Positions 1 through 64,000 are shown, counted from the stretch's first letter. The stretch is 64,000 bases of DNA from Candidatus Bathyarchaeia archaeon (GCA_037481775.1 JBBFKZ010000001.1:1-64000); one strand, 5' to 3'. Made by a program: numbers and translations. Notes: generated from the letters alone by a model not told the origin.

Positions 1-2732
1 GCGTCTTTCTGTGCGGTGAACTTTTGTGCTTCTTCTTTTGCCGAAAAAACCGCCTTGGAAAGTTCAACTCGACTTTTTTCCAGCTCTGAAATTTCTTGCT
101 TTAGCGATTCACGTTCCTGCAGAGCTTCAGCTATTTCCTTCTCAACTTTCCTTTGCTGCTGCTCAACTTTCGACAGTTGAATTTTCGCGTTTTTGTATGC
201 GGTTCGCAATACATTTTCGAATTGAGATTGAAGTGTGGAAATTTCGGTTTGAACCGCGCTTAAATTCTGTCTAAGAGCAATTATCTCCTCTGCAAGTTTA
301 TCTCGTTTCACTTCCAATTCTTGGATATGACTGACATCCGTTTTCTTTCTCAAAATTGCAAGTTCATTTCGGAGTTTCTGAATCTCCTTTTGAATAGCAC
401 TTCTTTCAGACTTGTACAGCGCCATTTGGGTTTTACCAGTTTCTATGTCTTGTCCAATTTTCTCGCAGTACTTTTCAATTTGCTTAACGTTTTTCTCAGT
501 TCGAATTACATTTAGTTTTACTCTATCTATTTCTCTATCAAGAGTAACTATTGATTCAGAGAGACGGGCAATTTCAATTTTTGTTCGTTCGATCTCCTCT
601 TCGAAAGCCGCTATGTCACTATCTCTTTTGGAAAGATGCTGCTGAAGAGCTTTCACCGCTTCATCAAGACTTTTGATGGCGTTTTCGCTCGGAATAATCT
701 TTGAAAAGTCTATAGGCGCCCTGTAGTAACCGCTTTCAAAGGCTCCGCCTGCCTCGTAGAGGTTGCCGTTGATGGTTACGGCTCGGTAACCTTCGCTTGC
801 AAGCGCAACGCCAATTTTATCGCTAGAAACGATTAAGGTGTCTCCGAAAACGTAGTTAACCGCTGGCTCGTATGTTCGTGCGCACTTCACAAAGGCTGAG
901 GCAACACCGTTCACGCCTTGCCTTTCAGGTATTTTTAGAGATTTGGGAACAATAGCGCCTTGAAGCGGAATAATCTTTATTCTTCCAAGCTTCATTCTCT
1001 TCAGCGTTTCTGTGCATGTGAATGCCGCGTCAATATCCTTAACAACCAGCGCGTTCAGCCAGCCAGCAGCCGCCGCAGCTATCGCCTTCTTGTAAGCGTT
1101 ATCGACTTTAATCAGGTTGCGCAGTCGCCCATAAACACCGGGAATCGCGCCTAACTCGCTTAGTTCTTCTATGCTTCTTAACGCTTTTTCTTCAGCTGCT
1201 ATGGTTTCGGCTAGTTCTCGCTGTGTAACAAATTCTATGACTGCCTCTTTTGCCGAGCTTGCAATTTTTCCCGCTTCAGAAATTTCCTTTAAAATAGCTT
1301 CTTTTTGAGCTGTTTTCCGTTCAAGCGTTTCCTCTAGGCGCTTAAGCTGCGCTTTCTGTTCCTGCTGAACCTTATCAAGTTCTACCAGAGAATGTTCAAT
1401 TTCTGAAAGCGTTGCAATAAATCTTTCTTTTCGCTCATTCAGTTCCTTAAGTCGTCTTGTGCTGAGTTGAACCGCGGTTTTCTCCTTCAAGTATTCTGAT
1501 CTTAAGAGAGCAAGCTTCTTGTATCGTGCGTCGATTTGTATTTCAATCTGGCGTATTTTCTTGCTGTTTTCATCCAAACCGCCCCAGAGCTGCGCTGTTT
1601 CCCGTGCTAGGGCTTCATGTTCGGCCTCTTTTGCTTTAACTTCATCCTCAAGTTTTTCATACTCAGCGCGCGCCTTCCGGATTTTTAGGCGGTTTTCGCG
1701 AATTTCATTTCCAATAGACTGATGTTGTTCGGTGGTGTTTTCTCTTATACGTTTCAGGCTTTCGAGGTTTGCTTGCCCAGAACTTATTTTTGTTGTAAGC
1801 TCTGTGAGTTTAGATCGTAATTCACCGATTTTTATCTGCACTTTAAGTACTTGCGAGCCGCCCTCTTCAACGATCTCAGCACTGAGTTTTCGCCACTCGC
1901 CTTCAACATCACGCCTTTTTGATCTTTGAGCGTTACGCAGTTCCCGTAGCTTCTCAACTTTGCTTTTTACTTTGTCAATTTGCGCCGACGTTTCATCAAT
2001 CTTTCTGTTTAACTGAAGAATTTCATGTGAAATTTTGATGGCTTCGAACTTTTTGATTTCGTTCTGGATGAAATTGTACCGCAAAAGTTGGTTGCGTTCC
2101 CGTTCCAAATCGTCCACGCGTCTTTGGACTTCATCTATTCTGCCCATGGCGGTGCGGATCGAGATGTCTGCGGCGCGCAGTTTCTCTTCTGCTTCTGCTT
2201 TTTCAGCATCGTATTGAGCTATTCCGATCAAGTCTTCGATGATTTTTCTACGTTCAAGGGGGTTAATGTCGGTTAAGCGCGTTATGGTTCCTTGCGGAAT
2301 TATGTTTTGGCTGACACTGCTTATCCCAGCCACAGAAAGAATTTCCAGTATTTGCGTTCTCGAAACCCTTCGTCCATTCAGTCTGTAAACGCTTTGTCCG
2401 TTTCTGTAGACTTCCCGCGAGACCGTAACTGTTGCCGTGTCAACGGGCATTACACCGTCTGAGTTATCAAATTGAAGCGTCACCTTGGCCATTTTTGCCC
2501 GCTCTAGTCCCGCTTTTTCTGAACCATGAAAAATCAGCTTAGTCGCGCTTTCCGCTCGAAGCCGTCTTGTGCTTAATTCGCCTAAAGCGAACAAAACTGC
2601 GTCCATAATGTTCGTTTTTCCGCTTCCGTTAGGACCGGTTATAGCGGTGAAACCCTTATCTAGCGCTACTTTAACTATTTGCGGTCCGAAAGATTTGAAG
2701 CCTTTAAGTTCTATTTTTTTAATGTAGGGCAT
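1..2732 (-). CDS. smc: Chromosome segregation protein SMC (3' part runs off the left edge)
   Basis: Absent from the ORF track; manual translation from ATG 2732 gives MPYIKKIELKGFKSFG...TAITGPNGSGKTNIMDAVLFALG (Walker A), a long coiled coil and a hinge (GVYGRLRNLI...GRIKIIPL...VFGDTLIV). Confidence 0.96.
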   Translation of the reverse strand, partial: MPYIKKIELKGFKSFGPQIVKVALDKGFTAITGPNGSGKTNIMDAVLFALGELSTRRLRAESATKLIFHGSEKAGLERAKMAKVTLQFDNSDGVMPVDTATVTVSREVYRNGQSVYRLNGRRVSRTQILEILSVAGISSVSQNIIPQGTITRLTDINPLERRKIIEDLIGIAQYDAEKAEAEEKLRAADISIRTAMGRIDEVQRRVDDLERERNQLLRYNFIQNEIKKFEAIKISHEILQLNRKIDETSAQIDKVKSKVEKLRELRNAQRSKRRDVEGEWRKLSAEIVEEGGSQVLKVQIKIGELRSKLTELTTKISSGQANLESLKRIRENTTEQHQSIGNEIRENRLKIRKARAEYEKLEDEVKAKEAEHEALARETAQLWGGLDENSKKIRQIEIQIDARYKKLALLRSEYLKEKTAVQLSTRRLKELNERKERFIATLSEIEHSLVELDKVQQEQKAQLKRLEETLERKTAQKEAILKEISEAGKIASSAKEAVIEFVTQRELAETIAAEEKALRSIEELSELGAIPGVYGRLRNLIKVDNAYKKAIAAAAAGWLNALVVKDIDAAFTCTETLKRMKLGRIKIIPLQGAIVPKSLKIPERQGVNGVASAFVKCARTYEPAVNYVFGDTLIVSSDKIGVALASEGYRAVTINGNLYEAGGAFESGYYRAPIDFSKIIPSENAIKSLDEAVKALQQHLSKRDSDIAAFEEEIERTKIEIARLSESIVTLDREIDRVKLNVIRTEKNVKQIEKYCEKIGQDIETGKTQMALYKSERSAIQKEIQKLRNELAILRKKTDVSHIQELEVKRDKLAEEIIALRQNLSAVQTEISTLQSQFENVLRTAYKNAKIQLSKVEQQQRKVEKEIAEALQERESLKQEISELEKSRVELSKAVFSAKEEAQKFTAQKD

Positions 2733-2908
2733 TTAATTTGCGCCCTCGCTTTTTTGGAAGCGGTACACTATGAAATAAACATCTCATTAACATTCTTATA
2801 AAAGCTTGTTTACATAAGACGGCAATAGTGATTCAGAAAAAACAAGCAAAACATGAAAATTAATAAGCGACGCGGTGAATGTGCTCATTTAAAGTGTGGG
2901 GAATAGAA

Positions 2909-3118
2909 ATGAGTTTAGGAGCAGGTTTAAGAAACATGAGCGGCGTGCAAGAAATTTTAGTGCTAGCGCTGATGCTAGTGTCCGTTTTCGCCATTTTCTA
3001 TTCCGACTTAGAACCCGTGTTCAAAATTGGTATAGCAGCATTAGCGTTCAGCATAATCTTTCTAGCCACTCTAGCTACTCAAGTGCTGGAACAAGAAAAA
3101 GAAAACAAAAAAGCCTAA
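2909..3118 (+). CDS. Small membrane protein, two predicted TM helices
   Basis: Two hydrophobic stretches and a charged tail; start chosen at ATG 2909 (track start 2879). Confidence 0.6.
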   Translation: MSLGAGLRNMSGVQEILVLALMLVSVFAIFYSDLEPVFKIGIAALAFSIIFLATLATQVLEQEKENKKA

Positions 3119-3183
3119 AAGAACCCTCAGGTAAAGATTAACGCTGCAATACCCCTTTCTTCAGCGCTTTAACACCATAGTGG

Positions 3184-3209
3184 TGGTGCCCCGGTCTGTA
3201 TTGGAACCC
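3184..3209 (-). repeat. Degenerate copy of the tRNA-Glu 3' end (candidate att site)
   Basis: TGGTGCCCCGGTCTGTATTGGAACCC matches 5145-5170 TGGTGCTCCGGCCGGGATTTGAACCC at 21/26 positions in direct orientation. Confidence 0.65.
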
Positions 3210-3624
3210 TTAAGAGCAAAGGATAGATTCCTCCCCGTAAAATCCACTTTTTTCACCGTTTCTTTTAGCAGCGACTAACAGAAAATTTTTGGATTTTGAG
3301 TTGTTGGATAATAATGTATTCATATAGGCTCAGGTTTCGTTTCTCAGCCTGTCACATGGAAACTTGCATGTAAGAATGCAGTAGATCTGCAGTATAGCTT
3401 TTAGTAGCCATAGGATTAAGAAGGAAGCAGACGCTGCTCCTAGATCCCGGCTTTGGAAGAACAGGCCCAAGGGAAAAAGGCGCAGAAGAAAAAATTGTGA
3501 CAGCTGAGCAGCCACAACCTCATTCTTATGTCCCAAAACATATGGGGGATATCTGCAAAATCCTTCTTTAGATTACACTTAGGCGCAATGTACAATTGTG
3601 TAGCATACGATAATTATGCAAGAA

Positions 3625-3657
3625 GTGAACTACCCCGCCCTCTTGAACAGGGTCTTT
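3625..3657. mobile_element. Possible degenerate IS200/IS605-family end hairpin
   Basis: GTGAACTACCCCGCCC followed by an imperfect right arm (CAGGGTCTT); resembles subterminal hairpins of this family; no transposase nearby. Confidence 0.35.
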
Positions 3658-3769
3658 TTGCGGAGCCAAGATAAAGAGCATGCTGGCCTTATTTTACTTG
3701 AATTTCGCAATTAATTTGTTTACCTCATAGAAATTGAATTTAGCATTGTTGCTGGGGCTTGTTGGGGAT

Positions 3770-4345
3770 ATGAAAGCGAAAGGCGGCTAATTTTAATTGT
3801 CCTTGCATTAATACTATTCTTGGCTGTTTTCTTTGCATCATATTCTGGAAATAAAGAAGCGCCTCCAGATGTTTATACAGGTGCCACTTTTTGCGGGAAT
3901 ACAAGTGCTGAAGCCAGCCTTCTTATTGACCGCGTTAAAGGTTACACGGATCTATTTGTTATTCTCTCCGGACCGGTGAGCAACAATGAAACTGCTATGA
4001 CTGAAAATTATGAATATGCAGTTAACGCGGGGCTTCACATAATAGTTTTCTTTGGCGACTTGGATTCGCGGGTTCTCGCTTTAAAAAATCTGGAATGGCG
4101 TTTATCATGGATAAAAATGGCGAAGCAAAAAATGGGGTAACAAATTCTTGGGCGTTTATTATTATGATGAACTGGGAGGCATCTACATCAACTGTAAATG
4201 GAACGAACCCATGCTTTTTCCCAGGAACATGAGCCTTGCCGACTTAACCTGCGACATCGTGGCGAAACCATACGCATGGCTTTTCCAAATGAATGATGGC
4301 TTTGGTTTTCTTGAGGCCAAAAAAGAGAAAATTTCATTTTTACGT
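3770..4345 (+). pseudogene. Frameshifted, truncated paralog of the exported protein at 50439-51677
   Basis: Shared FCGNTxAEAxLLIDxVKGYTxLFV and FLGxYYxDE motifs; frameshifts near 3780 and in the A6 run near 4127-4132; C-terminal half missing. Confidence 0.85.
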
Positions 4346-4450
4346 CTATTTCTTTACGGCTAGTTTCGCACCACAAACCGAGCATTTTCCATCTGAAGTT
4401 ATTTTCGGCTGTTCTTTAACCTCTGCACCACATAACCCACATTTAGGCAT
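4346..4450 (-). CDS. 34-aa zinc-ribbon microprotein (CxxC-x15-CxxC)
   Basis: MPKCGLCGAEVKEQPKITSDGKCSVCGAKLAVKK*; strong SD AGGAGGAGGTGA just upstream; AT-rich promoter-like region beyond. Confidence 0.8.
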   Translation of the reverse strand: MPKCGLCGAEVKEQPKITSDGKCSVCGAKLAVKK

Positions 4451-4926
4451 AAACTCACCTCCTCCTTTCAAACCATAGAATATATCAAAACATATTTTTT
4501 AATTTTTTTTTATAATCCATGCAAGATGAATCATAAAAGAAATAAATGCCGCAATAGTCTACGCTGTTTACCCACCCAAGCACCTTTGTACCCGCATTAG
4601 CGGTTAACACAAAACACGTATGATTAAAATGATAAAATTTTATGGGCTTTGGGCTGTTTTTTGTTTTACTTTTTGGTTCAACGCTTATTAAGAAAGGTTA
4701 TGCCGCACTACGAAAAACAAGTAAAAAGTATTTAATCTTAAATAATGTTAAAGCGAAGCCAGCTTTTCAAAAATTCTAAATTGTTAACAAAACCAATAAA
4801 ACCAAGACACGGCAACCCGATTCCTTCTTCATGTCAAAGGGCGTTGTTTCCATTTTAGGTATCAAACAGTTTTTTATATTTCTTAAAAACCTTAATAGTT
4901 AAAAAGGATTAATTTAATGTTCTAAA

Positions 4927-5144
4927 TGGCTCCTTACGTCAGATCAACCAGGAAGCCTGCGAAGTATTATTGCAGCGAACAGGGTGTACCATGCCACACA
5001 CGCTGTCAGCGCCACGTAAGGCGTGCCACTGAAGGCAGTGTTTCACGAATAAGTTCAGACCCTACCTTTGGTGCAAAATGGAAGGCTTCAAGCGTTGCCG
5101 TGAACGGAAATAACCGCCGGGTGTCGCGGTTTTATCCGCGGCAA
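4927..5144 (+). ncRNA. Candidate structured non-coding RNA (unassigned; strand inferred)
   Basis: GC-richer block after TATA-like TTAATA at ~4892, with many complementary segments (4932-39/5014-21, 4952-58/5083-89, 4957-62/4970-75, 5095-5102/5137-44); the only ORF runs antisense through the tRNA. Confidence 0.45.
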
Positions 5145-5222
5145 TGGTGCTCCGGCCGGGATTTGAACCCGGGTCCACGGCTCGAGAGGCCGTTATACTT
5201 GACCGGACTATACTACCGGAGC
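5145..5222 (-). tRNA. tRNA-Glu (anticodon CTC), CCA encoded, no intron
   Basis: Cloverleaf: GCTCCGG/CCGGAGC acceptor, ACGGC-CTCTCGA-GCCGT anticodon arm, GGTTCAAATCC T arm, 3' ACCA. Confidence 0.97.
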
Positions 5223-5282
5223 GCTAATGCTGCCCGCTGCCTACCGTAAGAAACTTTAATTTAATAAAAATAGCGCTACGCC

Positions 5283-5337
5283 CTTCATATTTGGCGCATA
5301 TTAGAAATTCAATGCAGAAACCTATAGAGGGTCTATC
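5283..5337. repeat. 55-bp dispersed repeat, copy 1
   Basis: 53/55 identical to 57017-57071, same orientation. Confidence 0.92.
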
Positions 5338-5463
5338 GCCATTGGCGCTTCCCACAGCCGTTAACATGCAAAAAAGGTTCAACCTGTTTAAAAGAAAGGG
5401 AATTACCGCCGAGCGCAGTAGCCCAAAGGCTTTTTTTATGGGTAAATGCTGCCGCTAAATTGT

Positions 5464-5748
5464 TTATTCTGTTTTGTGATTTTTCTGCGTTAGTGCTTTT
5501 TCGACTGCAAAACCTGCCATCAATACAAGAAGGGTTCCGAAAACTCCCGCCAACAAAGTTGAAAAATAAGTGTCTCCGATTGCCTCGATTGTGTAATCAG
5601 GCATTAAGCCTTTCCAGAAAGGCGCATGTTCCTCCACTCCAAAGTTTTCAACCACACGCTCAAGCCCGTCAGGATCACTTGAAGCAAGGGGTATGAAAAC
5701 CACGAGGAAAACAATTAAAGCGATTATTATCGCGATGTGTTTCTTCAT
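5464..5748 (-). CDS. nikN: PDGLE-domain protein, NikN/CbiN-like component of a Ni/Co ECF transporter
   Basis: ASSDPDGLERV motif between two TM helices; overlaps the nikM stop. Confidence 0.88.
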   Translation of the reverse strand: MKKHIAIIIALIVFLVVFIPLASSDPDGLERVVENFGVEEHAPFWKGLMPDYTIEAIGDTYFSTLLAGVFGTLLVLMAGFAVEKALTQKNHKTE

Positions 5749-6410
5749 AGGCGGGTCTTCTCCTTTAGAAGTGTTAAGCCACCCATTATTGCTGGCTGCA
5801 CTCGCTGCAATGAGGTTACTAGCGCCGTTGTTATCGCGCCTTCGCCTAATCCTATTATCGCGTGGTAAAATAGCATCGAAGGCACTGTCACCATAACTCC
5901 GCCTGCGAAAGCAGGGCTAATCACCACGGCAGTAACGAAAGCACCTGCCATGACGGAAAGCCACGATGCGATGAATACGCTGGGAATAAAGCGTTTATTG
6001 TTGAAAGAGCCTCTTGTAAGCAGTTTTATAATAAAGAAGCTTAAGCCTCCGATTACTGCCATGTTAAAAGCGTTCATGCCGAATGCAAGGATGCCGCCGT
6101 CCGCAAAGAAAACGGCTTGCATTAAGAGAACAATCGTCATGCTAAGCATTGCAGCATACGGTCCTAGAAGAACCGCTAAAAAAGTGCCACCCACCAGATG
6201 ACCGCTTGTGCCGAAGGTTATTGGAAAATTTATCATCTGCGCTGCAAACACGAATGCGCTGGACACAGCAAGCAAAGCAGTTATGGAGCGGGGATAGAGG
6301 GTTTTTGCTTTTTTCCAAGCCCATGCAAGAAAAACGAGGGTAACTATCCACATGGCTACTGCTGTAACGATTGAATAAGGATTAGTGATTAGACCATCGG
6401 GTATGTGCAA
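5745..6410 (-). CDS. nikM: Ni/Co ECF transporter substrate-binding component NikM/CbiM
   Basis: TTG at 6410 gives the conserved (M)HIPDG N-terminus; FAAQMINFP, GTSGHLVGG and QAVFFADGG motifs. Confidence 0.93.
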   Translation of the reverse strand: MHIPDGLITNPYSIVTAVAMWIVTLVFLAWAWKKAKTLYPRSITALLAVSSAFVFAAQMINFPITFGTSGHLVGGTFLAVLLGPYAAMLSMTIVLLMQAVFFADGGILAFGMNAFNMAVIGGLSFFIIKLLTRGSFNNKRFIPSVFIASWLSVMAGAFVTAVVISPAFAGGVMVTVPSMLFYHAIIGLGEGAITTALVTSLQRVQPAIMGGLTLLKEKTRL

Positions 6411-6423
6411 GTTTTCTGCCTCA

Positions 6424-6451
6424 GTAACACTTTTTATATTTTCAGTATTAC
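6424..6451. promoter_or_regulatory. Candidate NikR operator in the nikMN promoter
   Basis: Imperfect palindrome GTAACA-N16-TATTAC between the minus-strand TATA (TTTAATA, ~6456-6462) and the nikM start; 6-16-6 geometry as in the E. coli NikR operator. Confidence 0.65.
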
Positions 6452-6513
6452 CCACTATTAAAGATTTCGCGGTCAACAAAAACTGTTTCAATAACGCCTT
6501 CTAAAGAAAAAGT

Positions 6514-7302
6514 TTACACAGAATCCCTAAACTTTGCCACACGATTAGCAATTATCGTAGCCACCGCGCCCGCAGCAACACCACTATCAATGTTTACGAC
6601 CGCCAAACCTAATGAACAAGCTTGCAGCATAGCCATAAGCGTGCCTACGCCTTTCTCTCCGAAACCATAACTATTTGAAGTTGGAACCGCGATCACAGGC
6701 ACATCAACCATGCCAGCCACCACCGATGGCAATGCGCCTTCTCTCCCTGCAACTACTATGATAACGTCAACATCCTGCGCCACAAATTCCTTTATCGGCT
6801 GCATTAACCGATGTATTCCAGCCACGCCAACATCATAAGCAGCAAAAACGGTGCATCCCATCTCCTCAGCGATAACCTTTGCCTCTTCAGCCACAGGAAT
6901 ATCAGAAGTTCCCGCAGTTAAAAGCCCAACCTTCCCGCCTGTGGGCTTCACAGCAAACTCCTTCTTCTTTAAAACAATCATTCTAGCTCTATCGTAAACC
7001 CGCAGAACAGCGTCGCTGGGAACAGTTGCTTTGACCGCACTTATCTGCTCAACGTTACATCGGCTTACGATTACACGGCCTTTCTCCTCCATCACGTGAA
7101 GCGCAATGTCAACAACGTCAGCTGCACTTTTACCTTCAGCAAGAATGATTTCAGGTATGCCTTTCCTGCAATCTCTGTTAACGTCAATCCTCGCCATGTT
7201 ACCGACTTCTTCTATGGCAAGCAGCTTAACCTGCCTTTCTGCTTCAGCAAGCGTTATTTCGCCTTTCAAAAGCTTACTAAGAATCTCCTTCAGAGTGTTC
7301 AT
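6514..7302 (-). CDS. larB: Nickel-pincer cofactor biosynthesis protein LarB (PurE-like)
   Basis: GIPEIILAEGK, TAGTSDIPVAEEA, DVGVAGIHRL, VAGREGALPSVV and VVNIDSG motifs. Confidence 0.95.
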   Translation of the reverse strand: MNTLKEILSKLLKGEITLAEAERQVKLLAIEEVGNMARIDVNRDCRKGIPEIILAEGKSAADVVDIALHVMEEKGRVIVSRCNVEQISAVKATVPSDAVLRVYDRARMIVLKKKEFAVKPTGGKVGLLTAGTSDIPVAEEAKVIAEEMGCTVFAAYDVGVAGIHRLMQPIKEFVAQDVDVIIVVAGREGALPSVVAGMVDVPVIAVPTSNSYGFGEKGVGTLMAMLQACSLGLAVVNIDSGVAAGAVATIIANRVAKFRDSV

Positions 7303-7401
7303 GAGCAAACCGTTTACTTAAAGAGCATAAGCGATATATCAGTTATTGCTTTTTATTTATGCGTGCTCTTCCATATCAATTTATTCAGGTAGCGAAAGGG
7401 T

Positions 7402-8694
7402 ATGGCTGAATCTGACAAGTTAGTTGTTATTGATTGCCAGCTAGCCGGAATTTCAGGCGACATGTTTCTAGGTGCATTAATAGACTTGGGTGCTAACGTC
7501 AGTAAGCTTATTGCAGCCATAAAAGCTCTGGAAAAGCGAGAGTACGGCTACAAAAACATCAAAATTGATGTACAACAAGTTATGCGCAGAGGATTCAAAG
7601 CGACTAAAATCGACGTAACCGCTGACGGCACCAATAGAAAAAATGGCGATGAACTTATCGCGATTGTTGAAGAAACTGCCCGAGAAATTGGGCTTTCCGT
7701 TAAAGCACAGCAGTTCGCATCCAACGTTATCCACACATTAGTTAACGCGGAAGCAGAGCTTCACGGAAGTTCGTTGTCAAATGCTCACTTGCATGAAGTA
7801 AGCCTCGTAGATACTGCCGCAGAAATAATTGGCGCCGCAGTCGCCATTGACGACCTTGAACTATTCAACGCTAAAGTATATGCGACACCGGTGTCGGTTG
7901 GCGGCGGCTTATTCCAGTTCTCGCACGGCACAGTTTCCAGTCCTGCACCGGCAACATTGGAGATACTTAAGTCAAGGAGCTTCCCACTAAAAGGCGGACC
8001 AGTTGAGTCAGAATTAACTACACCGACGGGAGCAGCCATTTTAGTTAACCTCGCAACGGAAGTAATCAGATTCTATCCGGAAATGACGCCGCTAAAAGTA
8101 GGCTACGGAGCGGGAAGCAAGGATTTCAGGGAAATTCCTAATGTTTTACGCGTTATATTAGGCGCGTTATCAGAAAGCGAGTTGCCAACAGACAACGTGG
8201 TTATCTTGGAAACAAACCTTGATGACACAACGGGCGAGGTAATTGGATACGCTATGGATAGACTTTTTCGGGAAGGCGCCAAAGATGTTTGCATCATCCC
8301 AATGTTCACCAAGAAGAACAGACCAGGGCAAATTCTGAAAATAGTGGCTGACTCCAAAGACGCGCAGCGACTTTCACGGTTTATTATTGAAGAAACAGGC
8401 ACGCTTGGAGTTAGAATGTACCCTTGTAGAAGACACATACTTAATCGGAAATTGCTTTCAGTAGATGTGCAAGTAGACGGCGGAGAAGAAACGGTAAAGG
8501 TGAAAGTTGCTAAAGATCAACAGGGCAAAATCATCCAGATTAAACCGGAATATGACGAAGTGAAAAAACTCGCAGAGAAGAAAAGAAAGCCGTTGAGAGA
8601 AATTGCTGAATTAGTTACGTCCCGCGCTAAAGAAATATTATTGGAAAAAGAGGAAGAGGGAAACACTAGTGCAATTAAGCCGAGAGAAAATTGA
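7402..8694 (+). CDS. larC: Nickel-pincer cofactor nickel insertase LarC
   Basis: GISGDMFLGALIDLG, HLHEV, PAPATLEIL, ELTTPTGAA, LETNLDD, ETGTLGVR and KPEYDE motifs. Confidence 0.96.
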   Translation: MAESDKLVVIDCQLAGISGDMFLGALIDLGANVSKLIAAIKALEKREYGYKNIKIDVQQVMRRGFKATKIDVTADGTNRKNGDELIAIVEETAREIGLSVKAQQFASNVIHTLVNAEAELHGSSLSNAHLHEVSLVDTAAEIIGAAVAIDDLELFNAKVYATPVSVGGGLFQFSHGTVSSPAPATLEILKSRSFPLKGGPVESELTTPTGAAILVNLATEVIRFYPEMTPLKVGYGAGSKDFREIPNVLRVILGALSESELPTDNVVILETNLDDTTGEVIGYAMDRLFREGAKDVCIIPMFTKKNRPGQILKIVADSKDAQRLSRFIIEETGTLGVRMYPCRRHILNRKLLSVDVQVDGGEETVKVKVAKDQQGKIIQIKPEYDEVKKLAEKKRKPLREIAELVTSRAKEILLEKEEEGNTSAIKPREN

Positions 8695-9496
8695 AAGCTT
8701 GAAACGCTATATGGCGGAAAAAGGAAGAGACGGCGTAGTAATTGCCTTTTCAGGCGGACTTGACAGTTCAACACTGGCCGCGGTTAGTCGCAATGTTTTA
8801 GGTGATAAGGCAGTAGCGGTTACCGCAAAGTCGCCAACATACCCAGCTGAAGAATTAGAAGACGCCAAAAAAGTAGCAAAAGAGATAGGCATCAAACTTT
8901 ATGTGATAGAAACAAATGAGTTGATGAACGAGAAATTCAGCCGGAACCCGGAAAACCGATGTTACTACTGCAAAAAGGAACTACTGAAGCAGTTGCAAAA
9001 AACGGCAGAGGAAATGGGGTTTAAGGCAGTCTTTGAAGGTACAAACTTGAGCGATTTAACCGAACATAGACCAGGATTTAAAGCGGTTAAAGAAGCGGGA
9101 AATGTGTATAGCCCATGGGTTGAGACGCAGTTTACGAAAGAAGAGATTCGCGCATTAGCCAGAGAACTAGGGCTTTCCATATATAACAAGCCACCTTTAG
9201 CATGCCTAGCCTCAAGGATACCTTACCACGAAAAAATTACAGCGGAAAGATTAGAAAGAATAGAAAAAGCTGAGCAAACAGTGCGGAGGATGACAGGTGT
9301 GCAGCAACTGCGAGTGCGCGATCACAATGGATTAGCTAGAATAGAAGTGGGGAAAGACGAGAGGAAAATCTTTTGCGACATCTCGCTTATGGACCGAGTA
9401 GCCCATGAGTTAAAGAAGATAGGCTTCAAGTACGTGGCGCTTGATTTAGAAGGCTACAAGTCAGGAAGCATGCTTCTTACACTTGAAACTACGTAA
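8669..9496 (+). CDS. larE: ATP-dependent sulfur transferase LarE
   Basis: PP-loop AFSGGLDS, RCYYCKK, HRPG, ACLASRIPY and QLRVRDH motifs; adjacent to larC. Confidence 0.95.
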   Translation: MQLSREKIESLKRYMAEKGRDGVVIAFSGGLDSSTLAAVSRNVLGDKAVAVTAKSPTYPAEELEDAKKVAKEIGIKLYVIETNELMNEKFSRNPENRCYYCKKELLKQLQKTAEEMGFKAVFEGTNLSDLTEHRPGFKAVKEAGNVYSPWVETQFTKEEIRALARELGLSIYNKPPLACLASRIPYHEKITAERLERIEKAEQTVRRMTGVQQLRVRDHNGLARIEVGKDERKIFCDISLMDRVAHELKKIGFKYVALDLEGYKSGSMLLTLETT

Positions 9497-9608
9497 CAAC
9501 AAAAGTCAAAAGTAATCAGCAACTAAGCACACTTGGCGCGCAACCAGAACGCGTGCATAGCAAGTAAAAGCTTTTAGGCACATAAGTTCACCTTTATTTG
9601 TGAGCCCA

Positions 9609-10016
9609 ATGTCAAAAATCGTTAGGGTAGGAGTAACGTTTCCTCCAGATCTGCTGAAGGAGTTTGATGAGATTATAAGCAAAATGGGCTATGAAAGCCG
9701 CTCGAAGGCCATCCAAGATGCGGTGAGACTTTACGTTTCAGATAAGAAATGGCTCGGAGAAGAAAAAGCCGACCAAATAGGCGTGCTGCTCATGGTGTAT
9801 GACCATGAAGTGAGGGGACTAGAAAGCGAGCTTACAGAGGTACAGCATCATCATGCACCTTTGATTTCGTCCACAATGCACATTCACCTTGGCGAGCGCG
9901 ATTGCTTGGAAGTGATAGCAGTTAAGGGCAAAGCCGCGGAAATTCGAGAATTAAGCGATGAACTCACCACAAAAAGAGGCGTGAAAATCCTCAAAGAAAT
10001 GATAATTTCCGTCTAA
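9609..10016 (+). CDS. nikR: Nickel-responsive regulator NikR
   Basis: N-terminal RHH (RVGVTFP...SRSKAIQDAVR); YDH, QHHH and MHIHL...CLEVI nickel-site motifs. Confidence 0.95.
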   Translation: MSKIVRVGVTFPPDLLKEFDEIISKMGYESRSKAIQDAVRLYVSDKKWLGEEKADQIGVLLMVYDHEVRGLESELTEVQHHHAPLISSTMHIHLGERDCLEVIAVKGKAAEIRELSDELTTKRGVKILKEMIISV

Positions 10017-10933
10017 CGCCTCTGGCTATTAACCTCAAACATCCTTTCCAGCGCGATGCGGGCTTTCCGCGCCACAGCATCTGGAACTTTAACTAAGTGC
10101 TTTTCATGCTTCAGTGAATCGTAAAGTCTCTCAAGCGTCGTCAACTTCATGTTGGGACAGACAGCTTCTTTATAGGCCAAAATAAACTGCTTCCGTGGAT
10201 TTTCTTTCCGTAAGCGATGTAAAAGCCCCTCCTCGGTTCCGACAATGAATGTTTGTGCATAGGACTCTTTGACGTAATGGCACATTTTCGATGTACTGCC
10301 CACAAAATCAGCTATTCTGCGCATTTCAGCACTGCATTCAGGGTGAACCAGAACCTTGGCATCAGGATACTGTGCTTTAAGCACCATTACATCCTCAGGC
10401 TGGAAAAGCAGATGCGTCGGACAGAATCCCCACTCAGGAATTGGAATTAACGTTTTGCCTGTTTTCTCAGCTGCATACTCAGCCAGGTTCCGGTCTGGCC
10501 CGAAAAGAATGGTGTCAGCATCAAGTGAGTTGATGACTTCCACGAAGTTAGCAGATGTGCAACAAATGTCGCAGTAGGCTTTGGCTGAAGCTAAAGTGTT
10601 CACGTAAAGCACTACGGGCGCGTCTGGATAATGCACTTTCCACCGTTTAATCTCGTCAACCGTAAGCATCTGAGCCATGGGGCACCTGGCACCTAAAGAA
10701 GGCAGAAGCACCTTTTTCGAAGGGTTAAGTATCGCCGCAGATTCAGCCATAAAATCCACAGCGGAGAATACGATTATTTCTGCGTCTTTTTCTTCCATGG
10801 CTTTTCGGCTTAACTCAATGCTGTCGCCGACATAGTCAGCTATATCTTGAATTTCTGGCCTTTGATAGTTATGTGCCAGAATTATGGCTTTCTTTTCCTT
10901 TTTCAGCCGCTCAATTTTTTCGGTTAAGCTCAT
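10013..10933 (-). CDS. nadA: Quinolinate synthase
   Basis: ILAHNYQ, CPMA, YVNT, CTSAN, CPTH, VHPEC and CPNMK motifs. Confidence 0.97.
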   Translation of the reverse strand: MSLTEKIERLKKEKKAIILAHNYQRPEIQDIADYVGDSIELSRKAMEEKDAEIIVFSAVDFMAESAAILNPSKKVLLPSLGARCPMAQMLTVDEIKRWKVHYPDAPVVLYVNTLASAKAYCDICCTSANFVEVINSLDADTILFGPDRNLAEYAAEKTGKTLIPIPEWGFCPTHLLFQPEDVMVLKAQYPDAKVLVHPECSAEMRRIADFVGSTSKMCHYVKESYAQTFIVGTEEGLLHRLRKENPRKQFILAYKEAVCPNMKLTTLERLYDSLKHEKHLVKVPDAVARKARIALERMFEVNSQRR

Positions 10934-11082
10934 TGTTTCGCCTTAACGAGCGAAAAAGGCACATCTGAAGATATATATGCTTTTACCTCAAATAGCCATT
11001 TTTATAATGAAATTCATTTGCACATGTCAACGGCGTAGCAATGACTAAAAAAACGAAAGAAAAAGGGAAAAAATTGAAATGA

Positions 11083-12510
11083 TTATCGGCTTTTCTGATC
11101 TACAAGTTGACCGTCTGCATCAATGAGCTGCACTTGCAGTGGCATTTGCCCAACAGCATGTGTTGCGCAGCTTAAGCATGGATCAAACGCTCGTATAACC
11201 GCTTCAACCCTGTTAAGCATGCCTTCCTGTAGCTGCTTTGCCTTCACATACTTCTTAGCGACTTGCGTTACCGCCTTGTTGAAAGCCAAGTTGTTGTGCT
11301 CGGTGGCGATTATCATGTTAGCCCACAAAATCCTGCCTTGCATGTCAACCTTGTAGTGATGGATCAACGTTCCCCTTGGCGCCTCAGCGACGCCGACGCC
11401 TTCCTCATTATTAACGGAAGCTTTAGAACTTACACGTTCGGATAGTATAGCTGGATCTTCGAGAAGCTCCTTCGCAGTTTCTATGCAAAAGAGAATCTCG
11501 ATAAGCCGCGCGTAATGATAGTGGAAAGTGCTTTGAACTATGCCGTTTTTGCCGAGTTTCTTAAACTCTTTAAGCTCTTCGTCAGCCAATGGGGTGCCAC
11601 AATGCGAGGCGATATTAAGCCGTGCTAATGGGCCAACGCGATAAATTCCAGCAGGATAACCTAGCGGTTTGTAATAGGGGAACTTCATGTAAGACCAAGG
11701 TTCAACCGCCTCCCCGATATACTCTTGATAAGCAGCGGGATCAAGTTGGTCAGCTACAATTTTGCCCTCAGCGTCAACTATGCGTATCTTGCCATCATAA
11801 TGCTCCAGCCCGCCCTTTGGCGTTACAAGGCCTAAGTAGTAAGTGGGGAAGTTACCGAAGTTCTCCGCTTCTTCCCCAAACTCTTGCAAACAACCCTTGA
11901 ACAGTTTAAGCGTCTTAAGCGTAATATCTGTTGCTTCGGGCAGTTTAGCGCGGATGTAGTCAGCGTTCTCCTTGGATAGAGGCCACTTTGCGCCTCCGGG
12001 GATTATCCAGTCGTATGAATGAATGCGTTTGCCAGCCACTTTTTCAATGATTTCTTGCCCAAACTTTCGCAGTTTAACACCTTGAATGGCCAAGTCAGGC
12101 TTCTTCTCGATCAAACCGAAGATGTTCCGCGTTTCTGGACTTGCATCCATTCCCAGCAACAGGTCAGGTGCGGAAAGATGGAAGAAGCTTAACGAATGTG
12201 ACTGAATCAATTGCCCCATGTGCATCAAGCGGCGCAGAAGAACGGCTGTTTTCGGCGGTTTTACACCGACAAATGCATCGCAAGCCTTCGCTGAAGCAAG
12301 CAAGTGGCTAACTGGGCAGATGCCGCATGATCTTGAAGTTATGCCGGGCATCTCGTAGAATGGGCGGCCTTCGCTGAATTTCTCGAATCCGCGGAAGTCA
12401 ATAACGTGAAAACGTGCCTCTTTAACGGTATCATCTTTATTCAGATGAATGGTTATTTTGGCGTGACCTTCTATTCTCGTTACTGGATGTATCTCAATTT
12501 CTTTGTTCAT
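11083..12510 (-). CDS. hoxH: [NiFe]-hydrogenase large subunit, HoxH type (group 3d)
   Basis: PVTRIEGH; L1 [11 protein letters not shown]; L2 DPCLSCATH plus C-terminal extension; hoxEFUY context. Confidence 0.93.
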
Positions 12511-12520
12511 GGTTTTTCCC

Positions 12521-13063
12521 TCACCCATACTTGGATCTACCCTCCATGTTAGGAGTTCTTCCAGCCAACAGCTCAGTTAACACATAGTTTATGACTGAAG
12601 CAGACGGCGGACAGCCTGGAATGAAGTAATCTACTTTCACAATCTCATGCAACGGTCGAACCTTCTCTAATAATGTTGGAACTTCTGTTGGGATTTGCTT
12701 GTTCACGTCAGAGTTCTCCACATATGCTCGCTCTAAAGCGAGTCGGGCACTGTCGTTCCAAGCGTTTCTCAAGGCAGGAACGTTTCCTGTTACAGCGCAA
12801 TCGCCGAGAGAAATCAGGATTTTTGTTTTAGCGCGGGCCTCTTTGAGTAGGCTTTGCTGTTCCTCGTTCGCAACCGCTCCTTCAATGAGTGTTACGTCAA
12901 CGTTTTCCGGGAAAGTTTTTATGTCCACAAGTGGGCTGTAAACTATCTGGATTTTTTTAGCCAGTTCCAGAATTAGCTCGTCCTGGTCAAGAAATGACAT
13001 GTGGCAGCCTGAGCAGCCGCTTAGCCAGATTGTTGCAACTCGGGTTTTTTCCTGGGAATTCAT
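12521..13063 (-). CDS. hoxY: [NiFe]-hydrogenase small subunit HoxY (proximal cluster only)
   Basis: WLSGCSGCHMSFLD, GDCAVTGNV and IPGCPP; only 180 aa. Confidence 0.93.
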   Translation of the reverse strand: MNSQEKTRVATIWLSGCSGCHMSFLDQDELILELAKKIQIVYSPLVDIKTFPENVDVTLIEGAVANEEQQSLLKEARAKTKILISLGDCAVTGNVPALRNAWNDSARLALERAYVENSDVNKQIPTEVPTLLEKVRPLHEIVKVDYFIPGCPPSASVINYVLTELLAGRTPNMEGRSKYG

Positions 13064-13767
13064 TTCCTCTGTCTCCTTGTCAATATAAATTCAGCAACAT
13101 CCTTATTCTTAGTTCGCGTGATGGGTTCGCCTTCAATGTAGATGGCGCCCACAGGGCAGACTTTTGCGCATTTCCTGCATGACGTGCATGAACAGGAGTT
13201 CGCCCAGTTTTCATCCAGATCCATTATAACCTCGGCATTTCTACCCCGCTGCTTCAAATCAAGCGTGTGAACACCTTCTATTTCGTCGCAGACACGTATG
13301 CACCGTGTGCATAATATGCAACGATTTCTATCGATAACAAGGAAGTCATGCGAGGAGTCGATTTCTTTTCGGCTCCAATTGCGTTCAAATATTGAATGAT
13401 CAACGCCTAATTTGTTTGCTAAGCTTTGCAATTCACAGTGATCATTTGCAACGCAAACGGAGCAGACATGCGTTCTTTCAGAAAGAAGCAACTGAATGGT
13501 CATCTTGCGGTACTCGCGAAGCAGCTCGGAGTTTGTTATGACCTCCATTCCGGCGCTTACGGGTGTTGTGCAAGCAGGGAAAAGCTTGGGTGCGCCCTTG
13601 ACTTCGACGAGGCATAAGCGGCATCCGCCGTAGGCGGTTAAGCCTTCCAGCGCGCACAAAGTTGGAATTTCAATGCCATTGTTTCTGGCCGCTTCCAAAA
13701 TGGTTACGCCCTCAGGCACTTCAACTTCAACATTATCGATTTTCAGCTTTACAGTTGTTGCGTTCAT
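13060..13767 (-). CDS. hoxU: Diaphorase Fe-S subunit HoxU
   Basis: IPTLC..GGCRLC [2Fe-2S], HVCSVC...C, CILCTRC and CTSCRKCAKVCP. Confidence 0.93.
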   Translation of the reverse strand: MNATTVKLKIDNVEVEVPEGVTILEAARNNGIEIPTLCALEGLTAYGGCRLCLVEVKGAPKLFPACTTPVSAGMEVITNSELLREYRKMTIQLLLSERTHVCSVCVANDHCELQSLANKLGVDHSIFERNWSRKEIDSSHDFLVIDRNRCILCTRCIRVCDEIEGVHTLDLKQRGRNAEVIMDLDENWANSCSCTSCRKCAKVCPVGAIYIEGEPITRTKNKDVAEFILTRRQRK

Positions 13768-15410
13768 TGTTCACCCTCCTTTGTTTTGAAGCAACGACCT
13801 GCAGGGCAAGTTTTGTCCTTAATGTGCTGGATGTACTCGTCCTTGAAGTATCGTAGAGTAGTAAGCACAGGGTTTGGCGCTGTTTGCCCGAGACCGCATA
13901 GACTGGCGTCCCGGATATAAACGCTGGTTTTCTCCAGCACAGTAATGTCCTCCATTTTGCCGTTCCCTTGCGTGATTGCATCGTAAATGCCCTTTATCTT
14001 TGTGAGACCGACGCGGCAGGGTGTGCATTTGCCGCAGGATTCGTCTACACAGAATTCTGTGAAGAACTTTGCAGTGTCCACCATGCATGACTGATCATCG
14101 AGCACAATTATGCCACCTGAACCCATTATTGCACCGAGATTCTTCAGCGACTCATAATCTATAGGCTGATCAATGTGGGTTTCAGGAATGCAGCCGCCTG
14201 AAGGCCCGCCGACCAAGACGGCCTTGAACTTTCGGCCTTTCTGTACGCCGCCGCCTATGTCGAAAACCACTTCTCTAAGCGTGATGCCCATAGGCACCTC
14301 TATTAGGCCTGGGTTATTGACTTTACCAGTTAATGAGAAGCATTTGGTGCCTGTGCATTTTGGCGTGCCGATTTTGGAGAACCATAAACCTCCGTTCAGG
14401 ATTATCAGAGGAATATTAGCCAATGTTTCCACGTTTTGTATCAAAGTTGGTTTCCCCCATAAACCTGAATTGGCAGGGTAAGGCGGGCGTGGACGAGGCA
14501 TCGCGCGTCTGCCTTCGACGGAAGCAAGTATAGCCGTTTCTTCGCCGGCGACGAATGCGCCAGCGCCTAGCCGAAGCTCAACGTCGAATTTGAAAGAGGT
14601 CTCTAATATATTGTTGCCTAAAAGGGACATTGATCGCGCCTGAGTAATAGCTCGCTGCAGCGTTTGAATCGCCAGCGGATATTCCGCGCGTATGTAAATG
14701 TAGCCTTTCTCTGCGCCCACTGCAAACGCCGCTATTGCCATGCCCTCAAGAATAGCGTGCGGATCCGCTTCGGCTAATGTTCGATTTGCAAAAACACCTG
14801 GGTCACCCTCATCTAAGTTAGCCACGATGTATTTAGGCGAGCCATGTGCTCTTGCTACTAGACTCCATTTTTGGCCTGTTGGGAAACCCGCGCCGCCGCG
14901 GCCTCTAAGGCCGCTGGTCATTACCTCATATATAACGCCTTGAGGTGTCATGGTTGCCAAGCATTTAACAAGAGCAGAGTACCCGCCCATTGCGATGTAG
15001 TCCTGAATCCGGTAAGGATCTATTTTACCAGCGTTTCTTAGGACTAGACGCTTCTGTTTTTTGAAGAACTGCTCGTTGTGGTAGAGCATGTCTTTTGCAG
15101 GTAAGCCTAAGACAACGTGGTCTCGGACGATTTCTCGCGCTTTCTCAGGAGTAACTTGCTGGTAAATGTAGTCTCCTGGTTCAACAACGACAACCGGACC
15201 CACGGAGCATGTGCCGGGACATCCGGTTCTGGCAACTTTGCATTCTTTTTCGACGCCCATTTCTTTAACTGCTTTTTCGAATGCTTCTAAAACTTTTAAA
15301 GCACCTAGTGGCATGCAGCCACTTGAGCAGCAGACATTTATTCGGTATTTGTAAGCTCTTTGGAAATCAATTTCTTGCTCGGCGATTTTTTGTAAATCGG
15401 CAAGTTTCAT
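13764..15410 (-). CDS. hoxF: Diaphorase flavoprotein HoxF (NuoF/HydB-like)
   Basis: N-terminal thioredoxin-like [2Fe-2S] Cys set, GLRGRGGAGFPTG, DEGDPG, GEETA, GGPSGG, ESCGKCTPCR and LCGLG. Confidence 0.93.
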   Translation of the reverse strand: MKLADLQKIAEQEIDFQRAYKYRINVCCSSGCMPLGALKVLEAFEKAVKEMGVEKECKVARTGCPGTCSVGPVVVVEPGDYIYQQVTPEKAREIVRDHVVLGLPAKDMLYHNEQFFKKQKRLVLRNAGKIDPYRIQDYIAMGGYSALVKCLATMTPQGVIYEVMTSGLRGRGGAGFPTGQKWSLVARAHGSPKYIVANLDEGDPGVFANRTLAEADPHAILEGMAIAAFAVGAEKGYIYIRAEYPLAIQTLQRAITQARSMSLLGNNILETSFKFDVELRLGAGAFVAGEETAILASVEGRRAMPRPRPPYPANSGLWGKPTLIQNVETLANIPLIILNGGLWFSKIGTPKCTGTKCFSLTGKVNNPGLIEVPMGITLREVVFDIGGGVQKGRKFKAVLVGGPSGGCIPETHIDQPIDYESLKNLGAIMGSGGIIVLDDQSCMVDTAKFFTEFCVDESCGKCTPCRVGLTKIKGIYDAITQGNGKMEDITVLEKTSVYIRDASLCGLGQTAPNPVLTTLRYFKDEYIQHIKDKTCPAGRCFKTKEGEQ

Positions 15411-15889
15411 TGTGCTGAACCTCCAAGAAGCTTTTTGATTCTTTCGATTACAACTTCCTTTGTTGCTTTACCTATTACTTCGTCATCTATGATTATGGCA
15501 GGCGATATTGCGCAAGCACCGATGCAGCGAGTTACAAACAGGGAAAGCTTTCCATCCGCAGTCGTGCCGCCTCGTTTAACATTAAATTCGCTTTCAATAG
15601 CTTGCATGATTTGCTCGCTGCCCTTTACATAGCAGGCGGTGCCGAGGCATCCGGTAACTATATGCTCACCTGGCTTTGTTAAGTTGAAGAAACTGTAGAA
15701 TGTGGCCACACCAAACACTGTGCTCGGTGGAAGATGAAGCGATTGAGCAACGTCCATCAATAAGTCTTTGCCCAAATATCCATAGATGCTTTGAGCTTTG
15801 TGAAGTATCTCTAGCAAAGCGCTTGGTTGATAATCATATTCTTTTAACGTTTTTTCTAGCAACATTCGGCGGTTATCCTCTTTTGACAA
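15407..15889 (-). CDS. hoxE: [2Fe-2S] subunit HoxE (NuoE-like)
   Basis: GVATFYSFF, CLGTACYVKG and RCIGAC; TTG start with GGAGG SD. Confidence 0.92.
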   Translation of the reverse strand: MSKEDNRRMLLEKTLKEYDYQPSALLEILHKAQSIYGYLGKDLLMDVAQSLHLPPSTVFGVATFYSFFNLTKPGEHIVTGCLGTACYVKGSEQIMQAIESEFNVKRGGTTADGKLSLFVTRCIGACAISPAIIIDDEVIGKATKEVVIERIKKLLGGSAQ

Positions 15890-16212
15890 AAATCAAACCT
15901 CCAAATCGGTGAAGTGCAAGCATTGCTGTAACACACACCCACATATCCTCGAGGTTTAGTGAAAAATGGCAGTATATAAACTATAAGCAGTAAAAACATG
16001 AAACCTTTTGGAAAACTTGAATTTAGAAAGAAAAGGAGGAACAGAATTTTATAGTTACTGCTCACCCCATAGTTTAAGGTCTAAAAATACAGTAAATCAT
16101 GAAGTTATCATCTGATTTTCCCAAAAATAGCGAGTTTCATGAGAAAGCATTAAATTTTGCTGTTGTGCATTATTTACACTAAATTTGCCGTAACGCGGCA
16201 ATAGCTGAGTGG

Positions 16213-18135
16213 ATGAACATGCGCATAATCTCCAAAGAAGACTTCGCTAATTTTGTTGATTCAATGATAAAAGATAAGTCGTTGAACGTTATAGGCGTCA
16301 AAGCTAAAGGAGACAAATTCGCTTTTGGACCATTGGAATCCGCCAGCGAATTACGTCTAGACTATGACGTAACAATTCTTCCGCCTAAGAAGTATTTTTT
16401 CCCTCAACGCGAAACACTTGTCACTTACGACTTGGCCAAAGGCTTTGCAGCAAAGAGCCCGACAGAAGCCAAACCAATGGTAATAATCGGCGTTCACCCC
16501 TACGACATAGTGGCTCTTCTGCACATGGATGAAATATTCAGAGAAACAAAATCAGACCCCTACTACTTCGAAAAAAGGCAAGCCTCCATAATTATAGGCG
16601 TCAACATTCAAAAAATGTCAAAATGGTGCTTTGCACCAGCCATGGGCTGCGCTGTAGTCGACTATGGCTACGACCTAATGCTCACAGATCTTGGAAACAG
16701 ATACGCCATAACCATTGGCTCCCAGAAAGGCGAAGCACTGCTGGATAAATATGCTAAGAACGTAAAGCCAGCGCTTGCCAGAGACGTGCAGCTAGTTGGA
16801 CAGAAAAAGCGCGAAGTAATGGACATGGCTCAACAGAAATTTGATTTTCCACCAGAATTAATCCCCGAGTTGCTAAGCAAAAGTTACGAGAAAAGTGGCT
16901 TTTGGGAAAAGCATGCCGAAAAATGCTTAGCTTGCGGCTCATGCGTGCTAGTTTGCCCCACATGCTATTGCTTTGATGTTAAAGATCAAGCAGATTTATC
17001 TCTGGAATACGGAGAAAGAATAAGAACGTGGGACGGATGCTTGCTGGAAGACTTCGCAAAAATTGCTTCAGGCGAAAACTTCCGCCCCACGAGACCGACA
17101 AGATATAGGCACAGGTACTTTAAGAAGGGAAAATACCTTTTTGACAGGTTTGGTTTTATCTCATGCGTTGGTTGCGGCAGATGCTCCTCAAACTGTCTGC
17201 CGGACATAGCGAATCCAGTCAAATTATTCAACGATATGTATCATGAACTCCGCAGCATGGGCGAGCAAGTAGCGCCTGCAACGGCGCCTGAAGTAGAAAT
17301 CCAAACAGAAGGGAACATAGATTACGTTCCGAAACTAGCTACTATCGTAAGAAAAGTGCCGATGACAGATAAGGAAACATTGTTTGAAATAAAACTGGAT
17401 GACGGAACTGACTTAAACCACAATCCAGGCCAATTTGTTGAAGTCTCTGTTTTCGGCGTTGGTGAAGCACCGATTTCCATATCATCTTCGCCAACGAAAA
17501 AAGGCACGTTTGAACTTTGTGTGCGCAAAGTGGGCAGCGTAACAACAAGATTACATGCGCTTAATGTGGGGGATAAAGTAGGAATTAGAGGCCCCTTCGG
17601 GAAAGGTTTTGACGCTGAACAACTAAAAGGCAAAGACCTACTGTTTATAGCCGGTGGCCTTGGAATTGCACCGCTACGATCCTTGTTTAATTATGTTTTG
17701 GATAACAGAAAAGATTACGGCCGAGTTATCCTGCTATACGGCTGCAAAGAGCCCAAGGAAATGTTATTCGGAGATGAACTTATGGCGCTGGCGAAAAGAA
17801 ATGACGTAGAGTTTAAGCCCACGGTTGACTGGTGCCCAGAGAATGAACTGTGGGAAGGAAACATAGGCGTAATCACCACCTTAATTCCCAAAGTCAATTT
17901 CGATCCAGAAACCACCTACGCAATAGTATGTGGCCCACCAATCATGTACAAGTTTGTTATCGCAGATCTAAAAAGCAGAAAGATGCCAGATGACCACATA
18001 ATTCTCTCGCTTGAACGGAGAATGAAATGCGGTGTTGGAAAATGTGGGCACTGCCAAATTAACCAGATCTACGTTTGTAAAGATGGCCCAGTATTCAATT
18101 ATTCAAAAATTAAAGGAGTACCGGAGGCATTATAA
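16213..18135 (+). CDS. Fused beta (Fe-S) and gamma (FAD/NAD(P)-binding) subunits of a group 3b sulfhydrogenase-type enzyme
   Basis: N half CLACGSCVLVCPTCYC and CVGCGRCSSNC; C half PGQF, GEAPISISS, RGPFG, AGGLG, CGPPIM and MKCGVGKCGHC; one continuous ORF. Confidence 0.92.
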   Translation: MNMRIISKEDFANFVDSMIKDKSLNVIGVKAKGDKFAFGPLESASELRLDYDVTILPPKKYFFPQRETLVTYDLAKGFAAKSPTEAKPMVIIGVHPYDIVALLHMDEIFRETKSDPYYFEKRQASIIIGVNIQKMSKWCFAPAMGCAVVDYGYDLMLTDLGNRYAITIGSQKGEALLDKYAKNVKPALARDVQLVGQKKREVMDMAQQKFDFPPELIPELLSKSYEKSGFWEKHAEKCLACGSCVLVCPTCYCFDVKDQADLSLEYGERIRTWDGCLLEDFAKIASGENFRPTRPTRYRHRYFKKGKYLFDRFGFISCVGCGRCSSNCLPDIANPVKLFNDMYHELRSMGEQVAPATAPEVEIQTEGNIDYVPKLATIVRKVPMTDKETLFEIKLDDGTDLNHNPGQFVEVSVFGVGEAPISISSSPTKKGTFELCVRKVGSVTTRLHALNVGDKVGIRGPFGKGFDAEQLKGKDLLFIAGGLGIAPLRSLFNYVLDNRKDYGRVILLYGCKEPKEMLFGDELMALAKRNDVEFKPTVDWCPENELWEGNIGVITTLIPKVNFDPETTYAIVCGPPIMYKFVIADLKSRKMPDDHIILSLERRMKCGVGKCGHCQINQIYVCKDGPVFNYSKIKGVPEAL

Positions 18136-18875
18136 TGGCAAAACCAAAAGTTGCATTTTTTGACTTTGCAGGCTGCGAAGGAGACCAACTGCAAATCGCC
18201 AACCTAGAAGAAGAATTGCTCACCCTTTTGGGGCAGGTTGAAGTAGTGAGTTTCAGAGAAGTCATGAAAGAACACAGCGACAATTACGACATAGCCTTTA
18301 TTGAAGGCTCATGCACACGACTTCAGGATGAGGATAGATTAAAGCAGATAAGGAAAAACGCAAAAATCGTCGTTGCAATAGGTTCATGCGCAACAATAGG
18401 CGGCATCAACTCACTTAAAAACTATCAAGACCTAGACGAAGTTAGGAAAACAGTATACGGAGACAAAGCCTACTTGTTTGATACTTACGCAGCTAGACCA
18501 ATAGACGCGGTTATACCCGTTGACGCCTACGTACATGGATGCCCAATAAACAAGGAAGAATTTCTGAGCGTTGTTAAATCGCTTTTGCTGGGCAAAAAAC
18601 CAGACATACCCAACTATCCCGTCTGCGTTGAATGTAAGAAAAATGAGAATGTATGTGCGTTTGAAAGAGGCCAATTCTGTGTAGGTCCAGTAACCAGAGC
18701 AGGCTGTAACTCATGCTGCGTAAATGAGGGGACAATATGCTGGGGATGCCGCGGGCTTGTAGACAACCCGAATGAGAATTCGCAAAAAGAAGTTTTAATC
18801 AAATACGGCCTCACGGTTGACGAAGCAATTAGCAAGTTTAGGTTATATTTCGGTTGGCAGGAGAGGAAAAGATGA
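18135..18875 (+). CDS. hydD: Group 3b [NiFe]-hydrogenase small (delta) subunit
   Basis: GCEGDQ, GSCATIGG, GCP, VCVEC, CVGPVTRAGC and CWGCRG. Confidence 0.9.
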   Translation: MAKPKVAFFDFAGCEGDQLQIANLEEELLTLLGQVEVVSFREVMKEHSDNYDIAFIEGSCTRLQDEDRLKQIRKNAKIVVAIGSCATIGGINSLKNYQDLDEVRKTVYGDKAYLFDTYAARPIDAVIPVDAYVHGCPINKEEFLSVVKSLLLGKKPDIPNYPVCVECKKNENVCAFERGQFCVGPVTRAGCNSCCVNEGTICWGCRGLVDNPNENSQKEVLIKYGLTVDEAISKFRLYFGWQERKR

Positions 18876-20185
18876 AGGACAAACCAAGCTTCGATATCGA
18901 ATTACATCATGTAACGAGAGTCGAAGGGCATGGCAATATCTACGTGAACGTAAGAAACGGTACAATAGAACGTTGTGAGTGGGCAATTTCTGAGGCGCCA
19001 AGATTTTTTGAAGCTATGGTGGTAGGGCGACAATGGAATGAGCTACATCATATAACGTCGCGCATCTGCGGCATCTGCTCGATAGGGCACACGCTTGCAT
19101 CTTTAAAGGCAACAGAAGCAGCAATGGGCATAACTATAAGCGAACAAGACCTCAAATTGAGAAAACTAGCATTACACGCAGAGAACATGCAAAGTCATAT
19201 TCTGCACTTAGGTTTTCTGGTTCTTCCAGATCTAATGGACGTTGGGTCAGTTATCCCTCTTGCGGCATCGCATCCTGAAGAGGTTAAAATGGTTCTGCGC
19301 TTGCATAGGCTAGCAAATGAAATGTCAAACATGATCTGCGGTAGGACAACGCATCCACAGAGACTGATACCAGGCGGATTCTCCAAAATTCCCACAATGA
19401 AGGAGTTGACTGCGCTCAGAGATAAGCTTAAGGCGGCTATCCCTGACCTACAAGCAGTCGCAGAATTATTCAAAAGTAGGATCCACAAGTTCCCTGAGTT
19501 TGTCAGAGAAACAGAATTCATCGCGCTAACTAACCCCGAAGAATATGCGCTTTACGACGGAAAAATTGCCTCAACGGATACAGGAACAGCGCCGGTAAAC
19601 GAGTACCTCATATTCACCAATGAGTACATAGTTCCGCACTCCACAGCGAAACGGTCAAAGCATGCACGAGAATCATACATGGTAGGTGCACTTGCGAGAT
19701 TCAACATTAACTATGAGAAACTTTCGCCATTAGCAAAGAAAACAGCCGAAATGTTCAAGCTAAAGCCAGTATGCCATAACCCCTTCATGAACAATATAGC
19801 GCAGCTTGTCGAAGTCGTTCACAATGTAGAAGACTCAATTAAGCTAATTAATGAATTGGAAGCCACGGGTTTAAAGAGCCAGCCGGAATACTATAAGCCA
19901 GAAGTAAAGGTTAAAGCAGGCCGCGGTATCGGCGCAGTTGAAGTGCCAAGAGGCATACTCTTCCATGATTATAAGTACAACGAGAAAGGCGTGTGCGTAA
20001 AAGCCAACTGCGTTATACCAACAAACCAGAATCATGGCAATATTGAGCTAGACATGAAAGCGCTGTTGCCGAAGATTCTCAACAAAACGCCAAAAGAAAT
20101 TGAGCTAAACTTGGAAATGCTGGTGAGAGCATATGACCCTTGTATCTCATGCTCCACACACTGCATTAAAGTGCACTTCATCTAA
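18872..20185 (+). CDS. hydA: Group 3b [NiFe]-hydrogenase large (alpha) subunit
   Basis: HVTRVEGHG, PRFFE, L1 SRICGICSIGH, L2 DPCISCSTH with a 7-aa tail; ATG 18872 overlaps the upstream stop. Confidence 0.92.
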   Translation: MKDKPSFDIELHHVTRVEGHGNIYVNVRNGTIERCEWAISEAPRFFEAMVVGRQWNELHHITSRICGICSIGHTLASLKATEAAMGITISEQDLKLRKLALHAENMQSHILHLGFLVLPDLMDVGSVIPLAASHPEEVKMVLRLHRLANEMSNMICGRTTHPQRLIPGGFSKIPTMKELTALRDKLKAAIPDLQAVAELFKSRIHKFPEFVRETEFIALTNPEEYALYDGKIASTDTGTAPVNEYLIFTNEYIVPHSTAKRSKHARESYMVGALARFNINYEKLSPLAKKTAEMFKLKPVCHNPFMNNIAQLVEVVHNVEDSIKLINELEATGLKSQPEYYKPEVKVKAGRGIGAVEVPRGILFHDYKYNEKGVCVKANCVIPTNQNHGNIELDMKALLPKILNKTPKEIELNLEMLVRAYDPCISCSTHCIKVHFI

Positions 20186-20225
20186 AACTCGTCTAACCCC
20201 GACCTAACAAGATAACATGCAATTG

Positions 20226-23051
20226 CTAAGTCGAAACGCCCTCTTTAAGCAGGGACGCTTCGGTTTGCTGCGGCCTTCCAATTTCTTTTGAAGACACAGA
20301 TACCTGTTTCTCTGCAGCATCAGGCTGCTGCAGACGCGCGAGTTCACCGCATTTGACATTTTCGTCTTTAAGGTTTAGTACGCCTTTGACCGTCCCGTCG
20401 TTTAGGTATTCAAGGGTGAAACCCATTTTTTGTGTCAGGCTTAAGGCGCGCTTGTTGTCTGCAAGCATGATGGCGTAGACTGTTTCTACACCCATTTCCT
20501 TGGCTATCTCAAGCACGTAATCAACCATTTTTGTTCCTAAACCCAGCCCCTGCCACTTGTCGGTGACAATAAACGCTAATTCGCCGTTTTTCCCATCAGG
20601 CTCAATGCTTAATCTTGCTACGCCTAGGATTCTTCTGCGTCCTTCCTCGGTTAATTCAGCCACTATGGCGATTTCGCGATCGTAGTCTATATTGCAATAG
20701 CGCACACGAACTTCATGAGGCGTGTCCTTTATCACTTGAAAGAACCGGTAGCGTATGGACTCTTCAGAGAAGCTTTGAAACATTTCCAGCCATAAAGGCT
20801 CATCTTCAGGCTTTATAGGCCTCAAAAGCACTTCTTGCCCGTTCCTGAGCGTCCATAAGGTTTCGTATTTCTTCGGGTAAGGACTTATCACCAAATGCTC
20901 GTGAGGCTCAAACTTTCTGAACACAGCCTCTTTGTCGATTGCTATTCTTGCGTCCAAGACAGAGGCTTCTTTCTCGCTTATCAAAAGTGGGTTAAGGTCA
21001 ATTTCCCTGATCTGGGGAAAATCGATGAGCAACTGCGAGAAACGCAACAGAACCTCTTCTAGCAGCTTAAGGTTAGCGGGCGGAATGTTTCTGTAGCCTC
21101 TGAGAAGTTGATAGACTTTTGTCTCTTCCAGCATCCGACGTATAAGCGTCGTGTTTAAGGGCGGAAGCCCTATCGAGTAGTCTTTGAAGAGTTCTGCGCC
21201 TACGCCGCCCATGCCGAAAAGTATAGCAGGACCAAAAGTTGGATCCTTTTTCCCGCCTATTATGACTTCGTAGCCTCTATGCCTGATCATTGGCTGAACA
21301 GTTACGCCTATTATGTTAGCTTTTTCGTTGGATACTTTCGCCCGCTGCATGAGAAGCTCAAATGCCTTTCTAACTTCAGCGTCAGAATTTATGTCCAAAA
21401 TTACGCTGTCCGCATCAGTTTTATATATTATCGAGGGAGAGAGAATCTTGAGAACAACCGGATAACCCATTTGTTTGGCAAAAGCCACAGCCTCGTCAGC
21501 GGTGGCGGCAACCGCGGTTTTTACAACTGGAAAATTGTAGTATTCCAAAATTTTCTTGGCTTCAATGTCAGTTAGCAATTCACGGTTTTCCACAGCGGCA
21601 CTTCGGAGTATATTCAATATGGGACGTTTAGGAGGCGCAGCGTCAACTGGAAGCTCCTCTGGAGTTTCGTAAATAAGTTCGAGGTTTCGCTTGTACTGAT
21701 ACATGTACATATACGCTTTGATAGCGTGCTCAGGAGTGGAATAAGTTGGAATATTGTTCTCGTTGAAAACCCTGTTTGCTTCCTGCACAGCGCCATAGCC
21801 CATGAAGTTTGTTAATATCGTCTTATTCTGATACGTTTTGCTTTTTATAAGTTCAACTATGTTTTTAGCTATTTCAATAGGCTCTGCCATGGATTGCTGA
21901 GTAAAAATTATCAGTATCCCATCTACGTTTTCATCATTCAAGCAAGCCTCTAACGCGGTTCGGTAACGCTCAGCATCAGCGTCTCCAAGAATATCCAGAG
22001 GATTGCTTTTACTCCAGGAAGGCGGCAGAACACCGTTAAGCGCTTCAATGGTTTTCTTGCTTAAATTTGCAAGCCTACCACCTTTAGCGATCAAGGCATC
22101 TGTAGCCATAATGCCCAAACTACCCGCGTTAGTAATTATAGCGATGCTTGGCCCCTTCGGAAGCGGCTGGTTCTCCAAAACTTCGGCTGTGTTGAATAAA
22201 TCTTCAATTTCCTCTACTCGAACTATGCCTGCGCGTTTAAAAGCCGCCTCATAAATTGCATCTTCAGTTGAAAGAGAACCTATATGCGTTACTGCTGTTT
22301 TTGCGCTTTCGCTGAATTTGCCTGCCTTCACCACAATTATGGGTTTGGTTCGTGCAAAGTGTCTAGCGGCGCTCATGAATTTTCTGGCTTCAGTCAGGTT
22401 TTCCATGTACAGGAGGATGCTGCGGGTCTGCGGGTCAGTGCCGAAGTAGTCTATCAAATCTCCGAAGTCTACATCTATCATCGAGCCGACGGAGACAAAG
22501 TTGCTGAAGCCAATGTTCTTATGTATAGCCCAGTCCAGAATCGCTGAGCCTAAGGCGCCGCTTTGCGTTATGAAAGCTACTTTTCCGGGCTTCGGCATTT
22601 TATCTAGGAATGTGGCGTTCAGATTAATTCGCGGGCAGATTACGCCTATACAATTTGGCCCGATTATCCTTATGCCATACTTTTTCCTTGCTTCCAAAAT
22701 CTGCTCTTCAAGCGCCTTGCGCTCCGCCCTTGCTTCTTTGAAGCCCGTTGAAACTATGATGGCGCCCTTCACACCAACTCGTCCACATTGCTCCACAATA
22801 TCTGGAACAGTTTTCGCGGGCGTGGCAATTACTGCTAAATCAACATGCTCTGGGATTTGCTCTATTGTCTGAAAAGCCTTTACTCCGAGAATCTCGGGTT
22901 TATGTGCATTAACAAGGTAGACCTTTCCAGCATAGCCAAGTTGAGTTAAATTTTTGACTATAGAATAACCTATGGAGCCTTCTTCGGCGCTGGCGCCCAT
23001 TATAGCTACACTTTTAGGATTGAAAACTTTGTCGAGATTCAAAGTTACCAT
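20226..23051 (-). CDS. ADP-forming acyl-CoA synthetase-like protein with C-terminal GNAT (Pat/PatZ architecture)
   Basis: CoA-binding (FNPKSVA, IIGPNCIG, QSGALG), ATP-grasp (GYPVVLKILSP, DLNPL) and GNAT (RPIKPEDE, WQGLGLGT) domains. Confidence 0.92.
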   Translation of the reverse strand: MVTLNLDKVFNPKSVAIMGASAEEGSIGYSIVKNLTQLGYAGKVYLVNAHKPEILGVKAFQTIEQIPEHVDLAVIATPAKTVPDIVEQCGRVGVKGAIIVSTGFKEARAERKALEEQILEARKKYGIRIIGPNCIGVICPRINLNATFLDKMPKPGKVAFITQSGALGSAILDWAIHKNIGFSNFVSVGSMIDVDFGDLIDYFGTDPQTRSILLYMENLTEARKFMSAARHFARTKPIIVVKAGKFSESAKTAVTHIGSLSTEDAIYEAAFKRAGIVRVEEIEDLFNTAEVLENQPLPKGPSIAIITNAGSLGIMATDALIAKGGRLANLSKKTIEALNGVLPPSWSKSNPLDILGDADAERYRTALEACLNDENVDGILIIFTQQSMAEPIEIAKNIVELIKSKTYQNKTILTNFMGYGAVQEANRVFNENNIPTYSTPEHAIKAYMYMYQYKRNLELIYETPEELPVDAAPPKRPILNILRSAAVENRELLTDIEAKKILEYYNFPVVKTAVAATADEAVAFAKQMGYPVVLKILSPSIIYKTDADSVILDINSDAEVRKAFELLMQRAKVSNEKANIIGVTVQPMIRHRGYEVIIGGKKDPTFGPAILFGMGGVGAELFKDYSIGLPPLNTTLIRRMLEETKVYQLLRGYRNIPPANLKLLEEVLLRFSQLLIDFPQIREIDLNPLLISEKEASVLDARIAIDKEAVFRKFEPHEHLVISPYPKKYETLWTLRNGQEVLLRPIKPEDEPLWLEMFQSFSEESIRYRFFQVIKDTPHEVRVRYCNIDYDREIAIVAELTEEGRRRILGVARLSIEPDGKNGELAFIVTDKWQGLGLGTKMVDYVLEIAKEMGVETVYAIMLADNKRALSLTQKMGFTLEYLNDGTVKGVLNLKDENVKCGELARLQQPDAAEKQVSVSSKEIGRPQQTEASLLKEGVST

Positions 23052-23341
23052 TAAGCCAGCAGCCTTCCCTAAAGTATGTTGGTGCAAATCTCGGCATTAA
23101 AAGGTTATGTAGCATCAATCACTCTTCCATTATCTGAATTATCTGTCAAAATATGCCGCACAACTGAATGAATAGAGCAAAGCAGCAGAGGCCAGCTGTA
23201 TGAAAACAAAAGATAAATCATGAAACGCGCCGCGAAAAGCAACAGGAGACCGCTTCTGAACGCCCCTTTCACCCGAAACGATACCACACCAGCGCCAACA
23301 ATCTTAAATAATTCCGCTGAAACCTTTCAGCGGGGAAACAC

Positions 23342-24340
23342 ATGCCTTGCACGGTTATCGTAGGCGCCTTCTGGGGCGATGAAGGCAAAGGGAAGATAAT
23401 CTCCTATCTCGCACTGAAAGACAAACTTGACTTCTGTGTTAGAACAGGCTCCGTGAACGCGGCGCACACAGTCTGGATGGAAAGCAAAAAGTACGCGTTG
23501 CACATGGTGCCAGCCGCCTTCCTAAACCCAAAATGCCGCCTTTTAATAGGTGCAGGCGCCAACGTCCATGTCGGCAAGTTTCTCGAGGAAGTCGAGTTGA
23601 CGAAGGTACACAGCCGCATAGGCGTGGATTACCAAGCCTCGATTATCGAGGAGAAGCACTCTATACAGGACAAAACAAGTGCGCACTTAAAGGGAATAGG
23701 CACCACAGGGTGGGGTGTTGGACCAGCACTAGAGGAGCGTGTCCGAAGAACCGCAAAGCTTGCACGTGACATGCCCGAGCTACAGCCATATCTCGCGGAC
23801 GTAGCTACAGAAGTTAACGAAGGACTCGACGCGGGCAAAAACGTTCTACTTGAGGGAACACAGGGTTTTATGCTTTCACTTTTTTATGGGACGTATCCAT
23901 ATGTAACGGGGCGAGATACAGGCGCCGCGGCCATATGCTCGGAGGCAGGGGTGGGCCCAACAAGAGTGGATGACGTTCTCATTGTTTACAAGTCGTTTAT
24001 AACACGTGTGGGTGCTGGCCCGTTGCCTGGTGAGTTAAGCAAAGAAGAGGCTTTAAAAAGGGGCTGGTTTGAAACTGCTGCTGGAACCGGCCGTGACAGA
24101 CGCTCTGCACCGTTTGATTTTGAATTAGCAAAGAAAGTGGCAAAGATAAATGGTGCTACACAAGCGGCGGTTACAAAGCTGGACAGCCTGTTTCCAAAGT
24201 GCCAAGGCGTTAGGGAATTTGACGCTTTACCCGCAGAAGCAAAACAATTCATCAAGGAAATTGAAAAGACAACCGGTGTGCCAGTAGTTCTAATAGGCAC
24301 GGGCCCAGACGCACTGGACATCATCGACAGAAGGAAATAG
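23342..24340 (+). CDS. purA: Adenylosuccinate synthetase (short archaeal form)
   Basis: WGDEGKGK, NAAHTV, EGTQG, YPYVT and TKLD motifs. Confidence 0.97.
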   Translation: MPCTVIVGAFWGDEGKGKIISYLALKDKLDFCVRTGSVNAAHTVWMESKKYALHMVPAAFLNPKCRLLIGAGANVHVGKFLEEVELTKVHSRIGVDYQASIIEEKHSIQDKTSAHLKGIGTTGWGVGPALEERVRRTAKLARDMPELQPYLADVATEVNEGLDAGKNVLLEGTQGFMLSLFYGTYPYVTGRDTGAAAICSEAGVGPTRVDDVLIVYKSFITRVGAGPLPGELSKEEALKRGWFETAAGTGRDRRSAPFDFELAKKVAKINGATQAAVTKLDSLFPKCQGVREFDALPAEAKQFIKEIEKTTGVPVVLIGTGPDALDIIDRRK

Positions 24341-24391
24341 TAAACCTTTATTTTCAAAAACCAATTTATGCTTCAGTAGAGGGAACGCTAA

Positions 24392-25531
24392 ATGTACGCT
24401 TCAAACGGTTACGGTAAAACATCACTCAGTCTTCTGGCGCTCTTATTTGCAGCCGGCTTACTTGTTGGCGCATTAGCAAGCTTCTACATCACATATCAAG
24501 AAATGAATAGGCTAAATGATGAAGTGACATCGCTTCAAAACCGTGTCGCGAGTCTAACAAGCACACAGAACGTTACTTACCAAAACATCATAATCTATCA
24601 GAATGAAACTGAACTGGCCAACATTTACGAGAGTGTTCGTGACTCGGTTGTTTTGATTCAAGGAACCACAAGAAGCGGAGAAGCACAGGGCTCAGGGTTT
24701 GTATATTCTTATTCTGGCAGAAACGTGGTAATAACGAATTATCATGTAGTGCATGGCGCAACAAGCCTAAGCGTCACCTTCTCAAATGGTAATGGCTATC
24801 CTGCGCAGGTTTTGGGAAGCGATCCCTACGCGGACTTGGCGGTTCTTTCAGTTAATGCGCCGGACAGCGAGTTTAAACCCATCGAAATCGTCAGTTCGTC
24901 CACGTTGCGGGTGGGTGATCCGGTTATAGCCATAGGAAATCCTTACGGCTTGGTTGGTTCATTAACCACTGGTGTAGTTAGCGCCATCGGCAGAACAATT
25001 ACTGAGGAAGAATATGCAGGCGGCTTTGCAATTGCGAATATCATACAGACAAGCGCGCCTATAAACCCTGGAAATTCAGGGGGGCCCCTGTTAAATGCCG
25101 CGGGCAAAGTTGTAGGCGTAACAACCGCTATACTATCAGACTCGCAGGGCTTAGGCTTCGCAGTGCCATCAAATACTATTCTCAGGGAAATAGCTGCCTT
25201 GATAACAACTGGAACTTATCGGGACCACTCATATTTGGGCGTTACAGGACAGGACATGAGCTATAGCTTAGCTCAGCAAATAGGAGTGAATGTTACTTAT
25301 GGTTGGCGAATTGCTTCCGTCGTCGCCGGAGGCCCTTCAGACGGCAAACTAAGAGTGAATGATATAATAATTGCTTTGAACCAAACACGAATAAGAAATA
25401 ATGACGACTTGGCAAGTTACCTTGCAGAGAACACATTGCCCGGGCAGCTTCTGAACATAACCGTTGTGCGTGACAGTTCAACAGTCACCGTGAATGTTAC
25501 CTTAGGACGGAGACCAGCACCACCGACGTAA
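24392..25531 (+). CDS. Membrane-anchored HtrA/DegP-like serine protease with PDZ domain
   Basis: TM plus short coiled coil; GSGF, TNYHVV, DLAVL, INPGNSGGPL; C-terminal PDZ. Confidence 0.94.
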   Translation: MYASNGYGKTSLSLLALLFAAGLLVGALASFYITYQEMNRLNDEVTSLQNRVASLTSTQNVTYQNIIIYQNETELANIYESVRDSVVLIQGTTRSGEAQGSGFVYSYSGRNVVITNYHVVHGATSLSVTFSNGNGYPAQVLGSDPYADLAVLSVNAPDSEFKPIEIVSSSTLRVGDPVIAIGNPYGLVGSLTTGVVSAIGRTITEEEYAGGFAIANIIQTSAPINPGNSGGPLLNAAGKVVGVTTAILSDSQGLGFAVPSNTILREIAALITTGTYRDHSYLGVTGQDMSYSLAQQIGVNVTYGWRIASVVAGGPSDGKLRVNDIIIALNQTRIRNNDDLASYLAENTLPGQLLNITVVRDSSTVTVNVTLGRRPAPPT

Positions 25532-25578
25532 ACTTGGTTTCAAGCATTTTTCTTTTGACATGGAGAGCGTTAGACCCA

Positions 25579-26208
25579 ATGGTGGAGAAGTGGCTTAAAC
25601 CATACCATGTTGTTATTGTAGTGGAAAACAAGCAATGCAAAATAATGGAAAAATTTGCTTCCCTTGGGCTTAAGCGACTTAAAGTAACAGACATTAGGGG
25701 TTCAAACAGCGGCAAAGTTAAGCATTTGGTGGCGCTTGAAGCGAAAGATGCGGCGAAAATTTCAGAAGACTCAAAGTCCGCCAAGCCTATGGGTGAAGCG
25801 GGAAGCAATTCTTCTTTATGGTTTGAAAGTGAAGGTTGCGAAGTCTGCAATACGATCATATCTTATGGCGCTTTTCTAATTTCAGGCAAAAGCGTAGAGG
25901 AGCACATGATAATGTATAGCTTCATTGTGCCCACGTTTGAAGCATACAAGGGCATTATATCTGCACTAGAAAGCGCGGGGCACAGAGTCAACGTGCTTAA
26001 AAGAGGAAGTTTCGAAGCCAAAAGTGGTGTTTTAACCGAGAAGCAAGAAAGAATCTTTTGGTTAGCGTTGAAAAGTGGATTTTTTGATTATCCGCGGAAA
26101 ATTGGTTTACGCGAGCTTGCCGCTAAACTAGGTGTTAAGCCAGCAACGCTTTCGGAGATAATCAGAAGGGGAACAAAGAGATTGCTGAAGCAGTATTTTG
26201 AAAAGTGA
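25579..26208 (+). CDS. Bat-like HTH-10 transcriptional regulator
   Basis: C-terminal LTEKQ...GFFDYPRKIGLRELAAKLGV...LSEIIRRG; internal CEVC; start uncertain. Confidence 0.88.
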   Translation: MVEKWLKPYHVVIVVENKQCKIMEKFASLGLKRLKVTDIRGSNSGKVKHLVALEAKDAAKISEDSKSAKPMGEAGSNSSLWFESEGCEVCNTIISYGAFLISGKSVEEHMIMYSFIVPTFEAYKGIISALESAGHRVNVLKRGSFEAKSGVLTEKQERIFWLALKSGFFDYPRKIGLRELAAKLGVKPATLSEIIRRGTKRLLKQYFEK

Positions 26209-26221
26209 AGTTGGCTATGAA

Positions 26222-26238
26222 ACCCTAACGCTTTAGGG
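26222..26238. promoter_or_regulatory. Palindrome CCCTAA-N4-TTAGGG upstream of hcp
   Basis: Perfect 6-bp arms directly before an ATAAAT TATA-like element. Confidence 0.55.
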
Positions 26239-26291
26239 ATAAATGCTATCTGGAGCTTGCAAGTATAGTTTTGATGAGGAACGAAGAAAAT

Positions 26292-27932
26292 ATGAGCAAA
26301 GAGCAAATGTTCTGTTATCAATGCGAACAAACCGCTAAAGGGCAAGGCTGCACAATCATAGGTGTCTGTGGAAAAACTCCAGAGGTCGCTGCACTCCAAG
26401 ACTTGCTGGTTTACTTGCTTAGGGGACTTTCACAATTAGTCATCGAAGCAAAGAAGGCAGGCATCAGAACCGAAGAATTCAGTATATTCACTTGTGAAGC
26501 GCTCTTCGCCACTTTGACAAACGTGAACTTTGACCTTGACAGAATCATCGAGTACATCAACAAAACAGTGAACTTACGCGAGCAACTAAAAAAGCAAACA
26601 CAGCTTGTTGGCAGCAAAGTCGAGGGTAATGGTCCTGTAAATTTGGTTTTGGAAAAAACCAAAGAAGGCTTAATAGAGCAAGGGAAACTTTTTGGAATAA
26701 AATCTGGGCCCATTGTTGACGAGGACTTGCACTCGCTTCAGTGGTTGTTAACTTACGGCATAAAGGGAGTAGCAGCTTACACCTATCACGCATATATACT
26801 CGGCAAAAAAGACGAGAAAGTCTTTGATTTTATCCATCGAGGTCTTGCTGCGCCATTAGACAAGTCGCTTGGTGTAAACGACTTTGTCGGTTTAGCCATG
26901 AAATGCGGTGAAATAAACATCCGCGCTATGGAGCTACTTGACGCCGGGCACACTGAGACTTATGGGCATCCTATGCCAACAAAAGTGCCGCTTGGCGTAA
27001 AAAAAGGCAAAGCCATTCTCGTGTCTGGGCACGACCTTAAAGACCTTGAGGAGATTCTGAAGCAGAGCGCAGGAAAAGGAATTTACGTGTATACACATGG
27101 CGAAATGCTGCCCGCGCACGGGTATCCCAAGTTGAAAGCTTACCCGCACCTTTACGGACACTATGGCACAGCATGGCAAAATCAGCAACGCGAATTCTCA
27201 GAATTCCCCGGCGCCATACTCATGACAACCAATTGTCTCCAGAGACCGATGGAAAACTACAAAGACAACATTTTTACCTCAGGTCCAGTGGGCTGGCCTG
27301 GAACACCGCACATAGAAGGCAGAGACTTCTCGCCTGTAATAAAGCGGGCCTTAGAGCTGCCGGGCTTCCAAGCTGACAGAGAAGGGAAGTACGTGACAGT
27401 GGGCTTCGGCAGAAACGCAATTCTAAGCGTAGCTGCCAAAATAATAGACGCGGTGAAAAGCAGCCGCATCAAAAGGTTCCTGCTGGTCGGCGGATGCGAC
27501 GGCGCGAAACCAGGAAGAAGCTACTACTCCGAGTTCGTGGAGAAAGCGCCTAAGGATACTGTTGTGTTAACGCTTGCTTGCGGAAAATTCAGATTCTTCG
27601 ACAAGGATTTAGGCACCATTGACGAGATCCCGCGGCTTCTGGACATAGGACAATGTAACGACGCCTATTCGGCAATAAAGGTGGCTCAAGCTTTAGCGGA
27701 GGCATTTAATGTATCGGTTAATGAGCTGCCGCTTTCTCTGGTGCTGTCATGGTATGAGCAGAAAGCCGTGGCTATACTGCTGTCTCTGCTTTATTTAGGC
27801 ATAAGAAACATACGATTAGGCCCGAGTTTGCCCGCGTTCATAACACCGAACATACTCAAGGTGCTGGTGGAAAAATTCAATATTATGCCGATAAAAACTG
27901 CAGAGGAAGACTTGAAAGCGATAATGGCGTAG
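26292..27932 (+). CDS. hcp: Hybrid cluster protein (hydroxylamine/NO reductase)
   Basis: MFCYQCEQT...GCTIIGVCGK, SGHDL, THGEMLPAH, GGCDG, GQCNDAY and WYEQKA. Confidence 0.97.
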   Translation: MSKEQMFCYQCEQTAKGQGCTIIGVCGKTPEVAALQDLLVYLLRGLSQLVIEAKKAGIRTEEFSIFTCEALFATLTNVNFDLDRIIEYINKTVNLREQLKKQTQLVGSKVEGNGPVNLVLEKTKEGLIEQGKLFGIKSGPIVDEDLHSLQWLLTYGIKGVAAYTYHAYILGKKDEKVFDFIHRGLAAPLDKSLGVNDFVGLAMKCGEINIRAMELLDAGHTETYGHPMPTKVPLGVKKGKAILVSGHDLKDLEEILKQSAGKGIYVYTHGEMLPAHGYPKLKAYPHLYGHYGTAWQNQQREFSEFPGAILMTTNCLQRPMENYKDNIFTSGPVGWPGTPHIEGRDFSPVIKRALELPGFQADREGKYVTVGFGRNAILSVAAKIIDAVKSSRIKRFLLVGGCDGAKPGRSYYSEFVEKAPKDTVVLTLACGKFRFFDKDLGTIDEIPRLLDIGQCNDAYSAIKVAQALAEAFNVSVNELPLSLVLSWYEQKAVAILLSLLYLGIRNIRLGPSLPAFITPNILKVLVEKFNIMPIKTAEEDLKAIMA

Positions 27933-28026
27933 CGGCCAATAAGTCTCTGCTTTTTTCTCTCATTTTTAGCTTAGCGGGTAAAGGGAAGCTTTTCAGGGAA
28001 AGCGTTTTCCAGAGACCGAACAGCAG

Positions 28027-29180
28027 TTACCTTTGATCCAGCGGCACGAATTTTCGTCCAAACTGACCAACGTATTTAGACGTGGGCCTCAGAAGAACAG
28101 CATCAGCATACTGCTCTAGCACGTGGGTAACCCATCCGGATATTCGGCTTGCCGCAAAGAAGGGCGTGAAAAATTCGCGGGTTACGCCTAGTGCATCCAG
28201 TGTGACGGCGGCGTAGAAATCGACATTGGGAAAGATTTTCTTCTTTTCATAAACTACATTTTCAATTTTCATGCACAGGTTATACAGATTTAAAGTGTTT
28301 GAGCGGTGACACAGGTTCTCGGCTAGGCTGCGAAGATGCTTGGTTCGTGGGTCTTCAGTTTTGTAAACGCGATGTCCGAAGCCCATGATCTTTTTTGGTC
28401 ATCCAACATGCCTTGTATGTACTCTTCCACTTCTTCCTCCGTGTTGATGTTGTCCAGCATGTGCATAACTTTCTCGGAAGCGCCACCATGCAATGGTCCC
28501 TTCAAGGTTCCTATGGCAGAAACAATAGCCGAGAACATATCAGCGTTAGTGCTTGCAGTGACCCGCGCAGCAAATGTTGAGGCGTTAAAGCCGTGATCTG
28601 CATGTAGCGTCATATAGCGGTCGATGGCGGCTTTTTCTTCAGCATCCGCGGGTTTTCCTCTGAACATGTAGAGGAAGTTTTCAGCGAAACCGAAATTCTC
28701 ATTTGGCGTCAGAATCTGTTGATTAGCGCGTATTCTATGGATCGCAGCAACGATTGTTGGAACCTTTGCTATTAGCTGTATTGCGCGTTTTTTGTTTGTT
28801 GTTTCAGAGTGGTCGCTAAGGTTAGGGTCAAAGTAGCTTAAGTGAGAAACCACAGTTCTTAAAACATCCATTGGATGCACTGATAGAGGCGTAGATTTTA
28901 TGCTTTCAATTACCGCGTTAGAGAGATGCATTTCCGAAATCAAAAGAGAACGAAGCGCATCTAGCTCCCGCTTGCTGGGCAACTCATTATACAATAGAAG
29001 ATGCACAATTTCCTCGTAACATACGTATTCAACTAGGTCATCGATGTCGTAACCTAAATAGTAAAGTTTTCCATTAGGATTCACATAGCTTATTTTTGTT
29101 TCTGCTGCAGCAACATCTCTTAATCCTCGAACTACTATTCTATCATCATTTTTAACCAAGTTATTTTTCACCATACCCAT
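28027..29180 (-). pseudogene. gltA: Citrate synthase family gene with a single frameshift (pseudogene or sequence error)
   Basis: 5' ORF has DHGFNASTF and GPLHGGA; 3' ORF has MGFGHRVYK.DPR and PNVDFY; one extra A in the A6 run at 28391-28396 joins the frames. Confidence 0.88.
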
Positions 29181-29512
29181 TCATTAACGAACTTTCTTCG
29201 TGCTTGGCGCGTTACGATAGTAATCCTATTAGTACAACAGATGCCAAGCAACTGCGCACTTTAAACCTAAAACATTGCAACCAAGCACTGCTCAGCATAC
29301 ATCTGCAAACGTGGATAAAACAGATAGGTTAGTAACTTAAATTTTTTTCTAAAAGTTATTCCATAGATGAAAGTAACTGGACACAACTTTTTTAAGTGAT
29401 AAAGCCATAAATTATTCAGAGGAAAACCAGTCGAACTGATTAAAAAGTGTGGCGCTTTGCTTATTTCTGCTGGTTTTCCGAAGTGTAGGATCTCAAAAGG
29501 TGTTAGATAAAC

Positions 29513-30628
29513 ATGCCAGAACATGAAGAATTAGAGAGGAACATCTCAACCTTAAAGCAACTTAAGGAGCACGTAGCAATTCCTTTGCAGGAAGAGACAC
29601 TGCTGGAGCAAGTTATTCAGACTCATCCAATGCGGGTTAGCCCCTATTATTTATCGCTGATAAATTGGAACGACCCGCATGACCCAATAAGAAAGATGGC
29701 GGTGCCTTCCATTGAAGAGCTTAACCTTGAAGGAGTTTACGATACAAGCGGCGAAGCAGAAAACACGAAAATGCCAGGGCTTCAGCATAAATACAATGAA
29801 ACCGCTTTGATCCTTGCTACCAACCGCTGTGCAACCTATTGCCGCCACTGCTTTAGGAAAAGACTTGTCGGATTGCCTACGGATGAAATTTTGAAGCGCT
29901 TCGAGGAGGCTGTAGCCTACGTGGCAGAGCACAAGGAAATAAATAATGTGTTAATCAGCGGCGGAGACCCCCTTGTGCTTAAGAATGAGATCATTGAAAG
30001 ATTTCTTGAGGCACTATCCAGCATAGAGCATCTAAAATTTGTGAGAATTGGCAGCAGAGTGCCAGTAACCCTTCCAAGCAGGCTTTTCGACCCTGAAATT
30101 TTGGCAATTTTCAGGAAATATTCAAAGGATGAGAGGAGACTATACGTTGTTACACACTTTAATCATCCGCGAGAAATCACGCCACAATCTATTAAAGCAG
30201 TAAGTAACCTGATCAAGTCAGGGGTAGTGCTGAGCAACCAGACAGTTCTACTGAAAGGAGTCAACGACGGCCCCGAGACGCTTGCGGCGTTAATGAATAG
30301 GCTGGCCAGCATTGGTGTTACGCCTTACTATGTTTTTCAATGCCGCCCCGTAAAACGAGTCAAGCATCACTTTCAAGTCCCAATCTGTGAAGGAGTGCGC
30401 ATAGTGGAAAAGGCAAAAGAAAACTGCAATGGCCTCAGCAAACGTTTCAAATACATTATGGCGCACAAAACAGGCAAAATAGAAATACTCGGCATACTAA
30501 ACGGCGAGATATATTTCAAATATCACCAAGCGAAAGATAGAAAAAAATTGGGCATGATGTTCAAGCGCCCAGTCAACGAATACGCAGGCTGGCTAGACGA
30601 CTTCGGTCTGACAGCTGAACTAAATTAA
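29513..30628 (+). CDS. KamA-family radical SAM protein (lysine 2,3-aminomutase-like)
   Basis: GLQHKY, CATYCRHCFRKR, SGGDPL, THFNHPREIT and NQTVLLKGVND. Confidence 0.93.
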   Translation: MPEHEELERNISTLKQLKEHVAIPLQEETLLEQVIQTHPMRVSPYYLSLINWNDPHDPIRKMAVPSIEELNLEGVYDTSGEAENTKMPGLQHKYNETALILATNRCATYCRHCFRKRLVGLPTDEILKRFEEAVAYVAEHKEINNVLISGGDPLVLKNEIIERFLEALSSIEHLKFVRIGSRVPVTLPSRLFDPEILAIFRKYSKDERRLYVVTHFNHPREITPQSIKAVSNLIKSGVVLSNQTVLLKGVNDGPETLAALMNRLASIGVTPYYVFQCRPVKRVKHHFQVPICEGVRIVEKAKENCNGLSKRFKYIMAHKTGKIEILGILNGEIYFKYHQAKDRKKLGMMFKRPVNEYAGWLDDFGLTAELN

Positions 30629-30653
30629 AACGGGCAAGCGATAGGCGCCACTT

Positions 30654-31616
30654 TTATTGTAACTTCTTCATAACAGACTCAGCAAATAACGTTAAGCCTT
30701 CCAAATGAGGAAGATCACCGAAGAACAACATGAAATGCGTAAAGCCTAAAGCAATGTAAGACTGCAGCTTTCTCAGACAGACATCTGGAGTCCCTACAAG
30801 GTTAAGTTTTTCAAAGTCTTCTTGGCTGATATTTGAGGGCCTGTGCCTCAGAACGACTTGATGCAGTTCTTTTTGGCTACTGGCAATTAGCACTTGACCG
30901 CCGGGCCAGCATGACAGCGCTATCTCACGCGGATCTCTCCCTACTACACGGCAATGTGCAGCTAGGGCGTTTATTTTGCGCTTGTAAAGCTCTATGGACG
31001 GTAAGTAGCCGAAGTCGCATCGGTCAGCGTATTGCGCTGTCACCTTTAACGTTAGTTTTTCTCCGCTACCGCCTATTGTTACGGGGGGATGCGGCTTCTG
31101 TAAGGGTTTAGGCTCACAGACAGCCTCATTAATGGTGTAGTGTTTGCCTTTGTAGCTTGCCTTTTCCTCAGTCCACAGCCGCTTTATGATCGCAACAGCT
31201 TCTTCTAACCGCTCTATGCGGGTTCTCGGCTCTGGAAAGGAGAAGCCAAAAGCCAAGTGCTCTTCTTTCTGAACGCCGGCGCCAATGCCAAGCTCTAACC
31301 TGCCGCCAGAGATCACGTCCAACGTGGCAGCCATCTTGGCGAGTAAAGCAGGGTTTCTGAAAGAAGCGCATAACACCATGGTGCCAAGTCGTATCTTTGT
31401 GGTTAGTTGTGATAGAGCGGTGAGAGTAGTCCAGCACTCGAGTACGGGTTTGCCGTTGAACATTAGGTGATCATCCAGCCACACTGAATGGTAGCCCAGA
31501 CGTTCACACGCTACAACTACATCTCGCACACGATTAAACAGCACAACAGAGCTTGTCTCTTTGAAACCAAAAGCATAGAAAGGCAAGAAAACCCCGAAAT
31601 TAATCTTGTTCACCAC
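30654..31616 (-). CDS. LLM-class flavin/F420-dependent oxidoreductase
   Basis: SVWLDDH, RLGTMV, RNPALLAKMAATLDVISGGRLELGIGAG and PKPLQKPHPP. Confidence 0.93.
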   Translation of the reverse strand: MVNKINFGVFLPFYAFGFKETSSVVLFNRVRDVVVACERLGYHSVWLDDHLMFNGKPVLECWTTLTALSQLTTKIRLGTMVLCASFRNPALLAKMAATLDVISGGRLELGIGAGVQKEEHLAFGFSFPEPRTRIERLEEAVAIIKRLWTEEKASYKGKHYTINEAVCEPKPLQKPHPPVTIGGSGEKLTLKVTAQYADRCDFGYLPSIELYKRKINALAAHCRVVGRDPREIALSCWPGGQVLIASSQKELHQVVLRHRPSNISQEDFEKLNLVGTPDVCLRKLQSYIALGFTHFMLFFGDLPHLEGLTLFAESVMKKLQ

Positions 31617-31877
31617 ATCGCCTCATGCATACAGCCTATACAGCGTTTAAACAAAACTAAGGAATAAACTAGGCTATAATAACTTCTGCACCACTAAAAA
31701 CGCAATGCGGCAAATTCCAAACGGTAGAATCCTACATGAAGCCGCGAAAACAATTGCAGCTTAGAATCCAGGACTTTAAGCATAAAATTAATGTTTTGCA
31801 AAGCTGACTGATTTGGGGTATAATTTAAATTTGCCACAAAAAAAGAAAAGGGATGTTAATTTATGCCTTTGGGTGTT

Positions 31878-33140
31878 CTATTCTAGATGATAGGCTTCTT
31901 CTCCGTGTTCGCTAAGGTCGAGCCCCGCGTCTTCGGCTTCAGGGCTTACCCGAAGGGGTGAAATTACGTTGATCAGCTTCAGCAACAAATAAGAACCGAA
32001 GAAGGCAAATGCCGCCACTACAGCAACCGACAATAACTGAGCAAACATCTGACCTGCGTTTCCGTAGAGTAAACCGTTTACGCCATTAACAGTCTCTGTA
32101 GCGAATAAACCAGTTGCAATTGAACCCCAAATTCCGCCTACACCATGGCATGCAAAGACATCCAGGCTATCATCTATTCTTGATCTGCCAGCTCGCCAGC
32201 TCGCAACCAAGTTCGAGATTACTCCTGCGATGAAACCTATTACCAATGCTGAACTCACATTAACGTAACCTGCGGCGGGTGTTATGGCGACAAGCCCAAC
32301 GACTGCCCCGATAGCTATGCCAACTGCTGAAGGTTTACCTTTTGTCACCCAGTCTACTATCATCCAGCTTATAGCAGCGGCCGCTGCTGCTAGGTTTGTG
32401 GTGACAAGCGCTGAGACGGCTAATTCGTTTGCTGCGAGAGCACTTCCACCGTTGAACCCGAACCATCCGAACCAAAGTAAACCTGCGCCCAGTATTACAT
32501 AGGGAATGTTGGTCGGTTTGAAGGGACTAGCATTGGCTTCCTTCAAAGCGCTCATATGATCTTTCCATGGAATGGCGCAGCCTTTACGTCTGCCGATTAC
32601 AAGAGCAGCTGCGAGAGCAGATAAGCCCGCTGAGATATGGACGACAATGCCGCCCGCGAAGTCTATTGCACCTACACCGCGTAGCCAGCCATCGGTGTTC
32701 CATACCCAATGGGCTATTGGACAGTAAATGAGGGTTGACCAGAACAAGATGAAAATTAGGAGTGAGCGGAATCTAATTCTTTCTGCGCATGCACCTATTA
32801 TTAATGCTGGTGTGATGGCTGCAAATTTTAATTGAAAAGCGAAGAATAGCAGTTCGGGAATGTCTGGAGCTATTGGATTGATTGTGTGTATACCTATGTT
32901 GCCTAATCCAAATAATGATAAGTCGCCGATTAGACCATTTATGCTATAGCCGAAGGTAAGGCTATATCCCCATAATGTCCATGCCACGCTTACTATTGCG
33001 AATATTATTAGGCATTGAACTAAAGTGGAAACAAGGTTTTTCTTTCGGACAAGGCCTGCATAAAAGAAGCCTAGTGCTGGAGTCATAAGCATGACTAGAG
33101 CAGTTGCGGTTGAAACCCAAGATATGTCTGCAGCAGTCAT
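31878..33140 (-). CDS. amt: Ammonium transporter
   Basis: FQLKFAAIT, DFAGGIVVH, WFGWFGFNGGS and DDSLDVFACHG (twin His). Confidence 0.97.
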   Translation of the reverse strand: MTAADISWVSTATALVMLMTPALGFFYAGLVRKKNLVSTLVQCLIIFAIVSVAWTLWGYSLTFGYSINGLIGDLSLFGLGNIGIHTINPIAPDIPELLFFAFQLKFAAITPALIIGACAERIRFRSLLIFILFWSTLIYCPIAHWVWNTDGWLRGVGAIDFAGGIVVHISAGLSALAAALVIGRRKGCAIPWKDHMSALKEANASPFKPTNIPYVILGAGLLWFGWFGFNGGSALAANELAVSALVTTNLAAAAAAISWMIVDWVTKGKPSAVGIAIGAVVGLVAITPAAGYVNVSSALVIGFIAGVISNLVASWRAGRSRIDDSLDVFACHGVGGIWGSIATGLFATETVNGVNGLLYGNAGQMFAQLLSVAVVAAFAFFGSYLLLKLINVISPLRVSPEAEDAGLDLSEHGEEAYHLE

Positions 33141-33212
33141 TCTATCAATCCTCGTTTGTATTTTTGACTGCTGAAATACAATTGCACATCATATAAACGT
33201 ATTTGTGATTTG

Positions 33213-33229
33213 TTCATACTTTTTATGAA
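33213..33229. promoter_or_regulatory. Palindrome TTCATA-N5-TATGAA upstream of the amt TATA box
   Basis: Perfect 6-bp arms with a T-rich core, ~15 bp upstream of minus-strand TTTATAT (33191-33197). Confidence 0.5.
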
Positions 33230-33282
33230 AAAATAATAAAATATATAGAAACTTGAAGTAAATTTATTTATGTGTTCAGTAA

Positions 33283-33831
33283 TTATGGTTTAATGTTGAC
33301 ATTTAGCTTCGCCAAGTTTTCCCTAATCTCTGCACGTACACCTATTGCAGCTAAGAACTCTTCGATGAGAATCTTGATGAACTTTTTCGGTTGCTCTGAC
33401 CCCATAACTAAAGTGAAATCGTTTTCTGAGTTTTTTATCATTCTGAAAAAGTTGCATGATTCTAGCCGTGCCAAGACGTCTTCTCCAGTGCGCACTTTAC
33501 TTTTTAACTGCTCTTTATGAGATTGCGCAACTGCTCTATGGGCAATCCAAAACTTTTCTGGATCAGGTAACGATTCAATTAAATTCAAGAATAGGAGCCA
33601 GTGATCCACATCCAAAATAACATGTTCACCGCTCAATAGTAAGTCCATGTAAGCGTAAACTTTCTTTTTTACAGCCTGATCCAACAACGCCTTGTTTTCA
33701 CTATAAAATCGCAGAGCACAACGCATTACTTCACTTTGTGAAACCGCAGTTTCTTTGCTGATTTTTTCAAGTAAAGCCGCTGTGGCAGGATCAAAGGCAA
33801 CTGTTATTCTTGTCGGGTTCATGCTTTCCAC
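33283..33831 (-). CDS. Ribbon-helix-helix (CopG-like) regulator with a C-terminal putative ligand-binding domain
   Basis: N-terminal RITVAFD...VSQSEVMRCALRFY. Confidence 0.8.
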   Translation of the reverse strand: MESMNPTRITVAFDPATAALLEKISKETAVSQSEVMRCALRFYSENKALLDQAVKKKVYAYMDLLLSGEHVILDVDHWLLFLNLIESLPDPEKFWIAHRAVAQSHKEQLKSKVRTGEDVLARLESCNFFRMIKNSENDFTLVMGSEQPKKFIKILIEEFLAAIGVRAEIRENLAKLNVNIKP

Positions 33832-33838
33832 CTTTTGA

Positions 33839-34294
33839 TTACAGTTTAAATCGGATGTCCTCTTTAACTATATTGAGGGCAACGCTTGTGACTGTTCTTT
33901 TGATATGAGGGTGGGCTAACAGATTTTTTACATAAGCATTTAAACCAGCGCGATCCTTGAATTTAGCGATAATGGCAATGTCGTAATCGCCTGTGATATT
34001 GTAAACAGCTGCAGCATTAGTTGTCTTGGCAATTTCTTGCTCAACAGATGAAAGCGCACTTCCTTCAACCTGAATTAATATTAAAGCGGTTAAGGTGTAA
34101 CCGAGCCGGGCAGTGTCAATTATGGCTGTGTAGCCTTTCAATATGCCTTTTTTCTCTAAATTTTTAAATGCTGTTCCAACAGAAATCCCGAGTCTGTGCG
34201 CTACTTTATTGAAACTTAATCTGCAATCTTCTTGGAGCAAACTGAGGATTTGTAAATCAATGGGAGGCACACTTTCAACTAAATTAGTTTGCAT
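33839..34294 (-). CDS. Lrp/AsnC-family regulator (apparent short deletion in the HTH)
   Basis: IDLQILSLLQEDCRLSF, GILKGYTA and VYNITGDYD. Confidence 0.9.
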   Translation of the reverse strand: MQTNLVESVPPIDLQILSLLQEDCRLSFNKVAHRLGISVGTAFKNLEKKGILKGYTAIIDTARLGYTLTALILIQVEGSALSSVEQEIAKTTNAAAVYNITGDYDIAIIAKFKDRAGLNAYVKNLLAHPHIKRTVTSVALNIVKEDIRFKL

Positions 34295-34765
34295 TTGGTT
34301 ATTCCCTACTGCTAGTCTTATAGATCTCTTTAAACGTTTGTTTACTTAAAAAGAAATTATATAAGCATTTCCAGTAAAAAACAGGACATTTGCACACAAA
34401 TTTGCACATAATGCAGCGCTTAGCGTTACAAATGTTCTAAGAGAAAACAAGAAAAGCAAAAACTGCAAAACAGACAAGCCAGAAAGCCCCGTCCAAAAGA
34501 GCCAAATGGCACTTATCCAACAACACAAGCACTTTTCCTAAAACACAAGGAGCTGCCAGCATCCAAACATGGAATCCATGGATTTCGAACAATCCGTTAA
34601 TGTTGTGCTCACTAAAATCCGATTTTCAATTTTAATCGTAAATATGAGCCACAAACGCTAAGCAAGACAAGTTTTTACTTTTCCATAGAAAAAGGGAACC
34701 GAATTAGAACTGAATCAGAAAAAACTTTTTAAACAAACGCGTTGTTTAAGCTTTTGTGGCCATGC

Positions 34766-35431
34766 ATGATTGATTGGAATCGGCTTATCACAGATTTTTT
34801 GAACCCGCCAAATACATATCAGCAGTTGACTGTTGACCGTGTTTTGGTGGCCTTACTTATATCCTTCATCATTAACATGTTTATTTTTTATATTTACCGA
34901 AGAACATTCAAAGGCGTAATCTACACTCGAGAATTTAACGTAGGACTGGTTCTCACAGGGCTCGTCGTAACATTAGTGGTATTACCCATCAGCTCGAACA
35001 TCGCCCTATCCTTAGGAATGGTTGGCGCACTAAGCATCATTCGCTTCCGCACCGCCATCAAAGACCCAAAAGACATCGTCTTCACATTCTGGTCCATAGC
35101 CGTTGGAATTATCTGTGGCGCAGGCCTATACATGATCGCCATAGTAGGTGTCCCCGTAATCGGCTTGCTACTACTGGTACTGGAACGAACCAGCTTCCGC
35201 GGCCCTGATCCATATTTGCTGGTAATCCATTACGACAGCGAAGCCGAAGAAGCCGTCCAAGCAGCGCTTCCAAGGTATAAGCTTCGATCCCGCACCGTCA
35301 GCTCCAACGGAGTAGAGCTCATGGGAGAAGTTAGAATGAACCTAAAAGAAGCAAACAAAGTGGATGAACTCTTGAAGATAAAAGGCGTTAAGGATGTTTC
35401 ATTAGTCAGTTACAGATCTGACTCAACCTGA
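34766..35431 (+). CDS. DUF4956-family membrane protein
   Basis: ISSNIALSLGMVGALSIIRFRTAIKDPKD and FWSIAVGIICGAG; soluble C-terminal domain. Confidence 0.9.
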   Translation: MIDWNRLITDFLNPPNTYQQLTVDRVLVALLISFIINMFIFYIYRRTFKGVIYTREFNVGLVLTGLVVTLVVLPISSNIALSLGMVGALSIIRFRTAIKDPKDIVFTFWSIAVGIICGAGLYMIAIVGVPVIGLLLLVLERTSFRGPDPYLLVIHYDSEAEEAVQAALPRYKLRSRTVSSNGVELMGEVRMNLKEANKVDELLKIKGVKDVSLVSYRSDST

Positions 35432-35486
35432 TAAAAACACTACACGGAAAGCAAGAATAAAAAGAGACGTTGAGGTAGAGTATGCA

Positions 35487-36104
35487 TTGAAAAGGTCTGC
35501 GTGCGCCATTCTGATTTTCACACTTTCACTGCTGCCAATATTCGCCGCCGTGTCAGGGCAGCAAGAAAGCAGGGGGCTGGTAATCAACGAGTTCATGGCC
35601 GACAATGATGGGGCAGTTCCAGGGCCATACATGACTTTCCCAGACTGGATTGAACTTTACAACGGCGGAGACACATCAATTGACCTCAGCGGGATGATTC
35701 TTACCGAGGATTTAGCCAACCCACCATGGAGATTCCCAAACGGCACCATATTGGGTCCCGGGGAGTTTCTTATAGTCTGGGGTAACAGAGGCTCTGGGCC
35801 AGATATGCTACACACAAATTTTTCGCCTAACGCTAATGGAGGCACCATAACACTGTTGGCTGCGGACGGTGTCACAGTAATTGATCAAGTAACGTTCAAA
35901 AAACAAATTAGAGATGTATCTTACGGGCGTATTCCAGACGGAGGCTCTACCTGGGAGCACCTAATAAATCCAACGCCTGGCAAACCGAATATAGCAAATC
36001 CGCAAACAGGCATTTCAACTAACTGGGCAGTCTGGGCTTTTATAGCGGGAGTTCTTGGAGTCTGCGCCTTCATTGTTATAATAGGGAAAAAGCGGAGAAG
36101 ATAA
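35487..36104 (+). CDS. Exported lamin-tail-domain (LTD) protein with C-terminal membrane anchor
   Basis: Signal peptide; LVINEFMADN, DWIELYN, DLSG, DVSYGRIPDG, PTPGKPN; TM helix plus KKRRR. Confidence 0.88.
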   Translation: MKRSACAILIFTLSLLPIFAAVSGQQESRGLVINEFMADNDGAVPGPYMTFPDWIELYNGGDTSIDLSGMILTEDLANPPWRFPNGTILGPGEFLIVWGNRGSGPDMLHTNFSPNANGGTITLLAADGVTVIDQVTFKKQIRDVSYGRIPDGGSTWEHLINPTPGKPNIANPQTGISTNWAVWAFIAGVLGVCAFIVIIGKKRRR

Positions 36105-36108
36105 AACA

Positions 36109-36852
36109 ATGAACAGCGGAGCCACATGTTTAAGGCATGAGTTCAAGTATAAAATTGATCAACTACAATTTGATGTCTTAAGGAAAAATCTTGCGCAAGT
36201 TCTCAAACCTGATCCACATATGGGCGCTGCCGGGAGATATAATGTTAGAAGCCTGTATTTTGATGATTTCAGAAACTCGGCTTTTTGGGAAAAACAGGCA
36301 GGCGTGTACAGCCGAGATAAATATCGAATACGCATTTACAATCACAGCGATTCATTCATCAAATTTGAGCGAAAAACCAAAATACATAACTACGTCCTGA
36401 AGGAAAGCGTGCGCATCACACGGGAAGAAGCAGACCGCATAATAGCTGGTGACGTATGCTTCTTAGCTAATGCGCGGCATAAACTGCTCAGAGACTTCTA
36501 TCGGAAAGCTCGATGCGACCTCATGAAACCAATTGCTGTCGTCGAGTACAACCGCGCAGCGTATTATCATCCAGTAGGCAATGTCCGCATAACCTTTGAC
36601 ACTGAATTGCGTATGGGTTTAGGAAACATTTCCTTTTTCGATCCCAATATTTGCACAGTAAGTATCCTTAACGAGCAGGATGTTATTTTGGAAGTAAAAT
36701 ACAATGAAGTGCTTCCGATCTTCATAAGCGGCTTATTCCTAGACACCATTCGGCCAAGATCGGCCATAGGCAAATTTGTGATGTGCAGAGAACAGCACAT
36801 GACAGTAACGGGCAATCCGGCTTGCTACTTGAAATGTAGAGGTAGCGAATAA
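36109..36852 (+). CDS. VTC-domain (polyphosphate polymerase-like, CYTH/TTM fold) protein
   Basis: RHEFKY, YNVRSLYFDD, KYRIRIYN, KFERKTK, RITFD and ILEVKY motifs. Confidence 0.9.
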   Translation: MNSGATCLRHEFKYKIDQLQFDVLRKNLAQVLKPDPHMGAAGRYNVRSLYFDDFRNSAFWEKQAGVYSRDKYRIRIYNHSDSFIKFERKTKIHNYVLKESVRITREEADRIIAGDVCFLANARHKLLRDFYRKARCDLMKPIAVVEYNRAAYYHPVGNVRITFDTELRMGLGNISFFDPNICTVSILNEQDVILEVKYNEVLPIFISGLFLDTIRPRSAIGKFVMCREQHMTVTGNPACYLKCRGSE

Positions 36853-36914
36853 CATGATCCTGATAGTATTTGCCTCATCAAGCGTTCTTAAACCCTTCAG
36901 AAGGGAGCAAGCAC

Positions 36915-39900
36915 ATGGATAAAGGGCTTGTCGCAATGGCTGTTGCATGCATTGCGATATTGGCATTTTTTATAGGCTATCAGATCTCCATAAGCGGTTC
37001 TCCAAAAGAGGCAACGACAGACGGTGCTGCTGATTGGGATCCTTCCATTACAGTTGAGTTAACACTGAAGGGCGATTCGATAGAAGTCAGCAACTCAAAG
37101 CCAGTATCTGTCAACGGCAGCAAAGCGACAATACTGTTTGGAGGCACATACAAAATAACTGGCACATTAAATGACGGCAGGATAATTGTGTATACAAACG
37201 ACAAGGACCCTGTTAAGCTCATTCTAAACGGAGTCCACATTCGCTGCTCAACGGGCTCGCCGATCAGTATCATGAATGCAGAAGAAACTTTTATAATTTT
37301 AGCCGAGGGCACCGAGAATTTCGTTGAAGATTCAGCCGAGTACATTTTTGATGACCCCGCCAAGAATGAGCCGGATGCTGCCATCTTCTGCAAATCTAAC
37401 CTCACCATAATGGGCGAAGGCGTGCTTAATGTAAAGGGAAATTATAACGATGGCATAACCAGCAAAGACGGCTTAATCATCCAAAGCGGAACCATCAATG
37501 TGAAGTCAGTTGACGACGGCATCAGAGGCAGAGACTTAATTACAGTCAAAAGCGGCGTTTTAAATCTGGAAGTCGGCGGCGACGGTTTGAAATCAGATAA
37601 CCCTGAGAACACAACGCTGGGCAATATTTTTGTCGAGAACGGAACGATCAACATTGTTTCAGGAGGCGATGCATTCCAAGCTGAAAAGAAAGTTTTGATC
37701 AATGGCGGAAGTTTTAACTTGAAAGCCGGTGGAGAAAGCAGCAGCACTGCAGCAAGCAATGTTTCAGCTAAAGGCATCAAGGCACTCGACCGTGTAGCAA
37801 TTGAAGGCGGCGTATTTGAGATTTATTCAGCAGACGACGCACTACATTCGAATGGAACAGTAACAGTCAACGGCGGATCACTGAATCTTTCATCAGCTGA
37901 CGATGCCATTCACGCAGGCAACTTGGTGGAAATAACAGGCGGGAACATTAACATCGCAAGATCCTTTGAGGGCATAGAAAGTGCCACCGTCAAGATAAAT
38001 GGCGGAGCCATACGCATCATCTCATCTAATGATGGAATAAATGCTGTTTTGAATGGACAGAATCCTGACTCTGGAGACGTCATTATTCTAAACGGATTCA
38101 TAGAAATTAAAGCAGATGGCGATGGCATACAGGCTGATAGAAACGTCACAATAGCTGGCGGTGATTTTGTTTTCACCACGGGAGGAGGAGGCGGCAAAAC
38201 TGTGGCGGCTAACGCTTCTGCGAAAGGAGTAAAAGGTGTTGCCGGCATCTCGATTAAGGGCGGAAAATTCACGATTAGTTCAGCTGATGATACTATTCAT
38301 TCAAATGGCGCGATAACAGTGAACGCGGGAACCCTTGCTCTTTCATCCAGCGACGACGCAATTCACGCTGAGGGGTCAATAGAGATTAACGGTGGCATCA
38401 TCAAAATTGCGCAAGCTTTTGAGGGTATAGAAGGCGAAATAATAACAGTTAATGGCGGCGAAATAAGCATAGTCTCAAGCGACGATGGCATAGATGCTAA
38501 AGGGAGCCTAACAATTACGCAGGGAACAATAGACATTCAGTCTGGCGGAGACGCAATGCAAGCGAGCACAGATGTTTTGATTTCTGGTGGAAACTTTAAC
38601 TTCACCTCAGCTGGAGGCAGCCTCAGCATCATAGGCAGAAATGATTCAGCCAAGGGCATAAAGGCGGATGTCAGCCTGACTATAAATGGAGGAACATTCA
38701 GGATTGATTCAGCTGATGATGCCATCCATTCAGATGGAAAAGTAACAATAACCGGCGGATCACTCACCCTTTTAACAGGAGATGATACTATCCATGGAGG
38801 AGGCTCGGTGGCAGTTACTGGTGGAGATATTAAAATTATAAATGCTCCAGGAGATCTCGGCAACGACCCGTGGGATAGCTCCACCATTGTCGACGTATGG
38901 CTTAAAGGCAATTCGATTGAAGCCAGTGCTTCTCGCCCGGCATACATCAGTGGCAACAAAGTGATGATCAGATCCGCGGGCACATACAGAATAGCTGGCA
39001 CTTTAAATGAGGGACAAATAATCGTGAATACAAAAGATTCAGGAGCAGTAAAGCTAATTTTAAATGGTGCACAAATTAGTTGCTCCAATAACGCGCCGAT
39101 CTGTGTTTTAGACGCGAGCGAAGTTATTCTTCATCTGGAAGCTGGAACGGAAAATGCCGTAACAGATGGTGCGGTATATGTTTTTGCGAGCCCAAACGCG
39201 GATGAACCGAACGCAGCAGTTTTCAGCCGCACGGCCATGAAGATTACGGGCAGCGGGTTGCTAAGAGTCACGGGCAGATATAATGATGGCATAGCAAGCA
39301 AAGGTGGACTGATAATAGAAAATGGCATGATTGCCGTTAATTCGGTTGACGATGGAATTCGAGGCAAAGATTACCTAATTATCAAGGGCGGTAAGCTCAC
39401 TGTAAATGCTGGCGGCGATGGGCTGAAAGCAGATAATACTCTGAACGCATCGTTGGGATATGTGAGGATTGAAAATGGATCGATCAACATTGTTGCTGGC
39501 GGCGAAGCAGTTCAAGCAGAAACCAATGTTTTGATCACCGGCGGAAACTTCGATTTAACATGTGGTGGGGGAAGCACTGTGACGGTGGCCGCAGGCGCTT
39601 CTGCCAAGGGCATCAAAGGAAAAGGGAGCATTGTCATCAGCGTCGGCTTCTTTGCCATTAATTCGGCTGATGACGCGGTTCACTCAGATGACGCCATAAC
39701 GGTGAACGGCGGATCTTTTGTGATTTCAACGGCAGATGACGGCATTCACGCTGAAACTTCAATTACCATTAACAATGGTGAGATCAACATAACTAATTCT
39801 TACGAAGGTATTGAAGCACCAGTCATAACAATTAATGGCGGAACCATACATGTCATCTCAAGAGATGACGGCATAAACCTAGGTATTGACTCCGGCGCTA

Positions 39901-40487
39901 TTTCTCCAGCAGGACAACCAGGCGCTAGATTCTCCATTTACTCAGGGGACTACTACTTGTACATTAACGGCGGCTACATTTATGTTAACGCCTTAGGGGA
40001 TGGCATTGACTCGAACGGTGCGGTCGTGATGAATGGCGGCTTTGTAATTGTGGACGGCCCATCCTCCGACATGAATTCTGCCCTGGATCATGTCGCTTTT
40101 AACATGACCAAAGGCTATTTGGTGGCGGTAGGAAGCGCGGGTATGGCTCTGCCGCTTGGAGACTTGTCCGCGCAATACTCAGTGATGCTGAATTTCCGAA
40201 CAGTAAACCAAGCAGGCACCTTGATTTGTGTTCGAGCAAGCAATGGCACAGAATTGTTCACCTTCAGACCTACAAGGCAGTACCAGTCAATCGTCTTTTC
40301 CACGCCTGAACTTTCACTGGGTTCTACGTATGACGTTTACATTGGCGGCAGCCACACAGGCACGCTCAAAGACGGCCTCTACTCTGGAGGAACATACATT
40401 CCTGGAACAAAATACACAAGCTTCACGATCACCGCTAAAGTAACGCAAATTGGCTCCTCAGGGTGGTTTTTCCCTTTTCCAAGATGA
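36915..40487 (+). CDS. Large membrane-anchored beta-helix protein with two Cthe_2159-like (DUF4353) modules
   Basis: N-terminal TM; two GTYxIxGTLxxGxIIV...LILNG...EPxAA...YNDGIxSK modules; repeated SADDAIHS/EGIE/DDGI units. Confidence 0.9.
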   Translation: MDKGLVAMAVACIAILAFFIGYQISISGSPKEATTDGAADWDPSITVELTLKGDSIEVSNSKPVSVNGSKATILFGGTYKITGTLNDGRIIVYTNDKDPVKLILNGVHIRCSTGSPISIMNAEETFIILAEGTENFVEDSAEYIFDDPAKNEPDAAIFCKSNLTIMGEGVLNVKGNYNDGITSKDGLIIQSGTINVKSVDDGIRGRDLITVKSGVLNLEVGGDGLKSDNPENTTLGNIFVENGTINIVSGGDAFQAEKKVLINGGSFNLKAGGESSSTAASNVSAKGIKALDRVAIEGGVFEIYSADDALHSNGTVTVNGGSLNLSSADDAIHAGNLVEITGGNINIARSFEGIESATVKINGGAIRIISSNDGINAVLNGQNPDSGDVIILNGFIEIKADGDGIQADRNVTIAGGDFVFTTGGGGGKTVAANASAKGVKGVAGISIKGGKFTISSADDTIHSNGAITVNAGTLALSSSDDAIHAEGSIEINGGIIKIAQAFEGIEGEIITVNGGEISIVSSDDGIDAKGSLTITQGTIDIQSGGDAMQASTDVLISGGNFNFTSAGGSLSIIGRNDSAKGIKADVSLTINGGTFRIDSADDAIHSDGKVTITGGSLTLLTGDDTIHGGGSVAVTGGDIKIINAPGDLGNDPWDSSTIVDVWLKGNSIEASASRPAYISGNKVMIRSAGTYRIAGTLNEGQIIVNTKDSGAVKLILNGAQISCSNNAPICVLDASEVILHLEAGTENAVTDGAVYVFASPNADEPNAAVFSRTAMKITGSGLLRVTGRYNDGIASKGGLIIENGMIAVNSVDDGIRGKDYLIIKGGKLTVNAGGDGLKADNTLNASLGYVRIENGSINIVAGGEAVQAETNVLITGGNFDLTCGGGSTVTVAAGASAKGIKGKGSIVISVGFFAINSADDAVHSDDAITVNGGSFVISTADDGIHAETSITINNGEINITNSYEGIEAPVITINGGTIHVISRDDGINLGIDSGAISPAGQPGARFSIYSGDYYLYINGGYIYVNALGDGIDSNGAVVMNGGFVIVDGPSSDMNSALDHVAFNMTKGYLVAVGSAGMALPLGDLSAQYSVMLNFRTVNQAGTLICVRASNGTELFTFRPTRQYQSIVFSTPELSLGSTYDVYIGGSHTGTLKDGLYSGGTYIPGTKYTSFTITAKVTQIGSSGWFFPFPR

Positions 40488-40685
40488 ACGCATTTGATAG
40501 AAGGCGCCGTTTCAGCTTATTTGAAACCTTGACGAAAGCCAATCTGCTTTTGAAATCGATATAAAAGGAAATTTGTTTCTAACAGGGAATTACGTGTTAT
40601 CCAAAGCCAAAAGTTAGTACTTGAAATGCTGCGCCTTCAGGTTCGGAAGTAGTCATAAGCGATAAAACTTGCGGGAGTTTAAGCC

Positions 40686-40913
40686 ATGTCAGAGGGTACA
40701 GGGTTGAGAACCCCTTTGAAACGGCTTCTTTCCTGGCTGCGGCACAGCGAGGACTCTTACAGGTGCAAGCGATGCGGTTGCGTTTCCCCCAAGAAGGGCG
40801 CTCGAATCAGCGGTTGGTGCGATCATCCTTATGGCTTCCACGTACACTGTCCCCGCTGCGGCGCCGTTATTGACCAATGCGTCAAGAAGCAGGCCGGAGG
40901 AGAGATCGGTTAA
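40686..40913 (+). CDS. Small zinc-ribbon-like hypothetical protein
   Basis: CKRCG...HCPRCG; GGGAG SD upstream. Confidence 0.6.
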   Translation: MSEGTGLRTPLKRLLSWLRHSEDSYRCKRCGCVSPKKGARISGWCDHPYGFHVHCPRCGAVIDQCVKKQAGGEIG

Positions 40914-41086
40914 AACTTGTTTTCTCTGAGTTGGTGGACGTGTTCTGAGATCATTGTTGAGGGCTTTGGCGTATTCCATGAAGGCAGTGTGCATGACCTC
41001 GCTTTCACTGGTACCGAGCCTACGGGCTAGCCGCTTTAGGATCTGTCGCTGCTCCTTGCTGAGTATTACTTCAACAACTTCAGCAT
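40910..41086 (-). pseudogene. Decayed small ribbon-helix-helix (CopG-like) gene
   Basis: Frame reads VEVILSKEQRQILKRLARRLGTSESEVMHTAFMEYAKAL; nearest ATG (41086) and plausible end ISEHVHQLRENKF* are each one frameshift away. Confidence 0.55.
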
Positions 41087-41166
41087 AGAATAGCCGAGAT
41101 GGTGAATGCCATCTTGGATGAAATCACAGCGGTAAGAAATGGCACTCGCGCCCAAGGCTTTGGCAG

Positions 41167-41245
41167 TGGTGGGGTAGCTGGGATTTGAACCCAGGATCGC
41201 CAACGCCCCAGGCTGGTATCCTAAACCAAGCTAGACGACTACCCC
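41167..41245 (-). tRNA. tRNA-Pro (anticodon GGG), CCA encoded, no intron
   Basis: GGGGTAG/CTACCCC acceptor, CCAGC-CTGGGGC-GTTGG anticodon arm, GGTTCAAATCC T arm, 3' ACCA. Confidence 0.97.
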
Positions 41246-41396
41246 GCTACTGGAAGGTAAAATTATTACGCCACTAATAAAACTTAAAGGTTCTGCGACG
41301 GCAAAGCGCTCCGATAAAAGTTTCTGGCAAGCGAACTGGTAATTCTGATTTTGAATTCATAAATGATATGCATCAAGTTACGCCTAAACGTTCGCT

Positions 41397-41804
41397 ATGC
41401 CTCCTCTTAACGCAAAAAAAGCTCTGCTGGCATCCTTTTCCAACGTGACTTTGCTATGCATAGCGGTTGCGGTTTCTTTAGCCACCTTGGCTTGGATAAA
41501 CGGCTTGCCAACAGCTAATCTGTTCCGTGAGAATCTGCAAGTTACGGATTATCTATGGGGCACAAACTATGCATACGTTGACGTTATATTATGCAACAAT
41601 GGCACGCAAAGTGTGTCGCTGAGAAATGTGAAAGTAAACGCGCAGCCCGCCTCGGTGGTTTATATCGCTGGATCAAGCCAAATTCGAGCAGGCGAATCAG
41701 TTGTTCTGCGAGTAGCCACTGCTTCTGCTCCAGCAATAACGTGTCAAATAGCTTTTCAGACAACGAAAGGCAACCTGTTTGTTTTCACAGTCACCGCAGA
41801 ATAA
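41397..41804 (+). CDS. Pilin-like exported protein
   Basis: KKA followed by a hydrophobic helix ending AWINGL (class III signal-like); beta-rich domain ending QTTKGNLF. Confidence 0.6.
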   Translation: MPPLNAKKALLASFSNVTLLCIAVAVSLATLAWINGLPTANLFRENLQVTDYLWGTNYAYVDVILCNNGTQSVSLRNVKVNAQPASVVYIAGSSQIRAGESVVLRVATASAPAITCQIAFQTTKGNLFVFTVTAE

Positions 41805-41922
41805 CAAGCCATTTACCTTCAAAATAACCACGGTAACAGCCGTTGAGCCTTTAAGCAAATCTGCGTAAGTAATTCTTAATTACTTCATGTGTGTCTCATA
41901 GCACTGAACGGAGGAATCGACT

Positions 41923-42990
41923 ATGGTGGAATTAGACTTTGGTGGCATAAAAGAATACGTTGTCACAAGGCAAGAGTTTCCAGTAGAAAAAGCCCGAGAA
42001 ATATTGAAAGACGAAATTGTCGTTTCACTTGGATATGGCATTCAAGGCCGCGCTCAATCGTTAAACATGCGTGACAATGGCATAAAGGTGATTATTGGGC
42101 AGGAAAGCACAGGCGTGCATAAAGCATACTACGACTTGGCAGTTCAGGATGGCTGGTTGCCGGGAGAAAACTTGCTCCCCATGGAGGAAGCGGCAAAACG
42201 TGGAACAATCAAGATGTACCTGTTAACCGATGCGGGCCAGCGGGAAATGTGGCCTGTCATCAAGAGAACATTGAAAGAAGGCGACGCGCTTTACTTTTCA
42301 CATGGCTTCTCAATAGTTTACAAGGAGCAAACAGGAGTCATTCCGCCTAAGAATATAGATGTAATATTAGTTGCGCCGAAGGGATCAGGAACATCTGTTA
42401 GACGCAATTTCTTAGATGGAAGCGGCATAAACAGCAGTTACGCCGTTTACCAAGATTATACGGGCAGAGCAGAAGATCGCGCTAAAGCCATCGGCATAGC
42501 CATCGGCTCAGGATACCTTTTCCCTACCACGTTCGAGAAAGAAGTTTACAGCGACTTGACTGGTGAACGTGGTGTTTTGATGGGCGCGTTAGCTGGAATA
42601 ATGGAAGCACAATACTACACGCTAAGAAAGCATGGACATAGCCCAAGTGAAGCCTTCAACGAAACCGTGGAGGAACTTACACAGAGCCTTATACGCCTAG
42701 TTGACGAGAACGGCATGGACTGGATGTACGCCAACTGCAGCGAAACTGCACGCATCGGCGCACTACGATGGAAGGAAAGATTCCGCGATTGCACTAAGCC
42801 ATTGTTTGAATCGCTTTACGAGCTTGTAGCCTCAGGCGAAGAGACAAGAATTGTTCTTGAAAAAAGCCAAGCCCCAGATTACAGGCAGAAACTTGCCGAA
42901 GAATTGGCAGCGATGGGTAATTCTGAGATGTGGCGTGCAGGCGCAACAGTGCGCTCGTTGAGACCGAAAAAGCCTAAGCCACAAGAGTAA
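41923..42990 (+). CDS. ilvC: Ketol-acid reductoisomerase
   Basis: GYGIQGRAQSLNMRDNG, FSHGF, VAPKGSG, EVYSDLTGERGVLMG and EAFNETVEE. Confidence 0.96.
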   Translation: MVELDFGGIKEYVVTRQEFPVEKAREILKDEIVVSLGYGIQGRAQSLNMRDNGIKVIIGQESTGVHKAYYDLAVQDGWLPGENLLPMEEAAKRGTIKMYLLTDAGQREMWPVIKRTLKEGDALYFSHGFSIVYKEQTGVIPPKNIDVILVAPKGSGTSVRRNFLDGSGINSSYAVYQDYTGRAEDRAKAIGIAIGSGYLFPTTFEKEVYSDLTGERGVLMGALAGIMEAQYYTLRKHGHSPSEAFNETVEELTQSLIRLVDENGMDWMYANCSETARIGALRWKERFRDCTKPLFESLYELVASGEETRIVLEKSQAPDYRQKLAEELAAMGNSEMWRAGATVRSLRPKKPKPQE

Positions 42991-43117
42991 AACATCATTT
43001 TCTTTTTTTATCCCCCTTTTGTGAAGTGCTACTGCCAAGTTTTAACTGTATTAAAGGATTATTTTAATCAACTATTCTTTACAGATGCTAAAAGCTGAGC
43101 TTAAAAGAGAAAAACAG

Positions 43118-43312
43118 TTAGAGCTCTTTTATTTCACATTTAAGCTTTTTAATAATTTCCTCTGCTTTTAGAGGCTCCACCCTCAGAGTGTAAAGCTTAC
43201 TTGGTGTGCGGAGTTTAAGCTTCACAGCATCCTTAAGCCGTTTAACGGCGCAATATTTTGCTTTGGCACTCATCGCCACAAATTTTTCTGCATCGGAGAT
43301 TTCGGCGGGCAT
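43118..43312 (-). CDS. rpl38e: 50S ribosomal protein eL38 (L38e)
   Basis: 64 aa basic protein with MPAEI...F...VKLKLRTPSKLYTL signature. Confidence 0.85.
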   Translation of the reverse strand: MPAEISDAEKFVAMSAKAKYCAVKRLKDAVKLKLRTPSKLYTLRVEPLKAEEIIKKLKCEIKEL

Positions 43313-43454
43313 ATGCTAACCTCACATCAGACGCTTTCATGGAAAGCTAAGCGACTTTTATCTGTTTTGGTATCAAATAGTTATTTCAGCAAAATAGCGC
43401 ACACAGCGTTAATAGGGGCAATTATAAGGCAAAGTTAATCCGAAAACTGGCTTT

Positions 43455-43889
43455 TCACCTTTTTATTTTTCCGACCTCTAATGTTTCATAAGATTTTTTG
43501 ATTTTCCGAATTGGCACTTCACGGTTCACATAAAGCGTGTCTTTAACGAAAAGTACAGAGGTCGGGGTTAAACCGCGAATTCTTGCGTTTTGATAGGCAA
43601 AGATAATGTTGCCGCCTAAATCAATGATGCAGCTGTCATCGTTAGCTTCAACCCAACATTTATAGACCCATATGGTGCAAGCATCATCAGCTTCAACTAT
43701 GCAGCCGACTAAATGCCTTTCTTCTTTTCCTTTGACAATAATCCGTGGAATTTTCGGGTTAGCCTTTACGCGCTCTTTCGAGACGAAACAGGCGCCATGC
43801 CACAAAACTCCACGCTCGTCAACTACCGCATAGTTTTTTTCATCGTTTAGGATAGGTTTTCCGCATGGGCATACATCAGTTTTATCCAT
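43455..43889 (-). CDS. Hypothetical protein with N-terminal Cys/His putative zinc site
   Basis: CPCGKPI...WHGAC; ATG 43889 downstream of a TATA and the phased repeats. Confidence 0.6.
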   Translation of the reverse strand: MDKTDVCPCGKPILNDEKNYAVVDERGVLWHGACFVSKERVKANPKIPRIIVKGKEERHLVGCIVEADDACTIWVYKCWVEANDDSCIIDLGGNIIFAYQNARIRGLTPTSVLFVKDTLYVNREVPIRKIKKSYETLEVGKIKR

Positions 43890-43958
43890 ACGGACTAATC
43901 CTTTCAAAGTGTTTTTACGTATGAGACTCAAATTTTGTTTTAAACTTGCAGACAAAGG

Positions 43959-44002
43959 TTAAATGGATTTTTCAGAATTGCTTCACATTTACACCCAAAT
44001 TT
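43959..44002 (-). promoter_or_regulatory. Promoter with three 11-bp-phased direct repeats
   Basis: Minus strand AAATTTGGGTG TAAATGTGAAG CAATTCTGAAA AATCCATTTAA. Confidence 0.5.
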
Positions 44003-44137
44003 TAGTCTCTTTCAAATAATCCAAAGCTCGTCTTTTGAGGTCTTGTCAGTTGCATTGTTAGTTTAAACTTCAAGCTGAGCAAAACTGCCTTGAACTTGCC
44101 AATGAAATGGCGTGGATTTAAAAAGCAATTATGTTAA

Positions 44138-45367
44138 CTATGGTCTTGCAGCCAACTTAAGCGGCACAGTCAAACTTTGGCTACCGCGAACTATTATGAC
44201 GTTAATGGTTTCACCTGGCAAAGTATATTCCTCTAAGAAGGTTGAAAGATCATCTATACCCCTGATTCTCGTCCCGTTTATTGCTACTATTATGTCGCCT
44301 CCAATCGTCACGTATTCACCAGCAACTGAAACGATGCGCGTTCCACCATGCAAGCCTGCTTCGGCAGCGGGGCCTGTGCTTGCAACCTGGGCAATCAGCC
44401 AACCATATGTCACGTCAACGCCCATCACCTTCGCTATTTCATAAGTCATATCAGTTCCTGAAGCACCAATCCATGAATGGTTATTGTAAGAGCCAGTCTC
44501 AACCAGAGAATCAAGTTCGCGGAGCACCGTACTTGAGGGAATCGCGAAGCCTAATCCTTCAGAATCACTTAAAATGGCAGTGGTTATGCCGACTACTTGG
44601 CCTTGATAGTTTAGAAGCGGCCCGCCTGAATTACCAGGATTTATGGGCGCAGTCATCTGTATTACGTTTGCTATGGGATAACCACCAGACATTTCTTCAG
44701 TAATCGTTCTACCTAACGCGCTAACTATGCCGGTGCTCATAGAACCCGCTAGCCCATAAGGGTTGCCGACGGCTATTACTGGGTCGCCAACATTTAATGA
44801 CGCTGAACTGACAATCGTTAAAGGTTTGCATTCGCTTTCTGGCGCGCTTGTCAGAAGCACTGCTAGATCAGCGTAAGGATCAGATCCGATGACGGTGGCG
44901 TTATAACTGTTGCCGTTTATGAAAGTTACAGTGATATTAATCGCGTCTTGGACTACATGATAATTTGTAATGACGATTATCTGTCCTGAATGATTGTAGA
45001 TGAAGCCGGAGCCTTGAACTTGCGAGTAATAGGCATGACGGAAAATGTCATACTGCACCAGCAACCCGCGAATTACAACAACTGAATCCCGCACTTCAGT
45101 GTATAATCTCGAAAGCGATGTGTTCTCGCCAATTATGAAAGTGTTACCCCCGCTTGTCGTGTTTGATATGTCGAGAGAAGTTGAGATTTGCCTTTGAAGT
45201 GCCGAGACTTGATTTTGCAGATCATTTATGCTTGGAGACAGAATCAAGTTACTTAATGCACAGCCAAGTAAGCCGCCAGCTAAAAGGCTGCTGATTATGA
45301 TAACGGCAATAATCTTCGTGGAATAACGGGGTGTTTCAGTTTTCTGTTCAGTCGACATCGTCATCAT
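44138..45367 (-). CDS. Membrane-anchored HtrA-like serine protease with PDZ domain
   Basis: TNYHVV, DLAVL, INPGNSGGPL; PDZ with GDIIVAING. Confidence 0.94.
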   Translation of the reverse strand: MMTMSTEQKTETPRYSTKIIAVIIISSLLAGGLLGCALSNLILSPSINDLQNQVSALQRQISTSLDISNTTSGGNTFIIGENTSLSRLYTEVRDSVVVIRGLLVQYDIFRHAYYSQVQGSGFIYNHSGQIIVITNYHVVQDAINITVTFINGNSYNATVIGSDPYADLAVLLTSAPESECKPLTIVSSASLNVGDPVIAVGNPYGLAGSMSTGIVSALGRTITEEMSGGYPIANVIQMTAPINPGNSGGPLLNYQGQVVGITTAILSDSEGLGFAIPSSTVLRELDSLVETGSYNNHSWIGASGTDMTYEIAKVMGVDVTYGWLIAQVASTGPAAEAGLHGGTRIVSVAGEYVTIGGDIIVAINGTRIRGIDDLSTFLEEYTLPGETINVIIVRGSQSLTVPLKLAARP

Positions 45368-46157
45368 CTTGATACTTCAGTTTTTTCCTACAAGAGGGAC
45401 ATACGGTATCGCCAGCTTGAATTTTGCCGCCGCAGAAAGGGCACATAAGCTTCTTTTTCACTAAATGGAGACCTTGCTTCTCCTTTGTTATTTTTCCATC
45501 ATTCAAAAATAGCAACCGTTCAGTTTGAGAAGCCACGTGACTATCATGCGTCACCATTATGATGGTTGTTCCTTGATTAATATTGAGATTAGCAAGCAGC
45601 CTAACAATTTCATATTTGTTCTTGGCATCCAAATTTCCCGTGGGCTCATCCGCAAGAATCAAAGCAGGATTATTCGCCAATGCCCGTGCAATTGCTACTC
45701 GCTGTTGTTCACCAGCACTGAGACGCTGTGGCCTATGATCCTCTCTTCCAGAAAGACCAACCATCGCCAAAAGCTCACTAGCCCGCCGTTTTCTTTCATC
45801 TTTAGGCACTTTCAGGCTTTCCATAGGCAACTCCACATTTTCCCGCGCATTCAAATAAGGTAGCAAATTGAAAGTTTGGAAAACAAAGCCAATCTTGCTA
45901 CCGCGTATTTTGTAAAGCTCCTTCTCTGGCAAACGTGTAACGTCAATACCGTCAAGCAGAATGCGTCCTGCAGTGGGCTTGTCAAGACAGCCCAGGATGT
46001 TCAGCAGTGTCGTCTTTCCTGAGCCAGATGGTCCCATAACTGCAACAAACTCGCCTTTATTCACCTGGAGATTCACGTTGGAAAGAGCATGCACGCTGCG
46101 TTTGCCTAGCAGGTAAGTTTTGGATAAATTTTCAAGTTTTAATACCGCTTCATTCAT
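45348..46157 (-). CDS. ABC ATPase (LolD/MacB type) with C-terminal zinc ribbon
   Basis: [38 protein letters not shown]; CPFC...CPSC tail. Confidence 0.95.
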
Positions 46158-47592
46158 ATCTCATTGCCTCCGCAGGTCTTGTTCTCGCTGCACGCCACGC
46201 GGGATATAAACTACCTAATGCGCCTAGAAGCACTGATGCGCCGAGTGCCATCATCACCAGTTCAGGAGTCAATGTTATCGACACTGTTCCAGTTGGCGCT
46301 GTTGCTGAGGTAACACCGCGACCGAGATTAACTTGTTGTGTTACGGTGGGAAGCAATAGTCCGGAGAGCGTCGGTGCAGCATAACTGGCTATTGCAATTC
46401 CAGCTATGCTCGCTGCCAGACTTAATAGTATACCTTCAAGCATGAACTGTTTCATCACGGTCCAGTTACTGAAGCCTATAGCCTTAAGCGTGCCAATCTC
46501 GCGTGTTCTTTCACGCACAGTGTACAGCATCAGGAACAGAACTATCAAGCTTGCCGCTGCGACTGCCACAATTGTGACTTGAATTGCAGTGCTTTGAGTT
46601 TGCGCAAGAGTTGATTCAGCATTAGCTAAAGCTGTCTCGTAATTTGCTCGCACAGCCTCAAGCTGCTGTAGGCGCTGTTGGCCAGTGACCACAGTGAGCT
46701 CTGGGTGTAATTCGCTTATAGCACTCGCAACCTCATTTACAATGTCGCTGGATTCAGCGAACACCGTTAACCCTGTTATGTACCCAACATTATTGGTCAA
46801 TGATTGCGCGTCAGACAAGTTCATGTATAATGTCAACTGGTCTTCAACGCCAGTGGACCCATGAATGCCTACAACCAGAAAAGTTTGCCCCAGAATTTCA
46901 ATTGTATCGCCAACTCCAGCACCGAAAAACGCCGAGTTGTTAGCGCTTATGAGAACGACACCGCTGTCTCCTGCCTGCAGATTTCGCCCAGCAGTGATAT
47001 TCGTTGGCAAAATTGGACAGTTCTCGATGATTGGAGAGGTTAAGGGAACACCTTCAATCACATAATCCACAATAAGTCGCGTGAAACTTCGCCCGAACCT
47101 CTCTATAGTTTGGTTGGTTCCTTGCGACACCGTTAACGTCGGCACAACCGCAGCAACACCATCAATTGAGCTAACGTCATAATAGAGACTTTCATTCATT
47201 GGAGTATTTCCTCGGCTACCGAATTGGCCGCCACCAAATTGGCCAGGGATGTTGCCTCCGCCAAACGGGCCAGATGAAGTAAAGTTACCACCGCTAGGAG
47301 GCTGAGGCATAGTGCCTAAACCGCCAGAGCCTAGTGATGCAAACCCAAACCCTTCAAAACTTGAGGCCAACGTACATTCTATTTGGGTCAATGTCTGGTT
47401 AATTGTTGCTTCCGTCTGCGTGATAATGTTTCCGAGATTCTGAGTTAAGAGCATTGTAGATTCCTGATTCGCGGTTACACCCGCGGGAATGGAAACCATA
47501 ATTGCCATGCAAAAACCCAAGGCAATAATCACTAACAAAGCGCGGATTTTGCGCCGTGAGATGTTTCGAATAGCTCTTGATAGGACACCCAA
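46150..47592 (-). CDS. ABC permease, MacB/FtsX family
   Basis: TM1, large extracellular domain with a Gly-rich insert, VRERTREIGTLKAIG and YPAWRAA...EAMRYE. Confidence 0.94.
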   Translation of the reverse strand: MGVLSRAIRNISRRKIRALLVIIALGFCMAIMVSIPAGVTANQESTMLLTQNLGNIITQTEATINQTLTQIECTLASSFEGFGFASLGSGGLGTMPQPPSGGNFTSSGPFGGGNIPGQFGGGQFGSRGNTPMNESLYYDVSSIDGVAAVVPTLTVSQGTNQTIERFGRSFTRLIVDYVIEGVPLTSPIIENCPILPTNITAGRNLQAGDSGVVLISANNSAFFGAGVGDTIEILGQTFLVVGIHGSTGVEDQLTLYMNLSDAQSLTNNVGYITGLTVFAESSDIVNEVASAISELHPELTVVTGQQRLQQLEAVRANYETALANAESTLAQTQSTAIQVTIVAVAAASLIVLFLMLYTVRERTREIGTLKAIGFSNWTVMKQFMLEGILLSLAASIAGIAIASYAAPTLSGLLLPTVTQQVNLGRGVTSATAPTGTVSITLTPELVMMALGASVLLGALGSLYPAWRAARTRPAEAMRYE

Positions 47593-47770
47593 CTATTTCA
47601 CCCGCCAAGCTATTTCAGAAAAAAGGCAACCAAAAAGAGGGATGTTAAAAAACGGTAAGTGGAGTGCTGCTTTGCTTGATGGCACAGGCTTTGCCCGCAA
47701 TTCCAGATTTACTTGTGTCAGTTAATCATTCCCCCTTTTCGGTTGCCGAAAGTTGTTGTAAAAATAGAGC

Positions 47771-47880
47771 ATTAAACTGTTTTTCAGAATCATTTCCTAA
47801 TCTCTACAGAATTTTACAATTTTCAATAATAATATAGCATGGAAATAAATTCTGAGACAAATTTGGAAAAATCATTAAAT
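47771..47880. promoter_or_regulatory. Divergent promoters, each preceded by phased ATTYKG-type repeats
   Basis: Minus: ATTCTG/ATTAGG/ATTCTG at 11-bp spacing then TTTAAT; plus: ATTCTG/ATTTGG at 12-bp spacing then ATTAAAT. Confidence 0.55.
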
Positions 47881-48001
47881 AACTATTCGCAGCATTTTTA
47901 ATGCTGTAAAGGCAGCAGATAAGGCTGCAAAAAAGCAACAAGCAAATTCCCTATTGTTCATTTGCTTGTTGATAAACACAATATTTAGGCTGGTAGCTAC
48001 C

Positions 48002-49042
48002 TTGGAGCTTCCAAAAGAACAGAAAAGAACAATTTCGCTCCTTCTCGTAGTAGTGATTGCAGCGGCAAGTCTCGCTACAGGCGGATTTATAGGCTATTGG
48101 GCAGGCAATACAGCTACCGCGAACAGAATTGATACGCTACAGAAGCAGTTAGCAGCAATTCAGGAACAGATTGATAATCTTCAAGCAAAATCAGAAACAG
48201 CCAGTCAGAATCAGAGTAGTATTTTGGAAACAATTAACGTACTTCAAAGCCAACTTTCGGAGATTAACAACCAAATCAGCAATCTTCAAGCAATTAACGT
48301 GACCAGCCAAGACATCGATGAAATTATGGAAGAAATCAGTAACCTCAGAAGCCAGCTGGTGGCCTTAAAATCACAAATTAACGATTTTGAGTCAACGACG
48401 AATATAATTTACATGTTAGGAGAAAATGTTTCACTTTCCCAACTCTTTGAGCAGGTGCGGGAGTCAGTTGTTGTGGTTAAAGGATTAAGACGCACCATTT
48501 TATGGTATGGCATTGTTTATTCACAGGTGCAGGGTTCAGGTTTTGTCTATAACTATTCGGGGCAACTGGTTATCTTGACAAATAATCACGTAATTGAAAA
48601 TGCAATAAATATAACGGTAACACTTACCAATGGCAAAATGTACTCAGCCACGGTTAAAGGTTCTAACCCAAACACAGATGTTGCAGTACTTACCTTGAGC
48701 GCGCCGCAAAGCGAGTTGAAACCTCTGGTTATGGTTAGTTCATCAACTCTAAAAGTAGGAGATCCCGTGATAGTGGTTGGTACACCATATGGCCTAGAAG
48801 GTTCGATGAGCAATGGCATAGTAAGCGCCTTGAACCGCACCATAACCACAGAGTCCTCTACTTTGACCAATATTATACAAACGACGGCGCCGTTAAATCC
48901 TGGTAATTCAGGCGGGCCGCTTCTAAACTATCAAGGCCAAGTAGTCGGCATGGCTACAGCCATAGTTGAAGATTCGCAGGGTATAGGGTTTGCAATACCT
49001 TCGGACACAATCTTGCAAGATGTTAGGAGAATTATGAGCTAA
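48002..49042 (+). CDS. HtrA-like serine protease, long coiled coil, no PDZ domain
   Basis: TM, ~90-aa heptad region, TNNHV, DVAVL, LNPGNSGGPL; ends right after the protease domain; start (TTG 48002) uncertain. Confidence 0.92.
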   Translation: MELPKEQKRTISLLLVVVIAAASLATGGFIGYWAGNTATANRIDTLQKQLAAIQEQIDNLQAKSETASQNQSSILETINVLQSQLSEINNQISNLQAINVTSQDIDEIMEEISNLRSQLVALKSQINDFESTTNIIYMLGENVSLSQLFEQVRESVVVVKGLRRTILWYGIVYSQVQGSGFVYNYSGQLVILTNNHVIENAINITVTLTNGKMYSATVKGSNPNTDVAVLTLSAPQSELKPLVMVSSSTLKVGDPVIVVGTPYGLEGSMSNGIVSALNRTITTESSTLTNIIQTTAPLNPGNSGGPLLNYQGQVVGMATAIVEDSQGIGFAIPSDTILQDVRRIMS

Positions 49043-49208
49043 ACTAAGCAGCCGCTTATTCGCGTTCAGGCAAAAAGGCTGCTGAAATAAAAAAAGTGCA
49101 ATAAGCGTTCTCGAGTTCAACCGTGTGCACTTTAAGGTGGCTATAAACTATATTTACTGCTTGCTACATTCATTTTGACCAAAAATCGCGCTAAAGGGAA
49201 GAGGTTCA

Positions 49209-49523
49209 GTGTCTGCTAGTACACGCGGCTTAAAATATGTGTTGGGTTGGCTTATAGCAGGCACTCGCGGCGGTGTAACTCGCGCCAAGATAATTGAGGC
49301 GCTACGGCAAGCTCCGCAGAATGCAAATCAATTAGCCTCTTTGCTAGAGCTGGATTATCGAACGATAAGGCATCACTTGAATGTTCTTCAGAAGAATAGG
49401 CTTATCACAACTGCCGGAGAAGGATATGGCACAACCTATTTTCTTTCCACGCTCTTAGAGGAAAATTACGATTTGTTTGAGGAGATAGTGAATAAAATTT
49501 GGAAAAAGGAAAAAAGGAAGTAA
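49209..49523 (+). CDS. Winged-helix (ArsR-like) transcriptional regulator
   Basis: WLIAGTRGG..R..I, NANQLA...LDYRTIRHHL and GEGYGTTYFLS. Confidence 0.9.
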   Translation: MSASTRGLKYVLGWLIAGTRGGVTRAKIIEALRQAPQNANQLASLLELDYRTIRHHLNVLQKNRLITTAGEGYGTTYFLSTLLEENYDLFEEIVNKIWKKEKRK

Positions 49524-49528
49524 TGTAG

Positions 49529-49987
49529 ATGAAAACGTGTATGAATGATAAAATAAAATTTGGTTTAACGATTGTTCTGATAGCAATGGTGGGACTCCTT
49601 GCAGCAGCATGGGCTATCGCGGTTGAAAAAGCAGCACCTTTACTGGAACCCAGACCGTTCCCACCACCTTATCTGGGCAGTACTAGTTTTAGAGGCGACT
49701 TGGAGGTCTTTTACATAGCCAAAACAGTCATTTCTTCCATGAACTTGACGATGGTAACCATCTTGCTGGGAACCTATATTAGTCTATATAGAAAAACCAA
49801 ATCAGAATTTGTCATTGGACTAATAGTGTTCACATTGGTTTTGCTGTTCTACACTGTTGTTTCTAACCCAATTGTCATATACCTCGCGGGTTTCCGCGCT
49901 TTTGGCTTAGGACCGTTTGCAATGCTACCTGACTTGTTCACGCTAATAGCGTTAGGAATATTGCTCTACCTAACTTTGAAATACTAA
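49529..49987 (+). CDS. Four-TM membrane protein coupled to the wHTH gene
   Basis: Four hydrophobic segments; YRKTKSEF loop; 5 bp after the regulator stop. Confidence 0.8.
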   Translation: MKTCMNDKIKFGLTIVLIAMVGLLAAAWAIAVEKAAPLLEPRPFPPPYLGSTSFRGDLEVFYIAKTVISSMNLTMVTILLGTYISLYRKTKSEFVIGLIVFTLVLLFYTVVSNPIVIYLAGFRAFGLGPFAMLPDLFTLIALGILLYLTLKY

Positions 49988-50107
49988 AAGCGGCTGATAC
50001 CACGTGAAAAAGTCAATCTAAATTTAAACGTGACCGCAAAGCTAGCGGGAAATGAAACAATTTTAAATGCGAAAAGGCATAAAAAAATAAACAGCGAGGA
50101 AACTGCA

Positions 50108-50317
50108 ATGAGTGAAAATAACGTTTTGGTTTCAATAACTGCAAGCAGAGAAAAAGACGAAATCGTTTACCGCGTAGAATGCGCCAGCAATCTAACAGAA
50201 GAGGAATTCGAGTATTACCTAAGCGAAATAATCAAGGGCTTATGCAAGTGGAAAAAGACCGTTTGCGAAGACAGCATCAGAAACTTCAGCGGAAAAATTA
50301 AGGCAAAGAAAAAATAA
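50108..50317 (+). CDS. Small hypothetical protein
   Basis: GAGGA SD before ATG 50108; no family recognised. Confidence 0.5.
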   Translation: MSENNVLVSITASREKDEIVYRVECASNLTEEEFEYYLSEIIKGLCKWKKTVCEDSIRNFSGKIKAKKK

Positions 50318-50438
50318 GAACGCTTGGCAGTTGAATATAGATGAGGGCAACGGATATCGCCCTAACGCAGATAATGGAGCATACTGAAAGCACGTAAGAA
50401 TCTACGATAGAGCTTGATTAACGGAGCAAAATAAAAAA

Positions 50439-51677
50439 ATGAAGCAACCCGCTATTTCATCGTTGATTCTAATATTGTTAATTGTAGCGGCGTTGTTCTT
50501 TGTTTCATACTCCATGTCAAGTAACAACAAAAAGGAGCCAGAGGGCTTCTATTTGGGAGTTGCCTTCTGTGGCAATACCACAGCGGAAGCTAAACTGTTA
50601 ATAGATAAGGTAAAGGGATACACGAATCTTTTTGTTCTGCAATCCTGGCCCATAAGCAACAACGAAACCGCTGCAACAGAAATCTGCGATTACGCTGTGG
50701 CTTCGGGGCTCAATATTATTGTTAATTTCGGCATAAATTGGAGCTACAGCAGAGTTTGGACATGGCAGTTTCCTTGGCTTGAAGCAGCCAAACAACGATA
50801 CGGCACCCGATTCCTAGGGGCATATTACGATGACGAACCAGCTGGAAACCAGCTTGACTACAACTGGTTTAACTTCTTCCTCAAATATTCAAGCTATTTC
50901 AAAGAAAACCCGCATAAAAGTCTTCTTCACGAGATTTTTGCGGATTTGGAAGATAAAATGGCGAATGTCACCATGCATGAACCAAAGGACTATGACACTG
51001 AAGCAGCATGGTTTCAAATGCTTTTTGAGAACAATAATGGTCTCCAATCTTTAAGGAAGGCGGGAATTAGAACGTTTACCTCAGACTATGTTCTTTACTG
51101 GTTTGACTACTTAGGAGGGTATGACGTTATGCTTGCCCAGTTCGGCTGGAACAACAGCTACATCCAAGACATAGCGCTTGTTAGAGGCGCCGCGCGAATG
51201 CAGGACAAATCATGGGGCGCAATAATCACATGGAAATATACTGAGCCTCCCTACTTGGACAGCGGTGAAGAAATCTACCGCCAAATGCATGCAGCCTACG
51301 AAGCAGGCGCCGAGTACGTGGTAATATTTAATTATCCGCAGATTGAAGAGAACCCATATGGCGCACTTAAAAGTGAACATTTTGAAGCACTGCAGAAACT
51401 ATGGGATGAAGCAACACAGAAGCCCAGAAATGCAGATGCCGGACAAGCAGAGGCGGTGCTTGTTTTGCCAAGGAACTACGGGTGGGGAATGCGGCATCCT
51501 GAAGATTGGATCTGGGGTTTCTGGGGGCCAGACGCGAAATCTCAGCTGATATGGGAAGTCTCTCGCAAACTCATTTCACAGTATGGCACACGCTTAGACA
51601 TAGTCTATGATGACCCTGAATTTCCTGTAGAAGGGAAATATCCGCTAATTTACTATTGGAACCAAACAGTACAATGA
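50439..51677 (+). CDS. Exported/membrane-anchored hypothetical protein (intact paralog of 3770-4345)
   Basis: N-terminal hydrophobic segment; GAYYDDEP, FTSDYVLYWFDY, WGAIITW and NYGWGMR motifs. Confidence 0.85.
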   Translation: MKQPAISSLILILLIVAALFFVSYSMSSNNKKEPEGFYLGVAFCGNTTAEAKLLIDKVKGYTNLFVLQSWPISNNETAATEICDYAVASGLNIIVNFGINWSYSRVWTWQFPWLEAAKQRYGTRFLGAYYDDEPAGNQLDYNWFNFFLKYSSYFKENPHKSLLHEIFADLEDKMANVTMHEPKDYDTEAAWFQMLFENNNGLQSLRKAGIRTFTSDYVLYWFDYLGGYDVMLAQFGWNNSYIQDIALVRGAARMQDKSWGAIITWKYTEPPYLDSGEEIYRQMHAAYEAGAEYVVIFNYPQIEENPYGALKSEHFEALQKLWDEATQKPRNADAGQAEAVLVLPRNYGWGMRHPEDWIWGFWGPDAKSQLIWEVSRKLISQYGTRLDIVYDDPEFPVEGKYPLIYYWNQTVQ

Positions 51678-51765
51678 AGGCGACTGGGGTTTAATGCTGC
51701 TTTCAGTGTTTTCTACAGGAGCGCCTTCTAATAAAGCTTATAAAATACAGTGTGGCAGAGGCGGG

Positions 51766-52836
51766 TTATTCTTTGCTCAGTAGGTAGGGTCCATTTGTGA
51801 GCTTCTGCACGCCGTCTTCGCGCAGTAGCACTGTGTCTTCTATGCGGATTCCGCCGTAGCCCACAAGGTATATGCCGGGCTCAACCGTGAAAACATTGCC
51901 AGTAACCAGCACTTCTTTGCTGTAAGGACCCAAAATAGGCGGCTCGTGCACTTCCAAGCCTACACCGTGGCCAAGGTTATGCACGAACTGCTCGCTGTAG
52001 CCGGCATCTGCAATTATTTTCCTCGCAGCGGCATCTACAGCCTTAGCTTTAACGTTAGGCTTTACAGCCTCAAGCGCTGCATCCTGCGCCTTTTTCACGA
52101 CATCGTGAAGCTTCTTCTGCCTGTCCGAGGGGCCCCCAGCCACTAAGGTTCGCGTCATATCAGAGTGATAATATTTGTAAGTGGCGCCCACATCCACAAC
52201 CACTAAATCGCCCTTGCGGATTTTCCTATCAGAGCATCCACCATGAGGGAAAGCGGAATAAGGGCCAGAAGCAACTATCGTCTCAAACGCTGTGCCATAA
52301 GAGCCCTTCTTTCGCATTGCGTACTCGATTTCAGCTGCTACTTCATACTCTTTCATGCCAGGCGCTACTGTCTCGTAAGCCACGCGCATGCCTTCGCTTG
52401 TCAGCTCTGCAGCTTTGCACATAAGCTCGATTTCTTGCGCGTTTTTAACTTTGCGAAGCTCAGAGACAAGGTTGCCTTGAATTTTAAGCTTTGTTGAGCC
52501 TCGAACTTTTCTGGCAAGTACACGCCAACTCTCTATGCTTGAGGCGTCTACAGCAAGGTTTTGAATCTTGAGCTCCTTTACTTGTTTAGCAATTCTCTCC
52601 AACAAGCTGCCACTGCGTTTCACGGGTTCGACTTTGAAGGTTTTTCCTTCAGCTTTCGCCTGCTCATAGTTAACATTATAGACGTATAGGGTAGGTGTTC
52701 CTTCCCTGGGAATTAGCAGTGCACTTGCGCCGGAGAAACCTGTGAAGTAAATCAGGTTGGCGTGATTAAAAATTAGGAAACCGTCAAATCCGCCCTCTTT
52801 AAAGGCTGCTTGTTTTAGAGAAGCAATTCTGTCCAA
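51766..52836 (-). CDS. Xaa-Pro aminopeptidase/dipeptidase (M24B)
   Basis: PHG, VVVDVG, SDMTRT, HNLGHGVGLEVHE, TVEPGIY and RIEDTV. Confidence 0.95.
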   Translation of the reverse strand: MDRIASLKQAAFKEGGFDGFLIFNHANLIYFTGFSGASALLIPREGTPTLYVYNVNYEQAKAEGKTFKVEPVKRSGSLLERIAKQVKELKIQNLAVDASSIESWRVLARKVRGSTKLKIQGNLVSELRKVKNAQEIELMCKAAELTSEGMRVAYETVAPGMKEYEVAAEIEYAMRKKGSYGTAFETIVASGPYSAFPHGGCSDRKIRKGDLVVVDVGATYKYYHSDMTRTLVAGGPSDRQKKLHDVVKKAQDAALEAVKPNVKAKAVDAAARKIIADAGYSEQFVHNLGHGVGLEVHEPPILGPYSKEVLVTGNVFTVEPGIYLVGYGGIRIEDTVLLREDGVQKLTNGPYLLSKE

Positions 52837-52884
52837 AGCATTCGCCTTGAAAGAATATTTGGCTAATAGGTTTAATGTTTTTGC

Positions 52885-53175
52885 TTAGCCGCCAGTGACT
52901 ACGGGCATTAAAACGACGCGGTCTCCGTCTTTAAGTTTAGTTTCTATGCCATCAAGCTGGTTAAGCAGTAAGCCGTTGACGGATAGAATGTGGTGAGATT
53001 TTAAGTCAAGGCCTTTAGGTTCATAAACAGCTTTCTGGAAGGGTTCGCCATACTTTTCAGCAAGCAGAGTAAGCAGATCACGTACTGAGGCGCCGTCTTT
53101 AAGTTCAACTTGGTCGGCCTGTTTCAGACCTAATATTTGTTTGATGCTGCCTAAATAGTCAACTGTAACTTTCAC
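52885..53175 (-). CDS. MoaD/SAMP ubiquitin-like sulfur carrier
   Basis: 96 aa ending LKDGDRVVLMPVVTGG; divergent from aor. Confidence 0.92.
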   Translation of the reverse strand: MKVTVDYLGSIKQILGLKQADQVELKDGASVRDLLTLLAEKYGEPFQKAVYEPKGLDLKSHHILSVNGLLLNQLDGIETKLKDGDRVVLMPVVTGG

Positions 53176-53401
53176 GGGTAACCCCTCCGAACAAGCAAGT
53201 ATTACAAGTGCTGAAAATGTTATATAATCGTTTCTTAATCAGAACAAGCTACGCAACATGCATTTAGCCTGAAAGCTGTTTATGCTGAAATCCCCATGTT
53301 TGATGAGATTATAACATCTATTTTCAGCAAGGTAAGCCATTAGATTAATATACTTTCTATTGACGCATATACGCCTATAAAACTATGGAGAAAGAATTAA
53401 A

Positions 53402-55264
53402 ATGTTCGCTTACGCAGGAAAAATTTTGCGTGTTGATCTAACTACTGGTAAAGTTTCTACCGAACCCTTAAGCGAAGAACTGGCGAAGAACTACATTGGC
53501 GGCATAGGACTCGGCATCCGCTTATTAATGGATAACTCAAAGCCGGGCACCGATCCGTTCAGCCCAGACAACCCGCTCATTTACCTCACTGGCCCCCTCA
53601 GTGGCACAATGGGACCCACTGCCGGAAACGGCTACGCAGTCGTTTCAAAATCACCTGCAACTGGCGGTGTAGGCGAGGCCAAAGCGCATGGCTTTTTCGG
53701 TGCTGAACTCAAACGGGCAGGCTATGACGCAGTCATCATCACCGGTAAGGCGGATAAGTTATCCTACTTGTGGATTGACGATGACAAAGTCGAATTGAGG
53801 AACGCGGAGCACTTGAGAGGAAAGTCGCCATACCAAACAGACGTAGCAATCAAAGAAGAGCTCGGCGATTATTACATTCGAGTCTCAGCAATCGGTGAAG
53901 CCGGTGAGAAACTAAGTCGCATCGCTTGCATAATAAACGATGAATTCCGCGCCATTGGAAGGACAGGTTTGGGCGCTGTTATGGGCTCAAAGAACCTGAA
54001 GGCGGTAGCAGTAAGAGGGACACATGATGTCAACGTAGCCAACTTGGAGGGCTTCAAAGAATTCGTTAAGATGATACATGAACGCATGAAGGGTCCAGCA
54101 ACAAAGAAGTATAAGACGCTTGGAACCCCGGAGAATGTGCTAGTTTTGAATTCGCTCTCTGCTTTGGCGACGAGAAACTTTACTAACGCCCAGTTTGAAG
54201 GCGCTGAAAAAGTAAGCGGTGAATACTTGAATGAGCATTACGTTAAGAAGATTGTGGGCTGCGCAACCTGTGGCATGCGCTGCGATCACATCGCTGCAGT
54301 ATCAGAAGGCCCATATAAAGGCGCAATTTCAAGATTAGAGTTTGAATGTTTATGGTCTATGGGCCCGTTATGCGGCATCGACCGACTTGACGCGATAATA
54401 GAGGCGATGCGCATTGTGAATGAATACGGTATGGACGGCATATCAATCGGTGTAGTCGTTGCCTTTGCCATGGATTGCTACGAGCACGGCGTATTAACAA
54501 AGGAGCAAACAGAAGGAATAGATCTTCGTTTCGGAAACGCTGAAGCACTAATTGCAATTATTCATAAAATAGGTAAACGCGAAGGATGGCTTGGAAATGC
54601 ACTTGCCGAAGGTGTAGCCAGAGCCGCTGAAATAATCGGTGGAGACGCCTATAAATACGCTAATCACATCAAAGGCTTGGAGTTACCAGGCTACGATTTG
54701 CGGACATTGAAGACGGCGGCGCTTGGTTTCAGTGTTTCGTTCCGCGGTGCTTGCCATCTTAGAAACGGAGCCTACGCGCCTGACGTTAAGGGAAAAGTGA
54801 ACCGCTTCAAGATTGAGAAAGGAAGAGGCAAGATGATTGTGGGCGATGGAAACTTGTATAACATTATTGACTCGCTAATAGTCTGCAAGTTCTCAAGAGG
54901 CACATATTACGATGGCTTGAAGGATTTAGCGAATTATTACACTTTAGCCACAGGAATTCCGATGACTGCTGAAGAGCTTGATAAAGCCGGCGAAAGAATC
55001 GAAAACCTCGCAAGGCTCTTTAACATCCGCGAAGGCAAAGGCACAAGAAAATACGATACGCTACCATGGAAAATAATGAATATCCCCGTGCCCGACGAGG
55101 GACCTGCAAAAGGCGCTGTTGTCAACGAAGAAGAGTTCCAGCTTGGTCTAGACGACTATTACGAAGCACGAGGTTGGACTAAGGATGGCATACCCACCGT
55201 TGAGAAACTCAACGAACTAGGTCTTGGCGAATACGCCTACATAGTGCAAGGAGGCAAAGCCTAA
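53402..55264 (+). CDS. aor: Aldehyde:ferredoxin oxidoreductase family protein (tungstopterin)
   Basis: ILRVDLT, KSPATG, GAVMGSKNLKA, CATC...C, GMDGIS, RGACH and YYEARGW. Confidence 0.95.
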   Translation: MFAYAGKILRVDLTTGKVSTEPLSEELAKNYIGGIGLGIRLLMDNSKPGTDPFSPDNPLIYLTGPLSGTMGPTAGNGYAVVSKSPATGGVGEAKAHGFFGAELKRAGYDAVIITGKADKLSYLWIDDDKVELRNAEHLRGKSPYQTDVAIKEELGDYYIRVSAIGEAGEKLSRIACIINDEFRAIGRTGLGAVMGSKNLKAVAVRGTHDVNVANLEGFKEFVKMIHERMKGPATKKYKTLGTPENVLVLNSLSALATRNFTNAQFEGAEKVSGEYLNEHYVKKIVGCATCGMRCDHIAAVSEGPYKGAISRLEFECLWSMGPLCGIDRLDAIIEAMRIVNEYGMDGISIGVVVAFAMDCYEHGVLTKEQTEGIDLRFGNAEALIAIIHKIGKREGWLGNALAEGVARAAEIIGGDAYKYANHIKGLELPGYDLRTLKTAALGFSVSFRGACHLRNGAYAPDVKGKVNRFKIEKGRGKMIVGDGNLYNIIDSLIVCKFSRGTYYDGLKDLANYYTLATGIPMTAEELDKAGERIENLARLFNIREGKGTRKYDTLPWKIMNIPVPDEGPAKGAVVNEEEFQLGLDDYYEARGWTKDGIPTVEKLNELGLGEYAYIVQGGKA

Positions 55265-55776
55265 TGGTAAGACCGCAAGACAGAAAATTCGTCACCGCAG
55301 ACCCAGAAAAGTGCATAGGCTGCACAGTATGCGAATACGCATGCTCAATGACGAAGGAGAAAACATATAACCCAACAAAGTCAAGGATCCGCGCCCTCCG
55401 CCTTGGTCCACTCGTAAATCTAGCCATTACTTGCAGACACTGCGAAGATCCAGCATGTGTAGCCGCTTGCCCACGTAATGCACTTTCTCAGGAAGAGAAC
55501 ACAGGCATAATCATAGTCGACGCAGAAGCATGCGACGGCTGTGCTTGGTGCATTAGCGCTTGCCAATTCGGCGCCATGATGATGCACCCAGAGAAGAAGG
55601 TCGTGTTTACTTGCGACAGCTGCAAAAATGAGCCAGATGGTCCACAATGTGTGAAATGGTGCCCTGAAGAAGCCTTAACATTTGTCACAAGCGATGTGCT
55701 GGCGCAGAAGGCAAGAATCAGCGCTGTGAAGAACCTCTTCCAAGAAGCCAAAGAGAAAAAAGCAGAAAGCAAATAA
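55264..55776 (+). CDS. 4Fe-4S dicluster electron-transfer subunit of AOR
   Basis: Four Cys clusters (CIGCTVC, CRHCEDPAC, CDGCAWC, CDSC...C). Confidence 0.93.
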   Translation: MVRPQDRKFVTADPEKCIGCTVCEYACSMTKEKTYNPTKSRIRALRLGPLVNLAITCRHCEDPACVAACPRNALSQEENTGIIIVDAEACDGCAWCISACQFGAMMMHPEKKVVFTCDSCKNEPDGPQCVKWCPEEALTFVTSDVLAQKARISAVKNLFQEAKEKKAESK

Positions 55777-55783
55777 ACACAAT

Positions 55784-55817
55784 CGCCAATAGATTTCGGC
55801 TACAGCCGCTATTGGCG
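55784..55817. terminator. Stem-loop between convergent genes
   Basis: CGCCAATAG/CTATTGGCG outer stem, CGGC/GCCG inner stem, T-rich tract downstream. Confidence 0.5.
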
Positions 55818-55882
55818 CATCCATTTATTTTATCCACTTTAACAAAGACGTTTATCTCTTGTTAACCATTTCACGGAGAAAA

Positions 55883-56923
55883 CTATTTTTCATCATATAC
55901 AACCTTGATCACAACATCAGACATCTCAACTTGGCGTAATTTCTCAAAAAATATTTCAGTTTCCTGCTGAGTCATAACTGGAAAACCATAGTGCTTGCTT
56001 TTGTATCCCAAGTCGCCATGAGTCACAGTTCTTTGCCTTACAAAATCCATATGCAGTCTTAATCGCTCCCTTATCCTCTGATTTGCAAAATTAACTATAC
56101 TACGAAAGCGGTTAAAGATATGCGGCTTGAAATTAGGATCGATTTCAAAGCCTATACTATTTCTACCTGCCGCCATAGCTGCAACTATAGTGGTTCCAGT
56201 GCCCAAAAACGGATCTAAAACCGTGTCGCCCTTTATTGAGTACATGTTTATCAACCGATAAGGCAGTTCAAAGGGGAAAGCGCCACTCCTGTTTCGAATA
56301 GCCACGTCAACAGTGTTTTGCTTTGCCCCCTTCAAATCTTTCCAAACGTCGGAAAACCATTCGTTTCGTTCCTCCCAGAAGAAAGCACTTTCCCGCCGCC
56401 TCCGCTTTTCATCAGGATCGCTGAATTCACGCTGCTTGCCTTTTCTAAGAATTAAGATGAATTCGTGTTCTAAAGTAACATATGCCCCGGCAGGCAACAT
56501 ACCTGAACCCATAAACTTGTTCGGGGCGTTCGTCTGCTTTCTCCACAGAATCTCAGGCAACGGCTTGAAACCCAACTTCAAGCAATAACTCAGAATCCTA
56601 GAATGGTTCGAGTACAGTGTGAACTCACTACCAATTCTTCTGGCGGCGTCGCCTATGTTGATGCATGCGAAACCGCCGTTTTTCAACACTCGATAGACCT
56701 GCGCCCATACCCTGTCAAGTTCCCTATGCATCAGCTCAAAGGCGCCTAGGCCATCGCCTTGTTTAAGTAACTCGCCAATCACAGAATTCGGCGCAGAGAA
56801 AATGTCATCCCATATCGCAATCATCGGGTAAGGCGGAGAAGTAACCATCAAATCTACCGATTCATCAGGAACTTCGATCATTTCCTGCGAATTCTTAAAC
56901 AACACTCTATGAAACGTCTGCAC
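55883..56923 (-). CDS. Site-specific DNA methyltransferase (N4-C/N6-A, beta class), no adjacent endonuclease
   Basis: Motif IV TSPPY precedes motif I DPFLGTGTT; start uncertain (GTG 56923 or ATG 56971). Confidence 0.93.
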   Translation of the reverse strand: MQTFHRVLFKNSQEMIEVPDESVDLMVTSPPYPMIAIWDDIFSAPNSVIGELLKQGDGLGAFELMHRELDRVWAQVYRVLKNGGFACINIGDAARRIGSEFTLYSNHSRILSYCLKLGFKPLPEILWRKQTNAPNKFMGSGMLPAGAYVTLEHEFILILRKGKQREFSDPDEKRRRRESAFFWEERNEWFSDVWKDLKGAKQNTVDVAIRNRSGAFPFELPYRLINMYSIKGDTVLDPFLGTGTTIVAAMAAGRNSIGFEIDPNFKPHIFNRFRSIVNFANQRIRERLRLHMDFVRQRTVTHGDLGYKSKHYGFPVMTQQETEIFFEKLRQVEMSDVVIKVVYDEK

Positions 56924-57016
56924 CGCACATTTCCCACTAATATTCACCAATTTTGAATATAAATTCGCCATCTTGCCGCGCACTGTGCTCACTAAAACAA
57001 AAAAGGGATTTGCGCG

Positions 57017-57071
57017 CTTCATATTTGGCGCATATTAGCAATTCAATGCAGAAACCTATAGAGGGGCTATC
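57017..57071. repeat. 55-bp dispersed repeat, copy 2
   Basis: 53/55 identical to 5283-5337. Confidence 0.92.
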
Positions 57072-57222
57072 ACGGCAACAGAAAACCAACAACACCGAGA
57101 GCCCTTTTTATGTTTAAAGAAAAAGAATGCTAAACTACAGCAGAGCACCAGGCTGTGGCGAAGCATGGAATATGATCAAAGGCATGAGTGAAATATGGAG
57201 CCAACTTGTTTTTACGAGAATT

Positions 57223-57576
57223 CTAGCTGTATTCTCTGAAGGTGTAACTGCATTTTGTACAACGCAGAAACTGAGTTGACGATTCGTCAGCGCCTCTTGT
57301 CTGCACTTGCCACACATAAGCCACGTTATTTCCACATTTAGGGCATTCAACGCGGACCGTGGGCAAAGTCCGCAATTTCTGTTCTTCTTTACTGATCACG
57401 GCAACAAACTGTTGTGGATCATGCTGAATCACTTTGGCGATTTTAGGCTCAACCGTAGCGTTTGCCTCTTGCTTTTTGTAGCCACATTTGGCGCAGACAA
57501 GCATCAAGGTAGCTTCTTTACCTTTCTTGCCTTTTTTAAGTTCAAGACGAGAACCGCATTTCGGGCAGAATTCCAT
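57223..57576 (-). CDS. tfs: Transcription factor S (TFS)
   Basis: MEFCPKCG and CPKCG...QTRGADESSTQFLRCTKC. Confidence 0.96.
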   Translation of the reverse strand: MEFCPKCGSRLELKKGKKGKEATLMLVCAKCGYKKQEANATVEPKIAKVIQHDPQQFVAVISKEEQKLRTLPTVRVECPKCGNNVAYVWQVQTRGADESSTQFLRCTKCSYTFREYS

Positions 57577-57648
57577 TACTTGTTACCTCGTTATCCGTTT
57601 TGGATTCCCTCTGCTTTGTCTCTTTTAAACTTTTTCCATTTTTACGAC

Positions 57649-58266
57649 TCAGAGAGGACCTATGCAGGAGGCTATAAGGTGCGCAACACGCAGAGGCTCA
57701 GGAATATTACTTCTAGTAGAAGTTAACCGCACAATTCTCTGGGCATCCTCCTTCGAGATACCGACCGCTTGCATGTAAATTTTCGCTTTGGCGCTTCTAG
57801 TGAAAACCTCAACAGGTTCACCAGCGTTAAGAATCGCCGCCCAACGCTCTTCACTGCACGTAAGGTTTTGAAGCGCATTATGTATGTCTGCGAAATTGGG
57901 TTTTTCACGCGTCACCGTTATAACGGGCAGCTTTATCATCAAATTAAGCGCCTTAAGATCCACTATGTTGAAGCCGGCAAACGTTACGCCATTCAACATT
58001 ACCACGCGCAACTGCTTATAGTGAGGGGAAGCAGTTATCATAGAAGCGATCTTTTCAGTAGCGTCAAAACCATCTATTTCTATTTTAGTGAACATAACGC
58101 CATCAAGCCAGTAGCCTCCTCTGAAAACAGCACCTATAACTGGAACTTGCCCCTTGGCATGCGGAACAAAGGGACCATCATCTACGCCGAGAACGCGAAT
58201 TTCAGGTTTAATGACGCGAAATCGTCTCTGTTTTAAAATTTCTTCACTTGACAAGTTAGTTGCCAT
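57649..58266 (-). CDS. DUF99 family protein (endonuclease V-like fold)
   Basis: RVLGVDDG, DGFDAT, GVTFAGFNIVD and PEPLRVAHLIA; start uncertain. Confidence 0.88.
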   Translation of the reverse strand: MATNLSSEEILKQRRFRVIKPEIRVLGVDDGPFVPHAKGQVPVIGAVFRGGYWLDGVMFTKIEIDGFDATEKIASMITASPHYKQLRVVMLNGVTFAGFNIVDLKALNLMIKLPVITVTREKPNFADIHNALQNLTCSEERWAAILNAGEPVEVFTRSAKAKIYMQAVGISKEDAQRIVRLTSTRSNIPEPLRVAHLIASCIGPL

Positions 58267-58353
58267 GTATAAAGAAAGCATGCTATAAGCTTTAGTGCGC
58301 GAACATCTTGTTGCCAACGCTACTGACACAACAAAAAGACGCGGATTGAAAAT

Positions 58354-58641
58354 TTATTCCTTAAGAGCTTTGCTCAGAGCTTTACGGAAAGCTTCGTTCG
58401 CTTCGCGGGCTTTCTCTACAGCCATGACGAGCACATCTTCTGGTTTTACATTGCCCTTTGTTCTAACGTAAATCACAGGGTTTGACGCAAGAGGATGCGG
58501 TACATCATAACCAGCCAAATCCACCCGCTCATCTTCCAAAAGCTTCTTCTGCAGCAAGTTGCAGAGACCATGCCCTGCACCTTCAACTTCTATTTTAAGC
58601 TCGCTCCCCGTTTTCTTTAACACTTTAATTTTCAATTTCAT
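58354..58641 (-). CDS. rpoL: RNA polymerase subunit Rpo11 (RpoL)
   Basis: EGAGHGLCNLL...AGYDVPHPL. Confidence 0.94.
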   Translation of the reverse strand: MKLKIKVLKKTGSELKIEVEGAGHGLCNLLQKKLLEDERVDLAGYDVPHPLASNPVIYVRTKGNVKPEDVLVMAVEKAREANEAFRKALSKALKE

Positions 58642-58656
58642 GCCTCCTTTTTTCAG

Positions 58657-59238
58657 CTACACATCAGTTTTTCCGTAATCTAAAGCAATCTTGCGCTTTT
58701 CCACATTACCACACTTTTGGCACATCATCTCATGCCGCTTGGGCTCCAGAAGGCTGGAGCAACGCGAGCAAAAAGCGTAAACTACACCCAAGTTTTTATC
58801 TTTAGTGGAAAGATGATAAATTTGGTTTTTGTCACTTATGACTTTCGCCCGTATGATGTCGCCTGGTTTGCACACGTCATTCATGGATTTAACATATTTT
58901 TCCGCCACATCGGAAATATGGAGAATACCTGTAAAAACGCCTGAAAGCTTTTTTGAGCCAATCTTGAAGATTCTGACAAGAACATTATCAGACTGCGCAT
59001 TGCAAACTTGCCCAATAACAGTGGCGCTAACCTTTGGAACTGTTACTTCGTTGGATAACGGGTAGACAGAAACCCGCTTGCTTATTAAATCCATCAATGC
59101 GCGACCAACAAGCTTGGAATAAATGATGCCGTCTTTCACGTATGTTCCAGAATCTGGAATGAACTCTTCAATTACGCCCAAGCGCTCGCCAGGTAACACT
59201 AAATTGCCGCTTTTACGTTCAGATGATTTCAAACTCAT
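58657..59238 (-). CDS. csl4: Exosome RNA-binding subunit Csl4
   Basis: VLPGERLGVIEEF, S1 domain (GDIIRAKVIS), LGVVYAFCSRC...CQKCGNVEKRK. Confidence 0.95.
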   Translation of the reverse strand: MSLKSSERKSGNLVLPGERLGVIEEFIPDSGTYVKDGIIYSKLVGRALMDLISKRVSVYPLSNEVTVPKVSATVIGQVCNAQSDNVLVRIFKIGSKKLSGVFTGILHISDVAEKYVKSMNDVCKPGDIIRAKVISDKNQIYHLSTKDKNLGVVYAFCSRCSSLLEPKRHEMMCQKCGNVEKRKIALDYGKTDV

Positions 59239-59442
59239 TTAATTTCCCTTTGCCGTGAAATGATAAGCAATACTAAACCATTTTTTTGATGGGTATATCC
59301 TAAATTTCTAAGCTTATCAATAAACCTTTTGATTAAAAAAAGAAAGAGTTGCCTGGAGCATTGTAACACATTGCAGGTTAATTGTGTAGTTTTTGGGAAA
59401 AAAGAGCACAAAACCAAACTAGAATCCTTCAGCAACCTTGGT

Positions 59443-60135
59443 TCATTTTTTCCTTATTATATACAAGTCGACGATAATTTCGCTTCTTGCCTTAGTGTGG
59501 AAGTCAAACATGCGCGGAATAGACAAAAGCATCGCGTAAACCGCTTCGATTACGCCACCATGCTCCTTCACGAATTTCGCAATAAACGGCGAAGCCTCAA
59601 CCGTTAGCAAGCCAACCTTCCTGAGCCGTTTAGCAAGGGTTTCATCAGTAAATGGATGATTGTGAAGCGAGTACACGGCGCTGGCAACTTGCAAGGCTTT
59701 TTCTAAGAAAACTCTGTCAGCACCGCGTTTTTGCACGCCGAAAGGCGGATTCTGAAGAACTGTGTCAAACTTTCCATTAACTGCATTGACGTCGCTTACA
59801 ATCCAGTCCACTTTAGTTTTGAAATTCAATCTCGCCGAGTTTTCCGCTGCAAGTTTAACTGCTGACTTGTCAATGTCAACGCCCACAGCTGACTCAGCAC
59901 CCAGAAAAACACAACCCAAAGCAAGGCGGCCAGTGCCGCAACCCAAGTCTAAAACCCGTTTACCTAAGATGTCATCATAAGTGTATGCCGCCAAATGCAG
60001 CATTGTCGCCGCCACAGATTCCGATGTTGTATACTGCTCCAAACGCACGCTTGGCGAAGGATGCGGCTTAACTTGAGACAGAAACCGTTCCAAGTCTAGT
60101 TTTCGAACAAGCCTTTTTTGAGTAGGTTCTCCCAT
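59443..60135 (-). CDS. METTL5-family SAM-dependent methyltransferase
   Basis: LEQYTT, DLGCGTG, NPPFG and MFDFH; start uncertain. Confidence 0.92.
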   Translation of the reverse strand: MGEPTQKRLVRKLDLERFLSQVKPHPSPSVRLEQYTTSESVAATMLHLAAYTYDDILGKRVLDLGCGTGRLALGCVFLGAESAVGVDIDKSAVKLAAENSARLNFKTKVDWIVSDVNAVNGKFDTVLQNPPFGVQKRGADRVFLEKALQVASAVYSLHNHPFTDETLAKRLRKVGLLTVEASPFIAKFVKEHGGVIEAVYAMLLSIPRMFDFHTKARSEIIVDLYIIRKK

Positions 60136-61097
60136 GAAACTTCGCCAAAAACCACCATGAATTCATTCACATTCAACACGGGTTTCAGAAACTTTGAAGG
60201 CGCATCAAGAGAAACCCGAGGGCAAGCAGTGTTTACGTACACATCGACCTGAGGGAACTCCATTAACGCTTCAGGCAAAATTTCCCTAATTGCAAAGAGA
60301 AAAGCCTGTTTCCCATTCCTCCTTGCAATTTCCTTGATTTTTAAAGCCTCATCGAAGCGCCTTTGCCCAACTTTCAACCCAATTAGAACCCCAAAGGTTT
60401 TTGCACGTTTCGCTTCTTCAACACAAGCCCAACGCTGTTTCAAAATTTTCTGCGCTTCTGCATTTATGGAGTAAACTCTTTTTTCATATGGATCAGCAAT
60501 TAACGTGGGTTTAGACGTGCTAAGAGCTACGCCTAACGCATGGAACCGACCGCCGCCGATAAAAAGGAAAACCTCAACATCATCAGCTATCGATTTCACA
60601 TTGCTATAATCGCAACCGCTTACTTGTCCAGGATAACTCATACGACCAGCATCTCCTACTATCACTGTTTTTCCTGCTCGAACAAGAATTTCTCTTGCGC
60701 CACCAAGCGCCTGTACATGCTGCACAGTCGTTGCCAGACCTACACGTTCATATTTGCGCAGCAACGGCAGAGATTTTTCAACGACATCATCAACAGTTAC
60801 GGTTGATCTGGCTTCCACGTACATGGTGGGCACAGGCTCATGCTTCATCAGTTTTGCGTGCCCAAAATGTATTATTAGATCTGCTCCCAGCGATTCCGCT
60901 TCAGTAGTGACTAAGTCGCATGGTCCATAGCAAGGGTCAGCGGAAATTACAGGAAGCGCGCCTGTTTCTTCAATGATTTTAGCGATACGGGGAGCTTCAG
61001 ATTTCAGTCCTTCAGGCAGCTGCAACAGAACTCGTTTGGCGCCAACTTTAGCTATTTCTTGTTTAATGCGTTCTTTCTCAAAATCAAAACCACACAT
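60096..61097 (-). CDS. dph2: Diphthamide biosynthesis radical enzyme Dph2
   Basis: LQLPEGL, CYGPCD, HFGH, GQVSGC and TACPR (three Cys ligands). Confidence 0.95.
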   Translation of the reverse strand: MCGFDFEKERIKQEIAKVGAKRVLLQLPEGLKSEAPRIAKIIEETGALPVISADPCYGPCDLVTTEAESLGADLIIHFGHAKLMKHEPVPTMYVEARSTVTVDDVVEKSLPLLRKYERVGLATTVQHVQALGGAREILVRAGKTVIVGDAGRMSYPGQVSGCDYSNVKSIADDVEVFLFIGGGRFHALGVALSTSKPTLIADPYEKRVYSINAEAQKILKQRWACVEEAKRAKTFGVLIGLKVGQRRFDEALKIKEIARRNGKQAFLFAIREILPEALMEFPQVDVYVNTACPRVSLDAPSKFLKPVLNVNEFMVVFGEVSWENLLKKGLFEN

Positions 61098-61182
61098 ACT
61101 TATTCACCCACACATATTATCTACAACAAAAAGCAGTAGGAAAGAGAAGGCAGCGTTTAAGCGGTTATTGTTTCTAGCCGTG

Positions 61183-63612
61183 TTAAAGCGTCCATTCCCA
61201 GTCGCTTTTTGGCTTTTTAACTGGACGACCAGACGCTAGGGCAGCTTGCTCCGCTAAACGCTCAAGAATTATTTTCTGCTCTATGCTGGCAACAAGCTTC
61301 GCCGTGGCGACAACTGCGTCGTTATTAACGGATATGCTGTCGATGCCAACGCGAACGAGGAATTCAGTAAAGTCAGGCAAGTTTGACGGCCCCTCGCCGC
61401 ATATAGATACCGTGCAGCCATTTTCATGCGCAACGCGGATAAGATGTGCAATTATTCTCTTCACGGCTGGATCTCGCTCATCAAAGTAGCCCATCTGTCC
61501 TAAGCGTTCGGAGTCGCGGTCAATCATCAAAATGCCCTGTGTCATGTCATTTGATCCTATGGAAAAGCCGTCAACAAGCTTGGAGAATTCATCAGCCATT
61601 ATAGCTATGGATGGCGTTTCAGCCATAAACCACACTTTGAAGTCGCGTGACCGTTCGAGACCTTCCTCCTTCATAATGGCGAGTACTTTCTTGGCTTCCC
61701 ACAGGGTACGCACCATCGGAAGCATAACCCAGACATTCTTGAGACCCCACTCTTCGCGACACTTCCTAATGGCTTGACACTCAAGCCTGAAAGCTTTTTC
61801 GTACCATTTGCTTATGTAACGGCTACATCCTCGCCAGCCAAGCATTGGGTTCTCTTCGACGATCTCGTACTTGTCGCCTCCTTTAAGATCGCGGTACTCA
61901 TTGGTTTTGAAATCGCTAAATCTTACAACCACAGGTCTCGGCTGAATAACTCGGGCAACTTTTGCAACGCCTTCCGCGAGTTTGTCAACAAGTTTTTGGC
62001 TCTGGCCAGTTTCAACAAGATGAAGCGGATGTTCACCAACGTAGCTGGCGAATATGAATTCTGTCCGCATCAAGCCTATTCCTTGAAAGGGCAAATCTTT
62101 GTACTCTTCAATTTTTTCGGGAATCGCCAAGTTCATGTAAATCTTTGTCGCAGTTACAGGCGCCGACTCCATACGCACAGCCGTTGCCGCAGCAACTTGC
62201 GCTGCAGTAGGCTGCACTGCTTCAGGAATTATTCCATCGTAAACTACACCATTTCTCGAGTCCACAGTGTATTCTTTGCCCGTTACCATGAGTTTTGTGG
62301 CAGTCTCGGTGCCTACAATACAGGGGATGCTAAGTTCACGGCTTACAATTGCCGCGTGTGATGTGATGCCACCTTTGTCGGTGACTATGGCGCTTGCGAT
62401 TTTCATGAACGGCACAAAATCAGGGTTAGTCATATCTGTAACTAGAATGTCACCTTTGCGCATGATTTTTGCGGCATCTTCAGGAGATAAAGCGACCCTT
62501 GCTATTCCCGAGCCATAACCTCTGCGGCCAGCTGAAATTCCTTTCACAACAACTTTCAACGCTACACCATGCTTATCTTCAACATGCGCAGGTTCTTCCA
62601 TGGGTTTGGCACTCCAAACGGTTTCAGGTCGAGCTTGAACTACAAATATATTTTGTGGAAAGGATAAGTCTTTGTCAATTGCCCATTCGATGTCCATGGG
62701 CTTGCCGTAATGCTTCTCAATTTGTTTAGCGATTTCTGCAAGCCTTATAACTTCCTCATCGCTTATGCAAGGCGCCTTCTGCATTTTCTCCGGCACATCC
62801 AAATGAACCGTTTTACCTGTATCTGGATCGCGAATGTATTGAACCGTTTTGCGTGCAATTCTTCTTTCTTTAATTTTCAAGATATTCTTGTCAACAACAA
62901 ACTCATCAGGATTCACCGCGCCTGATACAACGGTTTCGCCTAGACCATAGTTACCCTCAATTACAATTTCATCCCTGTTTCCAGTTACAGGGTTTATTGT
63001 AAACATAACTCCAGCGGCTCTGGAGTTTACCATTTTTTGGACGCCAACACTTATGAGAACTTTTTCATGTGCAAATCCTTTTTCGTTACGATAAAAGATG
63101 GCGCGGGGAGTGAAAAGACTGGACCAGCACTTAACGATTTTTTCGACTAACTCATCAACGCCTCTAACATTTAGATAGGTTTCCTGTTGCCCAGCGAAAG
63201 AAGCATCTGGTAAGTCTTCAGCCGTAGCGCTTGACCTAACTGCGACAAAAACATCATGCAACTTTAGTCTGTTGTTGAGCTCTTTGTAGGCAGATTTTAT
63301 GGCGTTTTCGATTTCTTTAGGCATCTGAGAGGTTTCAATAAGGGCGCGAATTTTCTCTGATGCCACGCTGTATTGTTGAGGATCATTTGGGTCAGTTACT
63401 GTTTCTTTAATTATCTTGTAAATCATCTCGGCAATCCGCGTTTGCTTAAGAAATACCTCGTAAGCGTAAGCTGTTACCGCAAAACCAGGCGGAACTGGTA
63501 GCCCAGCATGAATCATTTCTCCGAGACTAGCGTTCTTACCGCCCACAAGAGGCACATCGGTGTTTCTAAGATTTTCAAACCAAATAATGAAGGCTTTTTT
63601 CGTTTCGCTCAA
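61183..63612 (-). CDS. ppsA: Phosphoenolpyruvate synthase
   Basis: VGGKNASLGEM, VRSSATAED, SFAGQQET, TSHAAIVSRE, ENPMLGWRG and FSIGSND. Confidence 0.97.
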   Translation of the reverse strand: MSETKKAFIIWFENLRNTDVPLVGGKNASLGEMIHAGLPVPPGFAVTAYAYEVFLKQTRIAEMIYKIIKETVTDPNDPQQYSVASEKIRALIETSQMPKEIENAIKSAYKELNNRLKLHDVFVAVRSSATAEDLPDASFAGQQETYLNVRGVDELVEKIVKCWSSLFTPRAIFYRNEKGFAHEKVLISVGVQKMVNSRAAGVMFTINPVTGNRDEIVIEGNYGLGETVVSGAVNPDEFVVDKNILKIKERRIARKTVQYIRDPDTGKTVHLDVPEKMQKAPCISDEEVIRLAEIAKQIEKHYGKPMDIEWAIDKDLSFPQNIFVVQARPETVWSAKPMEEPAHVEDKHGVALKVVVKGISAGRRGYGSGIARVALSPEDAAKIMRKGDILVTDMTNPDFVPFMKIASAIVTDKGGITSHAAIVSRELSIPCIVGTETATKLMVTGKEYTVDSRNGVVYDGIIPEAVQPTAAQVAAATAVRMESAPVTATKIYMNLAIPEKIEEYKDLPFQGIGLMRTEFIFASYVGEHPLHLVETGQSQKLVDKLAEGVAKVARVIQPRPVVVRFSDFKTNEYRDLKGGDKYEIVEENPMLGWRGCSRYISKWYEKAFRLECQAIRKCREEWGLKNVWVMLPMVRTLWEAKKVLAIMKEEGLERSRDFKVWFMAETPSIAIMADEFSKLVDGFSIGSNDMTQGILMIDRDSERLGQMGYFDERDPAVKRIIAHLIRVAHENGCTVSICGEGPSNLPDFTEFLVRVGIDSISVNNDAVVATAKLVASIEQKIILERLAEQAALASGRPVKKPKSDWEWTL

Positions 63613-64000
63613 GCCGTCCCCGTCTCCGTTTTCACCGCATCAGCGGTGCTTGAAGACGCTAATTTCTCGACTTCGATTCGGCATGGAATAGGCAATTTTG
63701 CGCTGCCACGTTTTAAGGACTCTTTAGCCGTTTCCAACGCGTTAGCCTTCACTCTAACTGTTATGATCTTCTGACCAGGTTCTACACGCGCAGCGGTGCC
63801 TATTGCTTTTCCAAAAGATTTCCGCATACCTTGCTGGAGACGATCAGCATGAGCGCCGAAAATCATTTTATTCTCTCTCAAAATAACATGAGGATACGGG
63901 TGAACCAGCATTAGATAATCATTGACCAGCTTCTCCATGAGAAGACGATTTGTTGCCACACGTGCCGCTTCCAAGGCGCTATGGCGAATTTGAGCTCGTT
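63609..64000 (-). CDS. rpl10e: 50S ribosomal protein uL16 (L10e), 5' end outside the window
   Basis: QIRHSALEAARV, YPHVILRENKM, GAHADRLQQGMRKSFGK. Confidence 0.96.
   Translation of the reverse strand, partial: RAQIRHSALEAARVATNRLLMEKLVNDYLMLVHPYPHVILRENKMIFGAHADRLQQGMRKSFGKAIGTAARVEPGQKIITVRVKANALETAKESLKRGSAKLPIPCRIEVEKLASSSTADAVKTETGTA

Follow-up and report, generated by a model that had tools for sequence, protein, structure and literature searches.

A candidate membrane-linked wHTH–DUF8036 regulatory pair associated with HtrA and MacB-type genes in archaea

A segment of a Bathyarchaeia genome encodes two HtrA-family proteases and a MacB-type ABC transporter, which raises the question of what controls them. 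In Firmicutes, the CssRS–HtrA/HtrB and BceRS–BceAB systems tie extracytoplasmic stress or peptide sensing to adjacent HtrA genes or FtsX-type pumps; those systems are two-component phosphorelays, whereas none lies beside this locus. It is well established that archaea have no sigma factors. A sequence-only reading of the window (the whole stretch of 64,000 nucleotides that was analyzed) had remarked that CssRS, Cpx, and sigma-E are not encoded here, and we likewise found no sigma factor, anti-sigma domain, histidine kinase, or two-component phosphorelay beside the locus. It had proposed instead that a winged helix-turn-helix (wHTH) protein and a four-helix membrane partner govern these genes.

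Gene content of the locus

We recovered all seven genes with the domains and overlaps that had been claimed for them:

43455..43955, minus strand: small protein of unknown family; ORF of 166 aa, with translation likely beginning at the ATG at 43889 to give 144 aa
44138..45367, minus strand: serine protease of the HtrA family, anchored in the membrane at its N terminus and carrying a single PDZ domain (Trypsin_2, 109.7 bits; PDZ_2, 33.6 bits)
45348..46157, minus strand: MacB/LolD/FtsE-type ABC ATPase whose C-terminal tail resembles a zinc ribbon (ABC_tran, 126.6 bits)
46150..47592, minus strand: permease of the MacB/FtsX type that includes an extracytoplasmic core domain (FtsX PF02687, 68.4 bits; MacB_PCD PF12704, 27.3 bits)
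47954..49042, plus strand: second HtrA, with a membrane anchor, a coiled-coil stretch, and a protease domain, and without PDZ (Trypsin_2, 114.6 bits)
49209..49523, plus strand: ArsR-like wHTH, 104 aa (HTH_5, 36.5 bits)
49529..49987, plus strand: DUF8036 (PF26119) membrane protein with four transmembrane helices, 152 aa (precomputed PF26119, AF2 model)

The permease gene comes first in its operon, followed by the ATPase gene and finally the PDZ-bearing HtrA gene, with overlaps of 8 and 20 nt by their coordinates, and the PDZ-less HtrA gene runs divergently from this operon. The whole 1.82-Mb genome holds only three FtsX genes and only three HtrA genes. The transporter belongs with the MacB/FtsX (type VII) ABC systems, having FtsX at 68.4 bits, MacB_PCD at 27.3 bits (cutoff 27), and a separate LolD/MacB-type ATPase, whose best NCBIfam rows are of the LolD, MacB, FtsE, and DarD types; all scores for the system fell below equivalog cutoffs, and therefore no specific substrate can be assigned. 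The tail of the ATPase carries a CxxC...CxxC pattern with weak DZR_2 and Zn_ribbon_3 matches at residues 239 to 261.

Both HtrA paralogues contain the His-Asp-Ser motifs HV, D(L/V)AVL, and GNSGGP in their translations (TNYHV, DLAVL, and GNSGGP in the protein at 44138–45367) and fall in the HtrA/DegP (S1C) family by their Trypsin_2 domains, with PDZ in the 44138–45367 protein only; both score under the DegP/DegQ/DegS equivalog cutoffs (for the PDZ-bearing protein, TIGR02037 at 251 bits against a cutoff of 416). The PDZ-less ORF terminates just past the protease domain, and its residues ∼51 to 150 gave weak coiled-coil-type matches and nothing else in Pfam and NCBIfam. Because the same-genus orthologues of this protein are 346 aa long, translation probably begins at the TTG at 48002. 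By the same kind of comparison, the ORF at 43455–43955 probably starts at its internal ATG, since its orthologues, which are restricted to the same genus, have the 144-aa length; this protein has an N-terminal Cys/His pattern (CPCG...HGAC) and no match in Pfam, NCBIfam, or the Atlas.

The wHTH–DUF8036 pair and its neighborhood

The wHTH is an ArsR/SmtB-type domain (PF01022, 36.5 bits, cutoff 22; PF12840/HTH_20, 29.4 bits, cutoff 27) with an invariant N terminus (LGWLIAGTRGG), a conserved C-terminal helix (EENYxLFEEI), and an unusually high degree of conservation (mean column identity of 71% across 31 genera-level relatives); the window genome encodes no close paralogue of it. None of its 104 residues is a cysteine, so metal-sensing cysteine sites are missing, and it scored 35.2 bits against the NF033788 metalloregulator model (cutoff 55). 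SdpR was its top NCBIfam row, and we rejected membership of the SdpR family (NF033789) at 36.5 bits against a cutoff of 100.

The membrane protein belongs to a Pfam family without known function, which comprises 499 clusters at 50% identity; PF26119 was precomputed on 120 of the 120 listed homologues, among them the window's own cluster, and the Atlas clusters carry the name DUF8036 with scores of 0.93 to 0.94. Its AF2 model (pLDDT 79) consists of four long helices and one short helix, and no PDB structure matched its fold at E ≤ 0.001. The parts exposed to the cytoplasm in the model are a short N terminus, the YRKTKSEF loop, and two C-terminal residues, which would make the docking surface offered to the cytoplasm small. 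The most conserved residues (D57, E59, N72, S112–P114, GLGPF, and P134–D135) lie in or near the outer leaflet. The TM1–TM2 loop is variable, proline-rich, and predicted to lie outside (pLDDT 53–61); it differs in length among members, and one carries an Ig-like insert.

We examined how constantly the two genes occur together. They are separated by 5 nt in the window and often overlap in other loci. The wHTH gene lies directly 5′ of the DUF8036 gene in 15/15 loci of relatives, in 72 of the 74 related loci with room (one of the two exceptions, L052, is an ORF-calling artifact), in 24/24 loci of a distant clade whose proteins are ∼30% identical, and in 4/4 haloarchaeal pairs, on 3/3 plasmids. Both the 5-nt gap and this adjacency (72/74, 24/24, 4/4) correspond to the gene coupling of the SdpRI type.

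The association with protease and transporter genes also recurs. Among 53 loci with at least 6 kb of upstream sequence, and counting genes at a distance of ≤10 kb, FtsX was found in 36, HtrA in 40, either in 45, and both in 31; eight well-covered loci had neither FtsX nor HtrA nearby, including two Terraquivivens loci, L103 and L107. Judged by these neighborhood counts, the gene arrangement is far beyond chance. Three loci of the distant clade (L127, L130, and L143) have a co-directional HtrA–wHTH–DUF8036–ABC–..–FtsX order, and on a Haloferax lucentense plasmid one pair adjoins an HtrA gene while a second adjoins a MacB_PCD/FtsX–ABC operon. The neighbors of the Halocatena pair are of glycosyltransferase and lipid-modifying types instead. 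Lack of any recurring link between the pair and these genes had been named as the outcome that would undo the proposal; since the link is present in Bathyarchaeia, in Haloferax, and in the distant clade, which arranges the genes in another order, that objection clearly fails.

Such tight pairing could also arise if the wHTH were an ordinary local regulator and DUF8036 an accessory or protective membrane subunit working with HtrA or MacB, co-transcribed for convenience. The very small cytoplasmic surface in the model and the position of the conserved residues in or near the outer leaflet, which would suit a small enzyme or a binding protein, are consistent with this, as is, more weakly, the finding of no fused HTH–DUF8036 protein among relatives of 267 to 2000 aa (the window has two separate ORFs). 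Against it, almost every locus in the different phyla keeps the two genes paired, with stop and start codons that overlap, and the pair is retained even in the absence of neighboring HtrA and MacB genes (L103, L107, and Halocatena). Near-universal pairing of this kind fits a regulator and its partner better than a subunit of a machine, and we consider an accessory subunit rather unlikely.

A shared promoter module

Genes for FtsX, HtrA, and a secreted protein are preceded by a 45-nt module composed of TATA, BRE, and then AGAATT-type repeats. The window contains three copies, and we list with them the likely core promoter of the wHTH gene:

47769..47818, minus strand: module copy A, directed into the FtsX–ABC–HtrA operon (54-nt PWM, 31.8 bits; core PWM, 26.4 bits)
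47833..47882, plus strand: module copy B, directed into the PDZ-less HtrA gene (core PWM, 22.1 bits; full PWM, 11.9 bits)
43957..44006, minus strand: module copy C, directed toward the 144-aa protein gene (full 54-nt PWM, 22.3 bits; core PWM, 15.5 bits)
49141..49157, plus strand: likely core promoter of the wHTH gene, CTATAAACTATATTTAC, which differs from the module

The firing direction of the copies is fixed by TATA-to-start spacing. Copy A, the genome-wide top match of the 54-nt PWM, has ATTAAA at 47771–47776, a T5 run on the BRE side at 47780–47784, CAGAAT at 47785–47790, and CCTAATCT at 47796–47803. Copy C has TTAAAT at 43959–43964, T5 at 43968–43972, and CAGAATT at 43973–43979 and contains the exact word TTTTTCAGAATT; it is the weakest of the three because its core score falls where the reversed-PWM control also scores. 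We propose that read-through from copy B also serves the wHTH and DUF8036 genes, and L109 has the same layout (module, PDZ-less HtrA, then wHTH). The module also precedes two surface-protein genes on other contigs of the window genome. Module copies in this genome score below those of other genera.

At a threshold of at least 18 bits, we found 121 copies in 75 loci, and the downstream ORF encoded FtsX in 33, the secreted gapX product in 33, HtrA in nine, and ABC in one; 22 preceded other ORFs, mostly signal-anchored, and 23 had no ORF or ran to a contig end. The matrix was built from windows upstream of the wHTH gene, and 65 copies of at least 22 bits lay outside those windows. The word TAAANNNTTTTTCAGAATT (≤1 mismatch) occurred in 17/17 DUF8036-positive genomes (47 matches versus seven for the reversed control) and in 7/24 DUF8036-negative genomes (eight versus 10, which is background), counts that come from related, not independent, genomes. 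The FtsX–ABC(–HtrA) operons of two pair-less genomes (G026 and G014) are missing the module. Beyond Bathyarchaeia, a 19-nt repeat core taken without TATA and BRE gave its top two hits in Haloarcula pelagica (23.1 and 18.6 bits) within the 555-nt divergent promoter region adjoining the pair; of 200 shuffles, one reached 18.6 bits and none reached 23.1 bits. In the distant metagenomic clade, the Bathyarchaeial matrix gave nothing better than weak or misplaced matches. L145 and L146 have a perfect AGAATTAGG/CCTAATTCT dyad 3′ of the DUF8036 gene.

It could be argued that a different reader, perhaps a specialized TFB/TBP or an unlinked regulator, recognizes the module, and that the pair shares only ancestry and synteny with the locus. 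The T5 run on the BRE side is among the best-conserved positions, and all of the evidence for the wHTH is association. Yet the same operon lacks the module in pair-less genomes, the repeat core recurs beside the pair in another phylum with different core promoters, the dyad follows DUF8036 in L145 and L146, and the half-site layout suits a dimeric wHTH; we therefore regard another reader as very improbable.

The pair itself mostly has its own promoter, unlike the module. The sequence CTATAAACTATATTTAC resembles a conserved GACATATTTATTAC box found 50 to 70 nt 5′ of the wHTH gene in 36/72 loci. Because this promoter is mostly separate and different, autorepression of the SdpR type via the same site is not evident.

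In long forms of DUF8036, the outer loop contains a helical module of LTxxQ-like character. It shares 42% identity (E = 2e-11) with the tandem module in a secreted protein encoded divergently in L091. The L061 version of this module scored 31.5 bits for Metal_resist (cutoff 29.2) and E = 5e-4 for LTXXQ, its L044 counterpart fell under the cutoff, and no LTXXQ/Metal_resist domain protein lies within the window.

A third possibility is that the locus provides immunity to, or detoxifies, a secreted peptide (a toxin or an antimicrobial) in the manner of SdpRI or BceAB/BcrR, with DUF8036 binding the peptide and signaling, the MacB pump removing it from the membrane, and HtrA degrading it. MacB/FtsX pumps of the Bce type confer peptide resistance in Firmicutes, and the Haloferax pairs sit on a megaplasmid near transposases. 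The order and coupling of regulator and membrane protein genes mirror sdpRI as described in PMC2910880. An unsystematic look at the loci examined found no toxin or bacteriocin gene adjoining the pair, and SdpI was absent from the families matched by 31 DUF8036 members at E ≤ 1, a search in which HMMER filters may drop very weak matches. Surface proteins and a secreted protein resembling either cystatin/PepSY or Spy/CpxP make up the rest of the regulon, which points to protein quality control, and we judge an immunity role improbable.

A proposed circuit and its comparison with known systems

We lean slightly toward the reading that the wHTH and DUF8036 form a two-protein, membrane-linked regulatory pair governing a small extracytoplasmic quality-control regulon. 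A wHTH dimer would bind AGAATT-type half-sites in the 45-nt module directly 5′ of the BRE/TATA of its targets, which in the window genome would be the MacB/FtsX–ABC–HtrA(PDZ) operon, the PDZ-less HtrA, the 144-aa protein gene, and the two surface-protein genes elsewhere, and in most relatives also the secreted cystatin/PepSY-like or Spy/CpxP-like protein. DUF8036 would be made in a fixed ratio with the wHTH; using its variable loop and the conserved residues of the outer leaflet, it may sense an outer-face cue and alter the amount of wHTH free for DNA. Tight gene coupling and the variable outer loop make sensor or anti-activator a candidate role for it. That the wHTH controls surface quality-control genes, as the sequence-only reading held, is well supported by comparison because the link recurs and the target genes share a pair-restricted module; its further claim, activation, is one of two candidate directions. 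By its position, the candidate site just upstream of and touching the BRE fits either activation or repression. We prefer the logic of SdpR/SdpI, in which the wHTH would repress from a site that touches the BRE and would be kept at the membrane during stress, and release of an activator matches the data about as well.

The nearest parallel is SdpR–SdpI of Bacillus subtilis, in which an ArsR-type regulator gene lies immediately 5′ of, and is coupled to, the gene of a small multi-pass membrane protein. The membrane protein, SdpI, changes the amount of free SdpR according to PMC2910880, and we propose by analogy that DUF8036 does the same for the wHTH. The systems differ in that the targets here would not be the pair alone but would include HtrA proteases, secreted proteins, and a pump of the MacB type, and in that this is an archaeal system with no toxin partner seen.

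HtrA-family proteases in the output, and a membrane protein that separates a cytoplasmic transcription factor from the exterior, recall the sigma-E/RseA/DegS and Cpx (CpxP) envelope stress responses of Gram-negative bacteria; a candidate Spy/CpxP/ZraP-type (LTXXQ) secreted protein in the regulon of some relatives, with the same module in the DUF8036 outer loop, may recall the Cpx/Spy type. The parts here are non-homologous, however, and sigma factor, anti-sigma domain, and histidine kinase are all missing. We rejected assignment to the sigma-E/RseA/DegS pathway itself, as the regulator is an ArsR-type wHTH and DUF8036 had no anti-sigma match in Pfam. Cleavage by HtrA had been suggested earlier; in such a cascade, modeled on DegS–RseA, anchored HtrA would cut the DUF8036 outer loop under stress, what is left of DUF8036 would be broken down, and the wHTH, once released, would activate from upstream of the BRE. 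In its favor, the TM1–TM2 loop is proline-rich and modeled with low confidence, the anchored, PDZ-bearing HtrA belongs to the regulon, and the putative site lies upstream of the BRE, a usual position for archaeal activators. But ArsR-type proteins are mostly repressors, and the pair occurs with the MacB pump and no nearby HtrA in L028, L040, L041, and L078, so we give such a cascade little credence. Among the neighbors in loci scanned with the genes of the window, we noticed no site-2 protease.

Returning to the regulatory pair that we prefer, DNA-binding domains joined to a few transmembrane helices control membrane and surface functions in BcrR and in archaeal ArnR/ArnR1; here, the DNA-binding and membrane parts are separate proteins, with an ArsR-like HTH and a DUF8036 transmembrane part. 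Transmembrane transcription regulators are reported as widespread in archaea (PMC10269533; PMC6396743). YtrA of Sulfolobus acidocaldarius is a GntR-type local repressor of small membrane-protein operons, discussed in an envelope-stress context (PMC6746942); it is of another regulator family and is not known to have an obligatory membrane partner gene or HtrA/MacB targets. The wHTH–DUF8036 pair, found beside surface-protease and transporter genes in several archaeal phyla, has the look of an archaeal circuit for envelope quality control that has not been described before.

Gene set and coupling at the locus

The locus belongs to a Bathyarchaeia genome of 1.82 Mb (54 contigs, 96.7% complete), and the taxon names we use are taken from homologues. 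The sequence-only reading had described here an overlapping operon for a MacB/FtsX permease, an ATPase with a zinc-ribbon tail and a PDZ-bearing HtrA, a divergent HtrA with a coiled coil and no PDZ, and a winged helix-turn-helix (wHTH) gene coupled to that of a 4-TM protein. This description was correct as to genes, domains, and overlaps:

46150-47592, minus strand: MacB/FtsX permease (FtsX 68.4 bits, MacB_PCD 27.3 bits)
45348-46157, minus strand: ABC ATPase (top NCBIfam rows LolD, MacB, FtsE)
44138-45367, minus strand: anchored HtrA with one PDZ domain
43455-43955, minus strand: 166-aa ORF of no known family, downstream of the PDZ-HtrA gene
47954-49042, plus strand: second HtrA, with a coiled-coil stretch and without PDZ
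49209-49523, plus strand: ArsR-type wHTH, 104 aa
49529-49987, plus strand: membrane protein, 152 aa, starting 5 nt past the wHTH gene

The permease, ATPase, and PDZ-HtrA genes overlap consecutively by 8 and 20 nt, and the His, Asp, and GNSGGP Ser motifs are visible in the translations of both HtrA paralogues. Residues 235-269 of the ABC ATPase comprise a CxxC...CxxC zinc-ribbon-like tail (weak zinc-ribbon matches) and then an acidic stretch; the orthologous genes of related loci differ little in length (783-810 nt), and the Haloferax ATPase (220 aa, ∼50 residues shorter) probably lacks the tail. An Rfam search of 43300-50500 returned nothing at E≤0.1.

Elsewhere in the window, a third HtrA paralogue (24428-25516, plus strand; Trypsin_2, 56% identity to the operon HtrA) has no promoter module of the kind described below, and because its orthologues are the HtrA copies of genomes without the wHTH and its membrane partner, it may be a housekeeping copy. 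A 1205-aa secreted protein with many short DDGI/DDAIH-type repeats (36870-40487, plus strand) may be a beta-helix surface protein. Downstream of the membrane protein gene, ORFs of 95 and 412 aa (50030-51677, plus strand) are kept only within the genus and matched no family in Pfam or NCBIfam.

The wHTH is an ArsR-family domain (HTH_5, 36.5 bits), and across 31 loci it has a mean column identity of 71%, an invariant LGWLIxGTxGG N terminus, and a conserved acidic C-terminal helix. Solved structures gave weak matches only (5duk, E=0.003; PH1932). We rejected metal sensing because the protein has no cysteine and scores under the cut-off of metalloregulator models; it is likewise under the cut-off of SdpR models. 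Its gene has a predicted core promoter of its own (49141-49157), unlike the module.

The 152-aa membrane protein matched nothing in our Pfam and NCBIfam searches; all 120 homologues listed carry the precomputed assignment PF26119, named DUF8036 in the protein atlas. With 499 clusters at 50% identity (E≤0.001) the family is a fairly large one, and the sources' names place it in Bathyarchaeota, Thermoplasmatota, Asgardarchaeia, Methanomicrobiales, and Halobacteria. The AlphaFold model (pLDDT 79) has helices at 7-32, 53-90, 93-112, 114-119, and 128-151, and Foldseek found no PDB match for it at E≤0.001. By the positive-inside rule we infer that the loop between helices 1 and 2 would face outwards. 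This loop is proline-rich, of low model confidence and variable length, and carries an Ig-like insert in one relative and ∼45-residue helical inserts in others. Invariant residues lie on the predicted outer side (D57, E59, S112, P114, GLGPF) and in a short cytoplasmic loop, YRKTKSEF.

A conserved neighbourhood of HtrA and pump genes

DUF8036 is present in 17 of 41 related genomes. Fifteen loci from such genomes have the wHTH directly upstream without exception, FtsX/ABC and/or HtrA genes adjoin the pair in most of them, and one genome of this set holds two separate pairs with an FtsX gene beside each. A species-level scan (one genome per species) gave 267 relatives, and we examined the loci of 80 of these, five of which come from the window's own genus and several of which repeat the 15-locus set. 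In 72 of the 74 examined loci that had 400 nt or more upstream, an automatic criterion found the wHTH adjacent; of the two exceptions, L052 was an ORF-calling artefact and L045 has no wHTH. Where 6 kb or more of upstream sequence was available (53 loci), FtsX was present in 36, HtrA in 40, either in 45, and both in 31, usually in divergent layout (FtsX in 33 loci, HtrA in 39), counts that overstate independence, as related loci share kinship. The window's genome has only three FtsX-bearing and three HtrA genes, so that a random 20-kb stretch would hold one ∼3% of the time.

A stronger argument than the counts is that the layout shifts while the link is preserved. HtrA can be directly divergent with no pump (L025/L100), the pump can occur without HtrA (L028, L040, L041, L078), or the pump can lie downstream (L064, L075, L101, L105). 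In a distant clade of ∼30% identity, from which a metagenome scan with a four-sequence alignment gave 28 loci, the wHTH was upstream in all 24 loci with room, and HtrA and/or FtsX/ABC genes were adjacent and co-directional in 10; of its 12 loci that span 4.8 kb or more, 7 showed the link, and loci such as L130 and L143 have the order HtrA-wHTH-DUF8036-ABC-..-FtsX. On Haloferax lucentense pSVX82-1, one pair is convergent with a Trypsin_2+PDZ protease and a second with a MacB_PCD/FtsX permease, an ABC ATPase, and a CARDB protein; the source names the same DUF8036-family protein for Haloferax volcanii as well. Two more haloarchaeal plasmids have other envelope-related genes beside the pair: on that of Haloarcula pelagica it adjoins genes for an Ig-like protein and an ABC-2 transporter, and on that of Halocatena salina genes for a GT39/PMT-type glycosyltransferase and a product annotated with a lysyl-phosphatidylglycerol-synthase-like membrane domain.

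Two further features of these loci are recorded here. Between the two pairs of pSVX82-1 (L147) lies an AglB-type oligosaccharyl transferase gene (10698-13475, minus strand) annotated as archaeosortase A system-associated, with IS elements and a TFB gene nearby, and this region may be an envelope-remodelling island on the megaplasmid. In L029, from related genome G007, an in-frame TAA splits the FtsX orthologue into two ORFs (7816-9264, minus strand), so that either the gene is broken or the assembly contains a sequencing error.

A shared promoter module co-distributed with the pair

Upstream of the wHTH gene in most genera is a conserved block, with the consensus TTATTAAA-NNN-TTTTTCAGAATTAGACCCAATTCTATTCCTAATCT in 53 of 72 upstream regions. 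On the opposite strand, this block is an archaeal core promoter with a TTTAATAA TATA box and an A-rich BRE, preceded by AGAATT-type half-sites at ∼11-nt spacing (AATTCTG abutting the BRE, then ATTTGGG / GATTAGG). It contains the dyads AGAATT-N6-AATTCT and AGAATTAG-N14-CTAATCT. Minus-strand genes begin 4-170 nt from its TATA side, so the direction of firing is away from the wHTH gene.

A matrix for the TATA-BRE-CAGAATT core found 121 copies of at least 18 bits in 75 loci (1.16 Mb). Behind them lie FtsX genes (33), gapX genes (33; our name for the gene of a secreted protein divergent from the wHTH gene in relatives), HtrA genes (9), and an ABC gene (1); another 22 copies are followed by some other ORF of 80 aa or more, in many cases signal-anchored, and 23 have no ORF or a contig end behind them. 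Sixty-five copies of at least 22 bits lie outside the wHTH-upstream windows used to build the matrix, and the module is kept at HtrA genes kilobases away from the pair (L097, L111, L112, and genome G040). In the window's genome, the best match to the full matrix precedes the FtsX operon and the next three score ∼22 bits:

47766-47819: best full-matrix match, before the FtsX operon, 31.8 bits
47833-47882: weaker inverted module copy, facing the PDZ-less HtrA gene
43954: ∼22-bit module before a 144-aa gene (shorter product of the 166-aa ORF)
Contig C10 of the same genome, gene 5299-6240, plus strand: ∼22-bit module, 313-aa anchored coiled-coil protein
Contig C8 of the same genome, gene 5346-7835, minus strand: ∼22-bit module, 829-aa secreted protein

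The window thus has two back-to-back module promoters with a common 80-nt control region and a third further on. The 313-aa protein has SLNSQ coiled-coil repeats resembling those of the PDZ-less HtrA, and these site matches make the C10 and C8 genes probable additional members of the regulon. In this genome the word TTTTTCAGAAT is found 8 times, compared with a mean of 1.5 for permuted words, and 2 of 300 permutations reach 8. Core-matrix matches at C4:10369 and C1:80706 were rejected as regulon sites, being chance-like with no related gene downstream.

Two further structures lie near these promoters. The minus-strand FtsX leader (47593-47750) is unusually long (∼150 nt) and has 18-nt inverted arms (47625-47642 and 47730-47747); it folds no better than shuffled sequences (z = -1.71; 13 of 200 shuffles fold as well), and it may be a remnant, the gapX gene filling the same space in other genera. 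A perfect 12-nt inverted repeat, CAACAAGCAAAT-N12-ATTTGCTTGTTG (47936-47971), is found a short way ahead of the probable PDZ-less HtrA start, with a similar half-site upstream of FtsX (47671-47681); it may serve as a second operator or form a leader hairpin.

gapX is divergent from the wHTH gene in at least 21 loci; our search of the window's genome did not find it, and there the PDZ-less HtrA takes its place beside the wHTH. Its product has an anchor, a glycine-rich linker, and a C-terminal domain modelled at pLDDT above 90. Foldseek against the PDB gave nothing at E≤0.001. VIA-align placed cystatin/PepSY-like folds nearest to this domain, as a lead only and with middling Z-scores (amine oxidase N-domain 8.5; designed cystatin fold 7.9; YpeB, YpmB, and vibriolysin propeptide 6.2-6.3). 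Folds of this kind are used by protease inhibitors and propeptides. In three loci a helical repeat protein resembling the LTXXQ / Metal_resist family (Spy, CpxP, ZraP) takes the gapX position, and one of these proteins (L061) scores 31.5 bits against a Metal_resist cut-off of 29.2:

L091, 8904-9362, minus strand: LTxxQ-like secreted protein
L044, 8879-9451, minus strand: LTxxQ-like secreted protein
L061, 2771-3301, minus strand: LTxxQ-like secreted protein
P0123, P0126, P0144: long DUF8036 proteins with the LTxxQ-like module as outer-loop insert

A ∼45-residue LTxxQ-like helical module occurs in tandem in the secreted protein next to the wHTH and as an outer-loop insert in long DUF8036 proteins; the two share 42% identity over 59 residues (E=2e-11), and the comparison of L061 with P0144 was not significant (E=0.15). 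The similarity supports an outward-facing, stress-related role for the loop.

The module also tracks the pair across genomes. We searched the pattern TAAANNNTTTTTCAGAATT with at most one mismatch in the 41 related genomes and crossed the result with DUF8036 presence. It occurred in 17 of 17 DUF8036-positive genomes (47 matches versus 7 for the reversed control) and in 7 of 24 negative ones (8 matches versus 10). HtrA as such is in 37 of the 41, and the FtsX orthologue in 14, of which 12 are DUF8036-positive. Two genomes, G026 (98% complete) and G014 (84% complete), have an FtsX-ABC(-HtrA) operon with neither pair nor module; because of these operons the module appears to go with the regulator pair rather than the target genes, on the evidence of 41 genomes that are kin and only two such operons.

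To look beyond the phylum, three haloarchaeal loci were scored with just the 19-nt repeat core (CAGAATTAGACCCAATTCT), leaving out TATA and BRE. The 12-kb Haloarcula pelagica locus has its two best matches, CAGAATTGCACCCAAATTC (23.1 bits) and CACAATTACACCCAAATTC (18.6 bits), within the 555 nt that separate the wHTH gene from the divergent neighbouring operon, and the two point in opposite directions; 1 of 200 shuffles reached 18.6 bits and none reached 23.1, and 196 kb of other high-GC loci held no match as strong. Halocatena, where the second- and third-best matches form a single near-palindromic site in the equivalent region, is a weak case, as is Haloferax, with its best match (9.4 bits) upstream of HtrA and a weaker one after a TATA box upstream of the second pair. 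The Bathyarchaeial matrix found no full module in the distant clade, where the picture is mixed: repeat-core matches are mostly weak or misplaced, the top ones of L124 and L130 are in sensible places, L145 and L146 have a perfect dyad TAGAATTAGG/CCTAATTCTA just past DUF8036, and the best in L123 (17.9 bits) is 5 kb from the pair. The recurrence of the site across phyla and its dyad form make it likely that the wHTH is the reader of the module.

A candidate circuit and its relation to known systems

We propose that a wHTH dimer would bind the AGAATT dyads, that DUF8036 would adjust its activity on a cue at the outer face, and that the output would be raised levels of protease, pump, and secreted helper protein. 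As the site abuts the BRE, the wHTH could either block or recruit TFB. ArsR-type proteins are usually repressors. This, together with a core promoter that looks strong, tips the balance a little towards de-repression through capture of the regulator at the membrane, as described for SdpR-SdpI (PMC2910880). Cleavage of DUF8036 by HtrA, which the sequence-only reading put forward and which would resemble the action of DegS, is a less likely possibility. The main structural objection to any docking model is the small cytoplasmic surface of DUF8036; that the invariant hydrophobic N terminus of the wHTH contacts DUF8036 is speculation. Co-folding of wHTH and DUF8036 alignments scored 0.00 against a mark of 0.32, which counts neither for nor against binding.

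The proposed circuit is of a known type, built from parts that have no homology to their bacterial counterparts. In its proposed logic the locus resembles SdpRI, but the wHTH and DUF8036 fail the SdpR and SdpI model tests; it also resembles sigma-E/RseA/DegS and Cpx, but has no sigma factor, anti-sigma domain, or kinase; and it resembles a split version of the membrane-bound one-component regulators BcrR and archaeal ArnR. We sought fused HTH-DUF8036 forms among longer proteins and found none, which is weak evidence. The locus is therefore a member of none of these systems. Literature searches, covering sources outside subscription journals, found nothing for DUF8036 / PF26119 and nothing linking Bathyarchaeota, HtrA, ABC transporter, and transcriptional regulator. 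Broader searches returned bacterial systems, fused archaeal membrane regulators (PMC10269533), Psp, and YtrA only.

The central idea of the sequence-only reading, that the pair controls surface quality-control genes, was borne out comparatively, in that the pair, the DNA element, and the predicted surface-protein regulon appear conserved across archaeal phyla. Archaea lack sigma factors, two-component systems are scarce in many of their lineages, and we know of no described archaeal pathway for detecting and answering protein damage outside the cytoplasmic membrane. Tentatively, and as a possibility we rate somewhat short of probable, the wHTH and DUF8036 may constitute a widespread, ancient archaeal pathway for sensing extracytoplasmic trouble, a counterpart of sigma-E/Cpx/CssRS, with the half-site AGAATT/AGAATTAG conserved from Bathyarchaeia to Halobacteria, a core regulon of HtrA, a mechanotransmission pump of the MacB type, and small secreted proteins resembling chaperones or inhibitors, and a CpxP-like outer-loop module that reads stress in some lineages. 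At this locus the candidate is concrete: the regulator and its membrane partner can be named, the DNA element is defined, and a regulon is predicted. Since family members with HtrA and MacB neighbours occur in Haloferax, ordinary genetics can test the idea, and relatives in this tractable genus make it more than a prediction on uncultured organisms. Such a circuit would give DUF8036 a function.
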